From Myxococcales bacterium (GTDB lineage Bacteria > Myxococcota_A > Polyangia > Polyangiales > DASUME01), in contig JASGJH010000001.1 of the NCBI GenBank assembly GCA_047601445.1, forward strand, positions 4,064,001-4,128,000: DNA of 64,000 nucleotides, given 5' to 3'. Below, in pieces: positions 1 through 64,000 of the stretch. Positions within the stretch are counted from its first letter, which is position 1. Each line of letters opens with the position of its first letter. The notes beneath the pieces were generated by a model. It saw only the letters and a list, made by a program, of their open reading frames with translations. It was not told the origin of the DNA and searched no databases. Position numbers and translations under genes: made by a program.

Positions 1-883
1 TGGCGCTGAGCTCCGCGCAGATGAAGCCGCTGCGATTGTAGGCGTCCAGCGCGCCCGCAAGGTTGCCCTGGGTCTCGAGCACGCGGCCGACGTTGTCGTG
101 GCTCACGCTGAGGTCGCGCTGCCGCGCCGCATCGGCAGGCTCCTTCTCGGCAAGGTTCGCGCGGATGAACCCTGCCTGGTTGTAAGTCTCGAGGGCGCCG
201 ACGAGGTCGCCCTGGCGACACAGCACGCGACCGACGTCGTCCAGGCTGGCGCACAGGTCTTGCTGCCATACCTTGTTGAAGGGCTCCTTCTGAACCAGCT
301 TCATCAAGATTTGCCGACTCTGATCGAAGGACTCCCGAGCCGCCTCGAGTGCGTTCTGCGCGAACAGCACCCGCCCAATGTGGTCGCAGCTGATGCCGAG
401 CAAGCGCTGCCAGACGAGGTTGTCGGGCTCGAGGGTGGTGAGCCGCGTCGCGATGCCGTGGCTCTCTTCGTAGCTCTTGAGCGCGCGTGCGAACTCGCCT
501 TCCGCCTCCTGAACACGTCCCACGTTGAGGAAGCTGACGCCGAAGTCTCCATGCAAGGTGGCGTCCTCGGGGTCGAGCGCGATGAGCCGTACGGTGATGA
601 GGCCACTTCGGTTGTAGGCCTGGAGCGCAGCGCTGAAGTTCCCCTGCGCTTCGAGCACGCGCCCTGTGTCATCGATACTTGCGGCGAGCTCACGCTGCCG
701 CTGGATGTTGAAGGGTGCCTTGGCGGCGAGTTTCGCGCGGATGGCGCGACTCCGCTCGTAGGCATCGAACGCGCGTCCGAGGTCGCCTCTGGTGAAGAGC
801 AGCCCCCCTGCCTTCGCGAGCTTCTTCAGCTCGTTCTCGGTGGACTCGACGACCGTCGAGCTGCTGTCTTTGTATTCCAGCAT
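1..883 (-). CDS. Tetratricopeptide-repeat protein, 3' end runs off the window
   Basis: Translated by hand from ATG at 883: MLEYKDSSSTVVESTENELKKLAKAGGLLFTRGDLGRAFDAYERSRAIRAKL... Repeated TPR-like units (GRVLEAQGNFSAALQAYNRS; QRDLSVSHDNVGRVLETQGNLAGALDAYNRS). Absent from the ORF track because there is no stop inside the window. Confidence 0.8.
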   Translation of the reverse strand, partial: MLEYKDSSSTVVESTENELKKLAKAGGLLFTRGDLGRAFDAYERSRAIRAKLAAKAPFNIQRQRELAASIDDTGRVLEAQGNFSAALQAYNRSGLITVRLIALDPEDATLHGDFGVSFLNVGRVQEAEGEFARALKSYEESHGIATRLTTLEPDNLVWQRLLGISCDHIGRVLFAQNALEAARESFDQSRQILMKLVQKEPFNKVWQQDLCASLDDVGRVLCRQGDLVGALETYNQAGFIRANLAEKEPADAARQRDLSVSHDNVGRVLETQGNLAGALDAYNRSGFICAELSA

Positions 884-1126
884 GCTGCAGCCTAGCGCAT
901 TCCCGCACAAGTCACGTCGCGATCAGCATGCGCTACGTGCAATCGTCGGCTCGTCATCCAGTGACACGCCAAGATTGACACCACGCGAAACGCGCCGGTC
1001 ATGCCTTCGACTGCACGAGGTCGACTGAAAACCAGAGGCCTTCAGAGGCAACCGCGCAAAGCTGCCACATGTGACAGCTGTGCTCGCGCGAAAAGGCCTG
1101 GAATCAAGCGAGGATCGTGATGACCT

Positions 1127-1690
1127 TCAGTGATCATCGTCGTCTTCTCGCTCGCAGATTCCGCCGTGACAGGGGCCGCGATCGCACTTGTGGCCACAGG
1201 CTCCGCAGTGCTTGTTGTCCTCCAACAGGTCGACGCATTTGTCGCGGCACGAGCTCAGTCCCGCATCGCAGGGGAGCGACGCGTCAGGATTCGCAGGGGG
1301 CTCCGGCGTGGTAGGCACGGACGGCTCGGGCGCAGAAGGCTCCGTTGGAATGGGCACCGATGGCTCCGGCGCGACAGGCTGTGTCGGAGTGGGCACCGCA
1401 GGTTGCGGCAAAGTCGACTCCGTAGGCGCACGGACGCCGGCGTCCGCAGATGGATGCCTGCCGGCGTCAGGCACGGGACTCTTGCCCGCGTCGACCTCGG
1501 TGACCGCAGCGTCTAGTTCGTGTGCCGTATCGTCGTCAGGCGCGGGCACACAGAAGCCGTGACTGCAGATTTGATCGACCTCGCAGTCTCGCTTCGAGGC
1601 GCAGCGCGGCGCCGGGTTCGCGTCGGCCGAGACGTGGCAACCTGCCAACGCCAGCCAACACAGCGCGCCTGGCCGGCATGTTTGCCTCAT
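1127..1690 (-). CDS. Cys-rich lipoprotein with Pro-rich linker and C-terminal myxobacterial Cys-rich module
   Basis: Internal ATG in ORF 1127..2308 gives MRQTCRPGALCWLALAGC (lipobox-like). Contains CASKRDCEVDQICSHGFC and CVDLLEDNKHCGACGHKC. Start overlaps the upstream stop codon. Confidence 0.7.
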   Translation of the reverse strand: MRQTCRPGALCWLALAGCHVSADANPAPRCASKRDCEVDQICSHGFCVPAPDDDTAHELDAAVTEVDAGKSPVPDAGRHPSADAGVRAPTESTLPQPAVPTPTQPVAPEPSVPIPTEPSAPEPSVPTTPEPPANPDASLPCDAGLSSCRDKCVDLLEDNKHCGACGHKCDRGPCHGGICEREDDDDH

Positions 1691-2688
1691 CGCTCCCTCC
1701 CCGTACTGCCAGGTTCGAACGTCCCCCGAACGAGCAAGCCTGCGCCGTGCCAACTCGGGGAGGCCGCCACCTGAACAGGAGCGCGCACGCGGCGCTCGCC
1801 CACGTAGCCCCAGACCAACAGCCCTGCGCCCAATACTGCAGTGGCCGCGCTCGCGACGAAGAGTCCGTTGGCAATGCGGGCCCGCTGCTCGGCCTGTTGC
1901 AGCACGTCCTGGGCGCGCGCCGCGTCGCGGGAGTCCTGGATGTTCATCGCGGCGTAGGTTCGCTCGTCGTGACGGGCAGACGTGCCCACGGCAATGCCCG
2001 CCGAAAGGAGCGCGCCTGCGATGCCGACACTGGCCCAACCCATGGCGCGACGGGCATCGAGGTCCGTACGACGGGGCTGGGCGGGAGGAGTGGCCGTAAC
2101 GACGGGTGCGGCAGGGCGTCGAACCGGCGCGGATCCATAGAGCCCAGACACCAGCGAGCTCACGACTGCGGTGATTTCTGGCTCGGCCAGAGCTGCAGTC
2201 TCGGCCTGACGGGTCCGCATCGTGGGCGCGTCCGGACCATCCTGGGCCGACAACGTGATGCGATGGGCGCCCGAAGGGAGCCGCACGAGCTGACGAACGA
2301 GCAGCCACTCCGACGCTCCCGCCGCTGGCTCGCGCACGTCCGGTGCCAGGGTGTGCGCGATGCGGCCGACGCAGTCCGCGAGTTGGTCAGCCTCGCAGCC
2401 GGCCATCTCCGCGATCTCGGAGAATGACGTGGGCGAAAACTCCACCTCGAACGGGCCCTGCGAAGCAAGTGACCTTTCGAGCGCATCGTCCACGACGCGC
2501 GCAATCGCCACACCGGGGTCGCCTTGATCGTCTCGCATGACAATCAACGGACATGTTCCTTCGGCCCGGCCACGCGAGGCGCCCCCAAGCAGCAGCAACG
2601 CGAAGATCGCGAGCGCGACCCAGGGGCACGCACTATTTCCCATCCTGCCGCGCTGTCCGAGCCAAGGATGCATCCTGCCACCCCTCAT
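1687..2688 (-). CDS. Hypothetical exported/membrane protein with two C-terminal hydrophobic helices
   Basis: Signal-like segment WVALAIFALLLLGGASRGRA. C-terminal TM pair typical of myxobacterial PEGA/TPR-associated proteins. Start uncertain. Confidence 0.6.
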   Translation of the reverse strand: MRGGRMHPWLGQRGRMGNSACPWVALAIFALLLLGGASRGRAEGTCPLIVMRDDQGDPGVAIARVVDDALERSLASQGPFEVEFSPTSFSEIAEMAGCEADQLADCVGRIAHTLAPDVREPAAGASEWLLVRQLVRLPSGAHRITLSAQDGPDAPTMRTRQAETAALAEPEITAVVSSLVSGLYGSAPVRRPAAPVVTATPPAQPRRTDLDARRAMGWASVGIAGALLSAGIAVGTSARHDERTYAAMNIQDSRDAARAQDVLQQAEQRARIANGLFVASAATAVLGAGLLVWGYVGERRVRAPVQVAASPSWHGAGLLVRGTFEPGSTGRER

Positions 2689-2775
2689 TTTCGGTGAGCC
2701 CGAAGGTCTCCGGTGCGTGTCGTAGTGCAGGACACGTGCCGTAGTTCCCCGAACGGGACGCCGAGGCGGTGGCGA

Positions 2776-3315
2776 TCACTTCACCATGCGGAAGCTCGGA
2801 TGCAGCAACCACTGCCGGAGCGCGCCCGGCGAGAGGTACACGTGGCGACAGGAGTCTCCGCTCGATGAGCGAGATTCCGACGCGAAGACACCGGGCCCCT
2901 GGAGAAGAGATTCAGCGTGTCGGCGTGCGCCAGGATCGCCCCCGAGGTCCACCACACCGTCCCAGCGTTCCGCGACGGCGCAACACAGCTCGGCCAGGAT
3001 TCGATGGTCCTGTTCCGCGTTGCAAGCGGCCGAGAACGTGAGCTCGTCGGATGGGCGAAAGCCGAACCCGCGCTCGACCTCCGCGAGCTGCTCCGCCAGC
3101 TCCGTGGGCAACAGGTACGGCTCGAAGCCATGGGTCCACGTGAAGGGTTGGCCGCCATCACCGGCGAGGAAGCTTCCCCCAATCGGACGCGTGTCGGTGA
3201 CCCAGAAGTCACGTCCCCGGACCGCGGAGGAGATGTCGCCCACGTCGGCCTCGAGACGAACCAGCTCTTCCGAAGACAGCGGACGCTCGAACAAGACGGA
3301 GGCAATCGGACCCAT
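2776..3315 (-). CDS. Conserved hypothetical protein (DUF6368-like)
   Basis: MGPIASVLF...AACNAEQDHRILAELC...DLGG...WLLHPSFRMVK pattern, recalled from this family. Confidence 0.55.
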   Translation of the reverse strand: MGPIASVLFERPLSSEELVRLEADVGDISSAVRGRDFWVTDTRPIGGSFLAGDGGQPFTWTHGFEPYLLPTELAEQLAEVERGFGFRPSDELTFSAACNAEQDHRILAELCCAVAERWDGVVDLGGDPGARRHAESLLQGPGVFASESRSSSGDSCRHVYLSPGALRQWLLHPSFRMVK

Positions 3316-3628
3316 GGGCGAATTGTACAAGGAGCGAGAGCGAACCGACGTGGAACCTCGACGCTGGTTGGTGAATTACGGTGGGCGAAGGGACGCTGTC
3401 ACTCGAGTCCTACCCGAACGGGTAGCCACGCGACGCCGCATCTCGCCGTGACTGTGTAGTGCAAGGCGCATCTCGGTTGCAGCGCGCATCCGCAGCGCGC
3501 CGAGCCTGTAGTGCAAGGCACGACCGTCGTTGCGTCCGCGCGCGCTCGAGGAATTTAACGTGGACACTCCGAACCTCCTTCGAGACGATCGAATCCGTCA
3601 CCGCTTGGAACCAGGGGGAAGGTTCACC

Positions 3629-4474
3629 ATGGATCGTGCTGGGCGCGCCGGATGGCTTGCGCGCGCGTTGCTTTGTTTGCTCATCGGTGTCTCGGGAATC
3701 GGCTGTCACGGGTATCGCGACGTCAACCTGCATGGAGACGCGCACCGTCCGATCGGATGGACGTACTTCCCCAACCTGCGCCTGAACGTGGCCCCGCCCG
3801 AGGGCAAGTTCTTGCAGAGCGCCGAGACCACGCTGCAGGAGCTGCGAAGCTGGGTGCAGGACGCCCAGGACGCATCCCATCCGGTTCAGCTGAAGTTCTC
3901 CTCGAACGTGGAGCGCAAGCGCAATCCCTACACCTTCACGGGCTGCGTGCTCACCTTGGGTGTCGTGCCTGCCACGGCGAAGTGGACGGCTCGCAGCGAG
4001 TTGGTCGTCGTGGCCTACGGCGAGCAAGTGCATGCCCATACGGTCACCGAGCACGTGCGCGAGACCGTGGTGGCGCTCGGCGCCTGGATCGGGCTAGGCG
4101 GAGGCGGCGACACCGACGCCCGCGACGTGATGGAGCGCCATCTGTTCGACCGCAGCATGGCGGCGCATCGGACCGCGCTCTTCGACACCCTGCACAAGCA
4201 CGGGCAGGAGTATCTGGCATTCGTCAACGACGGCGGGGCCGAAGCCAATCGACGCTTCGTGCAGACGCACAGGAGCTCCCTGTTCCGTGAGCTCGCCGAG
4301 CAGCGTGCCGGCGAGGCTCCAGCGAACACGCAGGCCGCCTCTGCGCCAGAGACGAGCTCGTCAGCTGTGCCCGCCACGGAGAGCACGCCTGTTGTCCCCA
4401 CGACGGAGACGAGCACACCTACCACGCCCATCGAGTCGAACACGCCTGCCGCTCCCGCGACGGAGGCCATGTGA
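3629..4474 (+). CDS. Hypothetical lipoprotein with Thr/Pro-rich tail
   Basis: MDRAGRAGWLARALLCLLIGVSGIGC lipobox-like start. First of a run of overlapping + strand genes. Confidence 0.65.
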   Translation: MDRAGRAGWLARALLCLLIGVSGIGCHGYRDVNLHGDAHRPIGWTYFPNLRLNVAPPEGKFLQSAETTLQELRSWVQDAQDASHPVQLKFSSNVERKRNPYTFTGCVLTLGVVPATAKWTARSELVVVAYGEQVHAHTVTEHVRETVVALGAWIGLGGGGDTDARDVMERHLFDRSMAAHRTALFDTLHKHGQEYLAFVNDGGAEANRRFVQTHRSSLFRELAEQRAGEAPANTQAASAPETSSSAVPATESTPVVPTTETSTPTTPIESNTPAAPATEAM

Positions 4475-6771
4475 ATACACTCGTGCGAAAGAGAGGGCTG
4501 TGTTTGCTGCGCTGGAGCGTCTGGCTAACTTGCTGGTTCATGCTGAGCCTGAGCGGCACGGCGATGGCGCAAAACGGAACCGTCACCGCGCGCTTTCAAG
4601 GCAGTCCGCAGCGTGATGGCTATGGATGGGCGACCGTCACGGTGCGCTATGCGTTCCTGGCGTGTCCGGGCGATCCCAACGTGCAGCTGGCCTTGGGCCT
4701 GGACAAGTCTTCGCTCTCCACCGACACGCAGTATTGGTACAAGGGAAAGCTCTATCAGCTAGGCTCGCCGCCGCTCCCGCTCTCGGTCAAAAGGCCTTCG
4801 TTCATCGACACGCGGGTCGTGGCGAGCATCCATCGCGCCGGACAGATCGTGGGCAACGTGAACCGAGAGGTAGGGGCCACCTTGGGCATGGGTTGCTTCA
4901 ACGGCGAGCTCAGCGACGTCATGAGGTTCCCGCCAGACGTCAAGGATCGCAACGAGTTCCTGCGCAGCATGGGCCTGAATGAACCCACTCCGGGTCTCGA
5001 GTCCCTGCGCAACGACGACATCGAGTCCATCATCGAGCGCGACCTGGCCGAGCAGGAGCGTTTGAAGCGCGAGGCCGAAGCCGCGGCGGCCAAGGCGGCC
5101 AAGGAAAAAGCAGATCAGGAGAAGGCGGCGGCCGAACAGGCCGAGCGCGAGAAGAAGGAAGCCGAAGAGCGCGCACAGAAAGAAGCCGAAGAGCGCGAGA
5201 AGCGCGAGCGTGACGCGGCGGCCGCAGGCGCGGCGGGAGAAGGTGCCGGAGGCGGAGGCGGCGGAGGCACGACATCCGATGTGCCCGGTGGCTCCAGCGC
5301 GGGACTCACCGATGACAGCGGCGGCAGCTCTGGCAGCGGAAGCAACGGCGACGTTCCCATCGAGTCGACCCCCGAGTACCAACGCGAGCGCTGGGAACGC
5401 TTGCAGCAAGAACAGCGCGAAGCGGAACGCGAGGCCGAGCAAGCCGAGCGTGATCGCTCACTCCAGGCGCAGATCGAGGCCCAGCAAGCACGTGAGGCCC
5501 GTGCCGAGGCCATCGGCAACGCGGCGGCCGACGCGATTACCTCGTTCGGAGCCATGATCGTCGCTGCCAACCAACAGCGAGAGCTGGAAGAGCAGCGACG
5601 CTGGGAGCGCGAGCAGCGCGAGCGAGAGGAACGCGAGCGGGAGCTGGCGGACCGCTGGGAGCAGGCCAAGGCAAGCCCCGACTTCGAGGGCTTCTGCACG
5701 CCTTCACTCGACGCCGCCGACGGACAGCTCGGCGTGGGCGACACCTTCACGGGATGGCACACCTTCACGGACTGTTTGACGCAAGAGCTTCCGCGGACTC
5801 CGAGAGATCACCTGCGCTTCAACGTGATCGAGCCAGGCATGGTGCAAATCGACGTGTTCGGTCGGGTCAGCCGCGTTGAACTCGTGTCGCCGCTCGGCGA
5901 GATCATAGTGGCCGAGCGGATGCAGAACGCGGACGCCTCCTTACGCATCCGCCGCCCCGTGGTGACTGGTCCCCACATGCTGGTGGTGGTCGGCGTCGAA
6001 GACTTGGAGGACGAGTACCGAGTGGTCGCCCAGGTCGCACCTCCAGCGAAGCCGCGCGCCTGCATACGGGGCAGCTGCGGCCCGCGTTGGCTCGAGACCG
6101 GACCCGAGTTCGGTATCCAGCTCAACGGGCTCTACGGCTCGACCCAGCTGGACGCCCAGCCGAACGTGCCCGACAACCTCACGGTGCCCTTCAAGCCCTT
6201 CGAGCCGCACTATTTGCCTGCCCTTCAGCTTGCGCGCCGCAATCCCAAGGGTAGCTGGGGCGGACGCCTGGGATTCGCGACGAGCACGCTGGACGCGCTT
6301 CAAGCGGACTCCTACCTGCTGCGCCTGAGCTCTCGCCTGACCGAATCCGAGATCCGCCGCAGCTTGCTGCGCATGGGCATGTTCCGCGATGTGACCGTCT
6401 ACAGCTTCGAGTTCGCCGACATGCACCTCTCCACATACGTCGAGGGAGCGCTCTACATGCAGACGCTGCTCTTCGGCGGCAAGGGCGTCGATGCCGACGG
6501 CGAGGAGCACCGGCAGCGCATGCGCTTCGCGATGTTCACGCCGGCGCTCGGCGTGGGCGCAGACGTGGCCTTGCTCGACGGCCTGATGCTCGGTTTCTAC
6601 GTGGGCGGCGCGCTCAACGTGGTGGGCACGGGCAAGTACATCGGCCAGGGCGGAACCCAGCGCAGCGAGGACAGCGACATGCGTCCCCAGCTCTTCATGA
6701 ACACCGAGATTCGCACCACCTTATCCTACAAGTTTGGCCAAGGTTACCGTGACCCGCTCACTGAAGACTGA
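4471..6771 (+). CDS. Large secreted protein with Glu/Lys/Ala coiled coil, Gly/Ser linker and possible C-terminal beta-rich domain
   Basis: 766 aa. Signal peptide ending AMA-Q, EAEAAAAKAAKEKADQEK coiled coil, GTGA overlap with the previous gene. Confidence 0.7.
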   Translation: MNTLVRKRGLCLLRWSVWLTCWFMLSLSGTAMAQNGTVTARFQGSPQRDGYGWATVTVRYAFLACPGDPNVQLALGLDKSSLSTDTQYWYKGKLYQLGSPPLPLSVKRPSFIDTRVVASIHRAGQIVGNVNREVGATLGMGCFNGELSDVMRFPPDVKDRNEFLRSMGLNEPTPGLESLRNDDIESIIERDLAEQERLKREAEAAAAKAAKEKADQEKAAAEQAEREKKEAEERAQKEAEEREKRERDAAAAGAAGEGAGGGGGGGTTSDVPGGSSAGLTDDSGGSSGSGSNGDVPIESTPEYQRERWERLQQEQREAEREAEQAERDRSLQAQIEAQQAREARAEAIGNAAADAITSFGAMIVAANQQRELEEQRRWEREQREREERERELADRWEQAKASPDFEGFCTPSLDAADGQLGVGDTFTGWHTFTDCLTQELPRTPRDHLRFNVIEPGMVQIDVFGRVSRVELVSPLGEIIVAERMQNADASLRIRRPVVTGPHMLVVVGVEDLEDEYRVVAQVAPPAKPRACIRGSCGPRWLETGPEFGIQLNGLYGSTQLDAQPNVPDNLTVPFKPFEPHYLPALQLARRNPKGSWGGRLGFATSTLDALQADSYLLRLSSRLTESEIRRSLLRMGMFRDVTVYSFEFADMHLSTYVEGALYMQTLLFGGKGVDADGEEHRQRMRFAMFTPALGVGADVALLDGLMLGFYVGGALNVVGTGKYIGQGGTQRSEDSDMRPQLFMNTEIRTTLSYKFGQGYRDPLTED

Positions 6772-6787
6772 ACCGCGGAGCGTCCTC

Positions 6788-8041
6788 GTGCATTCATCCG
6801 TCGCACTTCGTTCGAAGCTAAGGCTGTCACTGCTCGCGTGGTGGCTGCTCACCAGCGCGGGCTGCCCCGAGAGCTCGGGCTCCCCCGAGTACGAGTGCAG
6901 CGGCGCACAGGAGCTTTCGTTGTCCTGGACCAGCGCAGGATCCAGCTACTGCAACACCGGCTCACTCCTGCCGAACGCGATCCAGGTCGACAGCGACGGC
7001 GGTCTCTCCGCGACCGGCTGCAGCTTTCCCGAAGGCAGCCGTCTGAGCGAGGCCTGCCAGCTCGTCATCCCCGCGATCGGTGGGGGCGCCCAGTGTTCGA
7101 GCAGCAGCAGCTACGGCTACGGATCCGTCAAGTTCTCCCTCTACGCAGAGGGGCTGGGCCCGCAGCTCTCCGGGAACGAACCGATCGCCGACAACCAGGC
7201 GACCGTGCACATCGCGACGGGGGATGGCTGCTCGGCGCCCTATCGGGTGAGCGTCTCGCGTCAGATCCGAAGTCCCCAAACGTCCTGTGAGTTCGTTTGC
7301 GTGAACTACGGGGACTGCGTCGACAACGACGTCGTGTGCGACGGAAACCCCGACTGCGCAGATGGTTCGGACGAGAGCGACTGCCCGGACAGCTGTGGGG
7401 ACGCCAGCCTGGGATACCAGTGCAGCGATGACACCTGCGCTACGCGCTGCGACGGTTCCTACGAGTGCGCCGACGGTAGCGACGAAGATGGCTGTGAGAG
7501 CAATCAGGTCTGCGAGTTCAGCTGCGGCAACGGTGAGTGCGTTTTCCTCTCGCAACAATGTGACGGCTACACCGATTGCGCGACTGGCGCCGACGAGCGC
7601 AACTGCAACTCATCCTGCTCCACCCACCTGATCTGTGACGGCAGATGCGTGCCTCCGAGCTGGATGTGCGACGGCGTGTACCAGTGCAGCGACCGCGCCG
7701 ACGAGCGCACCTGCAACGGCTGCAGCTTGAGCGAGATCGACTGTGGTGATGGCACCTGTCTGGACGACCGCTACCTGTGCAACGGCATCCGGGAGTGCGG
7801 CACGGGCGCCGACGAACAGGACTGCGCGTGTTCGGCCGGCCGCTTCGAGTGCTCGGGCAAGCCCTGCCAACCAGCGGCCAAGCGCTGCGATGGCATCAGC
7901 GACTGCGCGGGCGAGGACGAGGTCGACTGCCGCTGCCCCACCAACACCTTCGACTGCGTCGACGCCTGCGTGCCACGGAGCTTCCGTTGCAACGGCTTCG
8001 TGGACTGCAACAACGGAGCGGACGAGAGCAATTGCCCGTAA
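6788..8041 (+). CDS. Lipoprotein with seven LDL-receptor class A repeats
   Basis: LLTSAGC lipobox-like motif. Seven units ending C(D/N)GxxxCxxxxDExxC, e.g. CDGNPDCADGSDESDC and CNGFVDCNNGADESNC. Start may be GTG 6788 or 6734. Confidence 0.85.
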   Translation: MHSSVALRSKLRLSLLAWWLLTSAGCPESSGSPEYECSGAQELSLSWTSAGSSYCNTGSLLPNAIQVDSDGGLSATGCSFPEGSRLSEACQLVIPAIGGGAQCSSSSSYGYGSVKFSLYAEGLGPQLSGNEPIADNQATVHIATGDGCSAPYRVSVSRQIRSPQTSCEFVCVNYGDCVDNDVVCDGNPDCADGSDESDCPDSCGDASLGYQCSDDTCATRCDGSYECADGSDEDGCESNQVCEFSCGNGECVFLSQQCDGYTDCATGADERNCNSSCSTHLICDGRCVPPSWMCDGVYQCSDRADERTCNGCSLSEIDCGDGTCLDDRYLCNGIRECGTGADEQDCACSAGRFECSGKPCQPAAKRCDGISDCAGEDEVDCRCPTNTFDCVDACVPRSFRCNGFVDCNNGADESNCP

Positions 8042-8086
8042 GGCGAGCGTCCTACGGCCGCGCATGCGCGGGCGCTCTGTGGTACA

Positions 8087-8800
8087 TTGCGCGGCAATCC
8101 TTTGCCAGGCCAACGCAAGTTCCAAGCCCCACGCGGTGGGACCGTCGTGCTCCTCGTGGTCGGACTCGCCATCGCCAAGCTGTATGTGCTGCGCTACGGC
8201 TCGCCCCTCTGGGCCCTGGTTGACGAACCCGGTGAACGGTTCAGCGAAGCCGATGACGCTGCTGGTGAGGTCCTCGAGAACCCGCTCGAAGTGGAAGCGC
8301 TCATCCACGAGAAACCTCTCGAGCACTGGCTCGGATCCATCGAAGATTCCCTGCGGCGTTGCCGTCCCGATGTCCTTAGGCGCGCCCAATTGCGGCCGCC
8401 AGCCACCACGGAGGCGCTCGAGCAGCTCGCGGGCGAACTCGGGCACCCGCTTCCTCCCGAGCTACTGACCTTGCTGCGCTGGCACGACGGACAGCAAGGG
8501 CGCAACTCCCTGGCGGGCTCCGACTACGATTATCTCGATAGCCTGCTGCTCGGCACAGCCGACATCGCTGCGACCCTGCAACGGCTGAGGGGACTGCCCA
8601 AGTACGAACGGACGCCCCTGGTGCCCATCATGAAGAGCGTCGAGCACTCCTACTTCATCGCGATGGACTCCGTAGATCCGGGGGTACAGTGCGAGGTGTC
8701 CCTGGATCGCGATGCCGGCAAGGATCCGTGTCTCGTGGACAGCTTGCAGCAGCGCTTCGGCGTGTTGGCCCTGGACCTGGCCAAGAGCTGCTCGCCGTAG
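8087..8800 (+). CDS. SMI1/KNR4 (SUKH) family protein with N-terminal TM helix
   Basis: LRPPATTEALEQLAGELGHPLPPELLTLLRWHDGQ matches the SMI1/KNR4 N-terminal signature. Confidence 0.7.
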   Translation: MRGNPLPGQRKFQAPRGGTVVLLVVGLAIAKLYVLRYGSPLWALVDEPGERFSEADDAAGEVLENPLEVEALIHEKPLEHWLGSIEDSLRRCRPDVLRRAQLRPPATTEALEQLAGELGHPLPPELLTLLRWHDGQQGRNSLAGSDYDYLDSLLLGTADIAATLQRLRGLPKYERTPLVPIMKSVEHSYFIAMDSVDPGVQCEVSLDRDAGKDPCLVDSLQQRFGVLALDLAKSCSP

Positions 8801-9214
8801 AGCGACCGCTCGTCACTTCGCAGGGCACGTGCCGCCCGGGCAGTATCCTTCTCCGGCCCGCACGAAGCCGTCGGCATCGGGCAAGAGCTTGCGGTAGATG
8901 ATGAGCACGTGCGTAAAGGCGGCCGTCGGAGTCATCTCCATGCAGTACACGCCACTGCCGTGGTCGAGGGGTGTGCTAGCCAGGAGCTTGGCGGCCTCGC
9001 CGCCGATGGCGCAGGCAGACATGGTGCCCCAGAATCTCGAGGCGGAGTGCGTTGGGCCGGCGCTCGAAAAGCGTCATGTCGGGTGAGATGGCGTAACGCT
9101 GCCCGGCACTCATCGGTGTGTCTAGCTTCTTCCAGCTCGTACTCCACACCGAGCCTTCGCCCGTGTCGATGCCGGACGCCCGCGCGGCGGGCACGGTGCA
9201 GATCGCCGAGTTTG

Positions 9215-9568
9215 TCAGTGTTCTGCTTCGAAGGTGTAAGTGCAGAGGCCGTTCTCGCAGGTCACCTTGCCGCTCCCGCATGCGGGAATCCGCCCCATCA
9301 ACGTGCAGCCATTGGGGCACTTGAACTGCGACTCCCACCTTTCCTCGAACGCACGGTTAATGGCGGCTTCGTCTGCTCCGTTCATGCAACTGCAGCACCC
9401 GTTGTGTACGAACACGCAGTCGTCGTCCTTGCTACACCCGCGATACTTCAGCATGCCGCGCTCCGACAAGGGGCGATCGTTCGGGCGGAACTCCGGCTCG
9501 TTGTTGCAGGCGGAGCAGGCTGCCGAGGCGAGCACGAGCATGGCCAGAGCGAGAAGGCGTCGAGTCAT
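9215..9568 (-). CDS. Small Cys-rich lipoprotein
   Basis: MTRRLLALAMLVLASAAC, then CSKDDDCVFVHNGCCSCMNG...CENGLC. Confidence 0.7.
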   Translation of the reverse strand: MTRRLLALAMLVLASAACSACNNEPEFRPNDRPLSERGMLKYRGCSKDDDCVFVHNGCCSCMNGADEAAINRAFEERWESQFKCPNGCTLMGRIPACGSGKVTCENGLCTYTFEAEH

Positions 9569-9675
9569 GAAGCGCCCAGCGTAGTGCCTCTCGCGTCCCA
9601 AATCACCCGGCGCCACCCTGGCCGCGCGCTACAACAGGACCTGCCCCACGGCTTACCTCGCCAGGACCACCTTCC

Positions 9676-10266
9676 ATGCGCACCCTCGTCCGCTCGTTTA
9701 GCATCCTCCTCAGCCTGTCCTTCGTCCTACCTGCTCTGGCTGCTCCCCCCAGCAACACAGCAGTGCTCAAGCCCGTCACGGACCTGGTGTTCAAGGTGCG
9801 TACTCAAAAGGATCTGAGCGCGCTCAAGAACTTCGACAGCGAGCAGCAAGCTCGCTTCGTGCTCGAAGGCGCCTACGACGGGATGACCGACGCGCAGCGC
9901 AAGGAATTCAGCTCCCTGTTCCAGACCATCTTCGCCAAGATCGCTTTCCCCAGGGTGCGCGAGAATCTCAAGGACCTGCTGTCCGCCAGCTACGCCAAGC
10001 CCGTGGTCAAGGGCGACCGTGCGAGTGTCGACTCCACGCTGACCCTCGCCCATCCCATGAAAAACGAGGAGCTCAAGCTCCGATACGTGTTGACCAAGGA
10101 CAAGACGGGCTGGAAGGTCCTGGATGTCCTGGTGCTGGGCAACTCCATGCTGGTCGACGTGCGCGACAACCAGGTGCGCCCGCTGCTCCAGGAGAAGGGT
10201 GTAGAAGGAATGCTCCAGGCCATGCGCGACAAGAATGCGGAGCTCGCGAAGGTCATCCTCAAGTGA
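9676..10266 (+). CDS. MlaC/Ttg2D-family periplasmic lipid-binding protein
   Basis: Signal peptide, MTDAQRKEFSSLFQ, and GWKVLDVLVLGNSMLV resembling the MlaC W(K/R)VYDV motif. Confidence 0.7.
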   Translation: MRTLVRSFSILLSLSFVLPALAAPPSNTAVLKPVTDLVFKVRTQKDLSALKNFDSEQQARFVLEGAYDGMTDAQRKEFSSLFQTIFAKIAFPRVRENLKDLLSASYAKPVVKGDRASVDSTLTLAHPMKNEELKLRYVLTKDKTGWKVLDVLVLGNSMLVDVRDNQVRPLLQEKGVEGMLQAMRDKNAELAKVILK

Positions 10267-10296
10267 CCCGTCCGGAATCATGCCCAGGAGGCAGCC

Positions 10297-11082
10297 ATGG
10301 CTACGACTCAAGAAGAGAAGGGTGAGATGTTCCGCAAGCTGCACGAGGGCCCCCCCTTCGTGATCGCCAATGCGTGGGACGGCGGCTCGGCGCGCGTGCT
10401 GGCCGCGGTCGGCTTCCAGGCCCTCGCCACGTCGAGCGGGGCATCGGCCGCCACACTCGGAAAGCGCGACGGCGAGCTCACGCGCGACGAAGCACTCGCC
10501 CACGTTGCGCTCATCGCGCGTTCGACCGATCTCCCGGTGGCCGGGGATCTGGAGAATGGCTTCGGAGTGGCTCCAAGCGACGTCATGGAGACCATCCGCC
10601 TCGCCAGCGACGCTGGCCTGGTCGGCGGATCCATCGAAGACGCCACCGGCAATCCGGAACATCCCATCCATGAATTCGATCTCGCCGTGGAGCGCATCGA
10701 GGCCGCCGTGCAGACCGTGCGCACGCTTTCGGTGCCGTTCGTGCTCACGGCCCGCTGCGAGAACTTCCTGCGCGGTCGCTTGGACCTGGCGGACACCATC
10801 AAGCGGCTGCAAGCCTACTCCCGAGCCGGCGCCGACGTGCTGTTCGCACCCGGGCTGCCAGATCTGGATGCGGTGCGCGCGGTGTGTTCTGCCGTGGACA
10901 AGCCCGTCAACTTCATGGTCGCCATTCGCGGCAAGTCGTTCTCGGTGCGCGAGCTGGCAGACGCAGGCGTGCAGCGCATCAGCCTGGCAGGGTCGCTCTA
11001 CCGTGCGGCGCTGGCGAGTGTGCGCGAAGCCGCCCTGGAGGTCATGCGGGACGGAACCTTCGGCTATCTCGAGCGCAGCTGA
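10297..11082 (+). CDS. Isocitrate lyase/phosphoenolpyruvate mutase family protein
   Basis: FRKLH...NAWDGGSAR, ATSSGA, DLENGFG, GGSIED, ARCENFL, AGADVLFAPG. RBS AGGAGG. Confidence 0.9.
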   Translation: MATTQEEKGEMFRKLHEGPPFVIANAWDGGSARVLAAVGFQALATSSGASAATLGKRDGELTRDEALAHVALIARSTDLPVAGDLENGFGVAPSDVMETIRLASDAGLVGGSIEDATGNPEHPIHEFDLAVERIEAAVQTVRTLSVPFVLTARCENFLRGRLDLADTIKRLQAYSRAGADVLFAPGLPDLDAVRAVCSAVDKPVNFMVAIRGKSFSVRELADAGVQRISLAGSLYRAALASVREAALEVMRDGTFGYLERS

Positions 11083-11087
11083 GAGTT

Positions 11088-11576
11088 CTAGCGCTGCGTC
11101 GGCGCCCTCTGTTCGAAGGCGGCGATGGCGTCCACGAACGCGGACGGCACGGGCACGGGGTTCCGCGACTCGAGCGAGGCGGTCACGTACACCAGACTGC
11201 CGATCACCAGCAGCTCTTCGCCTCGATATACCGCGAGCTCCGCGGTCAGGCTCGTGCGCCCGATCCGTGCCACGCGCACCGCGACCTGAAGCTCGTCGTC
11301 ATAGCGCGCCGATGCACGGAAGGTCGCGTTGGCACTGACCGCGAACAGGTCGCAGCCTGCCGTGCTGAGACCGCCCGGGTAGGCGTAGCCAATGGCCCGC
11401 ATGTACTCGCTGAACGCGACGTCGAAGTACATGAAGTAGTTCGGGTTGAACACGATGCCTTGCGGATCGAGCTCCGCCCAGCGCACGCGCAGCGGGTGGA
11501 AGAAGACAAACTGCGAGCGACGAATGAGCTCGTCCTCTCGAGATGCTTTGGGTGGGATCGAGCCGGTGTCTTCCAT
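11088..11576 (-). CDS. Acyl-CoA thioesterase (YbgC/4HBT hot-dog family)
   Basis: RVRWAELDPQGIVFNPNYFMYFD, ARYDDEL, RIGRTS. Confidence 0.85.
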   Translation of the reverse strand: MEDTGSIPPKASREDELIRRSQFVFFHPLRVRWAELDPQGIVFNPNYFMYFDVAFSEYMRAIGYAYPGGLSTAGCDLFAVSANATFRASARYDDELQVAVRVARIGRTSLTAELAVYRGEELLVIGSLVYVTASLESRNPVPVPSAFVDAIAAFEQRAPTQR

Positions 11577-11617
11577 GGGCGAGGAATATGCCACCAGATC
11601 CCGCGACGCGCCGGCGC

Positions 11618-12091
11618 CTAGCGCGCGCCAGTGGAGCGTTCGCGCTCTCCCAGAGCCGAGCAGAACGCCAATACGATAGCCGTGAGGAGCGAGAGCCCCG
11701 CCCCCCAGCTCGCGCGCACAACACGCACGGCCCCCGGAACATCGGACACGGGTCCACCGTGCTCCGGAGTGAGCTCGGCAATGTGCGCCGCGTAGTACCA
11801 AAACGAAGTCGCCGCGAAGAGCGCGACCAGCGCCAGGAAGATCATCACGCGCGGAGCGGCCCGGGCACGCGGGCGCATGCTCCTCGAGCTCGACGAGTCG
11901 TGCAGTGCCTTGCGCATCAAGTAGAAGATGGGCCCGAGTACGGCTCCGGCGAATCCCCAGGCCGCGCTCAGGAAGATGTCGTTGTGGGAATGCCCACCTC
12001 CCGCCACCCCCATCGCGGCCCCGATCCACAGGCTGCCTGCGAAGAAGCCTGCGGGAACGGATAGGACGAAGTACAAGAATGTCCAAAGCAT
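11618..12091 (-). CDS. Hypothetical membrane protein (about 4 TM)
   Basis: Hydrophobic segments from MLWTFLYFVLSVPAGFF onward. Confidence 0.55.
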   Translation of the reverse strand: MLWTFLYFVLSVPAGFFAGSLWIGAAMGVAGGGHSHNDIFLSAAWGFAGAVLGPIFYLMRKALHDSSSSRSMRPRARAAPRVMIFLALVALFAATSFWYYAAHIAELTPEHGGPVSDVPGAVRVVRASWGAGLSLLTAIVLAFCSALGERERSTGAR

Positions 12092-12217
12092 GGAGCAGAA
12101 ATCTACAGGAGTAAGGTGAGCCTTGCGACCTTGCTGCGTAAGGGGTCCAGGTACGGCGCACCCCGCTTTCTCGGCCTGGGGAATGCGCCGGTTCCTTCGG
12201 GTCGTTCCGTAGTCCGG

Positions 12218-12775
12218 ATGCGACATTGGGTTTGGCTTGCGATGGCCGGCATGACGCTCGGCTGTGGAGACGACAAGGGTGCAAAGCGCGCCCCCGATAG
12301 TTCGAACGACGCGCCCCCTCCGGCCTGCGACGAGATGGAATGCTCGAACGTGCTCTGGGTGAAGGTGACGTCCGACGCGGGGTGGGATCCTGGCGGCAAT
12401 TCCCTGATGCTCATGGTCGACGGTGAGCCAGTCCAATGCGTCCTGGACGACACCCCTTCCGAGGTGGCCTTGCGGCGGTACGATGCCACGTGCGTCCCCG
12501 CAGAGACCCAGGACGGCCGCATCGACGTCTTTGCTTCGCAAGTCTACGCCTGCGCGCCGAGCACCGATGGCGGCGTCTCCGATTGCGGGGAAACTCCCGC
12601 CCACTTCGACTTGCAGGTCCTCGTGCAGGGGACGCCTCGCATGCTCGATATGACCCTCGAGAGCGCCGGTGAGATCATCTTCTCGGGCAGCTACGCTCCC
12701 CAATACGCACCGCCCTCCGGCGACTGGGGGTGCCTGCGCTTCTGCCTCTACGGGCGCATCGAGGCATCCTTCTAG
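12218..12775 (+). CDS. Hypothetical lipoprotein
   Basis: MRHWVWLAMAGMTLGCGDD lipobox-like start. Confidence 0.6.
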   Translation: MRHWVWLAMAGMTLGCGDDKGAKRAPDSSNDAPPPACDEMECSNVLWVKVTSDAGWDPGGNSLMLMVDGEPVQCVLDDTPSEVALRRYDATCVPAETQDGRIDVFASQVYACAPSTDGGVSDCGETPAHFDLQVLVQGTPRMLDMTLESAGEIIFSGSYAPQYAPPSGDWGCLRFCLYGRIEASF

Positions 12776-12793
12776 CGAACGCCAGCGCGAACC

Positions 12794-13408
12794 TCACCGT
12801 GCGGGCGGGCACATCGCCCCGGGGTCGTCTGCGCATCCGCCGTAGCAGACCCACTCCTTGGTCGTGGTATCGCACAGGCACTTCTCGGCGTTGCAGGCGT
12901 AGTTGCAGGCAGCGTCCTGGCACTTGAAGGTGCAGCCGAGCGGCGCGGGCTCCACGCAGCCCGCCTCGGCGCAGAGATTGGCGCAGCAGTCGAGTCGTTC
13001 ACAGCCGGATGCGCAGATGGCGCCGCGCACGCAGATCATGCTGCTGCCACAGACGTCCTCCACGCACTGGGTGGGCGGACCGCATTCACAGGTCAAGCAT
13101 CCGTTGCGACTCAGGTAGGTCCAGCCCGGCTTGCAGGCAACGCACGCAGAGTGCGCGGGACACATGGTGCACTCCCCGTCGGTGCACAGCGCGCTTTCTC
13201 CACAATCGGTGTCGTCTTTGCAACGGTCACCCTGAGGCTGGCCCGCATCCACCTCGTCCGGCACCATCATTTGTCCGTCGAGCGCGGGCTTGCCAGCCCC
13301 AGCATCGTCCGCCGAGAGCAGCTCACGCGTGGGGCTGACGCAGGAGAACGCGAGAGGAAAGAACAGCAGTCCGAGCGGCCTCGACCAAGCACGTGCGATT
13401 GAACTCAT
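12794..13408 (-). CDS. Cys-rich lipoprotein
   Basis: MSSIARAWSRPLGLLFFPLAFSC followed by more than 20 Cys. ATGA overlap with the upstream gene. Confidence 0.7.
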   Translation of the reverse strand: MSSIARAWSRPLGLLFFPLAFSCVSPTRELLSADDAGAGKPALDGQMMVPDEVDAGQPQGDRCKDDTDCGESALCTDGECTMCPAHSACVACKPGWTYLSRNGCLTCECGPPTQCVEDVCGSSMICVRGAICASGCERLDCCANLCAEAGCVEPAPLGCTFKCQDAACNYACNAEKCLCDTTTKEWVCYGGCADDPGAMCPPAR

Positions 13409-14409
13409 GGTTGCACCGCGGCATCGAGTCGAAGCCCCACGAAGGGCCCGTGCAGGGAGCTCACCAACTCGCCAAACGAGCGCGCACTCGGGCCATGGGC
13501 CAATCCCCCCACGGCCGATAACTCGAAGGCCACGGATGCCGCGCTGACGCGCGCCGAGATCACGAGGCTGCCGGACGCCACGGGAGCCTCGTAGCCCTTC
13601 CCCACCACATGCTCCACGTTTCCTCGCCCCGAAAGTTGCCCCTGGCCCACGCCGAGCTCGAGGCTCGCACAGGACTGCAGCACGGACTTGCCAACGCAGG
13701 CAACTGTCACCCCCGCATTTGCGGTGAACATACGCGCCCGGATCTCTCCGCCCGTGGTCTGCGTGGCGCCCTGCGCGAACGAGCCGCCCAGTGAAATGGG
13801 ACCGAGACCAAAGCGAACCTGCCCTCCGAAGAGCAGCGTGTCCTCGAGCGTGAAGAACACCAAGTGTCCCCCTGCGCCGATCTCGAACCAACGTGAAAAT
13901 TCCGTGCGCTGCCAGAGCGCACGCCGAAACGCACGGCGACGGCTCACAGTGGGCTCGGTGACCCACGCCTTCTCCCTTTCGCGCTGCGCGGAGTTGGCGT
14001 CCGTCTTGGGCTCCTGCGTCGACTCGGTGGGAGCCGTGGGCGCCTCGGACTGGGAATCTTGTCTCTCGCCTGCCCCGCCCGGAATCAACTCTGCCCATAA
14101 CAATGCCAGCGTTCGTGCCCGGATCTCGTCGGGTATGTCCGTCAGATGTGCGCGGGCGCTGCCGACGACCTCGCCTTCGCGCGTACTGACCTGGAGCTCC
14201 GTGGGCACCTCGGGTGAGCAGGCAAAGGTCGCCGTGAATCGATAGTCGGCTGCGCGCGCAGGCAGCTCGACCTCGAGCGCACTCTCGATGGCAGCGCGCT
14301 CCCAGCCATGGTCACAGCCGCGCAGCTCGAGCCCTACGAACGAAGCCCTGGCTCGATCGGCCGTGAACAACGCCAACGCAAGCACACCCAAGGAACGCGA
14401 GAGCCTCAA
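13405..14409 (-). CDS. Exported protein with probable C-terminal beta-barrel-like domain (ECF cassette partner)
   Basis: Signal peptide, Gly/aromatic-rich alternating C-terminal strands, overlapping stops/starts with both neighbours. Confidence 0.6.
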   Translation of the reverse strand: MRLSRSLGVLALALFTADRARASFVGLELRGCDHGWERAAIESALEVELPARAADYRFTATFACSPEVPTELQVSTREGEVVGSARAHLTDIPDEIRARTLALLWAELIPGGAGERQDSQSEAPTAPTESTQEPKTDANSAQREREKAWVTEPTVSRRRAFRRALWQRTEFSRWFEIGAGGHLVFFTLEDTLLFGGQVRFGLGPISLGGSFAQGATQTTGGEIRARMFTANAGVTVACVGKSVLQSCASLELGVGQGQLSGRGNVEHVVGKGYEAPVASGSLVISARVSAASVAFELSAVGGLAHGPSARSFGELVSSLHGPFVGLRLDAAVQP

Positions 14410-15594
14410 GGGGCCTCACTCAAGACGAACGTCATCTGGCCGCGAAAGCGCCCACGTGGATAGCGCTCGAGATAGGCACGTGCGGCGCGCAATGCCTCGT
14501 CGCGCATGCCGCGGCGCTGCTCGGCCTCCACCAAGCGCACGAGGGCGTGCTCGGCCAAGGGAGCGTTGGGCACGTCTGCGACCAAGCGAAAATGGGCGGC
14601 GGCCAGATCGGGTCGGTCCAGGGCGTCGAGCTCGAGCTTGCCAAGGGTGAACGCCGCGAGTTGAGCCTGCGGGCCCGCGGGTTCTCGCCGCAAGAGCTCG
14701 CGCAGCCCGTCCGCCGCGCGCGCGGGGTCGCCGGCTCGACGCGCCGCATCGGACTGGCGCCACAGAATCCTCGCCGGCGGGGTCGACAACCACGCCGGTG
14801 GCCCGAGCGCCGCGCGTGCTCACGGCGCGCGCTTGGGGCGCGTGTGATCGACGCGATGCCAGCGCGGGTGAAATCTGCTCCTCCCCGTGTTCGTCCGCGT
14901 ACCCGTCAGACGTGGTCGAACGCGTGCGCGCTACAACCTCATCCGCAACCACGGACGCTGCAGACACGGGCTCCACATTCACGGCCGCTGCTGTCTCGAC
15001 CTCGGGGCTCTGCACCAGGATGCTCTTGCCCGCCGACAGGCGCACCACGCGCTCCGGCACGCGCTCGCCGCGCACGAGCACCACGCCACGCTCCACGTGC
15101 ACCCGCACCTGATCTGCCTCGCGATCGACGCTGAACTTGGTGCCCAACACCTGCACCGTGAGCAACCCCGCTTCGATGGACCAGCGCCGCTTACCGTGGG
15201 GCCGCACATCGAAGGTCACCTTGCCGCGTCGCAGCACCGTCACGAGCTCGGCGCCATCGTTCCGCACCACCTCGAGCTGCGCACCGGCAGCAAAGGTCAG
15301 CTCCGAGCCATCGTCCAGCGCATAGCGCACAGCGCTCGCAGCCTCTCCCAGACTCACCGGCAAGCGGCCTGCTTCGGCCAGCCCCAGCGGCGCTTCCTTG
15401 TCACGTCCGAGCCACGCACCGAAGGCCAGCACGACGCAGAGCGCGGCCGCCGCCACGGCCCAGCCCACGCGCAGCCCGCGCGCGGGAGCCTTGCGCTCTT
15501 CACGCAGCGATCGCCACACGCGACTGACGGCCAGCTCATCGAGCGCTGGCTTGAGACGTCCCACGAGACGAGGTGGCTCTTGCTGCTCAGCCAT
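14406..15594 (-). pseudogene. FecR-domain anti-sigma factor with C-terminal TPR, split by an apparent +1 frameshift (or sequencing error)
   Basis: TM + FecR domain (LDDGSEL...VQVLGTKFSV...VHVERGVV) in ORF 14416..15594. The TPR tail (LWRQSDAARRAG...YLERYPRGRF) lies in another frame, 14406..14789. Removing one base at about 14766 joins them as ...GEDLWRQSD. Confidence 0.7.
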
Positions 15595-16318
15595 CGCGCT
15601 CTCCTTTGCGCACAGTGCGCGCCAGGTACGTGTCGGCCTTGTCCAGACGGCGCTTCACTGCAGCCAGGGAGCAGCCACAGGCCGTGGCCACCTCCTCGAG
15701 CGAACAGCCCACGGCGTGCCGCAGGAGCCAGGCCGTGCGCTCCTCTTGCTTGACGCCCGCCAGCGCCCGCTCCACCAGCGCGAGCTCGGCGCGCTCGTCG
15801 GCGCCCAGGTCATCCATGGCACAGGCGGCCAGGTCCTCCGCGTCGTTCTTGCGACCGAGGCCCACCAGCTTGCGCAGCGGGTTCCAACGCAGACGCCTGT
15901 GCACGCGGCTGAGGGCGATCTGCACCAACCAACCACGCACTGCCTGGGGATCTCGGAGCTGGCCAAGCCGCTGAAACGCCAGAATGAAAGTCTCCTGCAC
16001 GACATCTTCCGTTTCGGCACGGTGCCGCAGGAGCCTGAGCGCCGTACCGGCCACCAGCTCGACGTGCCGACGGTAGAACGCCTCCTCGGCCCAGCGATCT
16101 CCTGCGATGACGCGTGCCACGAGCTCGGCCTCGCTGAGCCCCGGGGCGAGCCTCAACACGCCGGCCCCCGTGTCCTTGACGACGCGGGGGTCCTGAAGAG
16201 GCTCGACCAGGCTCGTTTGCAACGTTCGTTTGTCCACCGGAGCCCAAGCGCGTGCGCGAGAAGAGGGGGTGACCCTACTGTGGATCGAACCGGTTCGGCG
16301 CCGAAACGGCTCGCCCAA
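15587..16318 (-). CDS. ECF sigma-70 factor
   Basis: EDVVQETFILAF, WLVQIA, SLEEVATACGCSLAAVKRRL. True start probably downstream of 16318. Confidence 0.9.
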   Translation of the reverse strand: MGEPFRRRTGSIHSRVTPSSRARAWAPVDKRTLQTSLVEPLQDPRVVKDTGAGVLRLAPGLSEAELVARVIAGDRWAEEAFYRRHVELVAGTALRLLRHRAETEDVVQETFILAFQRLGQLRDPQAVRGWLVQIALSRVHRRLRWNPLRKLVGLGRKNDAEDLAACAMDDLGADERAELALVERALAGVKQEERTAWLLRHAVGCSLEEVATACGCSLAAVKRRLDKADTYLARTVRKGERDG

Positions 16319-16324
16319 AGTGCA

Positions 16325-17176
16325 CTACTGCAGCTTTTGCATGACACCGCACTTTTGCGCGACCAGATCATCGCAGGCGTCACCCGAAAGCCCCTGGGCC
16401 TTGCACACTCCCAACACCTCGTTCACGCAGGCGACCGCGGGGTCGTAAGGGGCGGTCATGACGTCACATTTCTGGCTCACCAGCAGCTTGCAGTCCGCAT
16501 CCGAAAGCGCCGCTTGCTTGCAGTAGTCGAGCACGCTGGTGCTGCAGTCTGGGGGCGGAGAGGGGTTCGCCAGGGCGCACTTCTGGCCAATCAATTCCTT
16601 GCAGTCCTTGTCGGGCAGCGCCTGCTCGCGGCAGACCTGGCGCACGGCATCCACGCAGCCGTTGTCCACGGGCTCCACCTCGAGGGTGACGCAGGCCTTC
16701 ACCAGCAGGTCCTGGCACTCGCTGTCGCCCATCTGGTTCTTGGTGCAGGTCTCCAAGACGTGGCTCGTACAGATCGCCGCGCCATTCGCCGGTTTGCCCT
16801 CCCCCCCTTCGCCCTTGCACGGGGGAGCCTCGTTCGCACAGAGCTCCGCGATCAGCTCCATGCACTCCTCGGGCGCCAAAGCCTGACACTTCTGCAGGGC
16901 TTCCTTGGTGCACTCGTCAGCCTGACCGCAGGAAGGCGTGGGTGAAGATGGCGGCAAGTACACGCTGCAGGCCTTCTCGTCCTTCCCGGCCGCGATGCAA
17001 TCCATGTACCCGAAATACGGCCCCGCATCCTGGGGTACCGGGGTTCCCGCATCGGCCGCCGGATTCGCCGCCTGGTCAATGGAATCCGCGCCCTCACGCT
17101 TCAGGTCATCGAGCGGACACCCTGCCAGGGTGAACAACCAGCCCAACATCAAGGCTCTCTTGGAATCGAGTCGCAT
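16325..17176 (-). CDS. Lipoprotein with five Cys-patterned helical repeats
   Basis: LFTLAGC lipobox. Repeats such as CVDAVRQVCREQALPDKDCKELIGQKC. Confidence 0.75.
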   Translation of the reverse strand: MRLDSKRALMLGWLFTLAGCPLDDLKREGADSIDQAANPAADAGTPVPQDAGPYFGYMDCIAAGKDEKACSVYLPPSSPTPSCGQADECTKEALQKCQALAPEECMELIAELCANEAPPCKGEGGEGKPANGAAICTSHVLETCTKNQMGDSECQDLLVKACVTLEVEPVDNGCVDAVRQVCREQALPDKDCKELIGQKCALANPSPPPDCSTSVLDYCKQAALSDADCKLLVSQKCDVMTAPYDPAVACVNEVLGVCKAQGLSGDACDDLVAQKCGVMQKLQ

Positions 17177-17606
17177 AAGTCCTCTCTGCCGCACGGCCCA
17201 TGGTGTCCACTGCAAGGAGCACCGTAGCGGTCAGGAAGAGGGAGCCAGGCTCGGCCGTGAAACGGCTCGCAAAAAAATACGGGGGGCCTTGGCTCGAGAT
17301 CGTCGCCGGCTTGGAACGAGCGGCCAAAACCTTGGGAGCGAGGCGCCGGGGCCAGTACCTGGACGTGGGCGGGAACGTGGACGCGCCCGTGATGGTGGCC
17401 GCGCTCGTGAGCTTGGAACGACGCCGGGACCGTGATCAACCGCCCGTGAGCGAGTGAGCGTCGGGCCGCATCGATTACCCTCACGATTGGTTCCGACTCA
17501 CGAGCCCGGCCACCATCACTGGAGCGCCAACGGCCGGTGCCACGCTTACGAACACGTTCAGGACTGGCGTACTGCGATGACAACCTTGATCGGTTGGTTG
17601 ACCTCA

Positions 17607-18483
17607 CTACGGCGTCGGCGTGGGAATCGTCTGCGGCGTCAGGTCTTCCACGAAGGGCACGTCGAAGCACGCTTCATCCGATGAGCTGCCCGTGGTCTCT
17701 TCCACGAGCATGGCCGTGAGGGTCCCGCTGCCACCTGGATCCATGGTGTCGAACAGGTCCTTCTTCTCGTGGAGATCCCACTTGGCCTCCACGAACGACT
17801 TGCTCTGCGGATCATAGCGGCCGGTCATCTCGCCCTTGGCGAAGATGCGCTCCCAACCGCCCAGTTGATTCGCACTGGCGCTCAAATAGATGAGCCGCAG
17901 CTCAAAGTCGATCACGCCCGTGGTACAGTCGACATTGCCCTTCAGCTCGAAGGTGTGGCCGTAGGAAGAAACGCCCTGCTTGAAGGTCTCGGTGCCGGGT
18001 ATGCGGAAGCACCCCCCGCCCACGGTGTAGAACTCGCCGTCGCCGCTGCGCCGGAGCTCGAACTCAATCTCGAACATCGGGTGGTCGACCATGCCCGGCG
18101 TGAGCCCGCCGAAGCTGGAGGCGCGCGAGCGATACATCCCCGCAAAAACTCCCTTATAGGTCCCGGCCACGCAGCGCGGCAAGGTGGTCTCGGCGACCTG
18201 ACACGCTTCGCACTCGCCGAACGATCCGTCGGCACAGGTGCGCTCTCCGTACTCGGTGTCCGAGCACTCGCAAACTTCGTGGTCGCCCTCTTCGCACTCG
18301 GCTTCACCGGCGTCGCCTTGAGCGTTGTTCGCATCGTCATCTTCGTCCGAACCCGCGTCGTCGCCTTCGTCGTCGCACCCCGGCTTGCCAGGGTCGGGAC
18401 AGCGGTAACCCGTAGACATGGGCTTGGCAGTACAGCCGGTCGCGAGCAGGCTCGCCCACATGAGGTGTGAAAGTCGAAGCATG
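17607..18483 (-). CDS. Hypothetical lipoprotein
   Basis: MLRLSHLMWASLLATGC, acidic linker, CEC...RTCADGSFGEC module. Confidence 0.65.
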
Positions 18484-18584
18484 CCCGTGAGTGGAATGGG
18501 GCTAGTCCGATTACGACCACCGTCTGCTGTGTCGGTCGATTTCACCCCACCGAAAATGCTCGTACATGATAGGACCGAGCGCTG

Positions 18585-19733
18585 ATGGGGAGCGTGAAAG
18601 GCGTTCTAGCTCGCGGCGCGCTGCAATCACGGGCCCTCGCCATCGCACTCGTCCTCGGCTTGTCATCGAGCTCACTCTCGGCACAGACGGTGCCGGGGAT
18701 CACGATGCAAGTCGACGCCCCCGAAGGCTCGTCGTGCAGCACGCCAGAGGACCTGCAGGCCGCCGTAGAAGCGCGCCTGGGCAAGCCCGTGTTCTCCGAG
18801 CCGAGCGGCGGAATCAAGCGCGTGCAGGTGCGCTTTGCGCGCGCGGGTCAGGGCTTCGACGCCACGCTCTCGGTGTTCGACGACGCGGGCGTGCAGCGCG
18901 GCACGCGCGAACTGCACAGCGAGTCCCCGCGCTGCCGAGAGCTCGATGCGGGATTGGAGTTCGTCATCGTGACTCTGTTCCGCGCGCAGGCGGACGCTTC
19001 CGCCTCCCTGCTCGACGGCGCTGACGCTGCCTCGGATCCCCCCATGGCACCCGAGCCCAATGCCGCTCCCCCGGCGGATCCGTCGGCGGACTCGGATGAG
19101 CAGACGATGGGCCCCGAAGCCTCGCCCCCAACGGACGCCCCGCTCTCCCCTTCGGCCCCCGAGGAGACGCATCGACATCGCGTACGCGTCTGGCGCAGGC
19201 CGGGGCCAAGTGAACCCTGGAAAGTGGGGTGGACCGCGGGCGCAAGTTGCGAGGGCATGGTGCTGCCGGGCGTGGCGATGGGAGCCTCGACGGGTCTGCA
19301 GGTCGGCCGGGGAGCCTTGCTACTCATCGGAGAAGCGGTGGGCTTTCCCTCGACCAGCCAGTCCCTCGGCGACGGAGCCTCGGCACGCTTCGCCACGGCC
19401 TTTGGCCGGCTCGCGCTGTGTGGAGGGGCCGGCGATTTGCTGGGCGGCCGACTCTCGTTTTGCGCCGGGGCCCGCGCCGGCATGCTCTTCGTCCAGACGC
19501 GCGGCCTCGACGCTTCGATGCGCGCGCACGCGCCCGCCTTGCATACGGAAATCGGTCTGCGTTACGAGGGCTTACGCACGCGCCGTGCTGGCTTCTACCT
19601 CGGCCTGCGCGCCATCGTACCGGTCTATGCAGCGCGTCCTTTCTACGAGAGCGGCGGCGAGCGCCACTACTACGCCGATCCCGGGCCCGGGCTGGGAGGA
19701 GACTTCGGCGTAATCGTACGACCCGGGTCGTAA
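18585..19733 (+). CDS. Exported protein with probable C-terminal beta-barrel-like domain (ECF cassette partner)
   Basis: Signal peptide, CSTPEDLQAAVEARLG, and the same overall layout as 13405..14409. Confidence 0.65.
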   Translation: MGSVKGVLARGALQSRALAIALVLGLSSSSLSAQTVPGITMQVDAPEGSSCSTPEDLQAAVEARLGKPVFSEPSGGIKRVQVRFARAGQGFDATLSVFDDAGVQRGTRELHSESPRCRELDAGLEFVIVTLFRAQADASASLLDGADAASDPPMAPEPNAAPPADPSADSDEQTMGPEASPPTDAPLSPSAPEETHRHRVRVWRRPGPSEPWKVGWTAGASCEGMVLPGVAMGASTGLQVGRGALLLIGEAVGFPSTSQSLGDGASARFATAFGRLALCGGAGDLLGGRLSFCAGARAGMLFVQTRGLDASMRAHAPALHTEIGLRYEGLRTRRAGFYLGLRAIVPVYAARPFYESGGERHYYADPGPGLGGDFGVIVRPGS

Positions 19734-19837
19734 TCGTCCCCGGCTACTTCCACTCACGTGCAGACCGGGCGGTTCGGTCCAAGCGGGCGGGTGATGCCCC
19801 AAGCGCGCGCGAACAGTCAAGGCAGGTACCGTTCGTC

Positions 19838-20425
19838 ATGCAGGCATCCGGCTCCAACACCTTTCCGCTCGAGCTCCGAGGTCCGGCGAGCGGTGTGAGC
19901 AAGGCCCAAGACGACAAAGCGTTCCACCAGCTCGTGGTCGAGCACGCTCCTTATGTATGGCGCGTGTTGCGCTCCCTGGGCGTCTCCGAAGCGGACCTGC
20001 CGGATGTCGCTCAGGAAGCCTTCCTGGTGGTCCATCGCCAGCTGCCGACCTTCGAGGGCCGCTCCAGCTTACGCACCTGGATCTACGGCATCGTCCTGCG
20101 CGTGGCTTCAGACTATCGCTCCAAGGCCTATCGCAGGCGTGAGCGTGCCACGGACGAGGTGCCCGACCTGGCCGCCCTCGCCGGACCGGAGACGGAGCTC
20201 CAACGCCGCGAAGCTTGGCTGCTGGTCAACCAGCTCCTCGAAGGACTCGACGAGGATCGACGCCAGGTATTCGTACTCTACGAGATCGAACAGCTTGGTA
20301 TGCGCGAGGTGGCGAGCATCATCGGTTGCCCGCTGACCACGGCCTACTCGAGGCTTCACTCTGCGCGCCAAGCGGTCCAGACCGAACTCCAAGCACGAAG
20401 GCAACGAGAGGAGGGATGCCCATGA
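19838..20425 (+). CDS. ECF sigma-70 factor
   Basis: YVWRVLRSLGV...DVAQEAFLVV...FEGRSSLRTWIYGI...TAYSRLHSAR. Confidence 0.92.
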   Translation: MQASGSNTFPLELRGPASGVSKAQDDKAFHQLVVEHAPYVWRVLRSLGVSEADLPDVAQEAFLVVHRQLPTFEGRSSLRTWIYGIVLRVASDYRSKAYRRRERATDEVPDLAALAGPETELQRREAWLLVNQLLEGLDEDRRQVFVLYEIEQLGMREVASIIGCPLTTAYSRLHSARQAVQTELQARRQREEGCP

Positions 20426-21540
20426 GCGAGCTGCGCGATCCACCCCGCCTCCTCGATAGCGCCACCCTCGATCCAGGGCTGCGCAAAGCATTGGAGGTCG
20501 TGCGACGTGACGGCCTGAACCTGAGCGAAGCCCAGCTGTGGGCCGACCAGGTGGTGCAAACCCTACCCGTCGCCACGGGGGCCAAGGCCGCATCGGCGCT
20601 CAAGTCCCTTTGGATCAAGCTCGGGGCGCTCGCCGTTCTGACAGGAACGGGTTTGGTGTGGCTGCTCGCTGGTCGCGCGATGCGGCCTTCCACATTGGAC
20701 TTCGAAAACGCCACGCCCGTGGTGGAGCTAGTCGTGCCCGCGGGCTCGCGCATTCATGCGGAGTCCGCCACCCGGCGCTCAGCTCGCAGCGCAGACGGTG
20801 TCGCACAGGTCCATGTCGAAGTTGACAGGTCTACGGACCAGGTCCACGTCGAGGATCTTTTGCAACCGCAAGGCGGGGCAGCGGAGCGCGAGCAGGCAGG
20901 GCCCGCCAACGTGCAGCCCGAAATCTCAGCACTCGCGCGAGAGCCGGCTCAAGCCGTTCGTCCTGAAGCAATCGAGCCCGCAACAGGGGTCCGCACGCAA
21001 GCGATGGAAGGAGTGACAAGCTCTCCATCTCCAGATGCCCAGCACGCTCCGAATGTCGACAGCCGCGGAGTCCGTCAGGCAGGCCCCACTGAAATGCAGC
21101 CCCAAACAGCGCCATTCGCGCGAGTCGAAGCCCCGTCCACCAATTCGAGACCGACCCACGCACGGCAACATCCAGTGCGCGCGGCTAACCACGAGCCCGA
21201 AAGCTACGTACGCCCCACGGCCACATCCAAGTCTTCCGCGGATTCGGAGGCGAACTCAGAGCTCGCCCTCTTGACGCAAGCGCAGCAAGCCATGACCGTG
21301 AGCCCGGATCGTTCGCTGGCACTCCTCGAAGCTCACCGCCGCAGCTATCCTCGCGGGGCGTTCGCGGAAGAGCGTGACGCGCTCCGGGTCGAGGCACTCC
21401 ATCGATTGATGCAAAGGGCACGCGGGACCGAACGAGCGCAGCCGACCGAAGCGAAACTTCGCCAGGCCGTGCGTGACTTTCTCGGGCGCTATCCGCAGTC
21501 GCCCCAGCGCGCGCACGTCGAGAAGCGAGCGGGCGAGTGA
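20422..21540 (+). CDS. Putative anti-sigma factor (TM + low-complexity linker + C-terminal TPR-like domain)
   Basis: ATGA overlap with the sigma gene, one TM helix, ELALLTQAQQA...YPRGAFAEERDALRVEAL...FLGRYPQSP. Confidence 0.75.
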   Translation: MSELRDPPRLLDSATLDPGLRKALEVVRRDGLNLSEAQLWADQVVQTLPVATGAKAASALKSLWIKLGALAVLTGTGLVWLLAGRAMRPSTLDFENATPVVELVVPAGSRIHAESATRRSARSADGVAQVHVEVDRSTDQVHVEDLLQPQGGAAEREQAGPANVQPEISALAREPAQAVRPEAIEPATGVRTQAMEGVTSSPSPDAQHAPNVDSRGVRQAGPTEMQPQTAPFARVEAPSTNSRPTHARQHPVRAANHEPESYVRPTATSKSSADSEANSELALLTQAQQAMTVSPDRSLALLEAHRRSYPRGAFAEERDALRVEALHRLMQRARGTERAQPTEAKLRQAVRDFLGRYPQSPQRAHVEKRAGE

Positions 21541-21887
21541 ACGGCAAACCTGAGGCTGTGCCGAAGGTGCAGGTCTAAATTGTGACGTCAACTCGTGCGA
21601 CTCACGGCGCCGACGAACGCGCCTCGCGCGCCCGTTTGCCACGCTCGAAGCGATCGCTCCAGGCCACACCGATCAGCGAGCTCGCGAAGAAGGCTCCCGC
21701 TGCCGCCCCCAACCAGTCCGCGACGAGCAGCCCTGCGAGCCATGCCATGCCGTATCAATGGGGTTCATGCATCGCACCCGCGTCGACCACGGGGTGTCAT
21801 GGCTCACCGCAGCGTCGAGAGATTGTGCGCGCACCCAAACACGATGGAGACATCAGGCAGGCGTGAGGCGGCCGGCGGGCCACCAGC

Positions 21888-23480
21888 TCAACTCCGATGC
21901 TTGCCGGCCGAAGCGGCAGCCCGCCCCGGCGCCTCCACCGTTCGAGCGTTGTCATTCGCCACCTCCGGAAGCCGGCGGACCGCCGAACCGGCCTCGAGCG
22001 GCCGCGGCCGAAGAGCTCCCCACAACGCGCTCACGGTCTGGGACGCCGGCTCCTGAATGCGAAGGCCCACGAAGGCTGCGCCAAAGCGCAAGAAGCCCGA
22101 TGCCACGAACACGACCTGCAGATCGGTGAGCTCGTGACCGGCGAGCAAGAAGCGATCTGGCAGTGCCTCCGCGACGAGGCCTCCCGCCAGCGTGGCAAGC
22201 GTGAACGAGAGCCCCGTGAGCGTGGCGAACGCCGCCAAATAGAAGGGACGCTCGGCGCGTGGCGTGATGGCGAGCGGAAGATTGAAGATGGCGAGCGCGT
22301 GCCCCGACCACAACACGCCTGCGAGCACAGCATCCGCCACCAGGGGCCAAAGGAAGTTCGCGGTGGGAAACAACCAGATAAAGGGGATGGAGGCGATGGT
22401 GAAGGAGCACGCGATCAGGACCGGACGTGCGCCCATCCGATCGAGCAAGCGTCCCCACACGGGCGCCGCCAACATGCGCACCGCGGCCACCGCGGTGGCA
22501 TGCAGCGCGACCAAGGTGTAGCTCATGCGCAGATTGCGGAGGCTGTGCAACACGAAGAAGCTTCCTGCCACGCCCACGGCCGCGTTCCACACCACCAGGT
22601 ACAACATCAGGCCTCGCACGCTCGCATCGCGAAACGGCGCCGCTACCCAACGCCACGCGAGGGGCACCGTGCGACGTTCGCTGCGCGGTGCATGCTGTCG
22701 CAGCATGAGCCACGTCGTCACGAGACCCGTGACCGCGCCCAAGATCTGCAGCGAGGCCAGCGCCATGCCCGTGCGCTGGTGCTGCTTCGCCAAGTCGAGC
22801 AACGCGCCTGCGGCCGCCGAGGCCAACGCGCCGCCGAGTGTGCACCAGGCCGTGCGCCGGCCGAAATAGCGTCCGCGCACGCGCTTGGGCACCAGGTCGC
22901 TCATCCAGGAGACCCAGGCGTTGTTGCCCAGCGTCCCGAGTACCGCGGACAGCCCGGCCACCACGAGCAGGATCGTCTGCCGCACCTCGTTTGACACCGG
23001 CAAGAACGGCAGCGCTGCCAGCGGCAGCATGGCCTGTCGCGATGCGGCCACCAGCACGATGCAAGCGCGTCGGTGACCCAGCGCCGAAGTGATCCAGGCA
23101 GCGGGAAACTGAAACAGCTGAGCGAGCTGCGAGAGCGCGACCAGTGTCCCCGTCAACAGCGTGCCCGCGTCGAGATAGATGGCCCAGGCCGTCAGGATGG
23201 CGCCGCCCGCACAGGCGCCCACCACCTCGGCGAGAATTCCCTCTGCCATGCAGGCCCGCAACGATCGCCGCAGCTGTCCCTTCTGCGCGAGGCCCACCGC
23301 CCCATCGTTGCGTCCGGGCGCCGCGGCCAGCGAAGGCGATGCCCCCGGCCCCATGCCGCCGAGACGACTCGGCGAGATCGCCGCCATGGGCGTCGCGAGG
23401 CTCGAAAGCCAGCGAAATTTACGAAGGTTCTTGAGCACAGCCTCGGCGCGCGGGACGACGGCGCCGCGCCATCCTCTCAC
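21888..23480 (-). CDS. MFS transporter
   Basis: About 12 hydrophobic segments, WMSDLVPKRVRGRYFGRR, WGRLLDRMGARPVL. Start uncertain. Confidence 0.85.
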   Translation of the reverse strand: MRGWRGAVVPRAEAVLKNLRKFRWLSSLATPMAAISPSRLGGMGPGASPSLAAAPGRNDGAVGLAQKGQLRRSLRACMAEGILAEVVGACAGGAILTAWAIYLDAGTLLTGTLVALSQLAQLFQFPAAWITSALGHRRACIVLVAASRQAMLPLAALPFLPVSNEVRQTILLVVAGLSAVLGTLGNNAWVSWMSDLVPKRVRGRYFGRRTAWCTLGGALASAAAGALLDLAKQHQRTGMALASLQILGAVTGLVTTWLMLRQHAPRSERRTVPLAWRWVAAPFRDASVRGLMLYLVVWNAAVGVAGSFFVLHSLRNLRMSYTLVALHATAVAAVRMLAAPVWGRLLDRMGARPVLIACSFTIASIPFIWLFPTANFLWPLVADAVLAGVLWSGHALAIFNLPLAITPRAERPFYLAAFATLTGLSFTLATLAGGLVAEALPDRFLLAGHELTDLQVVFVASGFLRFGAAFVGLRIQEPASQTVSALWGALRPRPLEAGSAVRRLPEVANDNARTVEAPGRAAASAGKHRS

Positions 23481-23562
23481 AGGCCGCGACGCGAAGAAAT
23501 GCCGCCATGGCGCTGACTCGGTGACACTCGCGTTTCGACTACGTCGTTCGATACGCGGACGT

Positions 23563-23937
23563 TTAGCGCTCCAGCAGCCAGCGCAAACGATCGAGTGAAA
23601 GCCCGTAGTGAACCAACGTCACCAGCCCCAGCGCCGCTGCTCCGCTCTTCGCCCCCGTCCTCCACAGCGCGAAGCTCGCGATCGCGAAAAAGGCTAGTTC
23701 CACTCCCAGACGCGCGGCACCAGGCACAGAAACCGGCGCGCGCCCCGAGCGACTCGGATCTCCAGGCACGGCAAACGTCCCCCAAGCCGCTGCCGCCGCC
23801 AGCGGGAACACCAGCATCAACACGTATCCCGCGACGCCGTCTGCACTACGCAAGCCCGCGCGGCCGTAGGCGTAGAGAGCCGTGAGCTCGAGCGCGAAGC
23901 GGAGAGCCAGATTCAAACCGTGGGTACCGAAGTTCAT
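23563..23937 (-). CDS. YrdB/DUF2568-family membrane protein
   Basis: NLALRFALEL...AWGTFAVPGDPSRSG. Confidence 0.75.
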   Translation of the reverse strand: MNFGTHGLNLALRFALELTALYAYGRAGLRSADGVAGYVLMLVFPLAAAAAWGTFAVPGDPSRSGRAPVSVPGAARLGVELAFFAIASFALWRTGAKSGAAALGLVTLVHYGLSLDRLRWLLER

Positions 23938-23993
23938 GGGAGTGCGATTCTCCCTGCTATCCTCGCCCTCTGCCAGAGGAGCACGCCCCCCGC

Positions 23994-24584
23994 ATGAGCA
24001 AGAAGAACCCGAAAGTCGATGCCTACATCGACCGCGCGAAGCAGTGGCAAGGAGAGACCAAGAAGCTGCGGTCCATCCTCATCGGGTGCGGGCTCGGCGA
24101 AGAGCTGAAGTGGGGCAAGCCCTGCTACACCCATGGCGAGGCCAACTTGGCCATCATCCAGGGCTTCAAGGAGCACTGCTCGGTGATGTTCTTCAAGGGC
24201 TCGCTGCTCAAGGACCCCAAGAAACACCTGGTGCGTCCTGGTGAGCACTCGCAGGCCGGAAAGCGCATGGAGTTCACGAGCCTCAAGAAGATCAAGGAGC
24301 TCGAGCCCGTATTGAAGTCCTTCGTCGACCAGGCCATCGCGGTCGAGGAGGCCGGCCTCAAGGTGGACTTCAAGGAGAAGCACGAGCTCGAGCTCCCCGA
24401 TGAGCTCACCAACCGACTCGCCGGTGACCCGGACCTCTCTGCGGCCTTCGATGGTTTGACCCCCGGCAGGCGCCGCGCCTACGTGCTGCACTTCACGGCG
24501 GCGAAGCAGAGTGCCACCCGGGCCACCCGGATCGAGAAGTGCGTCGAGAGGATCCTCGCAGGCAAGGGCCTCAACGACTTCTAG
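23994..24584 (+). CDS. YdeI/OmpD-associated (DUF1801) family protein
   Basis: NPKVDAYI, EELKWGKPCY, LTPGRRRAY, AKQSATRATRIEK. Confidence 0.9.
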   Translation: MSKKNPKVDAYIDRAKQWQGETKKLRSILIGCGLGEELKWGKPCYTHGEANLAIIQGFKEHCSVMFFKGSLLKDPKKHLVRPGEHSQAGKRMEFTSLKKIKELEPVLKSFVDQAIAVEEAGLKVDFKEKHELELPDELTNRLAGDPDLSAAFDGLTPGRRRAYVLHFTAAKQSATRATRIEKCVERILAGKGLNDF

Positions 24585-24594
24585 TGCAGCCGCC

Positions 24595-24930
24595 TCACAG
24601 CTGAATCAGGGCCGACCGCACCGACGTCCACATACGAGGATCCAGGCAACGTCGGTGGAAGATCTGGAGCGCGTCGATCACATCCGCGCCGATGATCTCG
24701 TGGGCGGTCTGGGAGGCATTGGGCGAAGGCTCCTGGTTCCACTTCACCCGACCGCGGTCGTAGTTTCCGGTCAGAACGACGTTCCGCTTCTCAACGCTCC
24801 ATACGAGGACCCGCAAGTCGGGCCAAATGTGGACCTCTACCTGCGCCCCCTCCCCCCCGGGCATGAGGCGCTGGAACGTGAGGGGGGCGTCCTTGACCAA
24901 GAACGGTTTGGTGATGGCGAACTCGGGCAA
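24595..24930 (-). CDS. Hypothetical protein
   Basis: Plausible composition and fills the gap between recognised genes. Confidence 0.4.
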   Translation of the reverse strand: MPEFAITKPFLVKDAPLTFQRLMPGGEGAQVEVHIWPDLRVLVWSVEKRNVVLTGNYDRGRVKWNQEPSPNASQTAHEIIGADVIDALQIFHRRCLDPRMWTSVRSALIQL

Positions 24931-25074
24931 GCCTGTAGTCCCAAGGATGAAATGTGCGCGCGACGGACGGCGGGCGCCCAGGCCCCCGCCTCCCCTTCTG
25001 GTGGCGGGACCTGGGGATGAGGTTGAAAGAAAAAGCGCGGCCGGGGCGATTCTTAGCCGCCTGCGGGTGGAGAG

Positions 25075-25524
25075 CTAGGGCTCCTTGGCCTCGGCCCAGT
25101 CACGAGTGGTGAAGTAGGGACCACACAGGTCCTCGTGGGTGAAGACCATGGTCCAGGTAAGCTCGGGATCCGACACGTATGCATCGCGTCCATGGAGCAT
25201 GGGGAGCTGCTCCGATTCGCACCAATACCCTGGCTCCTCGGCCAGGTGCGGGAGCACGAGAAACCGCGCAGCCACCCGAGCTTGATATTGCGCGATTGCC
25301 TGCGCCCCCCGGCGACAATAGACCAGCTCGTAGCTGAACGCGTGCCAGTCGAAGTCCCGATAGATCCAGGAGCCCGTGGCCGCTTTGACCCGCACTGCGA
25401 ACACTTCGCGCCAGCGTTGCTGGAGTGCGGCGGTCTCTGCCGCCGTCATGCGCGCGACCACGACGAGCGGCGTGCACTCAGCGAGTGCGTTCGCGATGGG
25501 ATGGCGTCGATTCGGGCGGCTCAT
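25075..25524 (-). CDS. DUF4275-like protein
   Basis: WHAFSY...DAYVSDPELTWTMVFTHEDLCGPYF. Confidence 0.65.
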   Translation of the reverse strand: MSRPNRRHPIANALAECTPLVVVARMTAAETAALQQRWREVFAVRVKAATGSWIYRDFDWHAFSYELVYCRRGAQAIAQYQARVAARFLVLPHLAEEPGYWCESEQLPMLHGRDAYVSDPELTWTMVFTHEDLCGPYFTTRDWAEAKEP

Positions 25525-25600
25525 GGATCCTGGAAACGATGGCTCGGACTATACCGTGGTCCCCGCGGCTTCACCCTCGCGTTCCGAGCCGGCCACCTCA

Positions 25601-26287
25601 TCACCCCCGTCGCTCCACCCGCCACACGCCGATCCGCTCGAGCACCGCGTTGACCACGCGGTCACAGCGCGTGAGGTGGAACCCGTAGGCGGTTTCGGTG
25701 CCGCGCTCGATGGAAGACACGAGACTCTCCTGCAGTTTCTTGCGCGCGCGGAAGAGTCGCGTCTTCACGGTCTGCTCCTGCACTCCCAGGATCTCCGAAG
25801 TCTCGGCCACGCTCATCTGCTCGACTTCGCGCAGCACGAACACCAGGCGGAACTCCTCGGGGAGTTCGTCGATGGCTCGATCCAGCAAGCGCCGCATCTC
25901 GAAGTCCATCGCTGCCTGCTCGGGGGATTGCCGCTCCGCTACCATGCTGGCCTCCTGACTCGGCGCATCCAACGACTCGAGCCTCCGCTCTCGCCTGACC
26001 CGCGCGTACGCCTCGTAGATCGCGATGCGAGTCAGCCACGTGGAGAAGCGCGCCTCGCCCTTGAACTCGGCCAGGTGCGTGAATGCGCGGACGTAGGCGT
26101 CCTGCATCACGTCCTCGGCTTCATCGTCGCGCTTCAAGATCGCGCGCGCGGCGCGGAACACCTTGCGGTTGTGACGGCGCATCAAGAGCTCGAACAAATG
26201 GCGCTCTCCCGCACACACGCGCTCGACGATCTCTTCGTCCGAGAGCAGGCTGAACACCGGTAGTTCGCTGGGATGCAGACTGGTCAT
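25601..26287 (-). CDS. ECF sigma-70 factor with C-terminal RCDRVV extension
   Basis: AEDVMQDAYVRAF, FSTWLTRIA, TVKTRLFRAR, GFHLTRCDRVVNAVL. Confidence 0.92.
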   Translation of the reverse strand: MTSLHPSELPVFSLLSDEEIVERVCAGERHLFELLMRRHNRKVFRAARAILKRDDEAEDVMQDAYVRAFTHLAEFKGEARFSTWLTRIAIYEAYARVRRERRLESLDAPSQEASMVAERQSPEQAAMDFEMRRLLDRAIDELPEEFRLVFVLREVEQMSVAETSEILGVQEQTVKTRLFRARKKLQESLVSSIERGTETAYGFHLTRCDRVVNAVLERIGVWRVERRG

Positions 26288-26483
26288 GGTTCGCTCGCGC
26301 GGGTTCGAAGGACTATTTCCTCGAGTCGGAAGCAGGCCAAATGGTTCCCCAAAATGTGCGGTCCAAGAAAGAATCTCCCCGGGTCGGAGCGGGGAACCAA
26401 ACCGGCCCCTCGCGACTCGATCCTGGAGAGCGGGCACACAACTTCCCCGAGCAGGGGCCCCCGCTCAGGAAAGGATCCCTACC

Positions 26484-26960
26484 ATGTCCCCCTCGAGCGA
26501 AGTAACCGACGCACTCACGCGGGCTACGACCATCGAGCCCCCCGTCCGCCAAGCCTTCCAAATCCTGCATTGGGGCTTCGTGGCGGCACCGGTGCTCGCG
26601 GGCCTCGACAAGTTCTTCAATCTGCTCACCGCCTGGGAGCACTACCTGGCCCCGAGCCTCGCGAAGCTCTCTCCGCTGAGCGCCCACGCCACGATGATGG
26701 CCGTGGGAGTCGTGGAGATCATCGCAGGTCTCTTGGTCGCCTTTCGACCGCGCATCGGCGCCCCGATTGTCGCCGCCTGGCTCGCCGCCATCATCATGAA
26801 CCTGCTCATGCTCGGGAACTACTTCGACGTCGCGCTGCGCGACTTCGGACTGTTCTTGGGTGCGATCGCGCTGGGCCGACTCAGCGTCGTCTGCGAGAGC
26901 GAATCCCACAAGGAGGCAACGGTCCACGGGCCGCGCCGCCACGCGTGGGGTGGAGTGTAG
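26484..26960 (+). CDS. DoxX-like membrane protein
   Basis: PVLAGLDKFFNLL...VGVVEI...YFDVALRDFGL. Confidence 0.75.
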   Translation: MSPSSEVTDALTRATTIEPPVRQAFQILHWGFVAAPVLAGLDKFFNLLTAWEHYLAPSLAKLSPLSAHATMMAVGVVEIIAGLLVAFRPRIGAPIVAAWLAAIIMNLLMLGNYFDVALRDFGLFLGAIALGRLSVVCESESHKEATVHGPRRHAWGGV

Positions 26961-26993
26961 AGGCTCGTCGCTTGGCGCTCGAGTGCACGACGG

Positions 26994-27524
26994 CTAGTCG
27001 TCGCTGATCGCTTCAGCCAGCATGTCGAGAAACTCGAGCAGGTTTTCAATGGGCCCCACCTTCCGCGGGGAACCCACTCCTGCCCACTTGTTTTCAGCTT
27101 GCAGCTCGGCCTGGGCACGTGCGATCTCGACATCGTGAGGAGACGCTACGTGCTTCGGCCGCAGCGCAATCCGGAGCCGCTCGAGCTCTCCGCCGTCAAG
27201 CCAAACCAACTGGCAACTCGGGCATGCATCGAGCTCCAACGCTTCGCTATGGGCTTGTGTGGCGCCGTGTTGGTGCTCGCCCGCCCGCGTCTCGAGCACA
27301 CGCATCGCAGCGAAGCAGGACGGACAGCGTCGGCTCGAACGCTCCGCTGCGTCACGCACGCGTGCATGGAGAGCGGCACCGAAAGTGGGCTCAACGTGCC
27401 GCCGCAACAACCCCAAAGTCACCGCCGTGCCAGCACAGCTCGGGCAGCGCCAGGTGAACCCCAGCTCATGCGCGGTGCGCACGAGTTGGGTTTGGCATGC
27501 TGGGCAGGGGTAGAGCTCGGCCAC
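26994..27524 (-). CDS. Zinc-ribbon (zf-TFIIB-like) protein
   Basis: CPAC, CPSC, CPSC, LDACPSCQLVWLDGGEL. Confidence 0.7.
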   Translation of the reverse strand: MAELYPCPACQTQLVRTAHELGFTWRCPSCAGTAVTLGLLRRHVEPTFGAALHARVRDAAERSSRRCPSCFAAMRVLETRAGEHQHGATQAHSEALELDACPSCQLVWLDGGELERLRIALRPKHVASPHDVEIARAQAELQAENKWAGVGSPRKVGPIENLLEFLDMLAEAISDD

Positions 27525-27639
27525 CGGTTGGTTCGAGCGTAGCTCAGCGATGGGGCCTCTGGCTCCCGGCTCCGAGCGCCGATGTGTTGCTCACCTCACG
27601 CACAGCCGAGGTGACGGCAGCTCCTTTCCAGAGCGCCCC

Positions 27640-28350
27640 TCAGTTGCTTGCCGCCACGGCTGCCGCAGCTTGCTTGATGAGCTCGGCGACCACCTTGGGT
27701 CGGGACACGTAGATGGCGTGGCTGCCAGGGCTCTCGGAGATCTTCGCTCCCGCGCGCTGAGCCATCGTGCGCTGCGCAGGCGGAGGAATCATCTTGTCCT
27801 CGGTGGCGACGAGGTACCAGCTCGGCTTGGTCTTCCACGCGGGTTCGCTCACGGCTCCCGCGAGCGCCTCCACGCCCCAGGGCACCTGCGAGTCCGCGAG
27901 GAAGGTCGCCTTGTCGTGCGGGAGGTCACCCGCGAAGGACGCCGGGAACTTCTCACGATCGAGCAGCAGCATGCCGTCCTGTGGGGGCAGAATCGGCGGG
28001 ACCGGCGCGCCCGGAGGAGGATTCGCGATCAGCGTCTGCACGGACTCTCCCTTGTCTGGCGCAAACGCCGTTACATAGACGAGCGCTCCGACCGAGGGAT
28101 CGGTGCCCGCCTCGGAGATGACTGCCCCACCGTAGGAGTGCCCCACCAGGACGACCTTCCCGCGCTGCTTCTTGAGCACACGCTTGGTCGAGGCGACGTC
28201 GTCGGCCAGGGTGGTCGTGGGGTTCTGAACGATGGACACGTCGAAGCCCTCGGCCGTGAGGATTCGGTAGACCGACTCCCAGCCGGAGCCATCGACGAAG
28301 CCGCCGTGGACGAGGACAATGGATGGACGCTCAATATTCGCTGTCGACAT
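27640..28350 (-). CDS. Alpha/beta hydrolase
   Basis: IVLVHGGFVDGSGW, nucleophile motif GHSYGG, EDKMIP, GSHA. RBS AAGGA. Confidence 0.9.
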   Translation of the reverse strand: MSTANIERPSIVLVHGGFVDGSGWESVYRILTAEGFDVSIVQNPTTTLADDVASTKRVLKKQRGKVVLVGHSYGGAVISEAGTDPSVGALVYVTAFAPDKGESVQTLIANPPPGAPVPPILPPQDGMLLLDREKFPASFAGDLPHDKATFLADSQVPWGVEALAGAVSEPAWKTKPSWYLVATEDKMIPPPAQRTMAQRAGAKISESPGSHAIYVSRPKVVAELIKQAAAAVAASN

Positions 28351-28558
28351 GGCCAGTTCCTTTCGCTCTCCGCCCAGGAACGCAAAGGCTGCGCCATGCC
28401 CCTCCTTCCACGAATTCGCCGAAATTTCAGGTCGACACTGCTCACCCGAAACGGCCCGCCGCCACACCACGGCGCCGCGACGCTCCTTTTTCCCCCAGGC
28501 CCCCGCCAAGGATTGGGGCCGTAGGGACATAGAGTCTTCACCAGTGGACCGAGGAACC

Positions 28559-29293
28559 ATGTCAAACGCTTGCTTGGCTTATTCTACCCGCCCCCTCCGA
28601 ATCACCCTCGCGCTCGCCCTCTCCATGCTTGGCGTCTCGGGATGTAGCGAGGACCCGGTCACCTACGGTCCGGAAAGCGGGCACACCGACGGCGGACCGC
28701 ACAACCACGAGGGCGATGGTGACGGCGACGGTGATGGTGACGGCGACGGTGATGGTGATGGTGATGGTGACGGCGACGGTACGGCCGGCAATGACGCCGG
28801 AGTCGTCCCAAGTACCAGCTCCGGTGACGGCTGCATGCTCGGTGAGGCGGGCAGCTTCGCGACCGATCAGAGCCTCAACCTCTTCGGCGACATCGTGTAC
28901 TTCGCCAAGGGCAAGGACTTGCCCGCCGGTCGCTACCGCGTGGCCTACGACGACGGCTGCATGAAGTACAACTTGCTCTTCAACTGGGCCGTGAACAGTC
29001 AGGCCGGCAAGGACGGTTGGTGGCTGGTGGGTGCCACCTCGCAAGACCGCGTCGTGGTGCTCCCCGGCGAGGCAGGGTCCAGCGTGCTCGGGGTAGCCCA
29101 GAACTTCGAAGACTGCGTCGCCGCAAACAAGAAGTTGCTTCCCAAGGAGTTCGACTTTACCGGCGGCAAGCTCGGCATCTGGCTCAACGACGCGCCCTAC
29201 GAAGACAACATCGCGGGCGAGGGTGGACGCAATCCCAAGTGGAAGCTCACGCTGTTGGTCGAAGAGTGCCCGCCCGACCTCGTACTCTTGTGA
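28559..29293 (+). CDS. Lipoprotein with (Gly-Asp)n linker
   Basis: LGVSGC lipobox, GD repeat, RBS GAGGA. Confidence 0.7.
   Translation: MSNACLAYSTRPLRITLALALSMLGVSGCSEDPVTYGPESGHTDGGPHNHEGDGDGDGDGDGDGDGDGDGDGDGTAGNDAGVVPSTSSGDGCMLGEAGSFATDQSLNLFGDIVYFAKGKDLPAGRYRVAYDDGCMKYNLLFNWAVNSQAGKDGWWLVGATSQDRVVVLPGEAGSSVLGVAQNFEDCVAANKKLLPKEFDFTGGKLGIWLNDAPYEDNIAGEGGRNPKWKLTLLVEECPPDLVLL
28712..28780 (+). repeat. Coding hexamer repeat GG(C/T)GA(C/T) encoding (GD)n
   Basis: ggcgatggtgacggcgacggtgatggtgac..., about 11 units. Confidence 0.9.
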
Positions 29294-29381
29294 GGTCCCA
29301 CGCGGGGTGTCCGCAGCCTCGTCGAGCGCAACGCGCGGCCCACATGTAGGCGAAGGCGACGCCAGCGCTCGGGGTCTCAGA

Positions 29382-29684
29382 TCATTTGAACGGGCGCTTG
29401 TAGCAATGCACGAGGCCCGAGTGATAGTCGACCGAGGCCGAGACGAGCTCCCAGCCCTGGCTCCCATACTTGACGATCTCTTCGTTGGCTTCGTCCATGA
29501 ATCCGAGCCCCGCATGCCTGTGACAAAACTGCTGCCACGGGGTGAAGCTGGTTACCGGTTTGAAGGCGATCTGCTTATCCTCCGCCCGAACTCCGACCAC
29601 GGCGCCCACGGCACAGCCGATCAAGACGCCGACGACGAAGATCCAATTCTTGCTGAGTGTGTTCGGACTTGGCTTGACTTCCAC
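29382..29684 (-). CDS. Small hypothetical protein (DUF4177-like C-terminus)
   Basis: N-terminal TM, KYGSQGWELVS...YKRP. Confidence 0.55.
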   Translation of the reverse strand: MEVKPSPNTLSKNWIFVVGVLIGCAVGAVVGVRAEDKQIAFKPVTSFTPWQQFCHRHAGLGFMDEANEEIVKYGSQGWELVSASVDYHSGLVHCYKRPFK

Positions 29685-29811
29685 GTTCGACGTCCCTTCG
29701 CGGTCTGACTGAGGCGGTCGCTGCGGCAGCGGCGCTTCCGCGCCAACGTAGAATTGGCGCCCCTGCGGTCAACGCTCAATTTCGAAAGCTCCTGAGATAT
29801 CCTCCCTTCCC

Positions 29812-30765
29812 ATGGGTTGGCAGTGGCTGGGGCGGGGTGCCCGCGTGAACTGGGTCCGAGGCGCCTTACATCGTGGGACGGGTGCCATTTTCCTTTCGCT
29901 GTTGGTGGCCTGCGGCGGGAGCCCTCCCCCTCCAGTCGAATCCTCGGCAGCCGCCAAAGAGCAGGAACCGGCCACCGATCCCCTGGCCTCGAGCGCCAAG
30001 AGTCTGGCCCTGGCCTCCCCTGCCAGTCATGGCGCACCTCCCGAAGCGCGCTCGGCCCATGCCAGTCCGAGTCCAGCACCGGCCCGCGATGCAAGCCGCA
30101 GCGTCGGAGTGCGCGGCATCACGGGAAGCCTCAGCGCCTACGAGGTGGAGCAGGCCATGAACGAGCGGCAGACCGAGCTGCTCGCGTGCGTCCAACAGCG
30201 TCCGCGCGGGCTGGGCTTCGTGGCGGGTAACATCGCCTTTCACATGGAAGTGGACGGGAAGGGTCGGGTCGACCGCGTGCTCGTGACTGAGTCGGATATC
30301 GGATACCCCGTGCTCGAAGCGTGCCTGAGCTCGGTGGTGGCCACGGCGCCCTTGAAGGCACCGGCTGGTGGCCAGGCGGCGGAGGCGCAGTGGCGTATGG
30401 GCGTGGACCCCCTGGGTCGCGCTGCGGAGTTCATCGACAGCGCCGAACTAGAGAGCACCATCGAACGTCATGCCGCCGACACCTACGAGAGCTGCGAGAT
30501 CGCCAAGAACAAGCGCTTCCTGGTGAACGGCTACGTCGGCCGCAAGCACACGCTCGACCCGGCCAGCGTAGTCCCCGCGCAGCGCAAGCTCGAAGCCCAA
30601 GACGAAGAGACCCGTACGCAGATCGCGTGTCTTACGCAGGCCCTGGCGCAATGGAAGGGTTGGCCGAAAGTGCGCGGCGCTGCCAAGGTCGGCTTCGAGT
30701 TGCGTTGGGTTCCCGAACCTCCACCACCAGCTCGCAAGGGCAAGAAGGCCAAGCGTAGGCGCTGA
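29812..30765 (+). CDS. Lipoprotein with AgmX/PglI/TonB-C-like domain
   Basis: LLVACGG, VAGNIAFHMEVDGKGRV...SDIGYPVLEACL. Confidence 0.65.
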   Translation: MGWQWLGRGARVNWVRGALHRGTGAIFLSLLVACGGSPPPPVESSAAAKEQEPATDPLASSAKSLALASPASHGAPPEARSAHASPSPAPARDASRSVGVRGITGSLSAYEVEQAMNERQTELLACVQQRPRGLGFVAGNIAFHMEVDGKGRVDRVLVTESDIGYPVLEACLSSVVATAPLKAPAGGQAAEAQWRMGVDPLGRAAEFIDSAELESTIERHAADTYESCEIAKNKRFLVNGYVGRKHTLDPASVVPAQRKLEAQDEETRTQIACLTQALAQWKGWPKVRGAAKVGFELRWVPEPPPPARKGKKAKRRR

Positions 30766-30871
30766 ACGGCACCAGATGGACACCGCCGCGCGTTCGCACC
30801 TGCTCTAGAAAGGGCGGACGCTGCTGTCTGCCTGATTGGAACAGAATCACCAAAAACAATAGACTAGCTGG

Positions 30872-32659
30872 GTGAGCGGTCCCGATGCACCTCTGAGCCC
30901 AGCGGCGCCATGGCGAGAGCTGTTAGCCCTGCGCATGATGCAGGCGCTGACACCTCTGTGTGCCCTTGCCATCCTCAACCTTCTCTGGTTCGAGCGCTCT
31001 GCGAGCACACTCTTGGTGTCCAGCGTGCTCGCGATCCAGTTCGTGATCCAGCTGCGCGAAATCGCGCGCGGGCCGGTGACGTCCTCGCGTCACGCGTGGA
31101 TCTTGGTCGTGTTTCTGATGATCTGCAGTCTGGTCTCTTACTCGCAGGTCGGCTTTCTCTCCGGCCCCACGGCCGGCCTCCTCGTCGCCATCATGATGGC
31201 GGGCCTGCTGCTGAGCTTCCGAGCCATGATCGCGGTGATCGCGATCGCCTTCTTGGGTATCTCGGCCGTTGGTTGGGGAATCGTGAGTGGCCTTCTTCCC
31301 GCGCCAACCACGTCCGACATCTCCATGCTCAGCGGACGCGTGTGGATCCGCACGACCATCACCACCTTCATCTTGATCGTCCTCGCGGTGATCTTGGTTC
31401 GCCGACTGGTCCTCGAGCTCGAGGGCGCGCTTGCGAGGGCCGAAGTCCAGGCCTCGGAGCGCGAACGCGCCAACCAGGAGAGACTCCGAACGCAGCAGCG
31501 CGCTCTGGAAGCCCAAAAGCTCGAAGCGCTGGGTACGCTCGCGGCCAGCGTCGCGCACGACTTCAACAACTCGCTGATGATCGTCCAGATGTGGAACGAC
31601 ATCCTCGAGCGCAGCGAGGTGACGCCGGCTCAGCGGCGCGAGGGGAGCGCGGCCATCGCTCAAGCGGTGGACGGCGCTGCAGCCCTGTCGCGCCAGCTCC
31701 TCATGTTCGCGCGCAAAGAGCCCCGCGCGCCCAAGCGCCTCTCGCTGGCAGGCACCGTGAATACGTTCAAGCGCAGTCTCGGAAAGCTCCTGCCCAGCGA
31801 CATCGAATTGGTTGCTCAAGCCGATGGAGACACTCCGATCAGGGCGGACCCGCTGCAGATTGACCAGGTGCTCCTCAACCTCTCCATCAATGCGCGCGAC
31901 GCCATGCCGCGCGGTGGCCGTCTCGAGCTCCGTGCTCGCGAGGTGCAGCTCACGGAGGACGTCAGCGCAGTGAACGGCCTGCTCGCCCCGGGCGACTACA
32001 GCGTGCTCGAGGTCACCGACAGTGGAACGGGGATGAGCTCCGAGACCGTCGCACGCGTGTTCGAGCCCTTCTTCACCACCAAGGAATCCGGCAAGGGGAC
32101 CGGGCTGGGGCTCGCGACGGTGATGGCCGTCGCCGAACAAAGCGGTGCACGAATTCGGCTCGAGACCGCGCTCGGCCGTGGAACAAGCATCGGTCTTTGG
32201 TTTCCCGCAGATCGCTCCGTCGCGGGCGAAGAGCAGGTGCGCCCGGTGGAGACGCCAAAAGCTCGCAGCATGTGTGTTCTGCTTGCCGAAGATAATCGGC
32301 TCCTCCGAAACACCCTGGAGCGGGCGCTCGTGGAGGGTGGCTATCGCGTGATCACTGCCGGAGACGTGCCGGATGCACAGAAGATCGTCGGAGAGAATCG
32401 GGGCGCGATCGATCTCCTGTGCACCGATGGTGTGATGCCCGGTGCTCCGGTCAGCGACCTGATCCGAACCTTCCAGGAAAACTGTCCCCAGGGGCGCGTC
32501 TTGATCATGTCCGGCTATGTCGACGACGAACTCGCGCGACGCGGGCTCGAATCGGGACGCTACAACTTCATTTCCAAGCCGGTTGGCCTCGAGGAGCTGT
32601 TGCTCGCAGTGGCTCAGACGACGACACGCCCCTCGGACTTCTCCGCTCGGCTCGCTTGA
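30872..32659 (+). CDS. Membrane hybrid sensor histidine kinase/response regulator
   Basis: H-box VAHDFNN, N-box NLSINARDAM, DSGTGM, FEPFFTTK, GTGLGL. Receiver LLAED...TDGVMP...KP. Confidence 0.95.
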   Translation: MSGPDAPLSPAAPWRELLALRMMQALTPLCALAILNLLWFERSASTLLVSSVLAIQFVIQLREIARGPVTSSRHAWILVVFLMICSLVSYSQVGFLSGPTAGLLVAIMMAGLLLSFRAMIAVIAIAFLGISAVGWGIVSGLLPAPTTSDISMLSGRVWIRTTITTFILIVLAVILVRRLVLELEGALARAEVQASERERANQERLRTQQRALEAQKLEALGTLAASVAHDFNNSLMIVQMWNDILERSEVTPAQRREGSAAIAQAVDGAAALSRQLLMFARKEPRAPKRLSLAGTVNTFKRSLGKLLPSDIELVAQADGDTPIRADPLQIDQVLLNLSINARDAMPRGGRLELRAREVQLTEDVSAVNGLLAPGDYSVLEVTDSGTGMSSETVARVFEPFFTTKESGKGTGLGLATVMAVAEQSGARIRLETALGRGTSIGLWFPADRSVAGEEQVRPVETPKARSMCVLLAEDNRLLRNTLERALVEGGYRVITAGDVPDAQKIVGENRGAIDLLCTDGVMPGAPVSDLIRTFQENCPQGRVLIMSGYVDDELARRGLESGRYNFISKPVGLEELLLAVAQTTTRPSDFSARLA

Positions 32660-32681
32660 TCGTGCAGGGCCCTTCAAATCC

Positions 32682-33296
32682 TCAGCGCCACGTGGCGTAG
32701 ACCCCGAGCGCGGCCGAGATCACCATGCACAGGGCCGCGATGCGGAAAAAGCCGACCGCGAATGCGCGCGAGCGAAAGCGTCGGGCCAGGGCATCCGCAC
32801 TGACTCCGTAGACGGCGAGCCCGAGCAGCTCGGTGCACGTGACGGAGACCATCACGATGGCCGCCTGTGTCATCAGGGGCCGTTTGGGGTCGAGATACGC
32901 AGGCAGCATGCCGCCGAAGTAGACCAGCGCATTGGGATTGCCTAGCTGCAGCGCTACCCCGCTGGCGAACAAGCGTGTGCGCGGCGGCGCCTTTTCGCGC
33001 TCCAGCTGCACCGTACCAGCGCGGAACAGGCGCACACCGAGCACGATGATAAAGGCGAGACCTCCCAGCTTGAGCAGCGCGAATAGCAGCGGGAACGCCT
33101 GCGAAAGCGAGGCAGCCCCTGCCACCGCGAGACTCGTCCAGAGCAAGTTCGAGGCGCAGATGCCGAGCGCGGGCAGCATGGCGGGCCAGAAGCCGTAGCG
33201 AATGGAACAGGTCACCACCAACATCACGGCCGGGCCGGGTGTGAGTCCGCCGGCAAGGAAGAGCAACATGAGGGCGATCCACGCCGCGAGTTCCAT
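32682..33296 (-). CDS. LysE/RhtB family translocator
   Basis: LTPGPAVMLVV, LKLGGLAF, LQLGNPNALVYF. Confidence 0.88.
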   Translation of the reverse strand: MELAAWIALMLLFLAGGLTPGPAVMLVVTCSIRYGFWPAMLPALGICASNLLWTSLAVAGAASLSQAFPLLFALLKLGGLAFIIVLGVRLFRAGTVQLEREKAPPRTRLFASGVALQLGNPNALVYFGGMLPAYLDPKRPLMTQAAIVMVSVTCTELLGLAVYGVSADALARRFRSRAFAVGFFRIAALCMVISAALGVYATWR

Positions 33297-33397
33297 GGCG
33301 CCAAGGATGACGTGAAACGAAGCGAGAGCACGAGGGCGGCCGCCCAGGCCGGGGTGAGTACGGAATAGCCAGCATCCCTGGGCCCGTTCGCGGAGCC

Positions 33398-34351
33398 GTG
33401 GTCCAGCACTCCTCCTCCCATCACGGCCCGCTGCCCAAGTACGCCCGGCACAGACGCGGCATGCTCTGCGTGCTCGGCTGCCTGCTCGTTGGCGCCTGCT
33501 CCGATGAGCCCTGCCTCCCCCAGAAGGTCTACGCAGAGGACGACTCCTTTCCCGCCGGAGGAGGGGCGACCACGAAAGAAATGGCGGAACGCCTGGCCCA
33601 AGAACAGGCACTGCCCATCACCTGGGGCGGCGAAGAGCATGGGCTCGATTTCCCACCCTTGCCGATCCAGGGCGACGACGAACTGCTGATGCAAGTTACA
33701 CTCGAGAGTGACCTGACCCAGACGTTCTACGAAGGTCACTCCGACAACGGGGAGGACCATCCGCCTCAGCCCGTCAAAGGCAACTGCTACGCGCACGAAC
33801 CCGAGGCCCACGTGCATGTACACGTGCGAACCCGAAGCGGGATACTCGAGGGGTCGTTCGAAGCGAAGCTCGTCGTGGCGACTGAGCTGGAGCAGATGCT
33901 CTTTTTCGAGCGCACCGGACTGGAAACACCCGACGCGCTAGCGAACTACGCTGCCGCGCTCGGCTTCGACCGTCATCAGGTTCACCTGGGCCTGGCTCTC
34001 TACTACGACTTTCGAGGAAGACTTTCGTACGCTCGCGGGTTCCTCGTCATCGATGCCGAGAACGATCCGAGTCGCGACGTCTTCTTTGGTGCGTGCGGAG
34101 ATCAGCCTGGATTGGGTTGGGATGCGGACGCAGGCCTGCAACCCGACCCGCTCGATTGTCCGCCGATCCTGGCCTCGTGCATGAACCCCAAGGCGAGCGG
34201 GCTCGACAGCTGGGGCTCCTTCCTTGCCTGCCTCAACAAGCCTAATTGCGTGACGTGCCCAACTTCGTCGCCCGTGGACGGGGATCCTCAAAAGGCGGTC
34301 TTTGCCGCGTTCGATGGGCCTTGCCGCTGTACTCAGCTGGACATGCCGTGA
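33398..34351 (+). CDS. Hypothetical lipoprotein
   Basis: MLCVLGCLLVGAC lipobox-like segment. True start may be ATG 33461. Confidence 0.55.
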   Translation: MVQHSSSHHGPLPKYARHRRGMLCVLGCLLVGACSDEPCLPQKVYAEDDSFPAGGGATTKEMAERLAQEQALPITWGGEEHGLDFPPLPIQGDDELLMQVTLESDLTQTFYEGHSDNGEDHPPQPVKGNCYAHEPEAHVHVHVRTRSGILEGSFEAKLVVATELEQMLFFERTGLETPDALANYAAALGFDRHQVHLGLALYYDFRGRLSYARGFLVIDAENDPSRDVFFGACGDQPGLGWDADAGLQPDPLDCPPILASCMNPKASGLDSWGSFLACLNKPNCVTCPTSSPVDGDPQKAVFAAFDGPCRCTQLDMP

Positions 34352-34867
34352 GGCTACGAGAGGGGCGCCAGTTCCGAGACGCTCTCGCCCCGAGACTTCC
34401 TGCTTCGCCTCCGTAGCGCGTCGGCGCCGCTCCATGCACAGACACCGTGGGAGCTAGTGGAGGGAGTCGCACCACTGTCCCCCGTACCCGAATCCGAGCC
34501 GTCGCCGATGCTGATGCACACTGCTTGGTCGCGCATGCCTGCATCGTCCTGCTCGTCGGCGCAGCCACAAAACACCTTGGCCGCATACTCGCGATCGAGC
34601 TCTCGAGTGTCGACGTAAATGTCGGCCGGATCCTCGGCCAAGTAGTGGCACAGTGGCGTCGTAGTGTCCCTCGTCTCGGCCCAAGCGCACGTGCCGCTCC
34701 GCGAACTCGGCGCAGAGCTCGCAACGGTTACTTCCCTGAAGGTCCTTGAGCTTCGCTAGATCGTACTCGGTCATGAGCCCGCACCAATCGGCCGCGTGCG
34801 CCCGATGGTAGGCTCGGGCGATCCAGGTCGAACGATCGCGTTCAAGCGACCCTGCTCCGCCCTCCTC

Positions 34868-34904
34868 AGACACGCGAGAGTCCGTGCTTCGACCACCGCG
34901 TGTG
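34868..34904 (+). repeat. Left copy of 37-bp direct repeat bounding the biosynthetic island
   Basis: agacacgcgagagtccgtgcttcgaccaccgcgtgtg. 34/37 identical to 44782-44818, last 22 bp identical. Confidence 0.85.
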
Positions 34905-35156
34905 TCGCCAACAACCACCAAGGTTGATCTCGGCCGCGACAGAGGCTCGCGGAGCGCTGCGCTTCAGCGCATCGAGCACGCGCAAAGGAAACACCGACAT
35001 CTTGCACTCACCCCTCGCTTGCGATTCGCGCTGCACTCAGAGTTCGAACGCGCACAAGCGGGTTAACCTCCGCACTCGCAGAGAAGATGCGTGATAGGAG
35101 ATGCTTGTACGACGGAGCTCTCCCCCGAGTGTCCGTCTGCAGAGAGGAGGTCTCTC

Positions 35157-35180
35157 ATGAAGTACGACCACGTTGGTTGA
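35157..35180 (+). CDS. Candidate biarylitide-type precursor heptapeptide MKYDHVG
   Basis: ATG AAG TAC GAC CAC GTT GGT TGA with RBS GAGGAGG 6 nt upstream. MxYxH motif, about 330 bp upstream of a P450. Confidence 0.7.
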   Translation: MKYDHVG

Positions 35181-35226
35181 TCGTAGCCAATCCTCCATTT
35201 CTTGGTTTCAACAAGGAGCAATCAAA

Positions 35227-35403
35227 ATGAAGTACAGCAATCAAAGCGGTGCTGTGACGAGCGAAGAGGATCTCTTGCTTTCGGATGAGGAGCTCGGCAG
35301 CGTGCATGGTGGACTCTCGACTCCCCCCAGGATTCCGATCCCGCCGCACTTTCCGCCGATCATTCGCCCACCGGTGACCTTCAACCCCGGCTTCTTCGCA
35401 TGA
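35227..35403 (+). CDS. Candidate RiPP precursor: 29-aa double-glycine leader + 29-aa Pro-rich core
   Basis: RBS AAGGAG. MKYSNQSGAVTSEEDLLLSDEELGSVHGG | LSTPPRIPIPPHFPPIIRPPVTFNPGFFA. LSDEELxxVxGG is the classic GG-leader motif. Confidence 0.8.
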   Translation: MKYSNQSGAVTSEEDLLLSDEELGSVHGGLSTPPRIPIPPHFPPIIRPPVTFNPGFFA

Positions 35404-35409
35404 GTCGGT

Positions 35410-35450
35410 GCAGGGGCGAGTTTCGGCTCGCGAGCGAAATTCGTCCCTGC
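35410..35450 (+). terminator. Stem-loop between the precursor genes and the P450 (mRNA-stabilising or attenuating element)
   Basis: gcaggggcgagtttcg pairs with cgaaattcgtccctgc: 16-bp stem, 14 WC + 2 GU. No U-tract follows. Confidence 0.6.
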
Positions 35451-35507
35451 GCTGCTCCCAACGCGGTCGTCGCGAATATGCCTACGAGAAGAGAGGAGAT
35501 TGAGCCG

Positions 35508-36716
35508 ATGCCCCCCGATCCTGTCTACAACCCGTTGGACGCAGACACCCTGGAGAACCCGTTTCCGATCTATGACTATCTGCGATCCAACGCGCCGGTT
35601 TATTGGCACGAGCAGATGCAGTCATGGGTACTCACCCGATACGCGGACTGCCGGAACGTACTCCTGGACCACAAGCTCTTCGCACGCGACGAACGGCGTG
35701 TGGGTGAGTCGATCCCAGACGATCGCCTGAGCGTGCAACAGCTGGATCCCCCGGAAGTCATCCCTTTACGCCGCTTGTTCTTTCAGGCGTTCAAGGCGGT
35801 CGACCTCGAGCAGATTGCAAGGCGCGCACGCGGCCAGATCAGGGGGCTGCTCGATGCCCATGGCAAGAGGCCGATCTTCGATCTCATGGCAGACGTCGCT
35901 TCACCCGTGGCGGAGTCGCTGACTTGCGAATTCTTCGGTTCACCCACCCCACCGGCGCCGGGAAAGTTCATGCAGATTGCCCATGGCATCGCTCTCGGAA
36001 TGGATGCGGGGCTCGAACCCTGTCAGAGGGGCGCCGGGCGGGCCGTCAGCGTCGAGCTCGACCGCATGGTGCGCGACTGGTCGGAGGACCCCATTCCGGG
36101 AAGTTTCATGGCTGAGGTCAAAGACAAGATCCTCCCACGGAAATACCCGGACACGTTGATCTACCGCACCGTCGACGCCATGGTGAACGCATCGTACTCC
36201 ACGATTTACGCGTCCATTGGAAACGCAGCGCTCACCCTGTTTCAGCATCCAGAGATCCGCGCCGCCTTCACTCCGCACAACCTGGTCAGCGGATGCGACG
36301 AGATCCTGCGCTTCGACAGCCCCGCACATGCAACGAGCCGTGTCGCCACCGAGCGCACCACCATCGGCGGCACGGTGATCGAGCGTGGACAGGTGGTCAT
36401 CACGTTGTTCGCCGCTGCGAATCGAGACCCCGACGGTTTTGAACGCCCCAACGATCTCGTTCTCGACCGCCGTCACAATCATCACCTGGGCTTCGGCTGG
36501 GGTTCGCACCAGTGCCTTGGCATCGGCCTGGCGAACGTCGCCCTGCACGAGTTCGTGTCTGCCGCCCTGGCGCTGCCCGCGTTGCGCTCCCTGGGCAAGC
36601 CGAAGCGCTTTCGAACGGCCACTCTGCGCTGGCTGCAAAACCTGCCCGTAACCGCCTCGCCACAGTCGTCACCGGAAATGGAGGAGCAACGTCATGGCAC
36701 AACTGAACACGCATGA
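35508..36716 (+). CDS. Cytochrome P450, resembling peptide-crosslinking (biarylitide BytO-type) P450s
   Basis: Heme motif HLGFGWGSHQCLG, ExxR in DEILRFDSP, RBS GAGGAG before ATG 35508. RRVGESIP...LSVQQLDPP and GMDAGL segments recalled from biarylitide P450s. P450 call is firm, subfamily less so. Confidence 0.9.
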   Translation: MPPDPVYNPLDADTLENPFPIYDYLRSNAPVYWHEQMQSWVLTRYADCRNVLLDHKLFARDERRVGESIPDDRLSVQQLDPPEVIPLRRLFFQAFKAVDLEQIARRARGQIRGLLDAHGKRPIFDLMADVASPVAESLTCEFFGSPTPPAPGKFMQIAHGIALGMDAGLEPCQRGAGRAVSVELDRMVRDWSEDPIPGSFMAEVKDKILPRKYPDTLIYRTVDAMVNASYSTIYASIGNAALTLFQHPEIRAAFTPHNLVSGCDEILRFDSPAHATSRVATERTTIGGTVIERGQVVITLFAAANRDPDGFERPNDLVLDRRHNHHLGFGWGSHQCLGIGLANVALHEFVSAALALPALRSLGKPKRFRTATLRWLQNLPVTASPQSSPEMEEQRHGTTEHA

Positions 36717-37830
36717 TGAATGGTCGCGAATCAGGGAAGTCATCGTCGGCAGCGCTGCCAACTACACTTCTCATGACCGAGAGCTCTCGTTCGACCTGTT
36801 CTTCCACGAAAACCTCTTCCGCTCGGACTGGGCCTACCCGCGCCTCAAGAGCGCGTGTCCCGTGCGCGATCGGGCCTGGGAGATCAAGCAGCGGTACGTC
36901 GAAGAGCTCAATGAAGACGTGGAAGGCCTCGTCGAGGTCCTGCGCTCTCTCGGCATCACCGTGCACAGGCCGATGCCGCTGCCGCCCAACACCCCCTCAA
37001 TCAAGGGCTTCGGCTGGGAAGCGATGCCCGTTCCTGCGCTCAACGTCCGCGACAACACGCTGATCCTCGGCAACGAGATCATCGAGACCCCGCCGGCCAT
37101 CCGCTCACGCTACCTCGAAACGCGCCTGCTTGCTCCCGCCTTCAAGCACTACCACGACGCAGGCGCTCGCTGGACGACGATGCCGCGTCCCCTCCTCACC
37201 GACCGCTCGTTCGATCTCTCCTACGCGCGCGACACCGAGACCAGCTTGGGGGGACCGACCGAGCCAATCGAGGATCCGCAAGCGTCGCCGTATGACGTGG
37301 GCTTCGAGATGATGTTCGACGGGGCTCAGTGCCTACGCCTTGGCCGCGACCTGGTGATGAACATCGCGAACGCCAACCACGCGCTCGCAGTTGACTGGCT
37401 CGAGCGTCATCTGGAGGGCCGCTACCGCATCCACCGTGCCTTCCGCATGAGTGACAACCACATCGACTCGATGATCTTGGCCTTGCGCCCCGGCGTCTTC
37501 CTTGCGCGTCACGCAGGCATCCGTGAGCACCTTCCGGAGTGCTTCAAGCGCTGGGAGTTCATCGTTCCTCCGGTGCCGGACGTCTTCCCCACCTACGAGG
37601 ACGCAGACCTCGTATTGACCAGCCCATACATCGACCTCAACGTACTCTCCATCAGCCCTACGACATTGCTGGCCAACGCGGCCTGCGTCGATCTGATCAG
37701 AACCCTCGAGCACCGGGGCTTCGAGGTGATCCCCGTTCGGCACCGTCACCGGCGCCTCTTCGGAGGTGGCTTTCATTGCTTCACCTTGGACACCGTCCGC
37801 GATGGCGGACTCGAGGACTACAGCGCCTAG
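36694..37830 (+). CDS. Amidinotransferase (glycine/inosamine-phosphate amidinotransferase family)
   Basis: HDEWSRIREVIVG, NVRD, MFDGAQ, HIDS, catalytic GGGFHCFTLDTVRDG. RBS GGAGGAG. Confidence 0.92.
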   Translation: MAQLNTHDEWSRIREVIVGSAANYTSHDRELSFDLFFHENLFRSDWAYPRLKSACPVRDRAWEIKQRYVEELNEDVEGLVEVLRSLGITVHRPMPLPPNTPSIKGFGWEAMPVPALNVRDNTLILGNEIIETPPAIRSRYLETRLLAPAFKHYHDAGARWTTMPRPLLTDRSFDLSYARDTETSLGGPTEPIEDPQASPYDVGFEMMFDGAQCLRLGRDLVMNIANANHALAVDWLERHLEGRYRIHRAFRMSDNHIDSMILALRPGVFLARHAGIREHLPECFKRWEFIVPPVPDVFPTYEDADLVLTSPYIDLNVLSISPTTLLANAACVDLIRTLEHRGFEVIPVRHRHRRLFGGGFHCFTLDTVRDGGLEDYSA

Positions 37831-37851
37831 CGCGCGGCATGGGAGGCCTGT

Positions 37852-39162
37852 GTGCGCATCCTGATTGGAAATCACATCGACGACTCACTGCTCTGGCAGA
37901 AGGATCAAAGGGCATTTAGTCAGCGCATCTTGTGGTTTGCGCAGGACGGCGACATCGTGATCCTCTCGTGCGAGCCGGACCCCTCTTTTCTCGAGTACGT
38001 CACGTCGCTTGCGGGGGTCGGACGCGACACCCTCGAGTTTCTCGTCGTGCCCCCGGGCGGCCACGGAACACGGCTATTCGATCCCAATTCACTGCTCGAT
38101 CCCGACTTCGTGGCCGAGGTGAAACGGCGCATCGGCGACGTGTCTGATGTCTTTGCGCTGTGGCCCTCCGCCCAGGTCGCCGAGTTTGCCGAACTGCTCG
38201 GGATCCGAGAGAAGCTACCGGGGGCCAGCTTTTTCGCTCAACAAGGCGACGAGCTCGCGAACAACAAAGGAAACTTCCGTGCCTTTGCCGCGGCCCTCGG
38301 CGTACCCGTCGCCGAGGGGGCAGTTTGCCGAACCAAGGAGCACGCAGAGCGAGTCATCGCGCGGCTCCTGCGGACCGGGCCAGTCATGGTCAAACAGGTT
38401 CACAACGGGGCCGGCAACGGCAACGAAGTTCTCGTCTGCGACGACGAGTTGGCCACTGACCATGCCGGCAACAATCGTCGACAGCGAATCGAACCTGGAT
38501 TTTTCGAGGTTCGCGACTACCTCGAAGCGCGCTGGAATTGGGCATCCGTCGGCGGGCGATTCGCCGTGGTGGTCGAGCGCTTCGTGCCAGGGGCTCGCAC
38601 CATATACGCCGAATTCGAGGCCAGAGACGATGGACTGGCGCACACCGCAACCGGATCACTGGGATATGAGCACGGCCGGCTCGTCGAAGAGGTTACGCCG
38701 CTGCGAGGCGTCACCGATGCGGTGCTCGCGCGACTCGTACACCTTGGCGGCCGCCTCGCCGAGACCTACCGGGCGTTTGGCTACCGCGGGTTCATGAGCG
38801 CTGACGCCGTCGTTGACCAATCCGGCAACCTGTTCTTCACCGAAATGAACGCACGTGTGGGCGCTTCTCTCCACCTCTACGAAGGCATCGGAAAGCGGGT
38901 CGTCGATCAGTTTCGTGTTCCTGAGCGGTCACTGATACAGCTCGTGACGCCCAAGCATTGGAAGGTACCAGGCTTCGACGCATTTTCGCGCGTCACTCGC
39001 GAACTCGGCGTCGCCTTCGACCCACTGACTCGGAAAGGAGTGATGGCGGCGATGCCCTTCGCTGGCGAGCCCTGCGCGGGGGGCCTCCTGTTTTGTATAG
39101 CCTACGAGACGGAGCGAGAGCACCACGCCATCGTGGCCCGGCTGACAGAGCGGTTCGGCTGA
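37852..39162 (+). CDS. PGM1-related ATP-grasp peptide ligase (preATP-grasp domain)
   Basis: MRILIGN...QRILWFAQDGDIVIL...PDPSFLEYV, NNKGNFRAFAA, GYRGFMSADAV, FTEMNARVG. RBS GGGAGG. Confidence 0.85.
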   Translation: MRILIGNHIDDSLLWQKDQRAFSQRILWFAQDGDIVILSCEPDPSFLEYVTSLAGVGRDTLEFLVVPPGGHGTRLFDPNSLLDPDFVAEVKRRIGDVSDVFALWPSAQVAEFAELLGIREKLPGASFFAQQGDELANNKGNFRAFAAALGVPVAEGAVCRTKEHAERVIARLLRTGPVMVKQVHNGAGNGNEVLVCDDELATDHAGNNRRQRIEPGFFEVRDYLEARWNWASVGGRFAVVVERFVPGARTIYAEFEARDDGLAHTATGSLGYEHGRLVEEVTPLRGVTDAVLARLVHLGGRLAETYRAFGYRGFMSADAVVDQSGNLFFTEMNARVGASLHLYEGIGKRVVDQFRVPERSLIQLVTPKHWKVPGFDAFSRVTRELGVAFDPLTRKGVMAAMPFAGEPCAGGLLFCIAYETEREHHAIVARLTERFG

Positions 39163-39186
39163 CCCGCCCTTCGCCCGTTCAGCGCG

Positions 39187-40455
39187 TCATGGCGCACTGG
39201 CTTCCGCGGCTAGCGCTGGCGCCGCTTCGTTGAGACGGGACACCCGCCGCTGGAGGCTCGCCATCAAGTCCGTGCATTGCTCTTGATCGACCGCCTCGAC
39301 TACTGCAACGCCAATGCAGGTGGTCGAGCTCTCACGCATGTCGGCCATCGTCTGGCCCACCGGCACGGTCAGCGTGGCCTCCACGACGCCAGGAAGAGCG
39401 CGGATGTCCTCGCATCCAACACGATTGATCCGACCGGCCGACGCGGGGAGAGTCGTTACTCCGAAGACCTTATTCGGCTCACACGGTCGCCGCGGGATCG
39501 CGTCGCCCGTGATCGAGAGCGCTCCGGCCGCCCATAGGTCGACCCCGACCGCGCGCTCAATCATGCTCGAGATGTTGTTGCCAGCTACCCGCGCGGCCAG
39601 CTCGCCCGCAACGAAATCGAACGTACCCGGTCGAGCGAAGACCTCGAAGTGAAACACCCCGGTGACGTGCCCCAAGGCGTCGAGGGCCCGTTGGGTGAAC
39701 GTGCCCGCGGCTTGGTAGAGCTGCGGATGGCGGGACGGCGGGAAGGAAATGCTGGCGTGCTGTTTGCCGTTCTTGATCTCGAGGATAGGGGTCACGTACC
39801 TGGACGCATGGAACGTGTGCAGCTGGCCTTGCAGTACGACCCCGTCGAAGTGCCACTCATCGCCGGCGACAAACTCCTCGACCATCAGCCGGCGCAAATT
39901 CGGGTAATTCGCCACCGTGGTAGATACCGCGCTGACGAGCGCTTCGTCGTCCGATACGAACTGCACGTGACGCGTACCGTACCCGGCGACCGGCTTCAGC
40001 ACGAAGGGAGGACGCAGACCGGCGGTTCGTACCGACGCGAGCACAATGTCGGGGCTGGCACATGCATCGGGCACCACGACGAATCTGGCGGTGGGTATCC
40101 CAGCCTCGTGCCATGCGGCTTTTTGCACCGGCTTGTCGCGACAACGCAGAGCTACCTCGGGGTCGAGCCCACGGATGCCCAGGAGTCGTGCCAGGATGGC
40201 GCTCGAAACGACCCCCGTCTCGCAATTCGAGACCACGGCCCCGATCGGACGTGCGAGCGCACCCACCTGATGCAGCGCCGACCATAGGGACTCGACAGAG
40301 GTAAGCGTGTCGATGGCGCAAAAGTGACGGGCCCGTGGGCGCAGCGCCGAAACCCAGGGCTCTTGCCAGGCTTCGTACAGAAGGGTCACCTCGTGACCGG
40401 CCTCGACGAGGGCATCGAACGCTTCCCGTTTTGCTCTCACCAGCACTACGTGCAT
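39187..40455 (-). CDS. ATP-grasp enzyme (L-amino acid ligase/carboxylate-amine ligase-like); C-terminal part of ORF 39187..42522
   Basis: RCRDKPVQK, PFVLKPVAGYGT, MVEEFVAGDEWHFDG, GVFHFEVF, GELAARVAG. Own in-frame ATG at 40455 preceded by AAGGAG. Confidence 0.85.
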   Translation of the reverse strand: MHVVLVRAKREAFDALVEAGHEVTLLYEAWQEPWVSALRPRARHFCAIDTLTSVESLWSALHQVGALARPIGAVVSNCETGVVSSAILARLLGIRGLDPEVALRCRDKPVQKAAWHEAGIPTARFVVVPDACASPDIVLASVRTAGLRPPFVLKPVAGYGTRHVQFVSDDEALVSAVSTTVANYPNLRRLMVEEFVAGDEWHFDGVVLQGQLHTFHASRYVTPILEIKNGKQHASISFPPSRHPQLYQAAGTFTQRALDALGHVTGVFHFEVFARPGTFDFVAGELAARVAGNNISSMIERAVGVDLWAAGALSITGDAIPRRPCEPNKVFGVTTLPASAGRINRVGCEDIRALPGVVEATLTVPVGQTMADMRESSTTCIGVAVVEAVDQEQCTDLMASLQRRVSRLNEAAPALAAEASAP

Positions 40456-42522
40456 CGCTCTGCTCTCCTTCCGGTAGGCAGCTCTACTCTTCGATGTTTG
40501 GCGATTTGGAGCGGGCTCCGAGCGTGTCCCATGGGCAACAGAGGGAGCCCAATCACAACCTCTCCCGCATTTGAGCGAAGGCGGATTCGAAGCGTTCACG
40601 AGGTCGGATCCAATCGGCACTCGGGCGGTGAAGCCCTTCTCCAGGCGCTCGCATCTTACGTGAGTTGCTCTCGTCGTAGACGAGCCGGGTCGTCCAACGC
40701 TGACCGCGAGCTCCCCGCCCCGTTCCAGTGACAATCTTTGGCCGAAGGCCGACACCCCGGAGAACTCGTGAGGGACAGCCACATCGATCGCGTAGCCTTG
40801 GCCCGGCTCAAATAGATACCGGATGCGGAGACCCGATGAGCGGTCGTCCCAGGAACGGAGCACGCACAGCTCGGCCGAGTCCTCAAAGTGTCGGCGATTG
40901 GAGGCGATCAAGCCCTCGATTCGGTCGGAGATCAGCGCGCGATCCCCCGACTCGGCGTACTGGCGGAGCAGCGGAACGTGCCGTCGCAACAGCTGCGGGA
41001 GATACAACTCGGGTCGCTTCTCGTTGCGGATGACAGCCAGTCGAAAGGTCAGCTCCTGAAGCTCAGCGCGCTCGATTTCAGAGTTCGTCGCCCGCGCATC
41101 GAGCTCCTCGCGATACCGAGCGTACGCATCGATCAAGTCCCGAATCCGCTCGTCCTGAGCGCCTCCGAGCAGAACCTGGTTCAGCGCTTCTCGTCCTCTG
41201 GGCCACAGGCGAGCCAGCAAGCAGAGGATGCCACCGAGATCGTAGGTCCCCGTCCAGCGCGGCATGCGCCTCTCGATGAGAATCGGGGATGTGCCATCGA
41301 AAGCAACCTGATGAAGGTGCAAACCAAGCTGACCGTAGAACTTGCTCGGAGTGCACCGGGCCAGCCAGAATTGGGGAAACCCGCACAAGCGCAGGAGGCC
41401 TCGGATGACAGCCTGGGCATACTTTCGCTTCACCCGTTGCTCGAGCTCCTCGCGCTCGGGGATGGCAGCAGCGAGTCGAGGCGACAGCCCGAGGGCGGTG
41501 CAGTGCGCAAGATTTCTCAGCATGTCGCTGAGATTGGCAGGCGAGTCGGAACGGAACGGCGAGCCGCGCACCGCAATGGTGGAACCATGGTTTGGTTGAG
41601 TCGATTGCGTCTCGAAGTCGAGCAGTCGCCCACTGGTCTCGACATTCGACGACGACAGCGCTCCGTGGGGTGCCCGCCGCACGAGTAGCGCAGCTTGCTG
41701 TTCGGCAAGGCGATCGGCGAACTGCAGGAACCCCTCGCGTAGCGCCTCCTCGCAGGAGGCGGGCTCCGGAGTGTTCCGCGGCAAGGCGGCCATGATGCAT
41801 TGCTGCAGGGACCGGAGACTATCGGCGTCCTGACGAGAATAGGGGTTGAGCATGAAATGCGCCGGGCGCACCGGGAAAGGGCGTAGGAGCAGCGCGCGGC
41901 GCTTGCTGCGGCCATCCGGCAAGAGCATTGATGTCCCACAGTCCAGAATGGCGAGCACGCGGTTGGCGCCATGCGGCGCTTCGGCCTGGTTGAGCTCACC
42001 CCAGACTGCCTCGCGCATGGCATCTCCCAAGAACAGACCTCCATGCCGATGATCGTGCGGACTTCCGTGGTCGGCCAGCGACGTCGTCCCGATGCCTTTG
42101 ATCTGCAGCGATCCGAGCGCGGCTGCGCGGCCGCTCCCACGGTTGGCCCCGATGCCCTCACCACCGTATCGATCGGCATAAAAAGCCCGGGCTTCACCGA
42201 TGAACATGCCAGGCTCATCCTGGTCGTCCGGGATCCGATACGCGAAAGCTTCGAGGAATATGTGCTCGAGCTCAGGTGTGATGCCGTCGCTAGGCAACCC
42301 GAGCTCGAGGTCGCGCAACAGAGACCAGTTCACCCACAGCAGCCTCGCGTCGCGCATTCTTCGGGCGAGCACCGGCACGAACGCCTCCGGTGGTGGTGCC
42401 ACCGGCGCGTTGTCCATGAGCCGAGCGAGCCCGGCTCGGAGCCTGTCGTAGGGGGAAACGGACACGCCAATAGAGGCATGAAGCGATGTTGCGTCGCGAG
42501 CAATCCTCATCACCCCGCACAA
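40456..42522 (-). CDS. SelO/YdiU-like (MchC-like) nucleotidyltransferase-fold domain, in frame with the downstream ATP-grasp
   Basis: LLWVN, ADRYGGEGIGANRGSGRA, LQIKGIGTT, REAVWGE, HGALSSSN...LLDFET parallel the SelO motifs (GDGRA, QLKGAG, RE, HGxxNxDN, D). Start may be 42417. Confidence 0.7.
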
Positions 42523-42554
42523 CAGTACCGACGCGAACCTTCAGGCGGCTCTGC

Positions 42555-43514
42555 TCACCCGGTTGCAAAGCGATCGAGCGCGCTCATCAGGGCCAATCGC
42601 TTGCTGTTGCTGCGCAGGTGCCCGGCGTCGTCCACCGCGATGAGCTCCGCCCCCGCCCATGCTCGCGCAAGGGCCCAGGCGGTGTCGATTGGACAACTCA
42701 TGTCTCGTCTTCCGTGGATCACCACCCCGGGGATTCCATCGAGCCGCGCCGCGTTCTGGATCAGAGCGCCTTCTTCCAACCAACCGCCATGCCGAAGGTA
42801 GTGGGTACAAATGCGCACGAAGGCCAGCATGTCCTCGACCGGCATCTCAGAGCTCGAGGCCGCGCCGGCACCAGTCTCGAGTGAGAGCACCGCGTCCTCC
42901 CATTTGCACCACCCCCTGGCGGCCGCCACCCTGACGGCCTCCTCAGGGTGATCCATGCGCTGGGCGTAAGCCTCGATCAGGTCCGCCCCACGCGCGGTGT
43001 TGGGTAAGGGACCTCGGAATTGTTCCCATGCTTCCGGGAAGAAACGAGCAGCCCCTGCGTACAGCCACTCGGCCTCACGACGAGTCCACGTAGTCACATT
43101 GCTGAGCACGAGCTCAGAAACCGACTCGCGATGGCGATGCGCATAGGCCAGCGCGAGCGCGACACCCCACGAGGCGCCGGAGACCAACCAACGCTCGATG
43201 CCGAGGTGACGCCGGAGGGATTCCATGTCCGCGATGAGGTGATCCGTCGTGTTGCATGACATGTCCGTGGCGAGGTCACTGGCGGAGGGGATCGACCTTC
43301 CGCAGCCCCGTTGGTCGAACAGAACCACCCTATACTGCTCCGGGTCGAACGCGCGCGCCATGTTGGGAGCGCAGCCTTGCCCGGGACCGCCGTGCAGCAC
43401 CACAGCGGGCTTTCCGTGGGGTACGCCGAAGACCTGCCACGCGATGCGGTTTTCGGAGCTGACCTCCAGGTGTCCTTCTTGGATGGGTCCTCGCAGCGGA
43501 TACAAGTCGACCAT
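42555..43514 (-). CDS. pip: Proline iminopeptidase (peptidase S33)
   Basis: VVLHGGPG, FDQRGCGRS, nucleophile GASWG, HGRRD, DAGH. Confidence 0.88.
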   Translation of the reverse strand: MVDLYPLRGPIQEGHLEVSSENRIAWQVFGVPHGKPAVVLHGGPGQGCAPNMARAFDPEQYRVVLFDQRGCGRSIPSASDLATDMSCNTTDHLIADMESLRRHLGIERWLVSGASWGVALALAYAHRHRESVSELVLSNVTTWTRREAEWLYAGAARFFPEAWEQFRGPLPNTARGADLIEAYAQRMDHPEEAVRVAAARGWCKWEDAVLSLETGAGAASSSEMPVEDMLAFVRICTHYLRHGGWLEEGALIQNAARLDGIPGVVIHGRRDMSCPIDTAWALARAWAGAELIAVDDAGHLRSNSKRLALMSALDRFATG

Positions 43515-43571
43515 GGAGACCTCGCATTCGTTGACACCGGATTTTCGCCAAACGCAACCGACCCCGACCGT

Positions 43572-44615
43572 CTACCCTGAAGACGGGCCCGTGTCTCGTG
43601 GAGGAACGGCCTGCGCGACGAGCACGTGAACGCCGGAGCGGGTGGTCAACACTCGCTCGATCACGAAGCCGGCTGCAACGAGCAAGGCGCGGTTCTCGTC
43701 GAGCGTGCGATCCCGAGCCCCGAACAACACGAGCATCGTCAGGTCTCGAATCGACGATGGAAGTCCGCCCTCGCGCTCCAGGTCGAGCGAGCGCTCGATG
43801 AGCAAGAGGCGCCCACCTCCCGTGATGGCGCGCCGCACGTTGCCAAGGATTTGCAAGGCCTCTTCGTCGCGCCAGTTGTGAATCACTGCCTTGAGCAAAT
43901 AGAGTTCTGCTCCAGCAGGAACCTCCCGCAACAGGTCGCCGGCGAGCGCTGTGCCTCGCCCGCTCACTCCTCGCTCCTGAAGAGTATGCCTGACTTGTTC
44001 GACCACGGCCGCCTGCTCGACCGCGATTCCTTGCAACTCCGGGTGTCCCTTCAGTACCTCGGCGAGCAGGGTTCCGTCACCCGCTCCCAGGTCGACGACC
44101 AGGCCTCGCTCGGGGAACTCGTACAGGGCTTCGAACTCGTTCCAGAAATGGGAGCTGTTGAAGCGCATCGTGCGCGCGAAGGAACGCGCCAGCTCGGGGG
44201 TTTCGCTCATGTAGGTCCACAGCCCCCGCCCATGCACGTGCTCGAAAGCCGAGCGACCGGTACGCAACGCGTAGCTCAAGCAGGCCCAGGCGTCGTAGTA
44301 TTCGGTTCCAGACATTCGAGCGTGACCATGAAGCAGACCCGCCTCGTGGTGCAGCAGCTTGCAGAGCGCGGTACCGTGAACCAGACCGTCGACGCGCTGT
44401 ACGAGCTCGAGTCCCTCAAGCGCATCCAAGTACCTGCGCAGTTCGTTCGTGCCGATACCGGTCAGCTCCGCGAGAGTGCGTTCGGTCTGCGGCCCCTCGG
44501 CCAGAAAGTCCGGGATGCGGAGCGTCACCGCCGAGGCCACGAGCTGCGTAACGATGTACCCACCCAACAGCTTCCCGAGCCGCTCGCCTTCCGGCCTGGC
44601 TTCGTTCTGGAGCAT
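43572..44615 (-). CDS. SAM-dependent methyltransferase (O-MT family 2 with dimerisation domain)
   Basis: VVDLGAGDG, GDLLREVP, YLLKAVIHNWRDE, DLTMLVLFGARDRT. RBS GAGGAGG before ATG 44615. Confidence 0.92.
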   Translation of the reverse strand: MLQNEARPEGERLGKLLGGYIVTQLVASAVTLRIPDFLAEGPQTERTLAELTGIGTNELRRYLDALEGLELVQRVDGLVHGTALCKLLHHEAGLLHGHARMSGTEYYDAWACLSYALRTGRSAFEHVHGRGLWTYMSETPELARSFARTMRFNSSHFWNEFEALYEFPERGLVVDLGAGDGTLLAEVLKGHPELQGIAVEQAAVVEQVRHTLQERGVSGRGTALAGDLLREVPAGAELYLLKAVIHNWRDEEALQILGNVRRAITGGGRLLLIERSLDLEREGGLPSSIRDLTMLVLFGARDRTLDENRALLVAAGFVIERVLTTRSGVHVLVAQAVPPRDTGPSSG

Positions 44616-44781
44616 TCGGAACCTCCTCAACTGCTTGCCTCAAGTCGTACTCGAGTGCGAGGCCCATGGCGACGAGGTTAACCCCGCGTGGCGCAAGATG
44701 ACGGCGGTCCAGCCCGCCCAACCGCCGATGGTCCCTATCCGCCATAGCGATGGCGTTCAAGCGCCCCGCCAACGCCCCATG

Positions 44782-44818
44782 AGACAAGCCAGAGTGCGTG
44801 CTTCGACCACCGCGTGTG
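44782..44818 (+). repeat. Right copy of 37-bp direct repeat bounding the biosynthetic island
   Basis: agacaagccagagtgcgtgcttcgaccaccgcgtgtg. Confidence 0.85.
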
Positions 44819-44855
44819 GGGAAGACGCTTGGCTTCTCTTGCAACGAGGTTGGTG

Positions 44856-45839
44856 ATGAGCGAGCACTTGCTTGGTGCGGCCGCGGCGTGCGGCTGTTTG
44901 GTAATGTGGAATCTGCTGGGTGGCTGCGGATCGGAAGACAGCACGTCTGCACGGAGCGCGGACACGCCGAGCGCGCAGGATGCGGGTGAAGGCGACGACT
45001 CTTCCACGGAGCAAGACGGTGATGAACCGTGGGACGACGCAGACGCATCGAGCGAGGAGCCCGGCCCCGATGCCTCGGACAAGGGCTCGCAACCCCCGCA
45101 AGACTCCGCCCTGTGCCACCTGGCTGGCGAGCAGGTGGCGGTGCTGGGGGACTCCTACGTCGCGCTGGATCCCACCTACGTGAAGTTCGACACCCATCCT
45201 TTCACGCGCAATCTGGAGGCGCTGGCGCGCAGCGCGGGAGCGCTCGGCGAGAGCGAGCAATATCGCCGCCTCGCCGTGAGTGGCGCCTCGATGAACGGGT
45301 TTCCCAATGTTCCTGCGCAGCTCGACGGCGCACTCGAGAGCGATCCGGACCTGAAGCTGATCATCATGGACGGCGGAGGCAACGATGTGCTGGTGAACAA
45401 CCGCCAGTGCCTGGAGCACGCCACGGCCGACGAGCTCCTACGGGACGAAAGTTGTGTGGGCACCGTGGATGATGTGCTCGCCGCAGCTCAAGGAATGTTC
45501 GACAAGGCCAGCGCCGCGGGAGTGGAATCCGTGGTCTATTTCTTCTATCCGCATCTGCCTGGCTACGCGTCCGGCTATCTCAACCTCGCCGGTACCTATC
45601 CGAACGTCATGTTGGACTACGCGTATCCACGCATGCAGGCCTTCTGCACGGGACAGCACGCCTTGCCTTGCACCTTCGTGGACATGCGGCCCGTGTTCGA
45701 CACGGACGGCGACGGCGCGCCCGATCCCGGCATGATCAACGTGGATGGCATCCATCCGACCGAGGCGAGCTCCAAGCTGCTGGCCGCGGAGGTCTGGAAG
45801 GTCATGCGGCGGGAGTGCCTTGCCGTGGAGCGCCCGTGA
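44856..45839 (+). CDS. SGNH/GDSL hydrolase lipoprotein
   Basis: LLGGC lipobox, block I LGDSY, block III DGGGND, block V DGIHP. Confidence 0.88.
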   Translation: MSEHLLGAAAACGCLVMWNLLGGCGSEDSTSARSADTPSAQDAGEGDDSSTEQDGDEPWDDADASSEEPGPDASDKGSQPPQDSALCHLAGEQVAVLGDSYVALDPTYVKFDTHPFTRNLEALARSAGALGESEQYRRLAVSGASMNGFPNVPAQLDGALESDPDLKLIIMDGGGNDVLVNNRQCLEHATADELLRDESCVGTVDDVLAAAQGMFDKASAAGVESVVYFFYPHLPGYASGYLNLAGTYPNVMLDYAYPRMQAFCTGQHALPCTFVDMRPVFDTDGDGAPDPGMINVDGIHPTEASSKLLAAEVWKVMRRECLAVERP

Positions 45840-46185
45840 TGCTCGGAGCGTTCACGCAGCGCTCGACCTCGGCTGCCATCTGCCCGCGCAGAGCTAGGCG
45901 CAGCATCTTGAAGTCGGCCATGAACGAGTACAGCGCGTGGCCGAAGGTCGCGGGCCGATTGCCCTCCACCAAGAAGTGCCCCAGCCAGGCAGCACCGTAG
46001 CCGACCGCGGGTGCCGCCAGGAGCCACATCGGCTGCAGCGCGAGCGCGCCCGCAGCGACACAACCTAGCGCGCAGAAGGTACCCAGGTAGTGCAGGGCGC
46101 GCGTGAGCGGCTTTTGGTGGGCGCGCACGTAGTACGGCCAGAACGCTTCGAATGAGGTGATTTGGAGACCTGTCATGGCCCTCAC
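45802..46185 (-). CDS. DUF962/Mpo1-like membrane protein
   Basis: FEAFWPYYVRAH...RALHYLGT...AWLGHFLVEGNRPATF. Confidence 0.88.
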   Translation of the reverse strand: MRAMTGLQITSFEAFWPYYVRAHQKPLTRALHYLGTFCALGCVAAGALALQPMWLLAAPAVGYGAAWLGHFLVEGNRPATFGHALYSFMADFKMLRLALRGQMAAEVERCVNAPSITGAPRQGTPAA

Positions 46186-46236
46186 GCTGCCACATTCAGT
46201 CGCGTCCGCTTGAACGCTAGCGCTGCGGAAAGCCGC

Positions 46237-47148
46237 TCAGGCTGGGGTGGCTTGCTGGCGCACGTGGCGCACCATGGCCTCGAGTCGATCGCGGTCCTGA
46301 TGGGCGTGGGGTCCCCTCAGGGGCTGCGTCGGAAGCTCCAATGAAAGGCGCAAGCTAGGCGAGCGCAGATAGCGCGAAGGCGGCAGGCCGAACATGCCGC
46401 GAAAGACGCGCGTGAGATGCGCAGAGTCGGCAAAGCCCGCGTCGTGAGCCGCGTCCGTCAAATCGTTCCCGAACGCCACGCTGTACACCACCTGGCGCAC
46501 GCGCAGCCATGCCATGTAGCGCCCCAGGGGAACGCCCATCTGCTCCACGAACAGGTGTCCGAGCCGACTCTCCGAGAGCCTGGCGAGCTCGGCCAGCTCG
46601 GCGGCGACGGGGGCCTGCGGAGCGCTGCGCTTCAATGCGTCGAGCACACGCAGGACACGCGCGTCGAGTCGACGCTCGGCGGGACCTGGTGCGCCCAAGA
46701 TCTCCAGTGCCACCTGCCAGACGCCCATGCCCGGGGACAGCCGTGCCAGCGCCGCGAGAACGCCTTCGCGCACAGCTCCGACGTGGGGCTTTTCGAGCAA
46801 GGTCACACGGGGCTGCTCGGTCGGCCACAGGCGCGCGGCCAAACGCGCATACTCCGCGCTCTCGGGATCGATCTGAAGGCTCAACACCAGTCCATTGCCG
46901 GACAGCGCGAGCGGCGTGTTGGGCGGCACGATCACGGCGCATGCCTCTTGCCAGGCCGCGTCCGCGCGATGTCTGAAGCGAAGGCTCCCACTCAACGCCA
47001 GCGTGGCGGAGGCCGTGAAGTGCGTGTGCAAGCCGGTCGTGAGGCCCTCACACAGGAGCGCGCTGCCACCCGGGTGGATGAAGAGTCGGCCGTGGGGGGC
47101 GCGATCACCGGGCAATGCAGAACCTCCGAGAGCTCGAAGGTGCCACAA
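46237..47148 (-). CDS. AraC-family transcriptional regulator
   Basis: LSESRLGHLF, LTDAAHDAGFADSAHLTRVFRGMFGLPPS. Confidence 0.9.
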   Translation of the reverse strand: MWHLRALGGSALPGDRAPHGRLFIHPGGSALLCEGLTTGLHTHFTASATLALSGSLRFRHRADAAWQEACAVIVPPNTPLALSGNGLVLSLQIDPESAEYARLAARLWPTEQPRVTLLEKPHVGAVREGVLAALARLSPGMGVWQVALEILGAPGPAERRLDARVLRVLDALKRSAPQAPVAAELAELARLSESRLGHLFVEQMGVPLGRYMAWLRVRQVVYSVAFGNDLTDAAHDAGFADSAHLTRVFRGMFGLPPSRYLRSPSLRLSLELPTQPLRGPHAHQDRDRLEAMVRHVRQQATPA

Positions 47149-47487
47149 CGTTTTTGGCTTTGGGGATACGCCGAGTTGGCTGCTGCGGCGTGTCGGCTGT
47201 GAGCAGTCTCCCGCGGATGCGGGTTCAGCTCGTCACCCACAAACAATGGTTAGACCAGTGCTTGCGCGCGCCCTCATGCGCAGCGCCGGTGTTCTTTTGA
47301 AGCTTGCGTGTTAAACGCGGTCTCTGGCGTCACTCCGGAGGCCGCGACAGCAAATTATCCGGCGAAGTCACGTTCCTCGCTCCCCCTAGTATCCGGCTTG
47401 TCGTGCGGGCCGCGTTTGCGCGCTGGCCCAGCGCAACAGGGGGAGGCGGAGCGAGCTGTGCCGCAAGAGGACTCCATTGGACATCAG

Positions 47488-48498
47488 ATGTCCTTGGCCT
47501 TTGCTCGGGGGTTGATCGAAGCCCTCGAAGCACTCGGCATCTCGCAGGCTGAGCTCTTGCGCGGAACCACGGTCTCCGAGGCCGCGCTCGCGGCCAAGGG
47601 TGGCACTCAGCCACTGCACCAGCTCGACGAGTTGGTGGAGCGAGCCCTCGCGCTCACGGCGGACCCTGCCCTCGGCCTTCGCTGGTGGGATCGCGCGACC
47701 TTCGGTGCCTTTGGCGCGGTCGCCCATGCGCTCTCGGTGGCCGAGAACTACCGCGCAGCGCTGGAGTTGATGGCGCGCTACTGGCCGCTCTACTCCAACG
47801 TCGAGCTATTTACGCTGGGCGACGATTCCGAGGCGTGTCGCCTCCGCATGATCCGTCACTCCAAGTCGCAGCTGGCACACCGAACCTACATGGAGTCGGT
47901 CGCTTTCGTGTTGCGCCGCCTGTTGCGCCAGCATGCCGGCTTGTCCGCGGTGCCGCGTCGCATCAGCTTCGACTTTCCCGCCCCGGCGCACGCGCGTGTC
48001 TATGAAGAGGTGCTGGAATGTCCGGTATTGTTCGACGCGCAAGCCACGGAGGTCGTGGTCGACCACGTGCACGCGTTGCGGCCGCAGCCGAACTACCTGG
48101 TGGAGCTCGAGGCTCATCTCACGGCATTCGCGGACGAGTTGATGCAGCAGCGAGGCATGGACGCACTCGCCGGCCGCGTGCTCAAGCTTTTGCGGTCGAC
48201 CCCAGAAGGCCATCGCACCACGATGGAGGATGCTGCCTCGCAGCTGGGAATGAGCGCACGCACGCTGCGTCGACGTCTTCAACTCGAAGGGACGTCCTAC
48301 CCAGTCCTGCTGCAGCGCGTGCAACACGAGACGGCCGAAGCCATGCTGCTCAATCCGAGCCTCTCGGTGAAGGAGATCGCTTACGCTCTCGGCTTCGCCA
48401 ACTCGAGCGCATTTCATCGCGCGGTCCAGCGCTGGACGGGCAAATCCCCGACAGCTCTGCGCACTGCCCAGAGCGCGCTGCCCAAAGCAGGACGCTGA
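47488..48498 (+). CDS. AraC-family transcriptional regulator (OruR/VqsM-like)
   Basis: ADPALGLR, MSARTLRRRL, IAYALGFANSSAFHRAVQRWTGKSP. Start uncertain (47308-47488). Confidence 0.9.
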   Translation: MSLAFARGLIEALEALGISQAELLRGTTVSEAALAAKGGTQPLHQLDELVERALALTADPALGLRWWDRATFGAFGAVAHALSVAENYRAALELMARYWPLYSNVELFTLGDDSEACRLRMIRHSKSQLAHRTYMESVAFVLRRLLRQHAGLSAVPRRISFDFPAPAHARVYEEVLECPVLFDAQATEVVVDHVHALRPQPNYLVELEAHLTAFADELMQQRGMDALAGRVLKLLRSTPEGHRTTMEDAASQLGMSARTLRRRLQLEGTSYPVLLQRVQHETAEAMLLNPSLSVKEIAYALGFANSSAFHRAVQRWTGKSPTALRTAQSALPKAGR

Positions 48499-48545
48499 CA
48501 TCATCAGCGCCCTGCTTCCCGTGCCAGCCTCGTGCAGCAAGGCGC

Positions 48546-48602
48546 GCCCGTGCCCGCATTCGTGCCCCTGCCCGCATTCGTTCCCGCACTCGCTCCCGCT
48601 CC
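48546..48602 (+). repeat. Intergenic degenerate short tandem repeat
   Basis: gcccgtgcccgcattcgtgcccctgcccgcattcgttcccgcactcgctcccgctcc, roughly 6-bp periodicity. Confidence 0.6.
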
Positions 48603-48758
48603 ACCTCTCCGTCGACGGACAACACATACCCTTGCGCGGAACGTTCTTGTGCTGCCGCAACGAGGGCGGCTAAGTCCGGTTTTCTGCTGATTTCGGCGTG
48701 TGCGAATCGTCTTCGCAGATCGTGAGTTCGCGCGCGCCGACACCGGAGGGGGAACCGC

Positions 48759-50849
48759 ATGTCCGCACGAAGCGCATTGGCTTGGCTCACGCTCTTGGTT
48801 GGTTGTACGGCGGCAGCCCCGCAGAGCGATGTCACCTCAGCCCCATCACCCAGCGCGCCAGGTGACGCGCCCGGGAGTACGCCGACGGGAGAAGCGTCGT
48901 CGAGCTCCGCGCGGGAAGAGGCCCCGAACCCCGACCCGATGTTCGTGGACGCCATTTTCCAGGCCAAGTCCGCGGTGGTCGTGAAGGATGGCCAGATGTT
49001 CGGCGACTGGGAGTGGGTCGAGGTACCTGGTTCCCAGTGTCGGGATGGGTCCACCGCCGGCTACTACATCAAGCGCAACAGTGCGTCCGACAATCTGATG
49101 ATCTTCCTGAACGGCGGCGGCGTCTGCTACGACGACTTCTTCTGCTCCATCAACCCGGCCAACGTGGACCAAAGTCTACCGGGCGAAAACCTGCTCGGCG
49201 CCATCGGCGATATCCTGACAAACAGCGTCGCTCCGGTGCGCCAGGTTCCGCCCGAGGCAGGCATCTTCTTGGATCGTCCCGAGAACCCCGTCGGCAAGTG
49301 GAACATGGTCTACGTGCCCTATTGCACGGGCGATGTGCATGCTGGCACCAAGCGCGACGCGCCCGTGTTCACGGCGTCGTTCGTGGGCAAGCAGCAGTTC
49401 GTGGGCTACGACAACCTGAGCTTGTTCCTGGAAGACTTCGGCGCTGCATTTCAGGGCGCAGAGAAGGTGCTGCTCACCGGATCGAGCGCCGGTGGCTTTG
49501 GCACCCTGCTCAACTTCGACCGCACCCAGCGCTTCTTCTCCGACAGCATGGTGTATGCGGTGAGCGACTCGGGCATCCCCTTCGGCGACGAGTTCCTCGA
49601 GCCGTGTCTGCAGAAGCGCTGGCGCGAGCTCTGGGGCCTCGACGCCGTCTTGCCGCGCGACTGCTCGGGTTGCTTCAACGCCGACGGCGGCGGCCTGGCC
49701 TCGGGACTCGGCCACTACATCTTCAAAGAGAAATACGCAGGCCGCATGTTGGGTGGGGGGATCTCCACCGAGCAGGACGAGATCATCAAGCTCTTCTTCA
49801 GCTCGGGCTTGCGCGAGTGCACCAACAGTGCCCTGCTCGAGACCATCCCACTCTTCCTCGGCTTGACTGGCTATCCTGCAGATCGCTACCCGGGCGGCCT
49901 GCGCGACTTCGTGCAGAACATCGCCGGACTCGACAGTGTGGGCAGCTACATCATGGCCGGCAGCAATCACCAGCACTTGTTCCGCGATCGCTTCTACAGC
50001 TCGAACGGCCTTGGAATCACGCTGGCCCACTGGCTGGCCAAGACCCTGGATGGCGAAGCGGTCCACGCGGGTGCGCTGCTCGATGCGGCGCCCGAGCCCA
50101 CTTTCGGATCCACGGGTCACAACGGTCCACTGAAGGTCGCCAGCTACACCAGCGGCTTCCGCGACGGCCCCGACTTCGCGGACGCGACCATCTGGTACCC
50201 CGATGGCGTGACGGGGCCCCTGGCGAGCGTGGCCGTGGTTCCAGGCTGGGTTTCGAGCCAAGGCGACGTGACCGATTGGGGGCCGTTCTTGGCCTCTCAC
50301 GGTTTTGCCGTGATCACCATCGGCACCAACAGCCCTGCCACGGATCTGCCGGCCGACCGTGAACGCGCGGTCATGGACGCGCTCGAGACGATGCGCGCCG
50401 AGAACAGCCGCTGGTTCGGTCCGCTGCAGAACAAGCTCGACCTGACGCGTCAGGCGGTGATCGGCTGGTCCATGGGAGGCGGCGCGAGCCTGCTGGCGGC
50501 AGCCGATCATCCCGAGCTCAAGGCGGCCGTCTCGCTGTGTGGCTGGAACCCTGGCCATTCCTACAACGACGTGACGGTTCCTTCCCTACTCTTTGCGGGC
50601 ACCCTCGATGCTCTTGCCGGCGGTCAGTCGCAGGGCTTCTACGAGAGCATCCCCAACGCTACGCCGCGCTTGCTCTACGAAGTTCAAGGCGGTGACCACT
50701 GGGTCGCGAATGACCCCGCACACGAAGAGGGACAAATTGGACGCCTCGCGCTGTCGTGGTTGAAGCTCTACGTCGATGGCGACGAGCGCTACCGCAAGTT
50801 CCTGCTCGAAGAGCCCTTCAACGCCGCCGACTTCCGGGTCGACCTGTAG
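48759..50849 (+). CDS. Lipoprotein fusing a pectinacetylesterase-family esterase with a cutinase/PETase-like hydrolase
   Basis: LLVGC lipobox. Domain 1: CRDGS, FLNGGGVC, YVPYCTGDVH, TGSSAGG. Domain 2: VVPGW, WGPFLASHGF, GWSMGGG, D in GTLDAL, H in GGDHW. Confidence 0.85.
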   Translation: MSARSALAWLTLLVGCTAAAPQSDVTSAPSPSAPGDAPGSTPTGEASSSSAREEAPNPDPMFVDAIFQAKSAVVVKDGQMFGDWEWVEVPGSQCRDGSTAGYYIKRNSASDNLMIFLNGGGVCYDDFFCSINPANVDQSLPGENLLGAIGDILTNSVAPVRQVPPEAGIFLDRPENPVGKWNMVYVPYCTGDVHAGTKRDAPVFTASFVGKQQFVGYDNLSLFLEDFGAAFQGAEKVLLTGSSAGGFGTLLNFDRTQRFFSDSMVYAVSDSGIPFGDEFLEPCLQKRWRELWGLDAVLPRDCSGCFNADGGGLASGLGHYIFKEKYAGRMLGGGISTEQDEIIKLFFSSGLRECTNSALLETIPLFLGLTGYPADRYPGGLRDFVQNIAGLDSVGSYIMAGSNHQHLFRDRFYSSNGLGITLAHWLAKTLDGEAVHAGALLDAAPEPTFGSTGHNGPLKVASYTSGFRDGPDFADATIWYPDGVTGPLASVAVVPGWVSSQGDVTDWGPFLASHGFAVITIGTNSPATDLPADRERAVMDALETMRAENSRWFGPLQNKLDLTRQAVIGWSMGGGASLLAAADHPELKAAVSLCGWNPGHSYNDVTVPSLLFAGTLDALAGGQSQGFYESIPNATPRLLYEVQGGDHWVANDPAHEEGQIGRLALSWLKLYVDGDERYRKFLLEEPFNAADFRVDL

Positions 50850-50857
50850 CGCTGACC

Positions 50858-51874
50858 TTACGGGCAGTGATCCACGGGCACCAGGTTGTCCACCGCGAGG
50901 ATGCCGCCCTTGTTGGCATCGGTGCTCGACGGCGCGAGCGAGAGATGAGCGACGTCCGCGGTCGGCACGAAGGTGGCGCAAAAGGTCTGCCACGTGGTCG
51001 TCGGCGTCGGAGACGCCCACAGCAGCTGATCTCGCCCGCAACGCGAGCTTCCGCCCCAGATCTCGAGGTGGTTCGTGCCCGAGACTTCGCCCTGCAGTAG
51101 CGGTGCGGCAACGTCGATCAAGAAGCTGTGGGAAGTGCCCGCTTTGAGCGGCGCGCACAGCGGCTCCGAAGCCCCCTGGGTCCCCACTCCACCGTTGGCC
51201 GAGGTGAGCAAGTAGGTCTTGCCGTCGGTCGGCGCGAGCTGTCCATCCATCCCGGGGTACGGCCGATCGGACCAGATGGTGTTGTTGTCGGTGGGAAAGC
51301 TGCCACAGCTCACCCACGGGCTCGCGCTGGACACCCCGTCGCCGAGCCAGCCTGGCGAGCTGCTTCCCGAAGGATCGCCCTCGATGGATGGATTCGTGAA
51401 ACACACGTTCCCGTCGCCCTTGGTTCCACCATCGGCCTCGCAGTCCAGCACCTCGGCCGTCACCATCGCAGTCGCAGTTTGCTGCTGCTGCGAGAACTCC
51501 TGCGACGAGGCGGGCGCATCCTTCACCGTCACCGAGTAGGCTGTCGTCGCCGTGGGGCAGAGGTGCCGCATGGGATTCGCCGAGCCGTCCTCCCAGGTGA
51601 ATGAGTAAGGTGCCACACCGCCCTTGGCGACCGCGACCACGTCGGCGCAATCTCCTGCGCAGGCGAGCGTGACGATATCGATGGTGACGTGGTCTCGCTC
51701 CACGTGAGCTTTCAGCTTGTCCTCTGGGTCTGCGCCGTCGGGGCCGTCGTCGTCCGCCCCCTGATTGTCATCGGGCGGGCCCCCGGGATCGTCGGTCCGG
51801 CCGACGGTCGCCTGGGTCGCAGAGCAGCCTGCAAGGGCGATGAGCGCCAAGAGAAGAGAGGGCCGGAGGTTCAT
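50858..51874 (-). CDS. Lipoprotein with SprB/Ig-like repeat
   Basis: ALAGC lipobox, AKGGVAPYSFTW...YSVTVKD. Confidence 0.65.
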   Translation of the reverse strand: MNLRPSLLLALIALAGCSATQATVGRTDDPGGPPDDNQGADDDGPDGADPEDKLKAHVERDHVTIDIVTLACAGDCADVVAVAKGGVAPYSFTWEDGSANPMRHLCPTATTAYSVTVKDAPASSQEFSQQQQTATAMVTAEVLDCEADGGTKGDGNVCFTNPSIEGDPSGSSSPGWLGDGVSSASPWVSCGSFPTDNNTIWSDRPYPGMDGQLAPTDGKTYLLTSANGGVGTQGASEPLCAPLKAGTSHSFLIDVAAPLLQGEVSGTNHLEIWGGSSRCGRDQLLWASPTPTTTWQTFCATFVPTADVAHLSLAPSSTDANKGGILAVDNLVPVDHCP

Positions 51875-51930
51875 GCTCCCTTCATGCGGCGATCCGACCA
51901 GTCCTTGGCCATGGGGAAGGAATTTCTGGC

Positions 51931-52932
51931 TCAGGGATCTCGCGCGCAGCGGAAGCCGAGATGGTTCGTGGTGCTGTCAGGGGCGCCCTTGCCCCGCGCA
52001 CCGGGCATGTAACGGGAGCAGTACTGGTCGGTGCAGAGAAACGAGCCGCCCTTTTGTACCCGCTTGGCCACCCCGGGTTCTTCGGGGTCGTCGCTGTCAT
52101 TCGGACCTCCAGGGTCGGTGACTCGACCGTGGGCCGACACCACCGCGTAGTAGTCCGCACGGTACCAATCCGAAACCCACTCCCAAACGTTCCCCGACAT
52201 GTCGAACAGACCCAAGGCATTGGGAGGGAACGAGCCTACGGGCGCCGTGTGTCGATACCCGTCTTCTTCCGTATTGTGGGTGGGAAATCGCCCCTGGAAG
52301 GTGTTCGCCATCAACCTTCCTTCGGGTCGCGGCTCATGCCCCCAGGTGTAGGGCGCGCGCTCGAGACCACCCCGCGCTGCGAACTCCCACTCGGCTTCGG
52401 TGGGTAGCCGCTTGCGTGCCCAACGCGCGAAAGCCTGCGCGTCTTCATGGGCGATGTGCACCACCGGATGATTGCCGAGGCCACGCAAGTCGCTATCCGG
52501 CCCGCTCGGACGGCGCCAACTCGCTCCCTGCACATAGCGCCACCATGCGTAATGGGAGCCCAGATTCGTCGAGCTTCGAGGGGGCGTAAAGACGGACGAG
52601 CCTGCGACGAGGTTCTCCTTGGGAACCCCGGGATAGCGGTCCGCAGTGGGCATGCGCTCCGCCAGCGTGACGTACCCAGTCGCTCGGACGAAGCGTGCGA
52701 ACTGCTCGTTCGTGACCTCGGTGACGTCGATCCAGAATGGGCTGACCTTCACTTCGTGAATGGGCTGCGCGTCGCGCATGTGGCGCGACGGATTGCCCAT
52801 CGCGAACACACCGCCAGAAACGAACACCATCCCAGTTGGAGGGGTCAGCTCAGTTTGTGCACCGCGTCCGAACGCTGCCGCACTGCCAAAGACGATGGCA
52901 GCCAAGCACCCAAGCACGAGCCATCTTCGCAT
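51931..52932 (-). CDS. Formylglycine-generating enzyme (sulfatase-modifying factor)
   Basis: EVTNEQF, RLPTEAEWE, GNVWEW, KGGSFLCTDQYCSRY (CxxxxC), HLGFRC. Confidence 0.92.
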   Translation of the reverse strand: MRRWLVLGCLAAIVFGSAAAFGRGAQTELTPPTGMVFVSGGVFAMGNPSRHMRDAQPIHEVKVSPFWIDVTEVTNEQFARFVRATGYVTLAERMPTADRYPGVPKENLVAGSSVFTPPRSSTNLGSHYAWWRYVQGASWRRPSGPDSDLRGLGNHPVVHIAHEDAQAFARWARKRLPTEAEWEFAARGGLERAPYTWGHEPRPEGRLMANTFQGRFPTHNTEEDGYRHTAPVGSFPPNALGLFDMSGNVWEWVSDWYRADYYAVVSAHGRVTDPGGPNDSDDPEEPGVAKRVQKGGSFLCTDQYCSRYMPGARGKGAPDSTTNHLGFRCARDP

Positions 52933-53059
52933 ATCGCCTCACCTGGTCGTCGCCCCGGCAAGGCAATGCAAAAGCGAAGCCGGAAGAGGTGCAAAACCGT
53001 TCGAGCGCCCGTTGGTGGCTCCCTTCTTGCTGCCGGGTCCTGGCTAGAGGAGGTTCGAC

Positions 53060-54799
53060 ATGGGACGCACTTACTTCGCGCAGCCCCGCACGCTGTCCGC
53101 CTGCACGGCGGTCGCGCTTCAAGTCGTTCTGGGCTGCGCCGGACGCCCGGAATCAACCACCACGGCGGTCGCGCAGGCGGCGCCCCCAAAGCAGGCAGCG
53201 TCTCCAACCCAAGCTTCGCCCACGCCGGGGCCGAATCCGAGTCGAGCGCAGGGGTTCAAGGGGTTCGACCACCCGAACCAGTACATCACCGTGAAGCCGG
53301 TGGCGCCGGCCCCCAACATGGAGCCGATGATTCAACACCCGGAGCAGGAGCGCGAGGTGCGCGATCGACTGGCAGCGCTCGAGAAGAAGATCGGCAAGAA
53401 GCCCAACTTGCTCTTCTTCATGCTCGACGACGTGGGCTGGATGGACGTCGGCTTCAATGGCGGCGGCGCGAGCGTCGGCAACCCCACGCCGAACCTGGAC
53501 GCCACGGCATCCGAGGGCCTCATCCTCACGTCAGCCTACTCGCAGCCCTCCTGCTCTCCCACGCGCGCGACGATCATGACGGGCCAGTACCCCGTGCACC
53601 ACGGCATCTTGCGGCCGCCGATGTACGGCGAGAAAGGCGGTCTCGAGGGTTTTACCACCATCGCCAAAGTTCTTTCCGACCAGGGCTACACCACCCAAGC
53701 CATCGGCAAGTGGCACATCGGAGAGAATGAGAGTTCGCAGCCCCAGAACGTCGGCTTCGACGATTTCCGCGGCTTCCTCTCGGTCTCGGACATGTACACC
53801 GAATGGCGAGATCCGTCGGCCAATCCCGAGGTCGCGCTCAGCCCCGCTCGCACCAAGTTCATGGAGAAGCTCGGCTTCAACAAGAACGACGTGCACGCCA
53901 CACGCGGCGCCAAGGTCCAGAAGGTTCGCGAGATCACGCCGGACAACATTCCGAACCTCGACCAAGAATGGGCTGCCTACGGAGAGCAATTCCTGCGCAA
54001 GATGAAGGACAGCAAGAAGCCGTTCTTCCTCTACTACAACACGCGCGGCTGCCACTTCGACAACTACCCGAACGAGAAGTTCGCCGGACGCTCGCCCGCT
54101 CGCACGCCCTACAGCGATTGCATGGTGGAGGTCGACGACATCTTCGGTCGCTTGCGGAAGGCCCTCGAAGAGACCGGGCAGCTTGAAAACACCCTCATCG
54201 TCTTCACCTCGGACAACGGCCCGGAACAGGAGGTTCCGCCGTACGGACGCACCCCGTTCCGCGGTGGAAAGGGCTCCACCTGGGAGGGCGGCGTTCGCGT
54301 TCCGACGTTCGTCTACTGGAAGGGCATGATCACACCGCGCAAGTCGGAGGGCCTATTCGACATGACCGACGTGTTCCCGACCTTTGCCGCGCTGTCCGGC
54401 AAGCCCACCAAGGATGTCGGACGACTCGTTGGAGACAAGCAATACGTGGACGGTGTCGACCAGGCCTCCTTCCTGCTAGCGAATGACGGCGTCTCGAACC
54501 GCCGAAGCATTCTCTACTTCCTGGACGACAAGCTCTCGGCCACGCGCATCGATGAGCTCAAATACGTCGCTCTCGCGCAATCCCCCACGGCACTGACCAC
54601 CCGAGGAGAACAGGGAGGCTTCACGGGAGCCGTTGAAAAGACGGCTGGTGCACTGATCTTCAACCTCTATACCAATCCGCAAGAGGATGAGGCGGTCGGC
54701 ATTCGCCACATCCCCATGTCCCTGCCCCTGATGCAGGAGCTCGAGCGCTACGGCGAGGTACTGAAGAAGTTCCCGCCCAAGACGCAGATCGGATTCTGA
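53060..54799 (+). CDS. Arylsulfatase (AslA-like, Cys-type)
   Basis: [17 protein letters not shown] signature, [21 protein letters not shown]. Confidence 0.93.
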
Positions 54800-55134
54800 G
54801 AGGAAGATGAGCGGCCACGCTCACGCACGCCGTCGCTGTTCATGTCAAAGTCCAGGCCCACGTCTTCCACCGCGCTCACGACCCGAGTTGCCATCTGAGC
54901 TCGTTGGCCTGGACTTGGTCGGAAGACGTCGACTTCGACATGAACGGCGACGGCGTGCGTGAACGACAACACGTCACCTACCACGCAAACAGCCGCTCCA
55001 CTCCGCGCCGTCCCAAGAGCACTTCGCTCACACTTGTATGCATTCCATGAATGACACACCAGAATTCGTTTCATTGGAACAATAACGCTCACGAGCCTAT
55101 CGTCGTGCCGGTTGAGGGCGCCAGGGAGCACGAC

Positions 55135-55854
55135 ATGGGCAGCTTGCTTGTTCCAATCGATCAGGGTTTCGCAGAACACTTTGCCCACGAGTGGGTCGCC
55201 GCCTGGAACGCTCACGATCTCGACCGCATCTTCTCGCACTACGCGGACGACTTTGAGTTTTCCTCCCCATTGATCGCTCAGCGGGGCTTCTCGACGACCG
55301 GGACGCTTCGGGGCAAGCAGGCCATGCGTCCCTATTGGTCGGCGGGCTTGGCGTCGGCTCCGCAACTGCGCTTCGAGATCCGCGAGGTGTTCGCGGGCGC
55401 CGATTGCGTGTCCATTCAATATCACAGCGTCGGCCGAGGTCTGGTCAGCGAGATGTTCTTCTTCGATGAGCAGCGCCGAGTCGTGCGCGCAGCGGCGAGC
55501 TATGGACGGAAGATCGAGTCGCCCCCACAGCTGCAGCAAGCTTGCCATGCCTACCGCGTCGACTTCGACTCGCTGCCTTGGGAATCTCCGATGCCGGGAG
55601 TGCGCCACAAGGTGGTGTCGTGCGAAGCGAGCGCCCTTCGCCTCGTCGAGTATTCGCAGGAGATGCCCCCGCATGCATGCGAGCGGGGCCACGCCGGGCA
55701 GATCCTGTCTGGGCGATTGCAAGTCGAGATCTCGGGTCAACGGCTCCAGTTTGGTCCCGGCGATGGGTTGCTGATCCCGCCGGGTCCCGCCCATGCCCAT
55801 GTCGCGGCCGCGCTCACTCCCACCGTGCTGGCGCTCTTCGTCGAGAAGGCCTAG
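55135..55854 (+). CDS. SnoaL/NTF2-like domain fused to a cupin domain
   Basis: EWVAAWNAHDLDRIFSHYADD (NTF2), then PHACERGHAG...GDGLLIPPGPAHAH (cupin). Confidence 0.75.
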   Translation: MGSLLVPIDQGFAEHFAHEWVAAWNAHDLDRIFSHYADDFEFSSPLIAQRGFSTTGTLRGKQAMRPYWSAGLASAPQLRFEIREVFAGADCVSIQYHSVGRGLVSEMFFFDEQRRVVRAAASYGRKIESPPQLQQACHAYRVDFDSLPWESPMPGVRHKVVSCEASALRLVEYSQEMPPHACERGHAGQILSGRLQVEISGQRLQFGPGDGLLIPPGPAHAHVAAALTPTVLALFVEKA

Positions 55855-57587
55855 CGGCGGGCCCCACGCACGAACTCCGTGATCCTCACGGCGCGCTCTC
55901 GGGCCTCTTCGATCTCCTTCGGATCCTGGGTCTCGATCGCGGCACGCAGATGCGCGATGACAGCACCGAGTTCTGCGCGCTCCACGCCCGTGAGCTCCGC
56001 GTAGAGTGCATCGGCGCGCGCGAGGGCCGTGCGGTTCGGGAGCGCCTCGCGCGGGTGGAACTTGAGGCCCTTCATGGCCGCCCGAGCTTGCTCGATTTGC
56101 TTGGGGCTCAGCGCTCCCGGGCGCTGCTCGATCACCACCACGTGTTTCTTGTCGGAGTCGACGACCTGCATCTCCACCTCGAGAATGCCGTTCAGGTCAT
56201 AGGTGAAGCGCACTTCGACGCCGGCCTCACCCTTGGGCTTTCGCGGGAGATCCTTGACGGTGTATTCGCCGAGCTTGGTGTTGTCCTTACACAGCGAATG
56301 TTCGCCCTGGAAGACCTCCACCTGGATTTGCTTCTGGTTGTCCTCGATGGTGGCGAAACGCTCCGAGCGACTGACGGGAATGGTGGTGCCGCGCTCGATG
56401 ATCGGCGAGAAGATGCCCGCCACGTGACGCTGACCGAATTGGGTCGCGGTCGCGATGCCGAGGCTGAAGGGAGCCACGTCCGTGGCGATCAAGTCGTCCA
56501 CCGCTTGATCCCCCTGCTTGAGCGCAGCTTGCACGGCGGCACCCATGGCCACCGCCTCGTCGGCAGGCAACGTGCGATTCGGCACGCGTCCGAAGGTCTT
56601 CGCCACCATGTCCGCGACGCAGCCCATGCGCGTGGCGCCGCCCACCAGCAGCACCTCGTGCACCGCGGAGGGCAAGAGCGACGCGTCGCGCAGCGCTCGC
56701 GCGATGGGGCCACGCAGGCGCTCGATCAAGGGCTGCCAGATCTGCTCCGCGCGCGCCCGTGTGATGGTCAGCTCCACGTCCTGCGTACCTTGCTTGGTTG
56801 CGAGTCCCACGAGCGCCACGGTGGCCTCAGCAGCCAGTGAGAGGCGTCGCTTGGCGGCCTCGGCGGCCTCTCTCACGCGAGCCTTGAGGACCACATCCCT
56901 GGCCACATCGACGCCATGTCGCTCGAGAAGCTCCCGTTCAAACTCGAGCGCCAGCAGGTCGGCGAAGTCTTCGCCACCCAGGCGGGCGTCACCCGCGGAT
57001 GCTTGAACCTCGATCACACCCTCGATGATCTCGAGCACGGTGACGTCGAAGGTCCCGCCCCCCAGGTCGAGCACGATGGCGCGGATTTCCTGGTCGCGCG
57101 CGTGCAGCCCGTAGGCAAGAGCTGCAGCGGTGGGCTCGTTGATGATGCGCTCCACGTGCAAACCCGCGAGGTCACCCGCGACGCGAGTGGCCTGACGTTG
57201 CGCATCCCCGAAGTAGGCAGGAACCGTGACAATGGCTTCGCGAATCGGGCGACCGAGGGCCGCCTCTGCATCTCGCTTCAACTCCGCCAGCACCAGTGCG
57301 CTCAGCTGCTCGGGCCGAAAGCTGTGCTTGCCCAGGGTGTAGAGGCGGTCGGTCCCCATGTCGCGCTTGAACGCCAGGGCTGTGTGCTCGGGGTGCGTAG
57401 CGGCTCGCGCACGGGCGGCTGCCCCGACCAGCATGCGCCCGTCGTCATCCACGGAGACGGCGCTGGGCGTCAAGAGCTCTCCCACCGCGTTGGGCAGGAG
57501 CACAGGTTTGCCTGCTTGCAGCACGGCACACAGGGAGAACGTGGTCCCGAGGTCGATGCCAACGATCAAGTCGTTCGTGTCACTCAC
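55851..57587 (-). CDS. hscC: Hsp70-family chaperone HscC
   Basis: GIDLGTT, TVPAYF, INEPTAAA, DLGGGTFD, FTYDLNGILEV. C-terminal LKFHPRE is typical of HscC. Confidence 0.85.
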   Translation of the reverse strand: MSDTNDLIVGIDLGTTFSLCAVLQAGKPVLLPNAVGELLTPSAVSVDDDGRMLVGAAARARAATHPEHTALAFKRDMGTDRLYTLGKHSFRPEQLSALVLAELKRDAEAALGRPIREAIVTVPAYFGDAQRQATRVAGDLAGLHVERIINEPTAAALAYGLHARDQEIRAIVLDLGGGTFDVTVLEIIEGVIEVQASAGDARLGGEDFADLLALEFERELLERHGVDVARDVVLKARVREAAEAAKRRLSLAAEATVALVGLATKQGTQDVELTITRARAEQIWQPLIERLRGPIARALRDASLLPSAVHEVLLVGGATRMGCVADMVAKTFGRVPNRTLPADEAVAMGAAVQAALKQGDQAVDDLIATDVAPFSLGIATATQFGQRHVAGIFSPIIERGTTIPVSRSERFATIEDNQKQIQVEVFQGEHSLCKDNTKLGEYTVKDLPRKPKGEAGVEVRFTYDLNGILEVEMQVVDSDKKHVVVIEQRPGALSPKQIEQARAAMKGLKFHPREALPNRTALARADALYAELTGVERAELGAVIAHLRAAIETQDPKEIEEARERAVRITEFVRGARR

Positions 57588-59008
57588 CGAGAACTACCTC
57601 CCACAGAGATCGACATTGGACAGCGTCCGTTCGTTTCCTTGAGCGCCAGCGCAAAGCCCAACCGCTGGTTCAAACTGGGCTGTGAGTACTTGCTTGCAAG
57701 CTCGTACTCTCGCGCGAGAGCCGAGAACGCAGCGCGCATCTCATCGCACTCCTCCGCGCGCGACCAACGCAAGGCTTCGTCGCACAGCGCCCCCTGCTCC
57801 TCGCAGAACGCCTTCTGAGGGGTATCTTTCTCGAGGACGGCGTGCTCGTCGAACTTGGGCTTGGCGGTGTCATTGACGCAGTGGTTGCACGTGAGGCGCA
57901 AGAAGTTGATCAAGACCAGCATGCCCCACGTCGGGCCTCCCCAGCTGCCGCGGTACCAGGGCTCGCGGACCGAGTCGTGGGTGCCGCGCAGGCCCTTCTC
58001 GTAGTAGGAGAAGAGCGTGGGCGCCTGGCGTTTGAGTAGGCGTGTGACTTCTTTTCTCGTGGCCTTGTCGGACTGATCGACGAGGTCCAGCAGCTGGCTC
58101 TCTGCGCGCTCCATCTCGCCACTGTCGATGGCCTTCGCGAGCACGCGTGCGAACGCGTCGGGGAGCTCGGGACGTACCGCGACGAGCTCCCGCAGCAAGG
58201 TCAGGCGTGCACCGTCGATGCCAGCTTCGCCGATATCCGTGCGGGCGGAAACCGCTCCGAACACCTGCAGCGCCAGCGCGACCTCGGAGGAACCGAGCAG
58301 CCCAGTGACGACTCGCGTCACCCACCACATCGGCGCACGCGGGCTGAGCGGGTCACCCTTTTCGCGCGCGAGCTCCGACAAGGCAAGTTGTGCTGCCGCC
58401 TTGGCATTCCCGCGCTCGAGCAGAATGCTGGCCATGCGAGCCCACTCGGGTTTGCCCTCGGAGATCTCGCGAAGGGAGGTCAGCTCGGCATCGGTCAGCT
58501 GGTCCGGCCATTGATCTCCGATGCGCAGCAGAAACTCGCGATGCCCACGACGCACAGCCTGGCGCGCCACCAGGAGCTGCTCATTCTCGGCGTCGCGTTC
58601 CTCGAGCGAGGCGAGCAAAAGGGAGTAGGCCTCCTCGGATTGCTCGCGCGCCACGGCCTCCCGAGCGATGCTCTCCTGAACCGCCGGGTCGGACTCGCTC
58701 CAGTAGCGCTCGCTCAACGAGGGCGGTGGATTGGCCAGGGGCTCCTCGAGTGTGACAGGGGCTTCACTCGCTTCCGGTGGAGTCGGCATCTCCATGGCCA
58801 ATGCGAGCGACGACCCGACCACCTCCGGGGCCGGCCCAGACCGTAGGCGCGGCTGCACCGTCTCATAGGCGGCACGCAAGCGCTTGAAGCTCTCTGGGTC
58901 GCGCTCGGGCGGATGCTGCTTGAGTAGACGCAGATAGGCGCGACGCGCCGTCGCGGCGTCGGTCGTGCGCTCGATACCAAGGAGCGAAAGAGCTTCGTCG
59001 AAGGTCAC
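57584..59008 (-). CDS. J-domain protein (DjlB/DjlC-like) with TM segment
   Basis: LLGIERTTD...RRAYLRLLKQHPPERDPESFKRLRAAYE. GTGA overlap with hscC. Confidence 0.8.
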   Translation of the reverse strand: MTFDEALSLLGIERTTDAATARRAYLRLLKQHPPERDPESFKRLRAAYETVQPRLRSGPAPEVVGSSLALAMEMPTPPEASEAPVTLEEPLANPPPSLSERYWSESDPAVQESIAREAVAREQSEEAYSLLLASLEERDAENEQLLVARQAVRRGHREFLLRIGDQWPDQLTDAELTSLREISEGKPEWARMASILLERGNAKAAAQLALSELAREKGDPLSPRAPMWWVTRVVTGLLGSSEVALALQVFGAVSARTDIGEAGIDGARLTLLRELVAVRPELPDAFARVLAKAIDSGEMERAESQLLDLVDQSDKATRKEVTRLLKRQAPTLFSYYEKGLRGTHDSVREPWYRGSWGGPTWGMLVLINFLRLTCNHCVNDTAKPKFDEHAVLEKDTPQKAFCEEQGALCDEALRWSRAEECDEMRAAFSALAREYELASKYSQPSLNQRLGFALALKETNGRCPMSISVGGSSR

Positions 59009-59154
59009 AAGATCGCGCCGACTATACCCCAGGACCCGGGGTGAATCCGGGGTGAACGAGGGGAACGCTCAGCCCGGCAACTGTATTGAACGCCACATAG
59101 CGGTTGGAGCTCACCGCGCCGGTATGAAGCCATGATATTTAGGTTCGATACCAG

Positions 59155-60807
59155 ATGCGTGAACGGCACATGGCGTTCGTGACAGGACTGTTCTGGGGAG
59201 CGCTTGCTGCCTGCTCACCGCAGGGGTCGCCGACGAGTGGGTCTGGCAGCGAGCTCCCGAGGGACCCGGATTCCTTGGCCCCGGTCCCCGACGTCCCCAC
59301 CGTCGCTCCCCCAGCGACACCTTCCTCGGATGCGATGTGTACGGACAACGCGATCGGTGGCATCGCCTATCGGATCTGCAACGCTCCGCGCTCCTGGAGC
59401 CACGCGCGGGAGCGATGCGAAGCACAGGGCATGGTGTTGGCCCAACCTTCCAGCCCTGAATCGATGACGGCACTGGGCGCCGCTTTGAAACGGGCGTTCT
59501 GGCTGGGTGGTTCCGATCGCGCAAGCGAAGGCGAGTGGCGCTGGACCGACGGTACCGTCATCAGCCGCGCCCGCCGCTTCGGCAAGCCCTTCGTCAACCT
59601 TCCGGAATCGGCCTACTACTTCCAGAGCTTCGGGCAGCTAGAGGTGGACTTCGGGCGCAACTGCTTGCGCCTGGCGGAAGGCCGCGTGGACGCGCATGCC
59701 TGCCAGGAAGCCTTGCCCTTCGTGTGCCAGGAGCGTCCGACCGAATACGCCCCGCAGGAGAACGCGCGTGCGACTTGCACGAGCGACGACCTGGGCGGTC
59801 ATCATTATCTGATCTGTGGCGACGCGCGCACGTGGCAAGAGGCGGAGGCACACTGCAATCGCAACGACATGCACCTGGCGACGCTTCAAAGCGTGGATGA
59901 AGCCAAGTTCATCGCCGAGCGCATCCGCGCCGACAGCTTCATCGGCCTCGTCAACTCGACGCATCCGGACTTCAAGCCACAGTTCCCAGTGTTTCCGGAC
60001 AGCCTCGAGCGCGGCGTGTGGAGAAACCTCGACGACAATCGCATCGTCTGGTGTGGCAATGCGCAGGGCATGAGCACCCCGCTCAGCTACACGCGCTGGG
60101 CACAGAACGAGCCGAGCCGCGATGATCTGGCCTGCAGCGCCATGGCATCGGGCACGGGCCAGTGGCGCGCGGTCGCCTGCGGTCGTCCCCTTGCCTATGT
60201 GTGCGAGCAGATCGACGACGGCAAGCCCGACGCTTTTGCCACGCGGCCCGAGCTGATGATCGATTCCTCTCCCGAGCTGCGGCCGGGCACCCTCGTCACT
60301 TCACCCATGCTCTCGCTCGATCGCGCGTTCCATGTCCGCGCGTGTGTGGACCTCTACGAAGCAGCGAGCGTCCCGCAGACCCGTATCAAGGACGTCGAAG
60401 AGCGCTGGTACACGCAACGAGTCAACGGATACCTCGTTGCAGCAAGCGCAGGAACCTTCAGGCTGCGACGCGACCTCCGCACACGGGCGATACGTGCCAT
60501 TTGGGTGGCGTCCGAGAACAATTTCCGCATCCCCGAGCTCGCCAAGCCGAAGCTCTCCGAACGCCAAGCATTCATCAAACTGGGCGAGATCACCGGCGTC
60601 GCGCCGGAGCACATCTCCCTCCAGGCCGGCAGCGGGCTCAGGATTAATCGCAAGCCGCGCATCGTCGAGGAGGAGTACGAGCTCGTCTACGGCTTCCAAA
60701 TCATCGCCGACGCGCCCAAGCTGTCTCCTCTCACCACGCGCCACTACATTGCAGTGAACGCCAATACCGGCGAAATGTCGGGCTACGCCAACGACGTCTA
60801 CTACTGA
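59155..60807 (+). CDS. Lipoprotein with two C-type lectin-like domains and a PepSY-like C-terminus
   Basis: ALAAC, SWSHARERC...FWLGGSD...EGEWRW, TWQEAEAHC...WAQNEP...WRAVAC...YVCE, ends IAVNANTGE. Confidence 0.8.
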   Translation: MRERHMAFVTGLFWGALAACSPQGSPTSGSGSELPRDPDSLAPVPDVPTVAPPATPSSDAMCTDNAIGGIAYRICNAPRSWSHARERCEAQGMVLAQPSSPESMTALGAALKRAFWLGGSDRASEGEWRWTDGTVISRARRFGKPFVNLPESAYYFQSFGQLEVDFGRNCLRLAEGRVDAHACQEALPFVCQERPTEYAPQENARATCTSDDLGGHHYLICGDARTWQEAEAHCNRNDMHLATLQSVDEAKFIAERIRADSFIGLVNSTHPDFKPQFPVFPDSLERGVWRNLDDNRIVWCGNAQGMSTPLSYTRWAQNEPSRDDLACSAMASGTGQWRAVACGRPLAYVCEQIDDGKPDAFATRPELMIDSSPELRPGTLVTSPMLSLDRAFHVRACVDLYEAASVPQTRIKDVEERWYTQRVNGYLVAASAGTFRLRRDLRTRAIRAIWVASENNFRIPELAKPKLSERQAFIKLGEITGVAPEHISLQAGSGLRINRKPRIVEEEYELVYGFQIIADAPKLSPLTTRHYIAVNANTGEMSGYANDVYY

Positions 60808-60903
60808 GAGGCCGCCTCTTGGCCGACCCTGCCCGGTGCTTGACTTCTTACGTCGGCTCGAGTGCAGCCCAGACCCGCGAGCGGAACACTCGCTGGCCCT
60901 CTT

Positions 60904-62490
60904 TCAGCGCGGAAGAGTCACCTGGATCCACTGCGGATCGCTGGTTTCCGCGGTGTCGTTCGTGCCCAGGACCGCGTGATTGCCCTGTCCGCTGGCGTCG
61001 GCCGCAGTCTGGCCGGCCCCCTCCTCGAAGTTCCAGGCGCCCACCAGGGTCGATGCCGCACTCGGCGTGGCGCTGTGCATGTCCGCCCAGACTTGCTCGG
61101 CGGTGCGCACCGACGAGAACACGCGCACTTCGTCGATGGCTCCCTTCAAGAGCCCGTTGAGCGATTCATTGTCGGTGTCCGCGCCGATGTACAGCGGATG
61201 CGCGTCGTAGGCGATCGGCGAGGTGGCCTGGGCGCAGGATCGCAGCACACCGTCCACGTAGATGCGAGCTCGGCTGAGCGCGCTCTCGAAGGTCAAGGTC
61301 ACGTGATGCCAGGTCTGTGCATCCGCTGACCATGGCAGCGTGGGCGCGCCGCTCGTGCTCGCCAGGTTGGCTCCTGCGTACAGGGCGTCCGACTGAAACC
61401 AGATCGTGTACGAGTCGTCCGTGCCGGTCTGATAGGGCTTGCTGACCAAGGAAGCGTAGGAGCCGGGACTCACTCCCGAGAACAAGAACCAAGCTTCGAG
61501 GGTCACATCCGAGGGGCGCAGCGACTCGGCATCGCTCACGCTGGCGAACTGGCCTCCATGGAGGGCCAGGGCCGTGCTGGCGGTACCTTGCGACTGCGGC
61601 TGCACCGCATCGGGACTCACCGAGACGACGTCCATCTCGATGAACTGACCGTCGTAGGGCTGGGCAAGGCTGACACCGCCCACACTGACAGGCGCGTTGG
61701 GACCGCCGATATTGAGCAGCTCCGCGCCATCGATGGAGGCGGCGTAGAGCGTCACGGTCGCCCCCGCAGCGACGCGCACCGTCTCCTCGAAATCGAGAGC
61801 CAGCAGCGCCGGGTCCCCCGAAGTACCGCGATTCAGGTAGTAGGTTTGTGCCGGGGAGGAGATGTCGAGCCGATAGATGTTGCCCGTGTCGGAAGCGGGT
61901 GTGCCACCCACCTGCCAGGTGTCGTCGGCCGTGCTGCACCCATCCAGATAGGTCTTGGCTTCCACCACGCCGCGGAAGCGCAGGCGCACGTCGTACACGG
62001 TGCCGGGCGCGCCGCCGAGCGTTGCGGCCACGTTGACGTCCGGACCGTTCGCGCACGCTTCAGTGTTCTTGCTACCCGTGCAGGGCAGCTCCCACGCGAG
62101 GCCTGCCAAGCTGCCGGCAACGTCCAGGCAGCGGTGGTCTGCGCCACACAGGAACCCTTCGCCGCACCCGCTGGCCCCACAACACTCGCCCACCACGCAG
62201 CTGCCGCCGCAGCAGATTCCCTGGCCCCCCGCCTCTGCTGAACAGGTCGCGCCGTCCGCCGTGCAGAGCATGGGAGCACCGCTGTCCGTCTCGGTCGAGG
62301 CGTCCGTGCCTGGCATGTCCGCGTCGTGCTCGCCTGCGTCGGGGGTGGGCACGCGCGCGTCACCCATCGACTGGTTGCCCGAGTCCGCCAGGCTCGCGTC
62401 GGGCTGCGGCCCTTCGTCATACCCGTCTTCGCTGGAACCAGAGCAAGCGCTCAAAGCGATGCAGACCAACCAACAACCACGCCTACGCAT
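60904..62490 (-). CDS. Lipoprotein with C-terminal LamG/concanavalin-like domain
   Basis: ALSAC, TLEAW, WHHVTLTF...IYVDG...GAIDEVRVF, AWNFEEGAGQTAAD. Confidence 0.82.
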   Translation of the reverse strand: MRRRGCWLVCIALSACSGSSEDGYDEGPQPDASLADSGNQSMGDARVPTPDAGEHDADMPGTDASTETDSGAPMLCTADGATCSAEAGGQGICCGGSCVVGECCGASGCGEGFLCGADHRCLDVAGSLAGLAWELPCTGSKNTEACANGPDVNVAATLGGAPGTVYDVRLRFRGVVEAKTYLDGCSTADDTWQVGGTPASDTGNIYRLDISSPAQTYYLNRGTSGDPALLALDFEETVRVAAGATVTLYAASIDGAELLNIGGPNAPVSVGGVSLAQPYDGQFIEMDVVSVSPDAVQPQSQGTASTALALHGGQFASVSDAESLRPSDVTLEAWFLFSGVSPGSYASLVSKPYQTGTDDSYTIWFQSDALYAGANLASTSGAPTLPWSADAQTWHHVTLTFESALSRARIYVDGVLRSCAQATSPIAYDAHPLYIGADTDNESLNGLLKGAIDEVRVFSSVRTAEQVWADMHSATPSAASTLVGAWNFEEGAGQTAADASGQGNHAVLGTNDTAETSDPQWIQVTLPR

Positions 62491-62504
62491 GCGAGCCTCT
62501 CCCG

Positions 62505-62948
62505 GTGACGCGAGAGATCTTCGGGCTCTCTGCCCGCCGGTGCCATACGCAGTTCACCCGTCGGAATGGCCTCGAGTCGCGGGTCCCCGCGATATCGTGG
62601 GCATATGGATTCCGTGGAACTCAGGCTACGCTCGTTTCACAGGGCTGCAGCGGCCAACTCGCCGAAAACTGGAGCGTGCAGCTCGACGCGAGCCAGCAGC
62701 AAAAGCTGATGGCCTTGCTCCACGCCATGAAGACGACCAAAGGCCCGAGCTCCTGCACCACCGACGTACCGACCGATACCCTCACGGTCTTCGATCGCGC
62801 TGGCACCGCGCGGGTGTTCTTGAACTCCATCAACGCCGGGTGCGACACGAAGCCAGCGCCCGGCACCATGCTGGTCGACTACACCGGAGGCGCGCAATCA
62901 TTCGTCCCTCTGTTGCTCAGCCTCGGACCCACTCGCGACGGCGGCTAA
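62505..62948 (+). CDS. Hypothetical protein
   Basis: Plausible coding composition in the 3' half. Start uncertain. Confidence 0.4.
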   Translation: MTREIFGLSARRCHTQFTRRNGLESRVPAISWAYGFRGTQATLVSQGCSGQLAENWSVQLDASQQQKLMALLHAMKTTKGPSSCTTDVPTDTLTVFDRAGTARVFLNSINAGCDTKPAPGTMLVDYTGGAQSFVPLLLSLGPTRDGG

Positions 62949-62973
62949 GTCCTCGCTCTGTTGGGGAGACGCC

Positions 62974-64000
62974 CTAGCGAGGCAGACACGTCATGAGACT
63001 GATCAGGAGCGCTGCCAGCAGCGTGGCCAGCAACAGGGGCGCGGATAGGCGAAGGATACCGAAGGAACGCCTCGCCACCTCACGCAAAGTGGGCGCGTCC
63101 GGCTCGGTTCTGGGATGGTCGGCAGGGCGCCAAACCACGTCATGAAGTGAGTCGAGGGGCGGCCGGGGGGAGTTCACCGTCGAGCGCGACAAACTCACCG
63201 CCGGCTGCGGCAAGCTCACCGCTGGCTGAAGCAGGCTCACTGCCGGCTCGTCCGCGGGCGTGATCGCAGTGGTGGAGCGCAGGAAGCGCAAACCTTCGAG
63301 GGCCCGGCGCAGCTCCAGCACCGATGCGGTCCGTGCCTCGAGGTCGTGGGCCATCGCGCTCGCCACGCAGGCCGCAATGGAGGGAGGCAGGTCAGCACGC
63401 AGGCGCGCGAGCGGCGTCGGCCTCTCGAACAGGACTTGCTGAATCTCGGCGTGAAGCTCGCCTGCCTTGAAGGCGGGCTTTCCACTCAGCATCTCGTAGA
63501 GGATGATGCCCAGCGCATAGACATCGGCGCGAGCGTCCACGCCTGAAGCATTCTTGAGCTGCTCCGGCGCCATATAGCGCGTGGTCCCAACCAAGGTGCC
63601 AGGCTTGGTCTGCCCGTTGCCCTCCGCCAGCACGGATTTGGCGACCCCGAAGTCCAGCACCTTGATCCGCTCACTGCCGTCCGGTCCCTGACATAGGAAG
63701 AGATTCTCGGGCTTGAGGTCCCGATGCACGAGTCCGCGCGCGTGGGCGGCCTGAACTCCGTCGCAGCACTGCAGCATCAAGCTCAGGGCGCGCGGCAAGT
63801 CCAACGCCCCTTCGGCGCCTAGCAGGTTGCGCAGGGTTCGCCCATGGAGCAGCTCCATCACCAAGTACGGCGTGCCGCCGTCGTCGTCATAGTCGACGAT
63901 CGTCACCACATGATCGTTCACGATCGCGCCGGCGAGCTCGGCCTCGGCACGAAAGCGCTGCAAGGCCGGCCCCCTGGTGATCAAGTCCGGACTCATGAGC
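62974..64000 (-). CDS. Hanks-type Ser/Thr protein kinase, 5' end outside the window
   Basis: RFRAEA, YLVMELL, HRDLKPEN, KVLDFG, GTTRYMAPEQ, DVYALG, C-terminal TM. Gly loop and VAIK are not inside the window. Confidence 0.93.
   Translation of the reverse strand, partial: LMSPDLITRGPALQRFRAEAELAGAIVNDHVVTIVDYDDDGGTPYLVMELLHGRTLRNLLGAEGALDLPRALSLMLQCCDGVQAAHARGLVHRDLKPENLFLCQGPDGSERIKVLDFGVAKSVLAEGNGQTKPGTLVGTTRYMAPEQLKNASGVDARADVYALGIILYEMLSGKPAFKAGELHAEIQQVLFERPTPLARLRADLPPSIAACVASAMAHDLEARTASVLELRRALEGLRFLRSTTAITPADEPAVSLLQPAVSLPQPAVSLSRSTVNSPRPPLDSLHDVVWRPADHPRTEPDAPTLREVARRSFGILRLSAPLLLATLLAALLISLMTCLPR

Follow-up and report, generated by a model that had tools for sequence, protein, structure and literature searches.

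Enzymes of the SelO superfamily have a kinase-like fold, bind ATP in a flipped orientation, and transfer AMP. Among the microcin systems, MchC and MceJ serve in the maturation of siderophore microcins (H47, M, and E492), and MceIJ was reportedly described as ATP-dependent by Nolan and Walsh in 2008. Until now, MchC-type enzymes have been associated with the siderophore microcins of enterobacteria and with a HlyC-type partner; no literature on the action of MchC-like enzymes was found beyond the microcin work. MchC has been placed in a distant SelO subfamily (PMC3281104). Pheganomycin-type systems depend on another enzyme, PGM1, which couples a non-proteinogenic guanidino acid with a ribosomal peptide (PMC8939145 and PMC13417212); neither “SelO” nor “MchC” is mentioned in the available part of PMC8939145.

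We analyzed a 64,000-nucleotide stretch of the genome of a Myxococcales bacterium (the window; all coordinates refer to it), in which an MchC-type enzyme with all its nucleotide ligands intact was found in a different kind of peptide cluster, beside ATP-grasp and PGM1-type ligases. The enzyme and an ATP-grasp protein were encoded in one open reading frame of 1111 aa (39187–42522, minus strand, TTG start, according to the sequence and the ORF translation). Most probably, this frame represents two genes of one operon joined by a one-base indel, not an evolved fusion; the pair may tailor a ribosomal peptide.

The initial annotation correctly reported the 1111-aa frame, the SelO-like motifs ADRYGGEGIGANRGSGRAA, LQIKGIGTT, and PHGALSSSNVETSGRLLDFE in its translation, and the in-frame ATG at 40455–40453 (minus strand), which opens a 422-aa frame inside it. 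The ATG was preceded by the ribosome binding site AAGGAG (40465–40470, minus strand) with a 9-nt spacer, read from the sequence. The start of the upstream, MchC-like gene was uncertain: ATG at 42510, GTG at 42513, or TTG at 42522. The public gene call (P0002) used a later ATG, at 42417, and treated both parts as one protein of 1076 aa; M36 lies downstream of the alignment start, relatives being aligned from approximately residue 24 of the 1111-aa ORF. Scanning for promoters and terminators gave no signal exceeding that of shuffled sequences.

Judging by its gene content, the gene pair sits within a RiPP-like cluster. The minus-strand operon began with an O-methyltransferase (43572–44630; Pfam Methyltransf_2, E 1.1e-33), followed by prolyl aminopeptidase (42555–43514, minus strand; NCBIfam TIGR01249, 294.4 bits against the cut-off of 259.75) directly upstream of the long ORF, and ended 24 nt from a convergent plus-strand operon. 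The latter encoded a candidate precursor peptide of 58 aa (35227–35403), cytochrome P450 (35400–36716; Pfam p450 and NCBIfam P450 models), amidinotransferase (36694–37830; solved amidinotransferases 1bwd, E 9.1e-46, and 2jdx, E 1.1e-43, no Pfam match), and a PGM1-type ATP-grasp peptide ligase (37852–39162; solved PGM1 3wvq, E 2e-78 over residues 1–421; Pfam PreAtp-grasp, E 2.2e-24). The candidate precursor consisted of a double-glycine leader, with LSDEELGSVHGG at its end, and a proline-rich core of 29 residues that terminates in NPGFFA; AAGGAG was located 8 nt upstream, and the stop codon overlapped the ATG of the P450 gene. It had no significant match to any family, and thus the precursor assignment relies on motif and position (ORF list and sequence). 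All genes of the cluster other than the long ORF read as intact. The full-length PGM1 homologue and the amidinotransferase adjoining a small candidate precursor gene resemble pheganomycin-type clusters; in contrast to these, neither type III polyketide synthase nor other phenylglycine-building genes were present among the scanned ORFs of the window.

The N-terminal part of the long ORF is, on the basis of sequence comparison and structure prediction, an MchC-like member of the SelO superfamily. Its main part, assigned from homology in the 1111-aa frame, fold, and MchC similarity, occupied 40597–42510 on the minus strand, with the SelO/YdiU fold spanning residues ~24–640. A profile built from this part and 23 relatives matched solved SelO/YdiU chains with an E value of 5.7e-11. 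The AlphaFold model had a pLDDT of 87.9 and a pTM of 0.90, and the nine best Foldseek matches to it were all SelO/YdiU (E 1.2e-13 to 4.5e-12, probability 1.00, target TM 0.60–0.68), supporting the SelO-like nature first proposed from the motifs. Residues K142, E171, R214, R219, N293, and D302 were invariant in 16 aligned sequences; in the alignment with YdiU, they fall within the KG-x-G, RE, R...RxxHF, N, and D[FY] motifs. They correspond to the ATP/metal ligands of SelO, matched by motif to the P. syringae numbering and not by a numbered superposition; the P. syringae ligands are Lys113, Glu136, Arg176, Arg183, Asn253, and Asp262 (PMC8097203).

The Pfam SelO model (PF02696) did not match the protein even at an E value of 10, and single-sequence phmmer gave no SelO/YdiU match; two relatives reached the gathering score of the model (P0011, 22.8 bits, at the cut-off, and P0027, 28.9 bits). 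Tblastn searches with the N part retrieved 22 plasmid records, 7 of the 20 listed being annotated as “MchC protein” (E 1e-15 to 2e-20), and BLASTP against an annotated MchC of a Salmonella plasmid gave an E value of 5e-27 with 32% identity over 280 columns. The link to MchC made in the initial annotation was thus substantiated. The plasmid loci retrieved were microcin-type clusters. The MchC-like family included 2364 representatives at an E value of 0.001 or better. The closest stand-alone relatives (P0003–P0008) had 43–50% identity, and frame-0 homology to them reached position 40603 at the furthest.

Residues 690–1111 (39187–40455, minus strand) are, according to sequence comparisons, a complete stand-alone ATP-grasp protein of the L-amino-acid-ligase type, 422 aa in length and with its own ribosome binding site, as originally suggested. 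It scored 40.7 bits with Pfam LAL_C2 (PF18603, cut-off 29.4) and 28.4 bits with Pfam ATP-grasp (PF02222, cut-off 27); ATP-grasp_4 was also matched. The best solved relative was L-amino acid ligase 4wd3 (E 3e-20). The LAL_C2 domain is shared with the L-amino acid ligases 4wd3 and 3vot; identity to these is low, however. Fifty relatives of 290–490 aa were found, and the position of M690 was the start in all 11 close ones. The closest were metagenome proteins and “hypothetical” proteins of Kitasatospora/Streptomyces. The plasmid search with the ATP-grasp part gave matches only at 34% identity or lower.

Homologues of the two parts gave no support to the fusion, one of the options of the initial annotation. 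Apart from the window's own protein, 23 relatives matched the N part in a search range of 611–1945 aa, and all of them were 611–759 aa in length. Six proteins longer than 900 aa, besides the window's own, were among the best 150 of the 2364 representatives, and in none of the six was ATP-grasp detected by Pfam; a search at fused length with the ATP-grasp part returned the window's own protein as the sole match. Two pairs of relatives of both parts, P0003 with P0166 and P0007 with P0172, were equal in source and in the length of the longest contig (17036 and 20566, respectively) and thus are probably separate genes on one contig, co-location being deduced here from equal contig sizes only, not from gene order. 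Very probably, judging from these sequences, a true SelO/MchC–ATP-grasp fusion is not real.

The linker between the two parts (frame 0, minus strand; 49 codons, residues 641–689, at 40456–40602, or codons ~643–689 at 40456–40596) had no similarity to the relatives. Its GC content at codon position 3 was below that at position 2, so the GC3 pattern was lost. Codon log-odds dropped from +0.32 and +0.30 bits/codon in the flanking regions to −0.45 in the linker. Among 962 control windows of 49 codons, taken in frame from 11 held-out genes of the window, no score was that low, which agrees with the earlier impression that the ~50 residues before the ATG looked non-coding. When 17 window genes were read in each of their two shifted frames, 32% (2348/7426) and 60% (4472/7426) of the 49-codon windows were free of stops; thus, the openness of the linker frame is not beyond chance. 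The conserved C-terminal tail of the family was absent from the frame of the 1111-aa ORF.

The probable true tail was located in the +1 frame (40446–40595, minus strand), which opened after its TGA, was aligned without gaps from 40595, and comprised 49 codons and the TAG at 40448–40446. Its length fits the ~50 residues that relatives carry past the end of homology. Against the HMM of P0003–P0008, the +1 tail added 5.0 bits, a gain equaled by 1 of 300 shuffled tails; the frame-0 tail added −0.2 bits, reached by 206 of 300 shuffles, and the +2 tail −0.3 bits. With a tail-only HMM, the +1 fragment ranked 6th of 1094 window fragments with an E value of 4.6, which is not significant alone. The codon score of the +1 tail was −0.21 bits/codon, also under all 962 in-frame controls; codon usage thus rejects frame 0 and does not positively pick +1. 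The end of frame-0 homology and the opening of the +1 frame place the likely one-base indel joining both genes at 40590–40605 (minus strand).

The native arrangement would then consist of an MchC-like SelO superfamily enzyme of ~690 aa (~42510 to 40446) and a separate ATP-grasp of 422 aa (40455 to 39187) with its own ribosome binding site. The stop codon of the first gene would be the +1-frame TAG located 10 nt inside the ATP-grasp gene and overlapping its start region, a layout typical of coupled translation. An indel of one base near 40596 would put the first gene into the frame of the second, and the 49 shifted codons would be stop-free by chance. Of the earlier proposal that the two parts were joined by loss of a stop codon, the joining remains, and the stop loss is replaced by a one-base frameshift, probably an assembly error. 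Programmed +1 frameshifting was considered and set aside, since no slippery or shift-prone motif was seen at the junction and assembly errors are the simpler explanation.

In the same assembly, rpoB was split over two frames (1056 and 443 aa open), as was a valS-like gene (656 and 395 aa); of 10 large housekeeping genes inspected, two were thus frameshifted (~2 in ~33 kb tested). Since no living cell could carry such shifts in rpoB and the valS-like gene, indel errors are common in the assembly; the shift at the junction is probably an assembly error for this reason. Between the copies of a near-identical repeat of 13.4 kb, there were 17 gap openings along with 17 mismatches. ORF pairs and triplets of the window that resembled further frameshifts included no same-family split according to Pfam. 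The SelO–ATP-grasp fusion most likely arose as an artefact, the assembly being prone to indels, and should not be treated as a novel architecture; similar caution applies to other unusual ORFs of this genome.

The frameshift may alternatively be a real mutation of the strain, by which the native tail of ~50 residues was lost and a read-through fusion was made, with the ATP-grasp also produced alone from its own start and the cluster perhaps decaying or newly rearranged. The end of frame-0 homology, the codon statistics, and the +1 tail fit this explanation as well as they fit an assembly error, and the absence of the locus from the nine same-genus genomes searched marks it as accessory and under weaker selection. 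However, the rpoB and valS-like frameshifts reveal the indel rate of the assembly, and the remaining cluster genes are all intact; we consider a real mutation unlikely and judge an assembly error to be several times more likely at this junction.

Apart from the origin of the junction, the first gene could encode an ordinary SelO/YdiU-type AMPylase or UMPylase of stress physiology, acting on Ser/Thr/Tyr, with its position in the cluster being incidental. Such a role is consistent with the SelO fold and with the conservation of the nucleotide ligands, and relatives in Bdellovibrionota (L013, L014, L017, L020, L031) had no peptide-cluster neighbours. Nevertheless, single-sequence searches matched MchC and not SelO/YdiU, the protein was below the Pfam SelO threshold, its gene lies within the operon of tailoring enzymes convergent with the PGM1-type operon, and proteobacterial relatives adjoin HlyC-type acyltransferases and C39 peptidases, which makes this role quite improbable. 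In comparison with the solved SelO/YdiU proteins (6eac, 6iii, 6k20, 6lna), the window protein shares the fold and the Lys, Glu, two Arg, Asn, and Asp of the flipped ATP and metal, but it is only 17–20% identical, has the loop HGALSSSN in place of the HGVMNTDN of E. coli YdiU, and is encoded in a peptide cluster.

A genuine, selected bifunctional protein with an internal start giving a second isoform is highly improbable: although 1111 codons are open, the public call treats them as one protein, relatives of both parts appear to co-occur, and MchC-like enzymes can be fused to partners, as at locus L025, where MchC-like, HlyC, and esterase parts form one protein of 1098 aa, the searches of relatives, representatives, and fused-length proteins gave no second case, the linker scores as out-of-frame, the family tail is missing from the fused frame, the ATP-grasp keeps an intact ribosome binding site and its exact native N-terminus, and an open shifted frame of this length is expected in 32–60% of cases.

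The two-gene reading also bears on the proposed function of the pair. The likeness to MchC/MceJ includes the ADRYGG, QIKGIG, RPAHF, S-x-S-N, and LLDF motifs and, near the gene, a candidate precursor of a ribosomal peptide whose leader is of the double-glycine type. On the other hand, the window protein exceeds the 504-aa MchC by ~180 residues, and its predicted model includes an additional helical, beta-rich part at the C-terminus; its presumed substrate core is proline-rich and ends in NPGFFA, whereas the microcin acceptor is Ser/Gly-rich at the C-terminus; the neighbour is ATP-grasp; and the host genome is of 9.5 Mb, high-GC, and not enterobacterial. The HlyC-type partner (MchD/MceI, PF02794) was absent from the ~60 window ORFs scanned and had no match in a whole-genome search, the control of which also matched nowhere; HlyC-type acyltransferase was present at the loci L024, L025, and L029 of relatives. 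C39-peptidase ABC exporter, HlyD, enterobactin glycosyltransferase, and esterase were not found among the scanned window ORFs. Against the pairing of the two enzymes, ATP-grasp was absent from all 26 genome loci and all 6 metagenome loci of more distant relatives; the only close one of these 6 metagenome loci was a fragment of 1341 nt.

The products of both genes may tailor a ribosomal peptide from the adjacent cluster. By analogy with MchC and MceJ, ATP-dependent adenylation by the SelO-like enzyme would activate a group of the peptide, perhaps at its C-terminus and most plausibly the terminal carboxylate, for the attachment of a nucleophile. The ATP-grasp would synthesize or attach an amino-acid unit. 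If the enzyme does activate a peptide carboxylate, the locus represents a compact system for learning how MchC-like enzymes act. More speculatively, and in our estimation rather unlikely, the MchC-like enzyme and the ATP-grasp may form a conserved two-enzyme RiPP module, in which ATP-grasp replaces the HlyC-type acyltransferase and which, together with the PGM1-type ligase, would yield a proline-rich peptide capped at both ends, by an N-terminal guanidino-acyl group and a C-terminal adenylation-dependent addition. Such a module would be new to RiPP chemistry, and its product would be a bacterial counterpart of proline-rich antimicrobial peptides. Additionally, a LysE-type exporter was encoded in the window at 32682–33296.

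The 1111-codon open reading frame (minus strand, from a TTG at 42522 to 39187) was found on reading the sequence, and the SelO-like motifs attributed to it by the initial annotation, ADRYGGEGIGANRGSGRAA, LQIKGIGTT, and PHGALSSSNVETSGRLLDFE, were all present in its translation. Residue 690 is encoded by an ATG at 40455 with AAGGAG nine bases upstream; the 422 residues starting there are, as had been proposed, a complete ATP-grasp protein according to Pfam (LAL_C2, 40.7 bits vs. a cut-off of 29.4; ATP-grasp, 28.4 bits vs. a cut-off of 27).

Residues 1–689 had no Pfam or NCBIfam matches, even at E 10, and when solved chains were searched with the single sequence, SelO was not among the matches. 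From 5.8 billion proteins, a word-indexed search retrieved 23 non-self relatives, the closest having 43–50% identity; for 3 of the 23, a Pfam match to SelO had been precomputed. Combined with these relatives into a profile, the window protein matched solved chains of YdiU/SelO, with E-values between 5.7e-11 and 2.6e-6. The AlphaFold model obtained with the alignment of the same sequences had a pLDDT of 87.9 and a pTM of 0.90; its top nine Foldseek matches in PDB were all SelO/YdiU (E 1.2e-13 to 4.5e-12, target TM 0.60–0.68), the next match reaching only E 3e-4. The SelO-like character of this part was thus borne out by both profile and modelled structure.

The link to MchC made in the initial annotation was verified as well. 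The window protein matched 22 plasmid records in a tblastn search of 72,556 plasmids; among the 20 records listed, seven were annotated as ‘MchC protein’, two as ‘SelO family protein’, and one as ‘putative bacteriocin maturation protein’. MchC from a Salmonella plasmid shared 32% identity with the window protein over 280 columns (BLASTP, E 5e-27). The plasmid MchC loci are microcin-type clusters with an HlyC-type acyltransferase, HlyD, and a peptidase-ABC exporter. MchC has been described as a distant SelO subfamily working with the HlyC-like MchD/MceI (Dudkiewicz et al. 2012, PMC3281104). Residues K142, E171, R214, R219, N293, and D302 were invariant across a 16-sequence alignment and fall by motif on the flipped-ATP and metal residues reported for Pseudomonas syringae SelO (PMC8097203). 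With these ligand residues invariant, the protein looks like an active nucleotide-transferring enzyme, one that resembles MchC more closely than it does canonical SelO. In this large family, 2364 representatives were found at E ≤0.001 and 1235 at ≤1e-30.

According to every line of sequence comparison, the MchC-like and ATP-grasp parts usually occur apart. The N-terminal part has 23 non-self relatives, all of them 611–759 aa long, in a search admitting 611–1945 aa. Among the 150 best representatives, six exceed 900 aa, the window protein aside; Pfam detected ATP-grasp in none of the six, three having DUF7790 with a Zeta-toxin/AAA domain and three having no Pfam hit. A search for proteins of fused length with the ATP-grasp part returned the window protein and no others, while 50 relatives of 290–490 aa were found, and the position of M690 is the exact start of all 11 closest aligned ones. 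Stand-alone relatives of the two parts, P0003 (665 aa) and P0166 (416 aa), come from the same source with the same longest-contig figure, 17036 nt, as do P0007 (621 aa) and P0172 (412 aa) with 20566 nt; from these coincidences, each pair is taken to be separate genes on the same contig. The true fusion, one of the options given by the initial annotation, was not upheld, no homologue checked carrying both parts.

In-frame homology to the six closest relatives ends at 40603 at the furthest, and these relatives extend about 50 conserved residues past that end. The 49-codon linker had a codon score of -0.45 bits/codon with flanks of +0.32 and +0.30; none of 962 in-frame windows from 11 held-out genes scored so low, in agreement with the earlier impression that the roughly 50 residues before the ATG are linker-like or non-coding. 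Shifted-frame windows averaged -0.58 and -0.45 bits/codon. The +1 frame continues on the minus strand from 40595 for 49 codons to a TAG at 40448–40446, 10 nt inside the ATP-grasp gene. Attached to the core, with an X marking the frame change, this tail gained 5.0 bits when scored with an HMM built from the six relatives, a gain equalled by 1 of 300 shuffled tails; the frame-0 tail gave -0.2 bits (206 of 300 shuffles) and the +2 tail -0.3 bits. With a tail-only HMM, the +1 fragment ranked 6th of 1094 window fragments (E 4.6), and its codon score of -0.21 was likewise under all 962 in-frame controls. An open 49-codon stretch in a shifted frame is expected by chance in 32–60% of cases in this window; therefore, the unbroken frame carries no weight alone. 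Overall, there is modest support for the +1 frame as the true tail of the MchC-like gene.

Of ten large housekeeping genes, which together span about 33 kb, two were frameshifted, both outside the window on the minus strand. The rpoB gene (C1:2769852–2773911) is divided between open frames of 1056 and 443 aa, its recognisable protein sequence continuing from one into the other, and a valS-like gene (C1:256782–259179) is split into two frames directly past a KMSK-type motif. Genes for rpoC, two dnaE-type proteins, gyrA and its paralogue, ileS, a leuS-like protein, and secA were unbroken. Between the two copies of a 13.4-kb repeat (C1:9455897–9469255 and C1:123599–136964; 99.73% identical), there are 17 mismatches and 17 gap openings; most of the gaps are of one base and lie away from long homopolymers. 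In this assembly, the essential rpoB and valS-like genes contain single-base indel errors, and at about one indel per 15 kb an error within the 2-kb MchC-like gene is unremarkable. An assembly artefact is the most probable explanation of the fusion. A real mutation would produce the same shift, but it is several times less likely than an assembly error. A selected fusion is very improbable. Given the indel errors in essential genes, other unusual reading frames of this genome are to be viewed with caution.

Read as two genes, the MchC-like and ATP-grasp genes close a minus-strand operon, following an O-methyltransferase (43572–44630) and a prolyl aminopeptidase (42555–43514). This operon converges with a plus-strand operon that ends 24 nt away and encodes a P450, an amidinotransferase, and a PGM1-type ligase (35400–39162). 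A 58-codon reading frame (35227–35403) in the plus-strand operon, with its own AAGGAG, a strong ribosome-binding site, has a stop overlapping the P450 start. It encodes a leader of double-glycine type, with LSDEELGSVHGG at its end, and a proline-rich core of 29 residues, LSTPPRIPIPPHFPPIIRPPVTFNPGFFA, and is a candidate RiPP precursor with a composition like that of proline-rich antimicrobial peptides. The amidinotransferase had no Pfam match and matched solved structure 1bwd at E 9e-46; the ligase is homologous along its full length to PGM1 (3wvq, E 2e-78), the peptide ligase of pheganomycin, which attaches a guanidino acid N-terminally to a ribosomal peptide (PMC8939145, PMC13417212). The logic of this operon resembles that of pheganomycin, here in a non-actinobacterial-looking 9.5-Mb genome.

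An HlyC-type gene, a C39 exporter, and a glycosyltransferase were not found among the window ORFs; a genome-wide HlyC search was blank, as was its control. We infer that the MchC-like enzyme would adenylate a group on the mature peptide and that an amino-acid unit would be provided or attached by the ATP-grasp. In the openly available literature searched, neither SelO nor MchC was found in RiPP clusters other than those of microcins. The novelty lies in the setting, a PGM1-type peptide cluster in which an MchC-type enzyme lacks its usual partner and is paired with an ATP-grasp.

Among distant proteobacterial MchC-like genes, an HlyC-type acyltransferase adjoins in loci L024 and L029, and a C39 peptidase in L033. 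In Albitalea terrae, a 1098-aa protein (L025:7986–11279, plus strand) combines MchC-like, HlyC-type acyltransferase, and erythromycin-esterase-like domains, so that MchC and its usual partner are naturally fused here; nearby are a second MchC-like gene and an ABC transporter with a C39 peptidase. Loci L013, L014, L017, L020, and L031 of Bdellovibrionota have unrelated neighbours without a peptide cluster. By eye, these and P0009, P0010, and P0016 (Bdellovibrionota/Oligoflexia, ~690–730 aa) have hydrophobic signal-peptide-like N-termini; they are possibly SelO-like enzymes that predatory bacteria secrete. One long architecture recurs in the family (P0063, P0072, P0087; ~1100 aa): the MchC-like part is N-terminal, and DUF7790 and a P-loop domain of Zeta-toxin/AAA type come after it. 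Two regions of P0026 (1384 aa) matched the family profile, suggestive of a tandem duplication; Pfam gave no hit for the long extensions of P0091 (1407 aa) and P0099 (974 aa).

Elsewhere in the window, 6734–8041 and 59155–60807 (both plus strand) encode proteins with four LDL-receptor class A repeats and with C-type lectin domains, which are eukaryote-like domains in a bacterial genome. Reading frames at 55542–56840 and 56916–57818 (plus strand), opposite an Hsp70 gene (55851–57587, minus strand), match Pfam NAD-GH, a family that stems artefactually from the antisense strand of Hsp70 genes; both frames are unlikely to be genuine genes.
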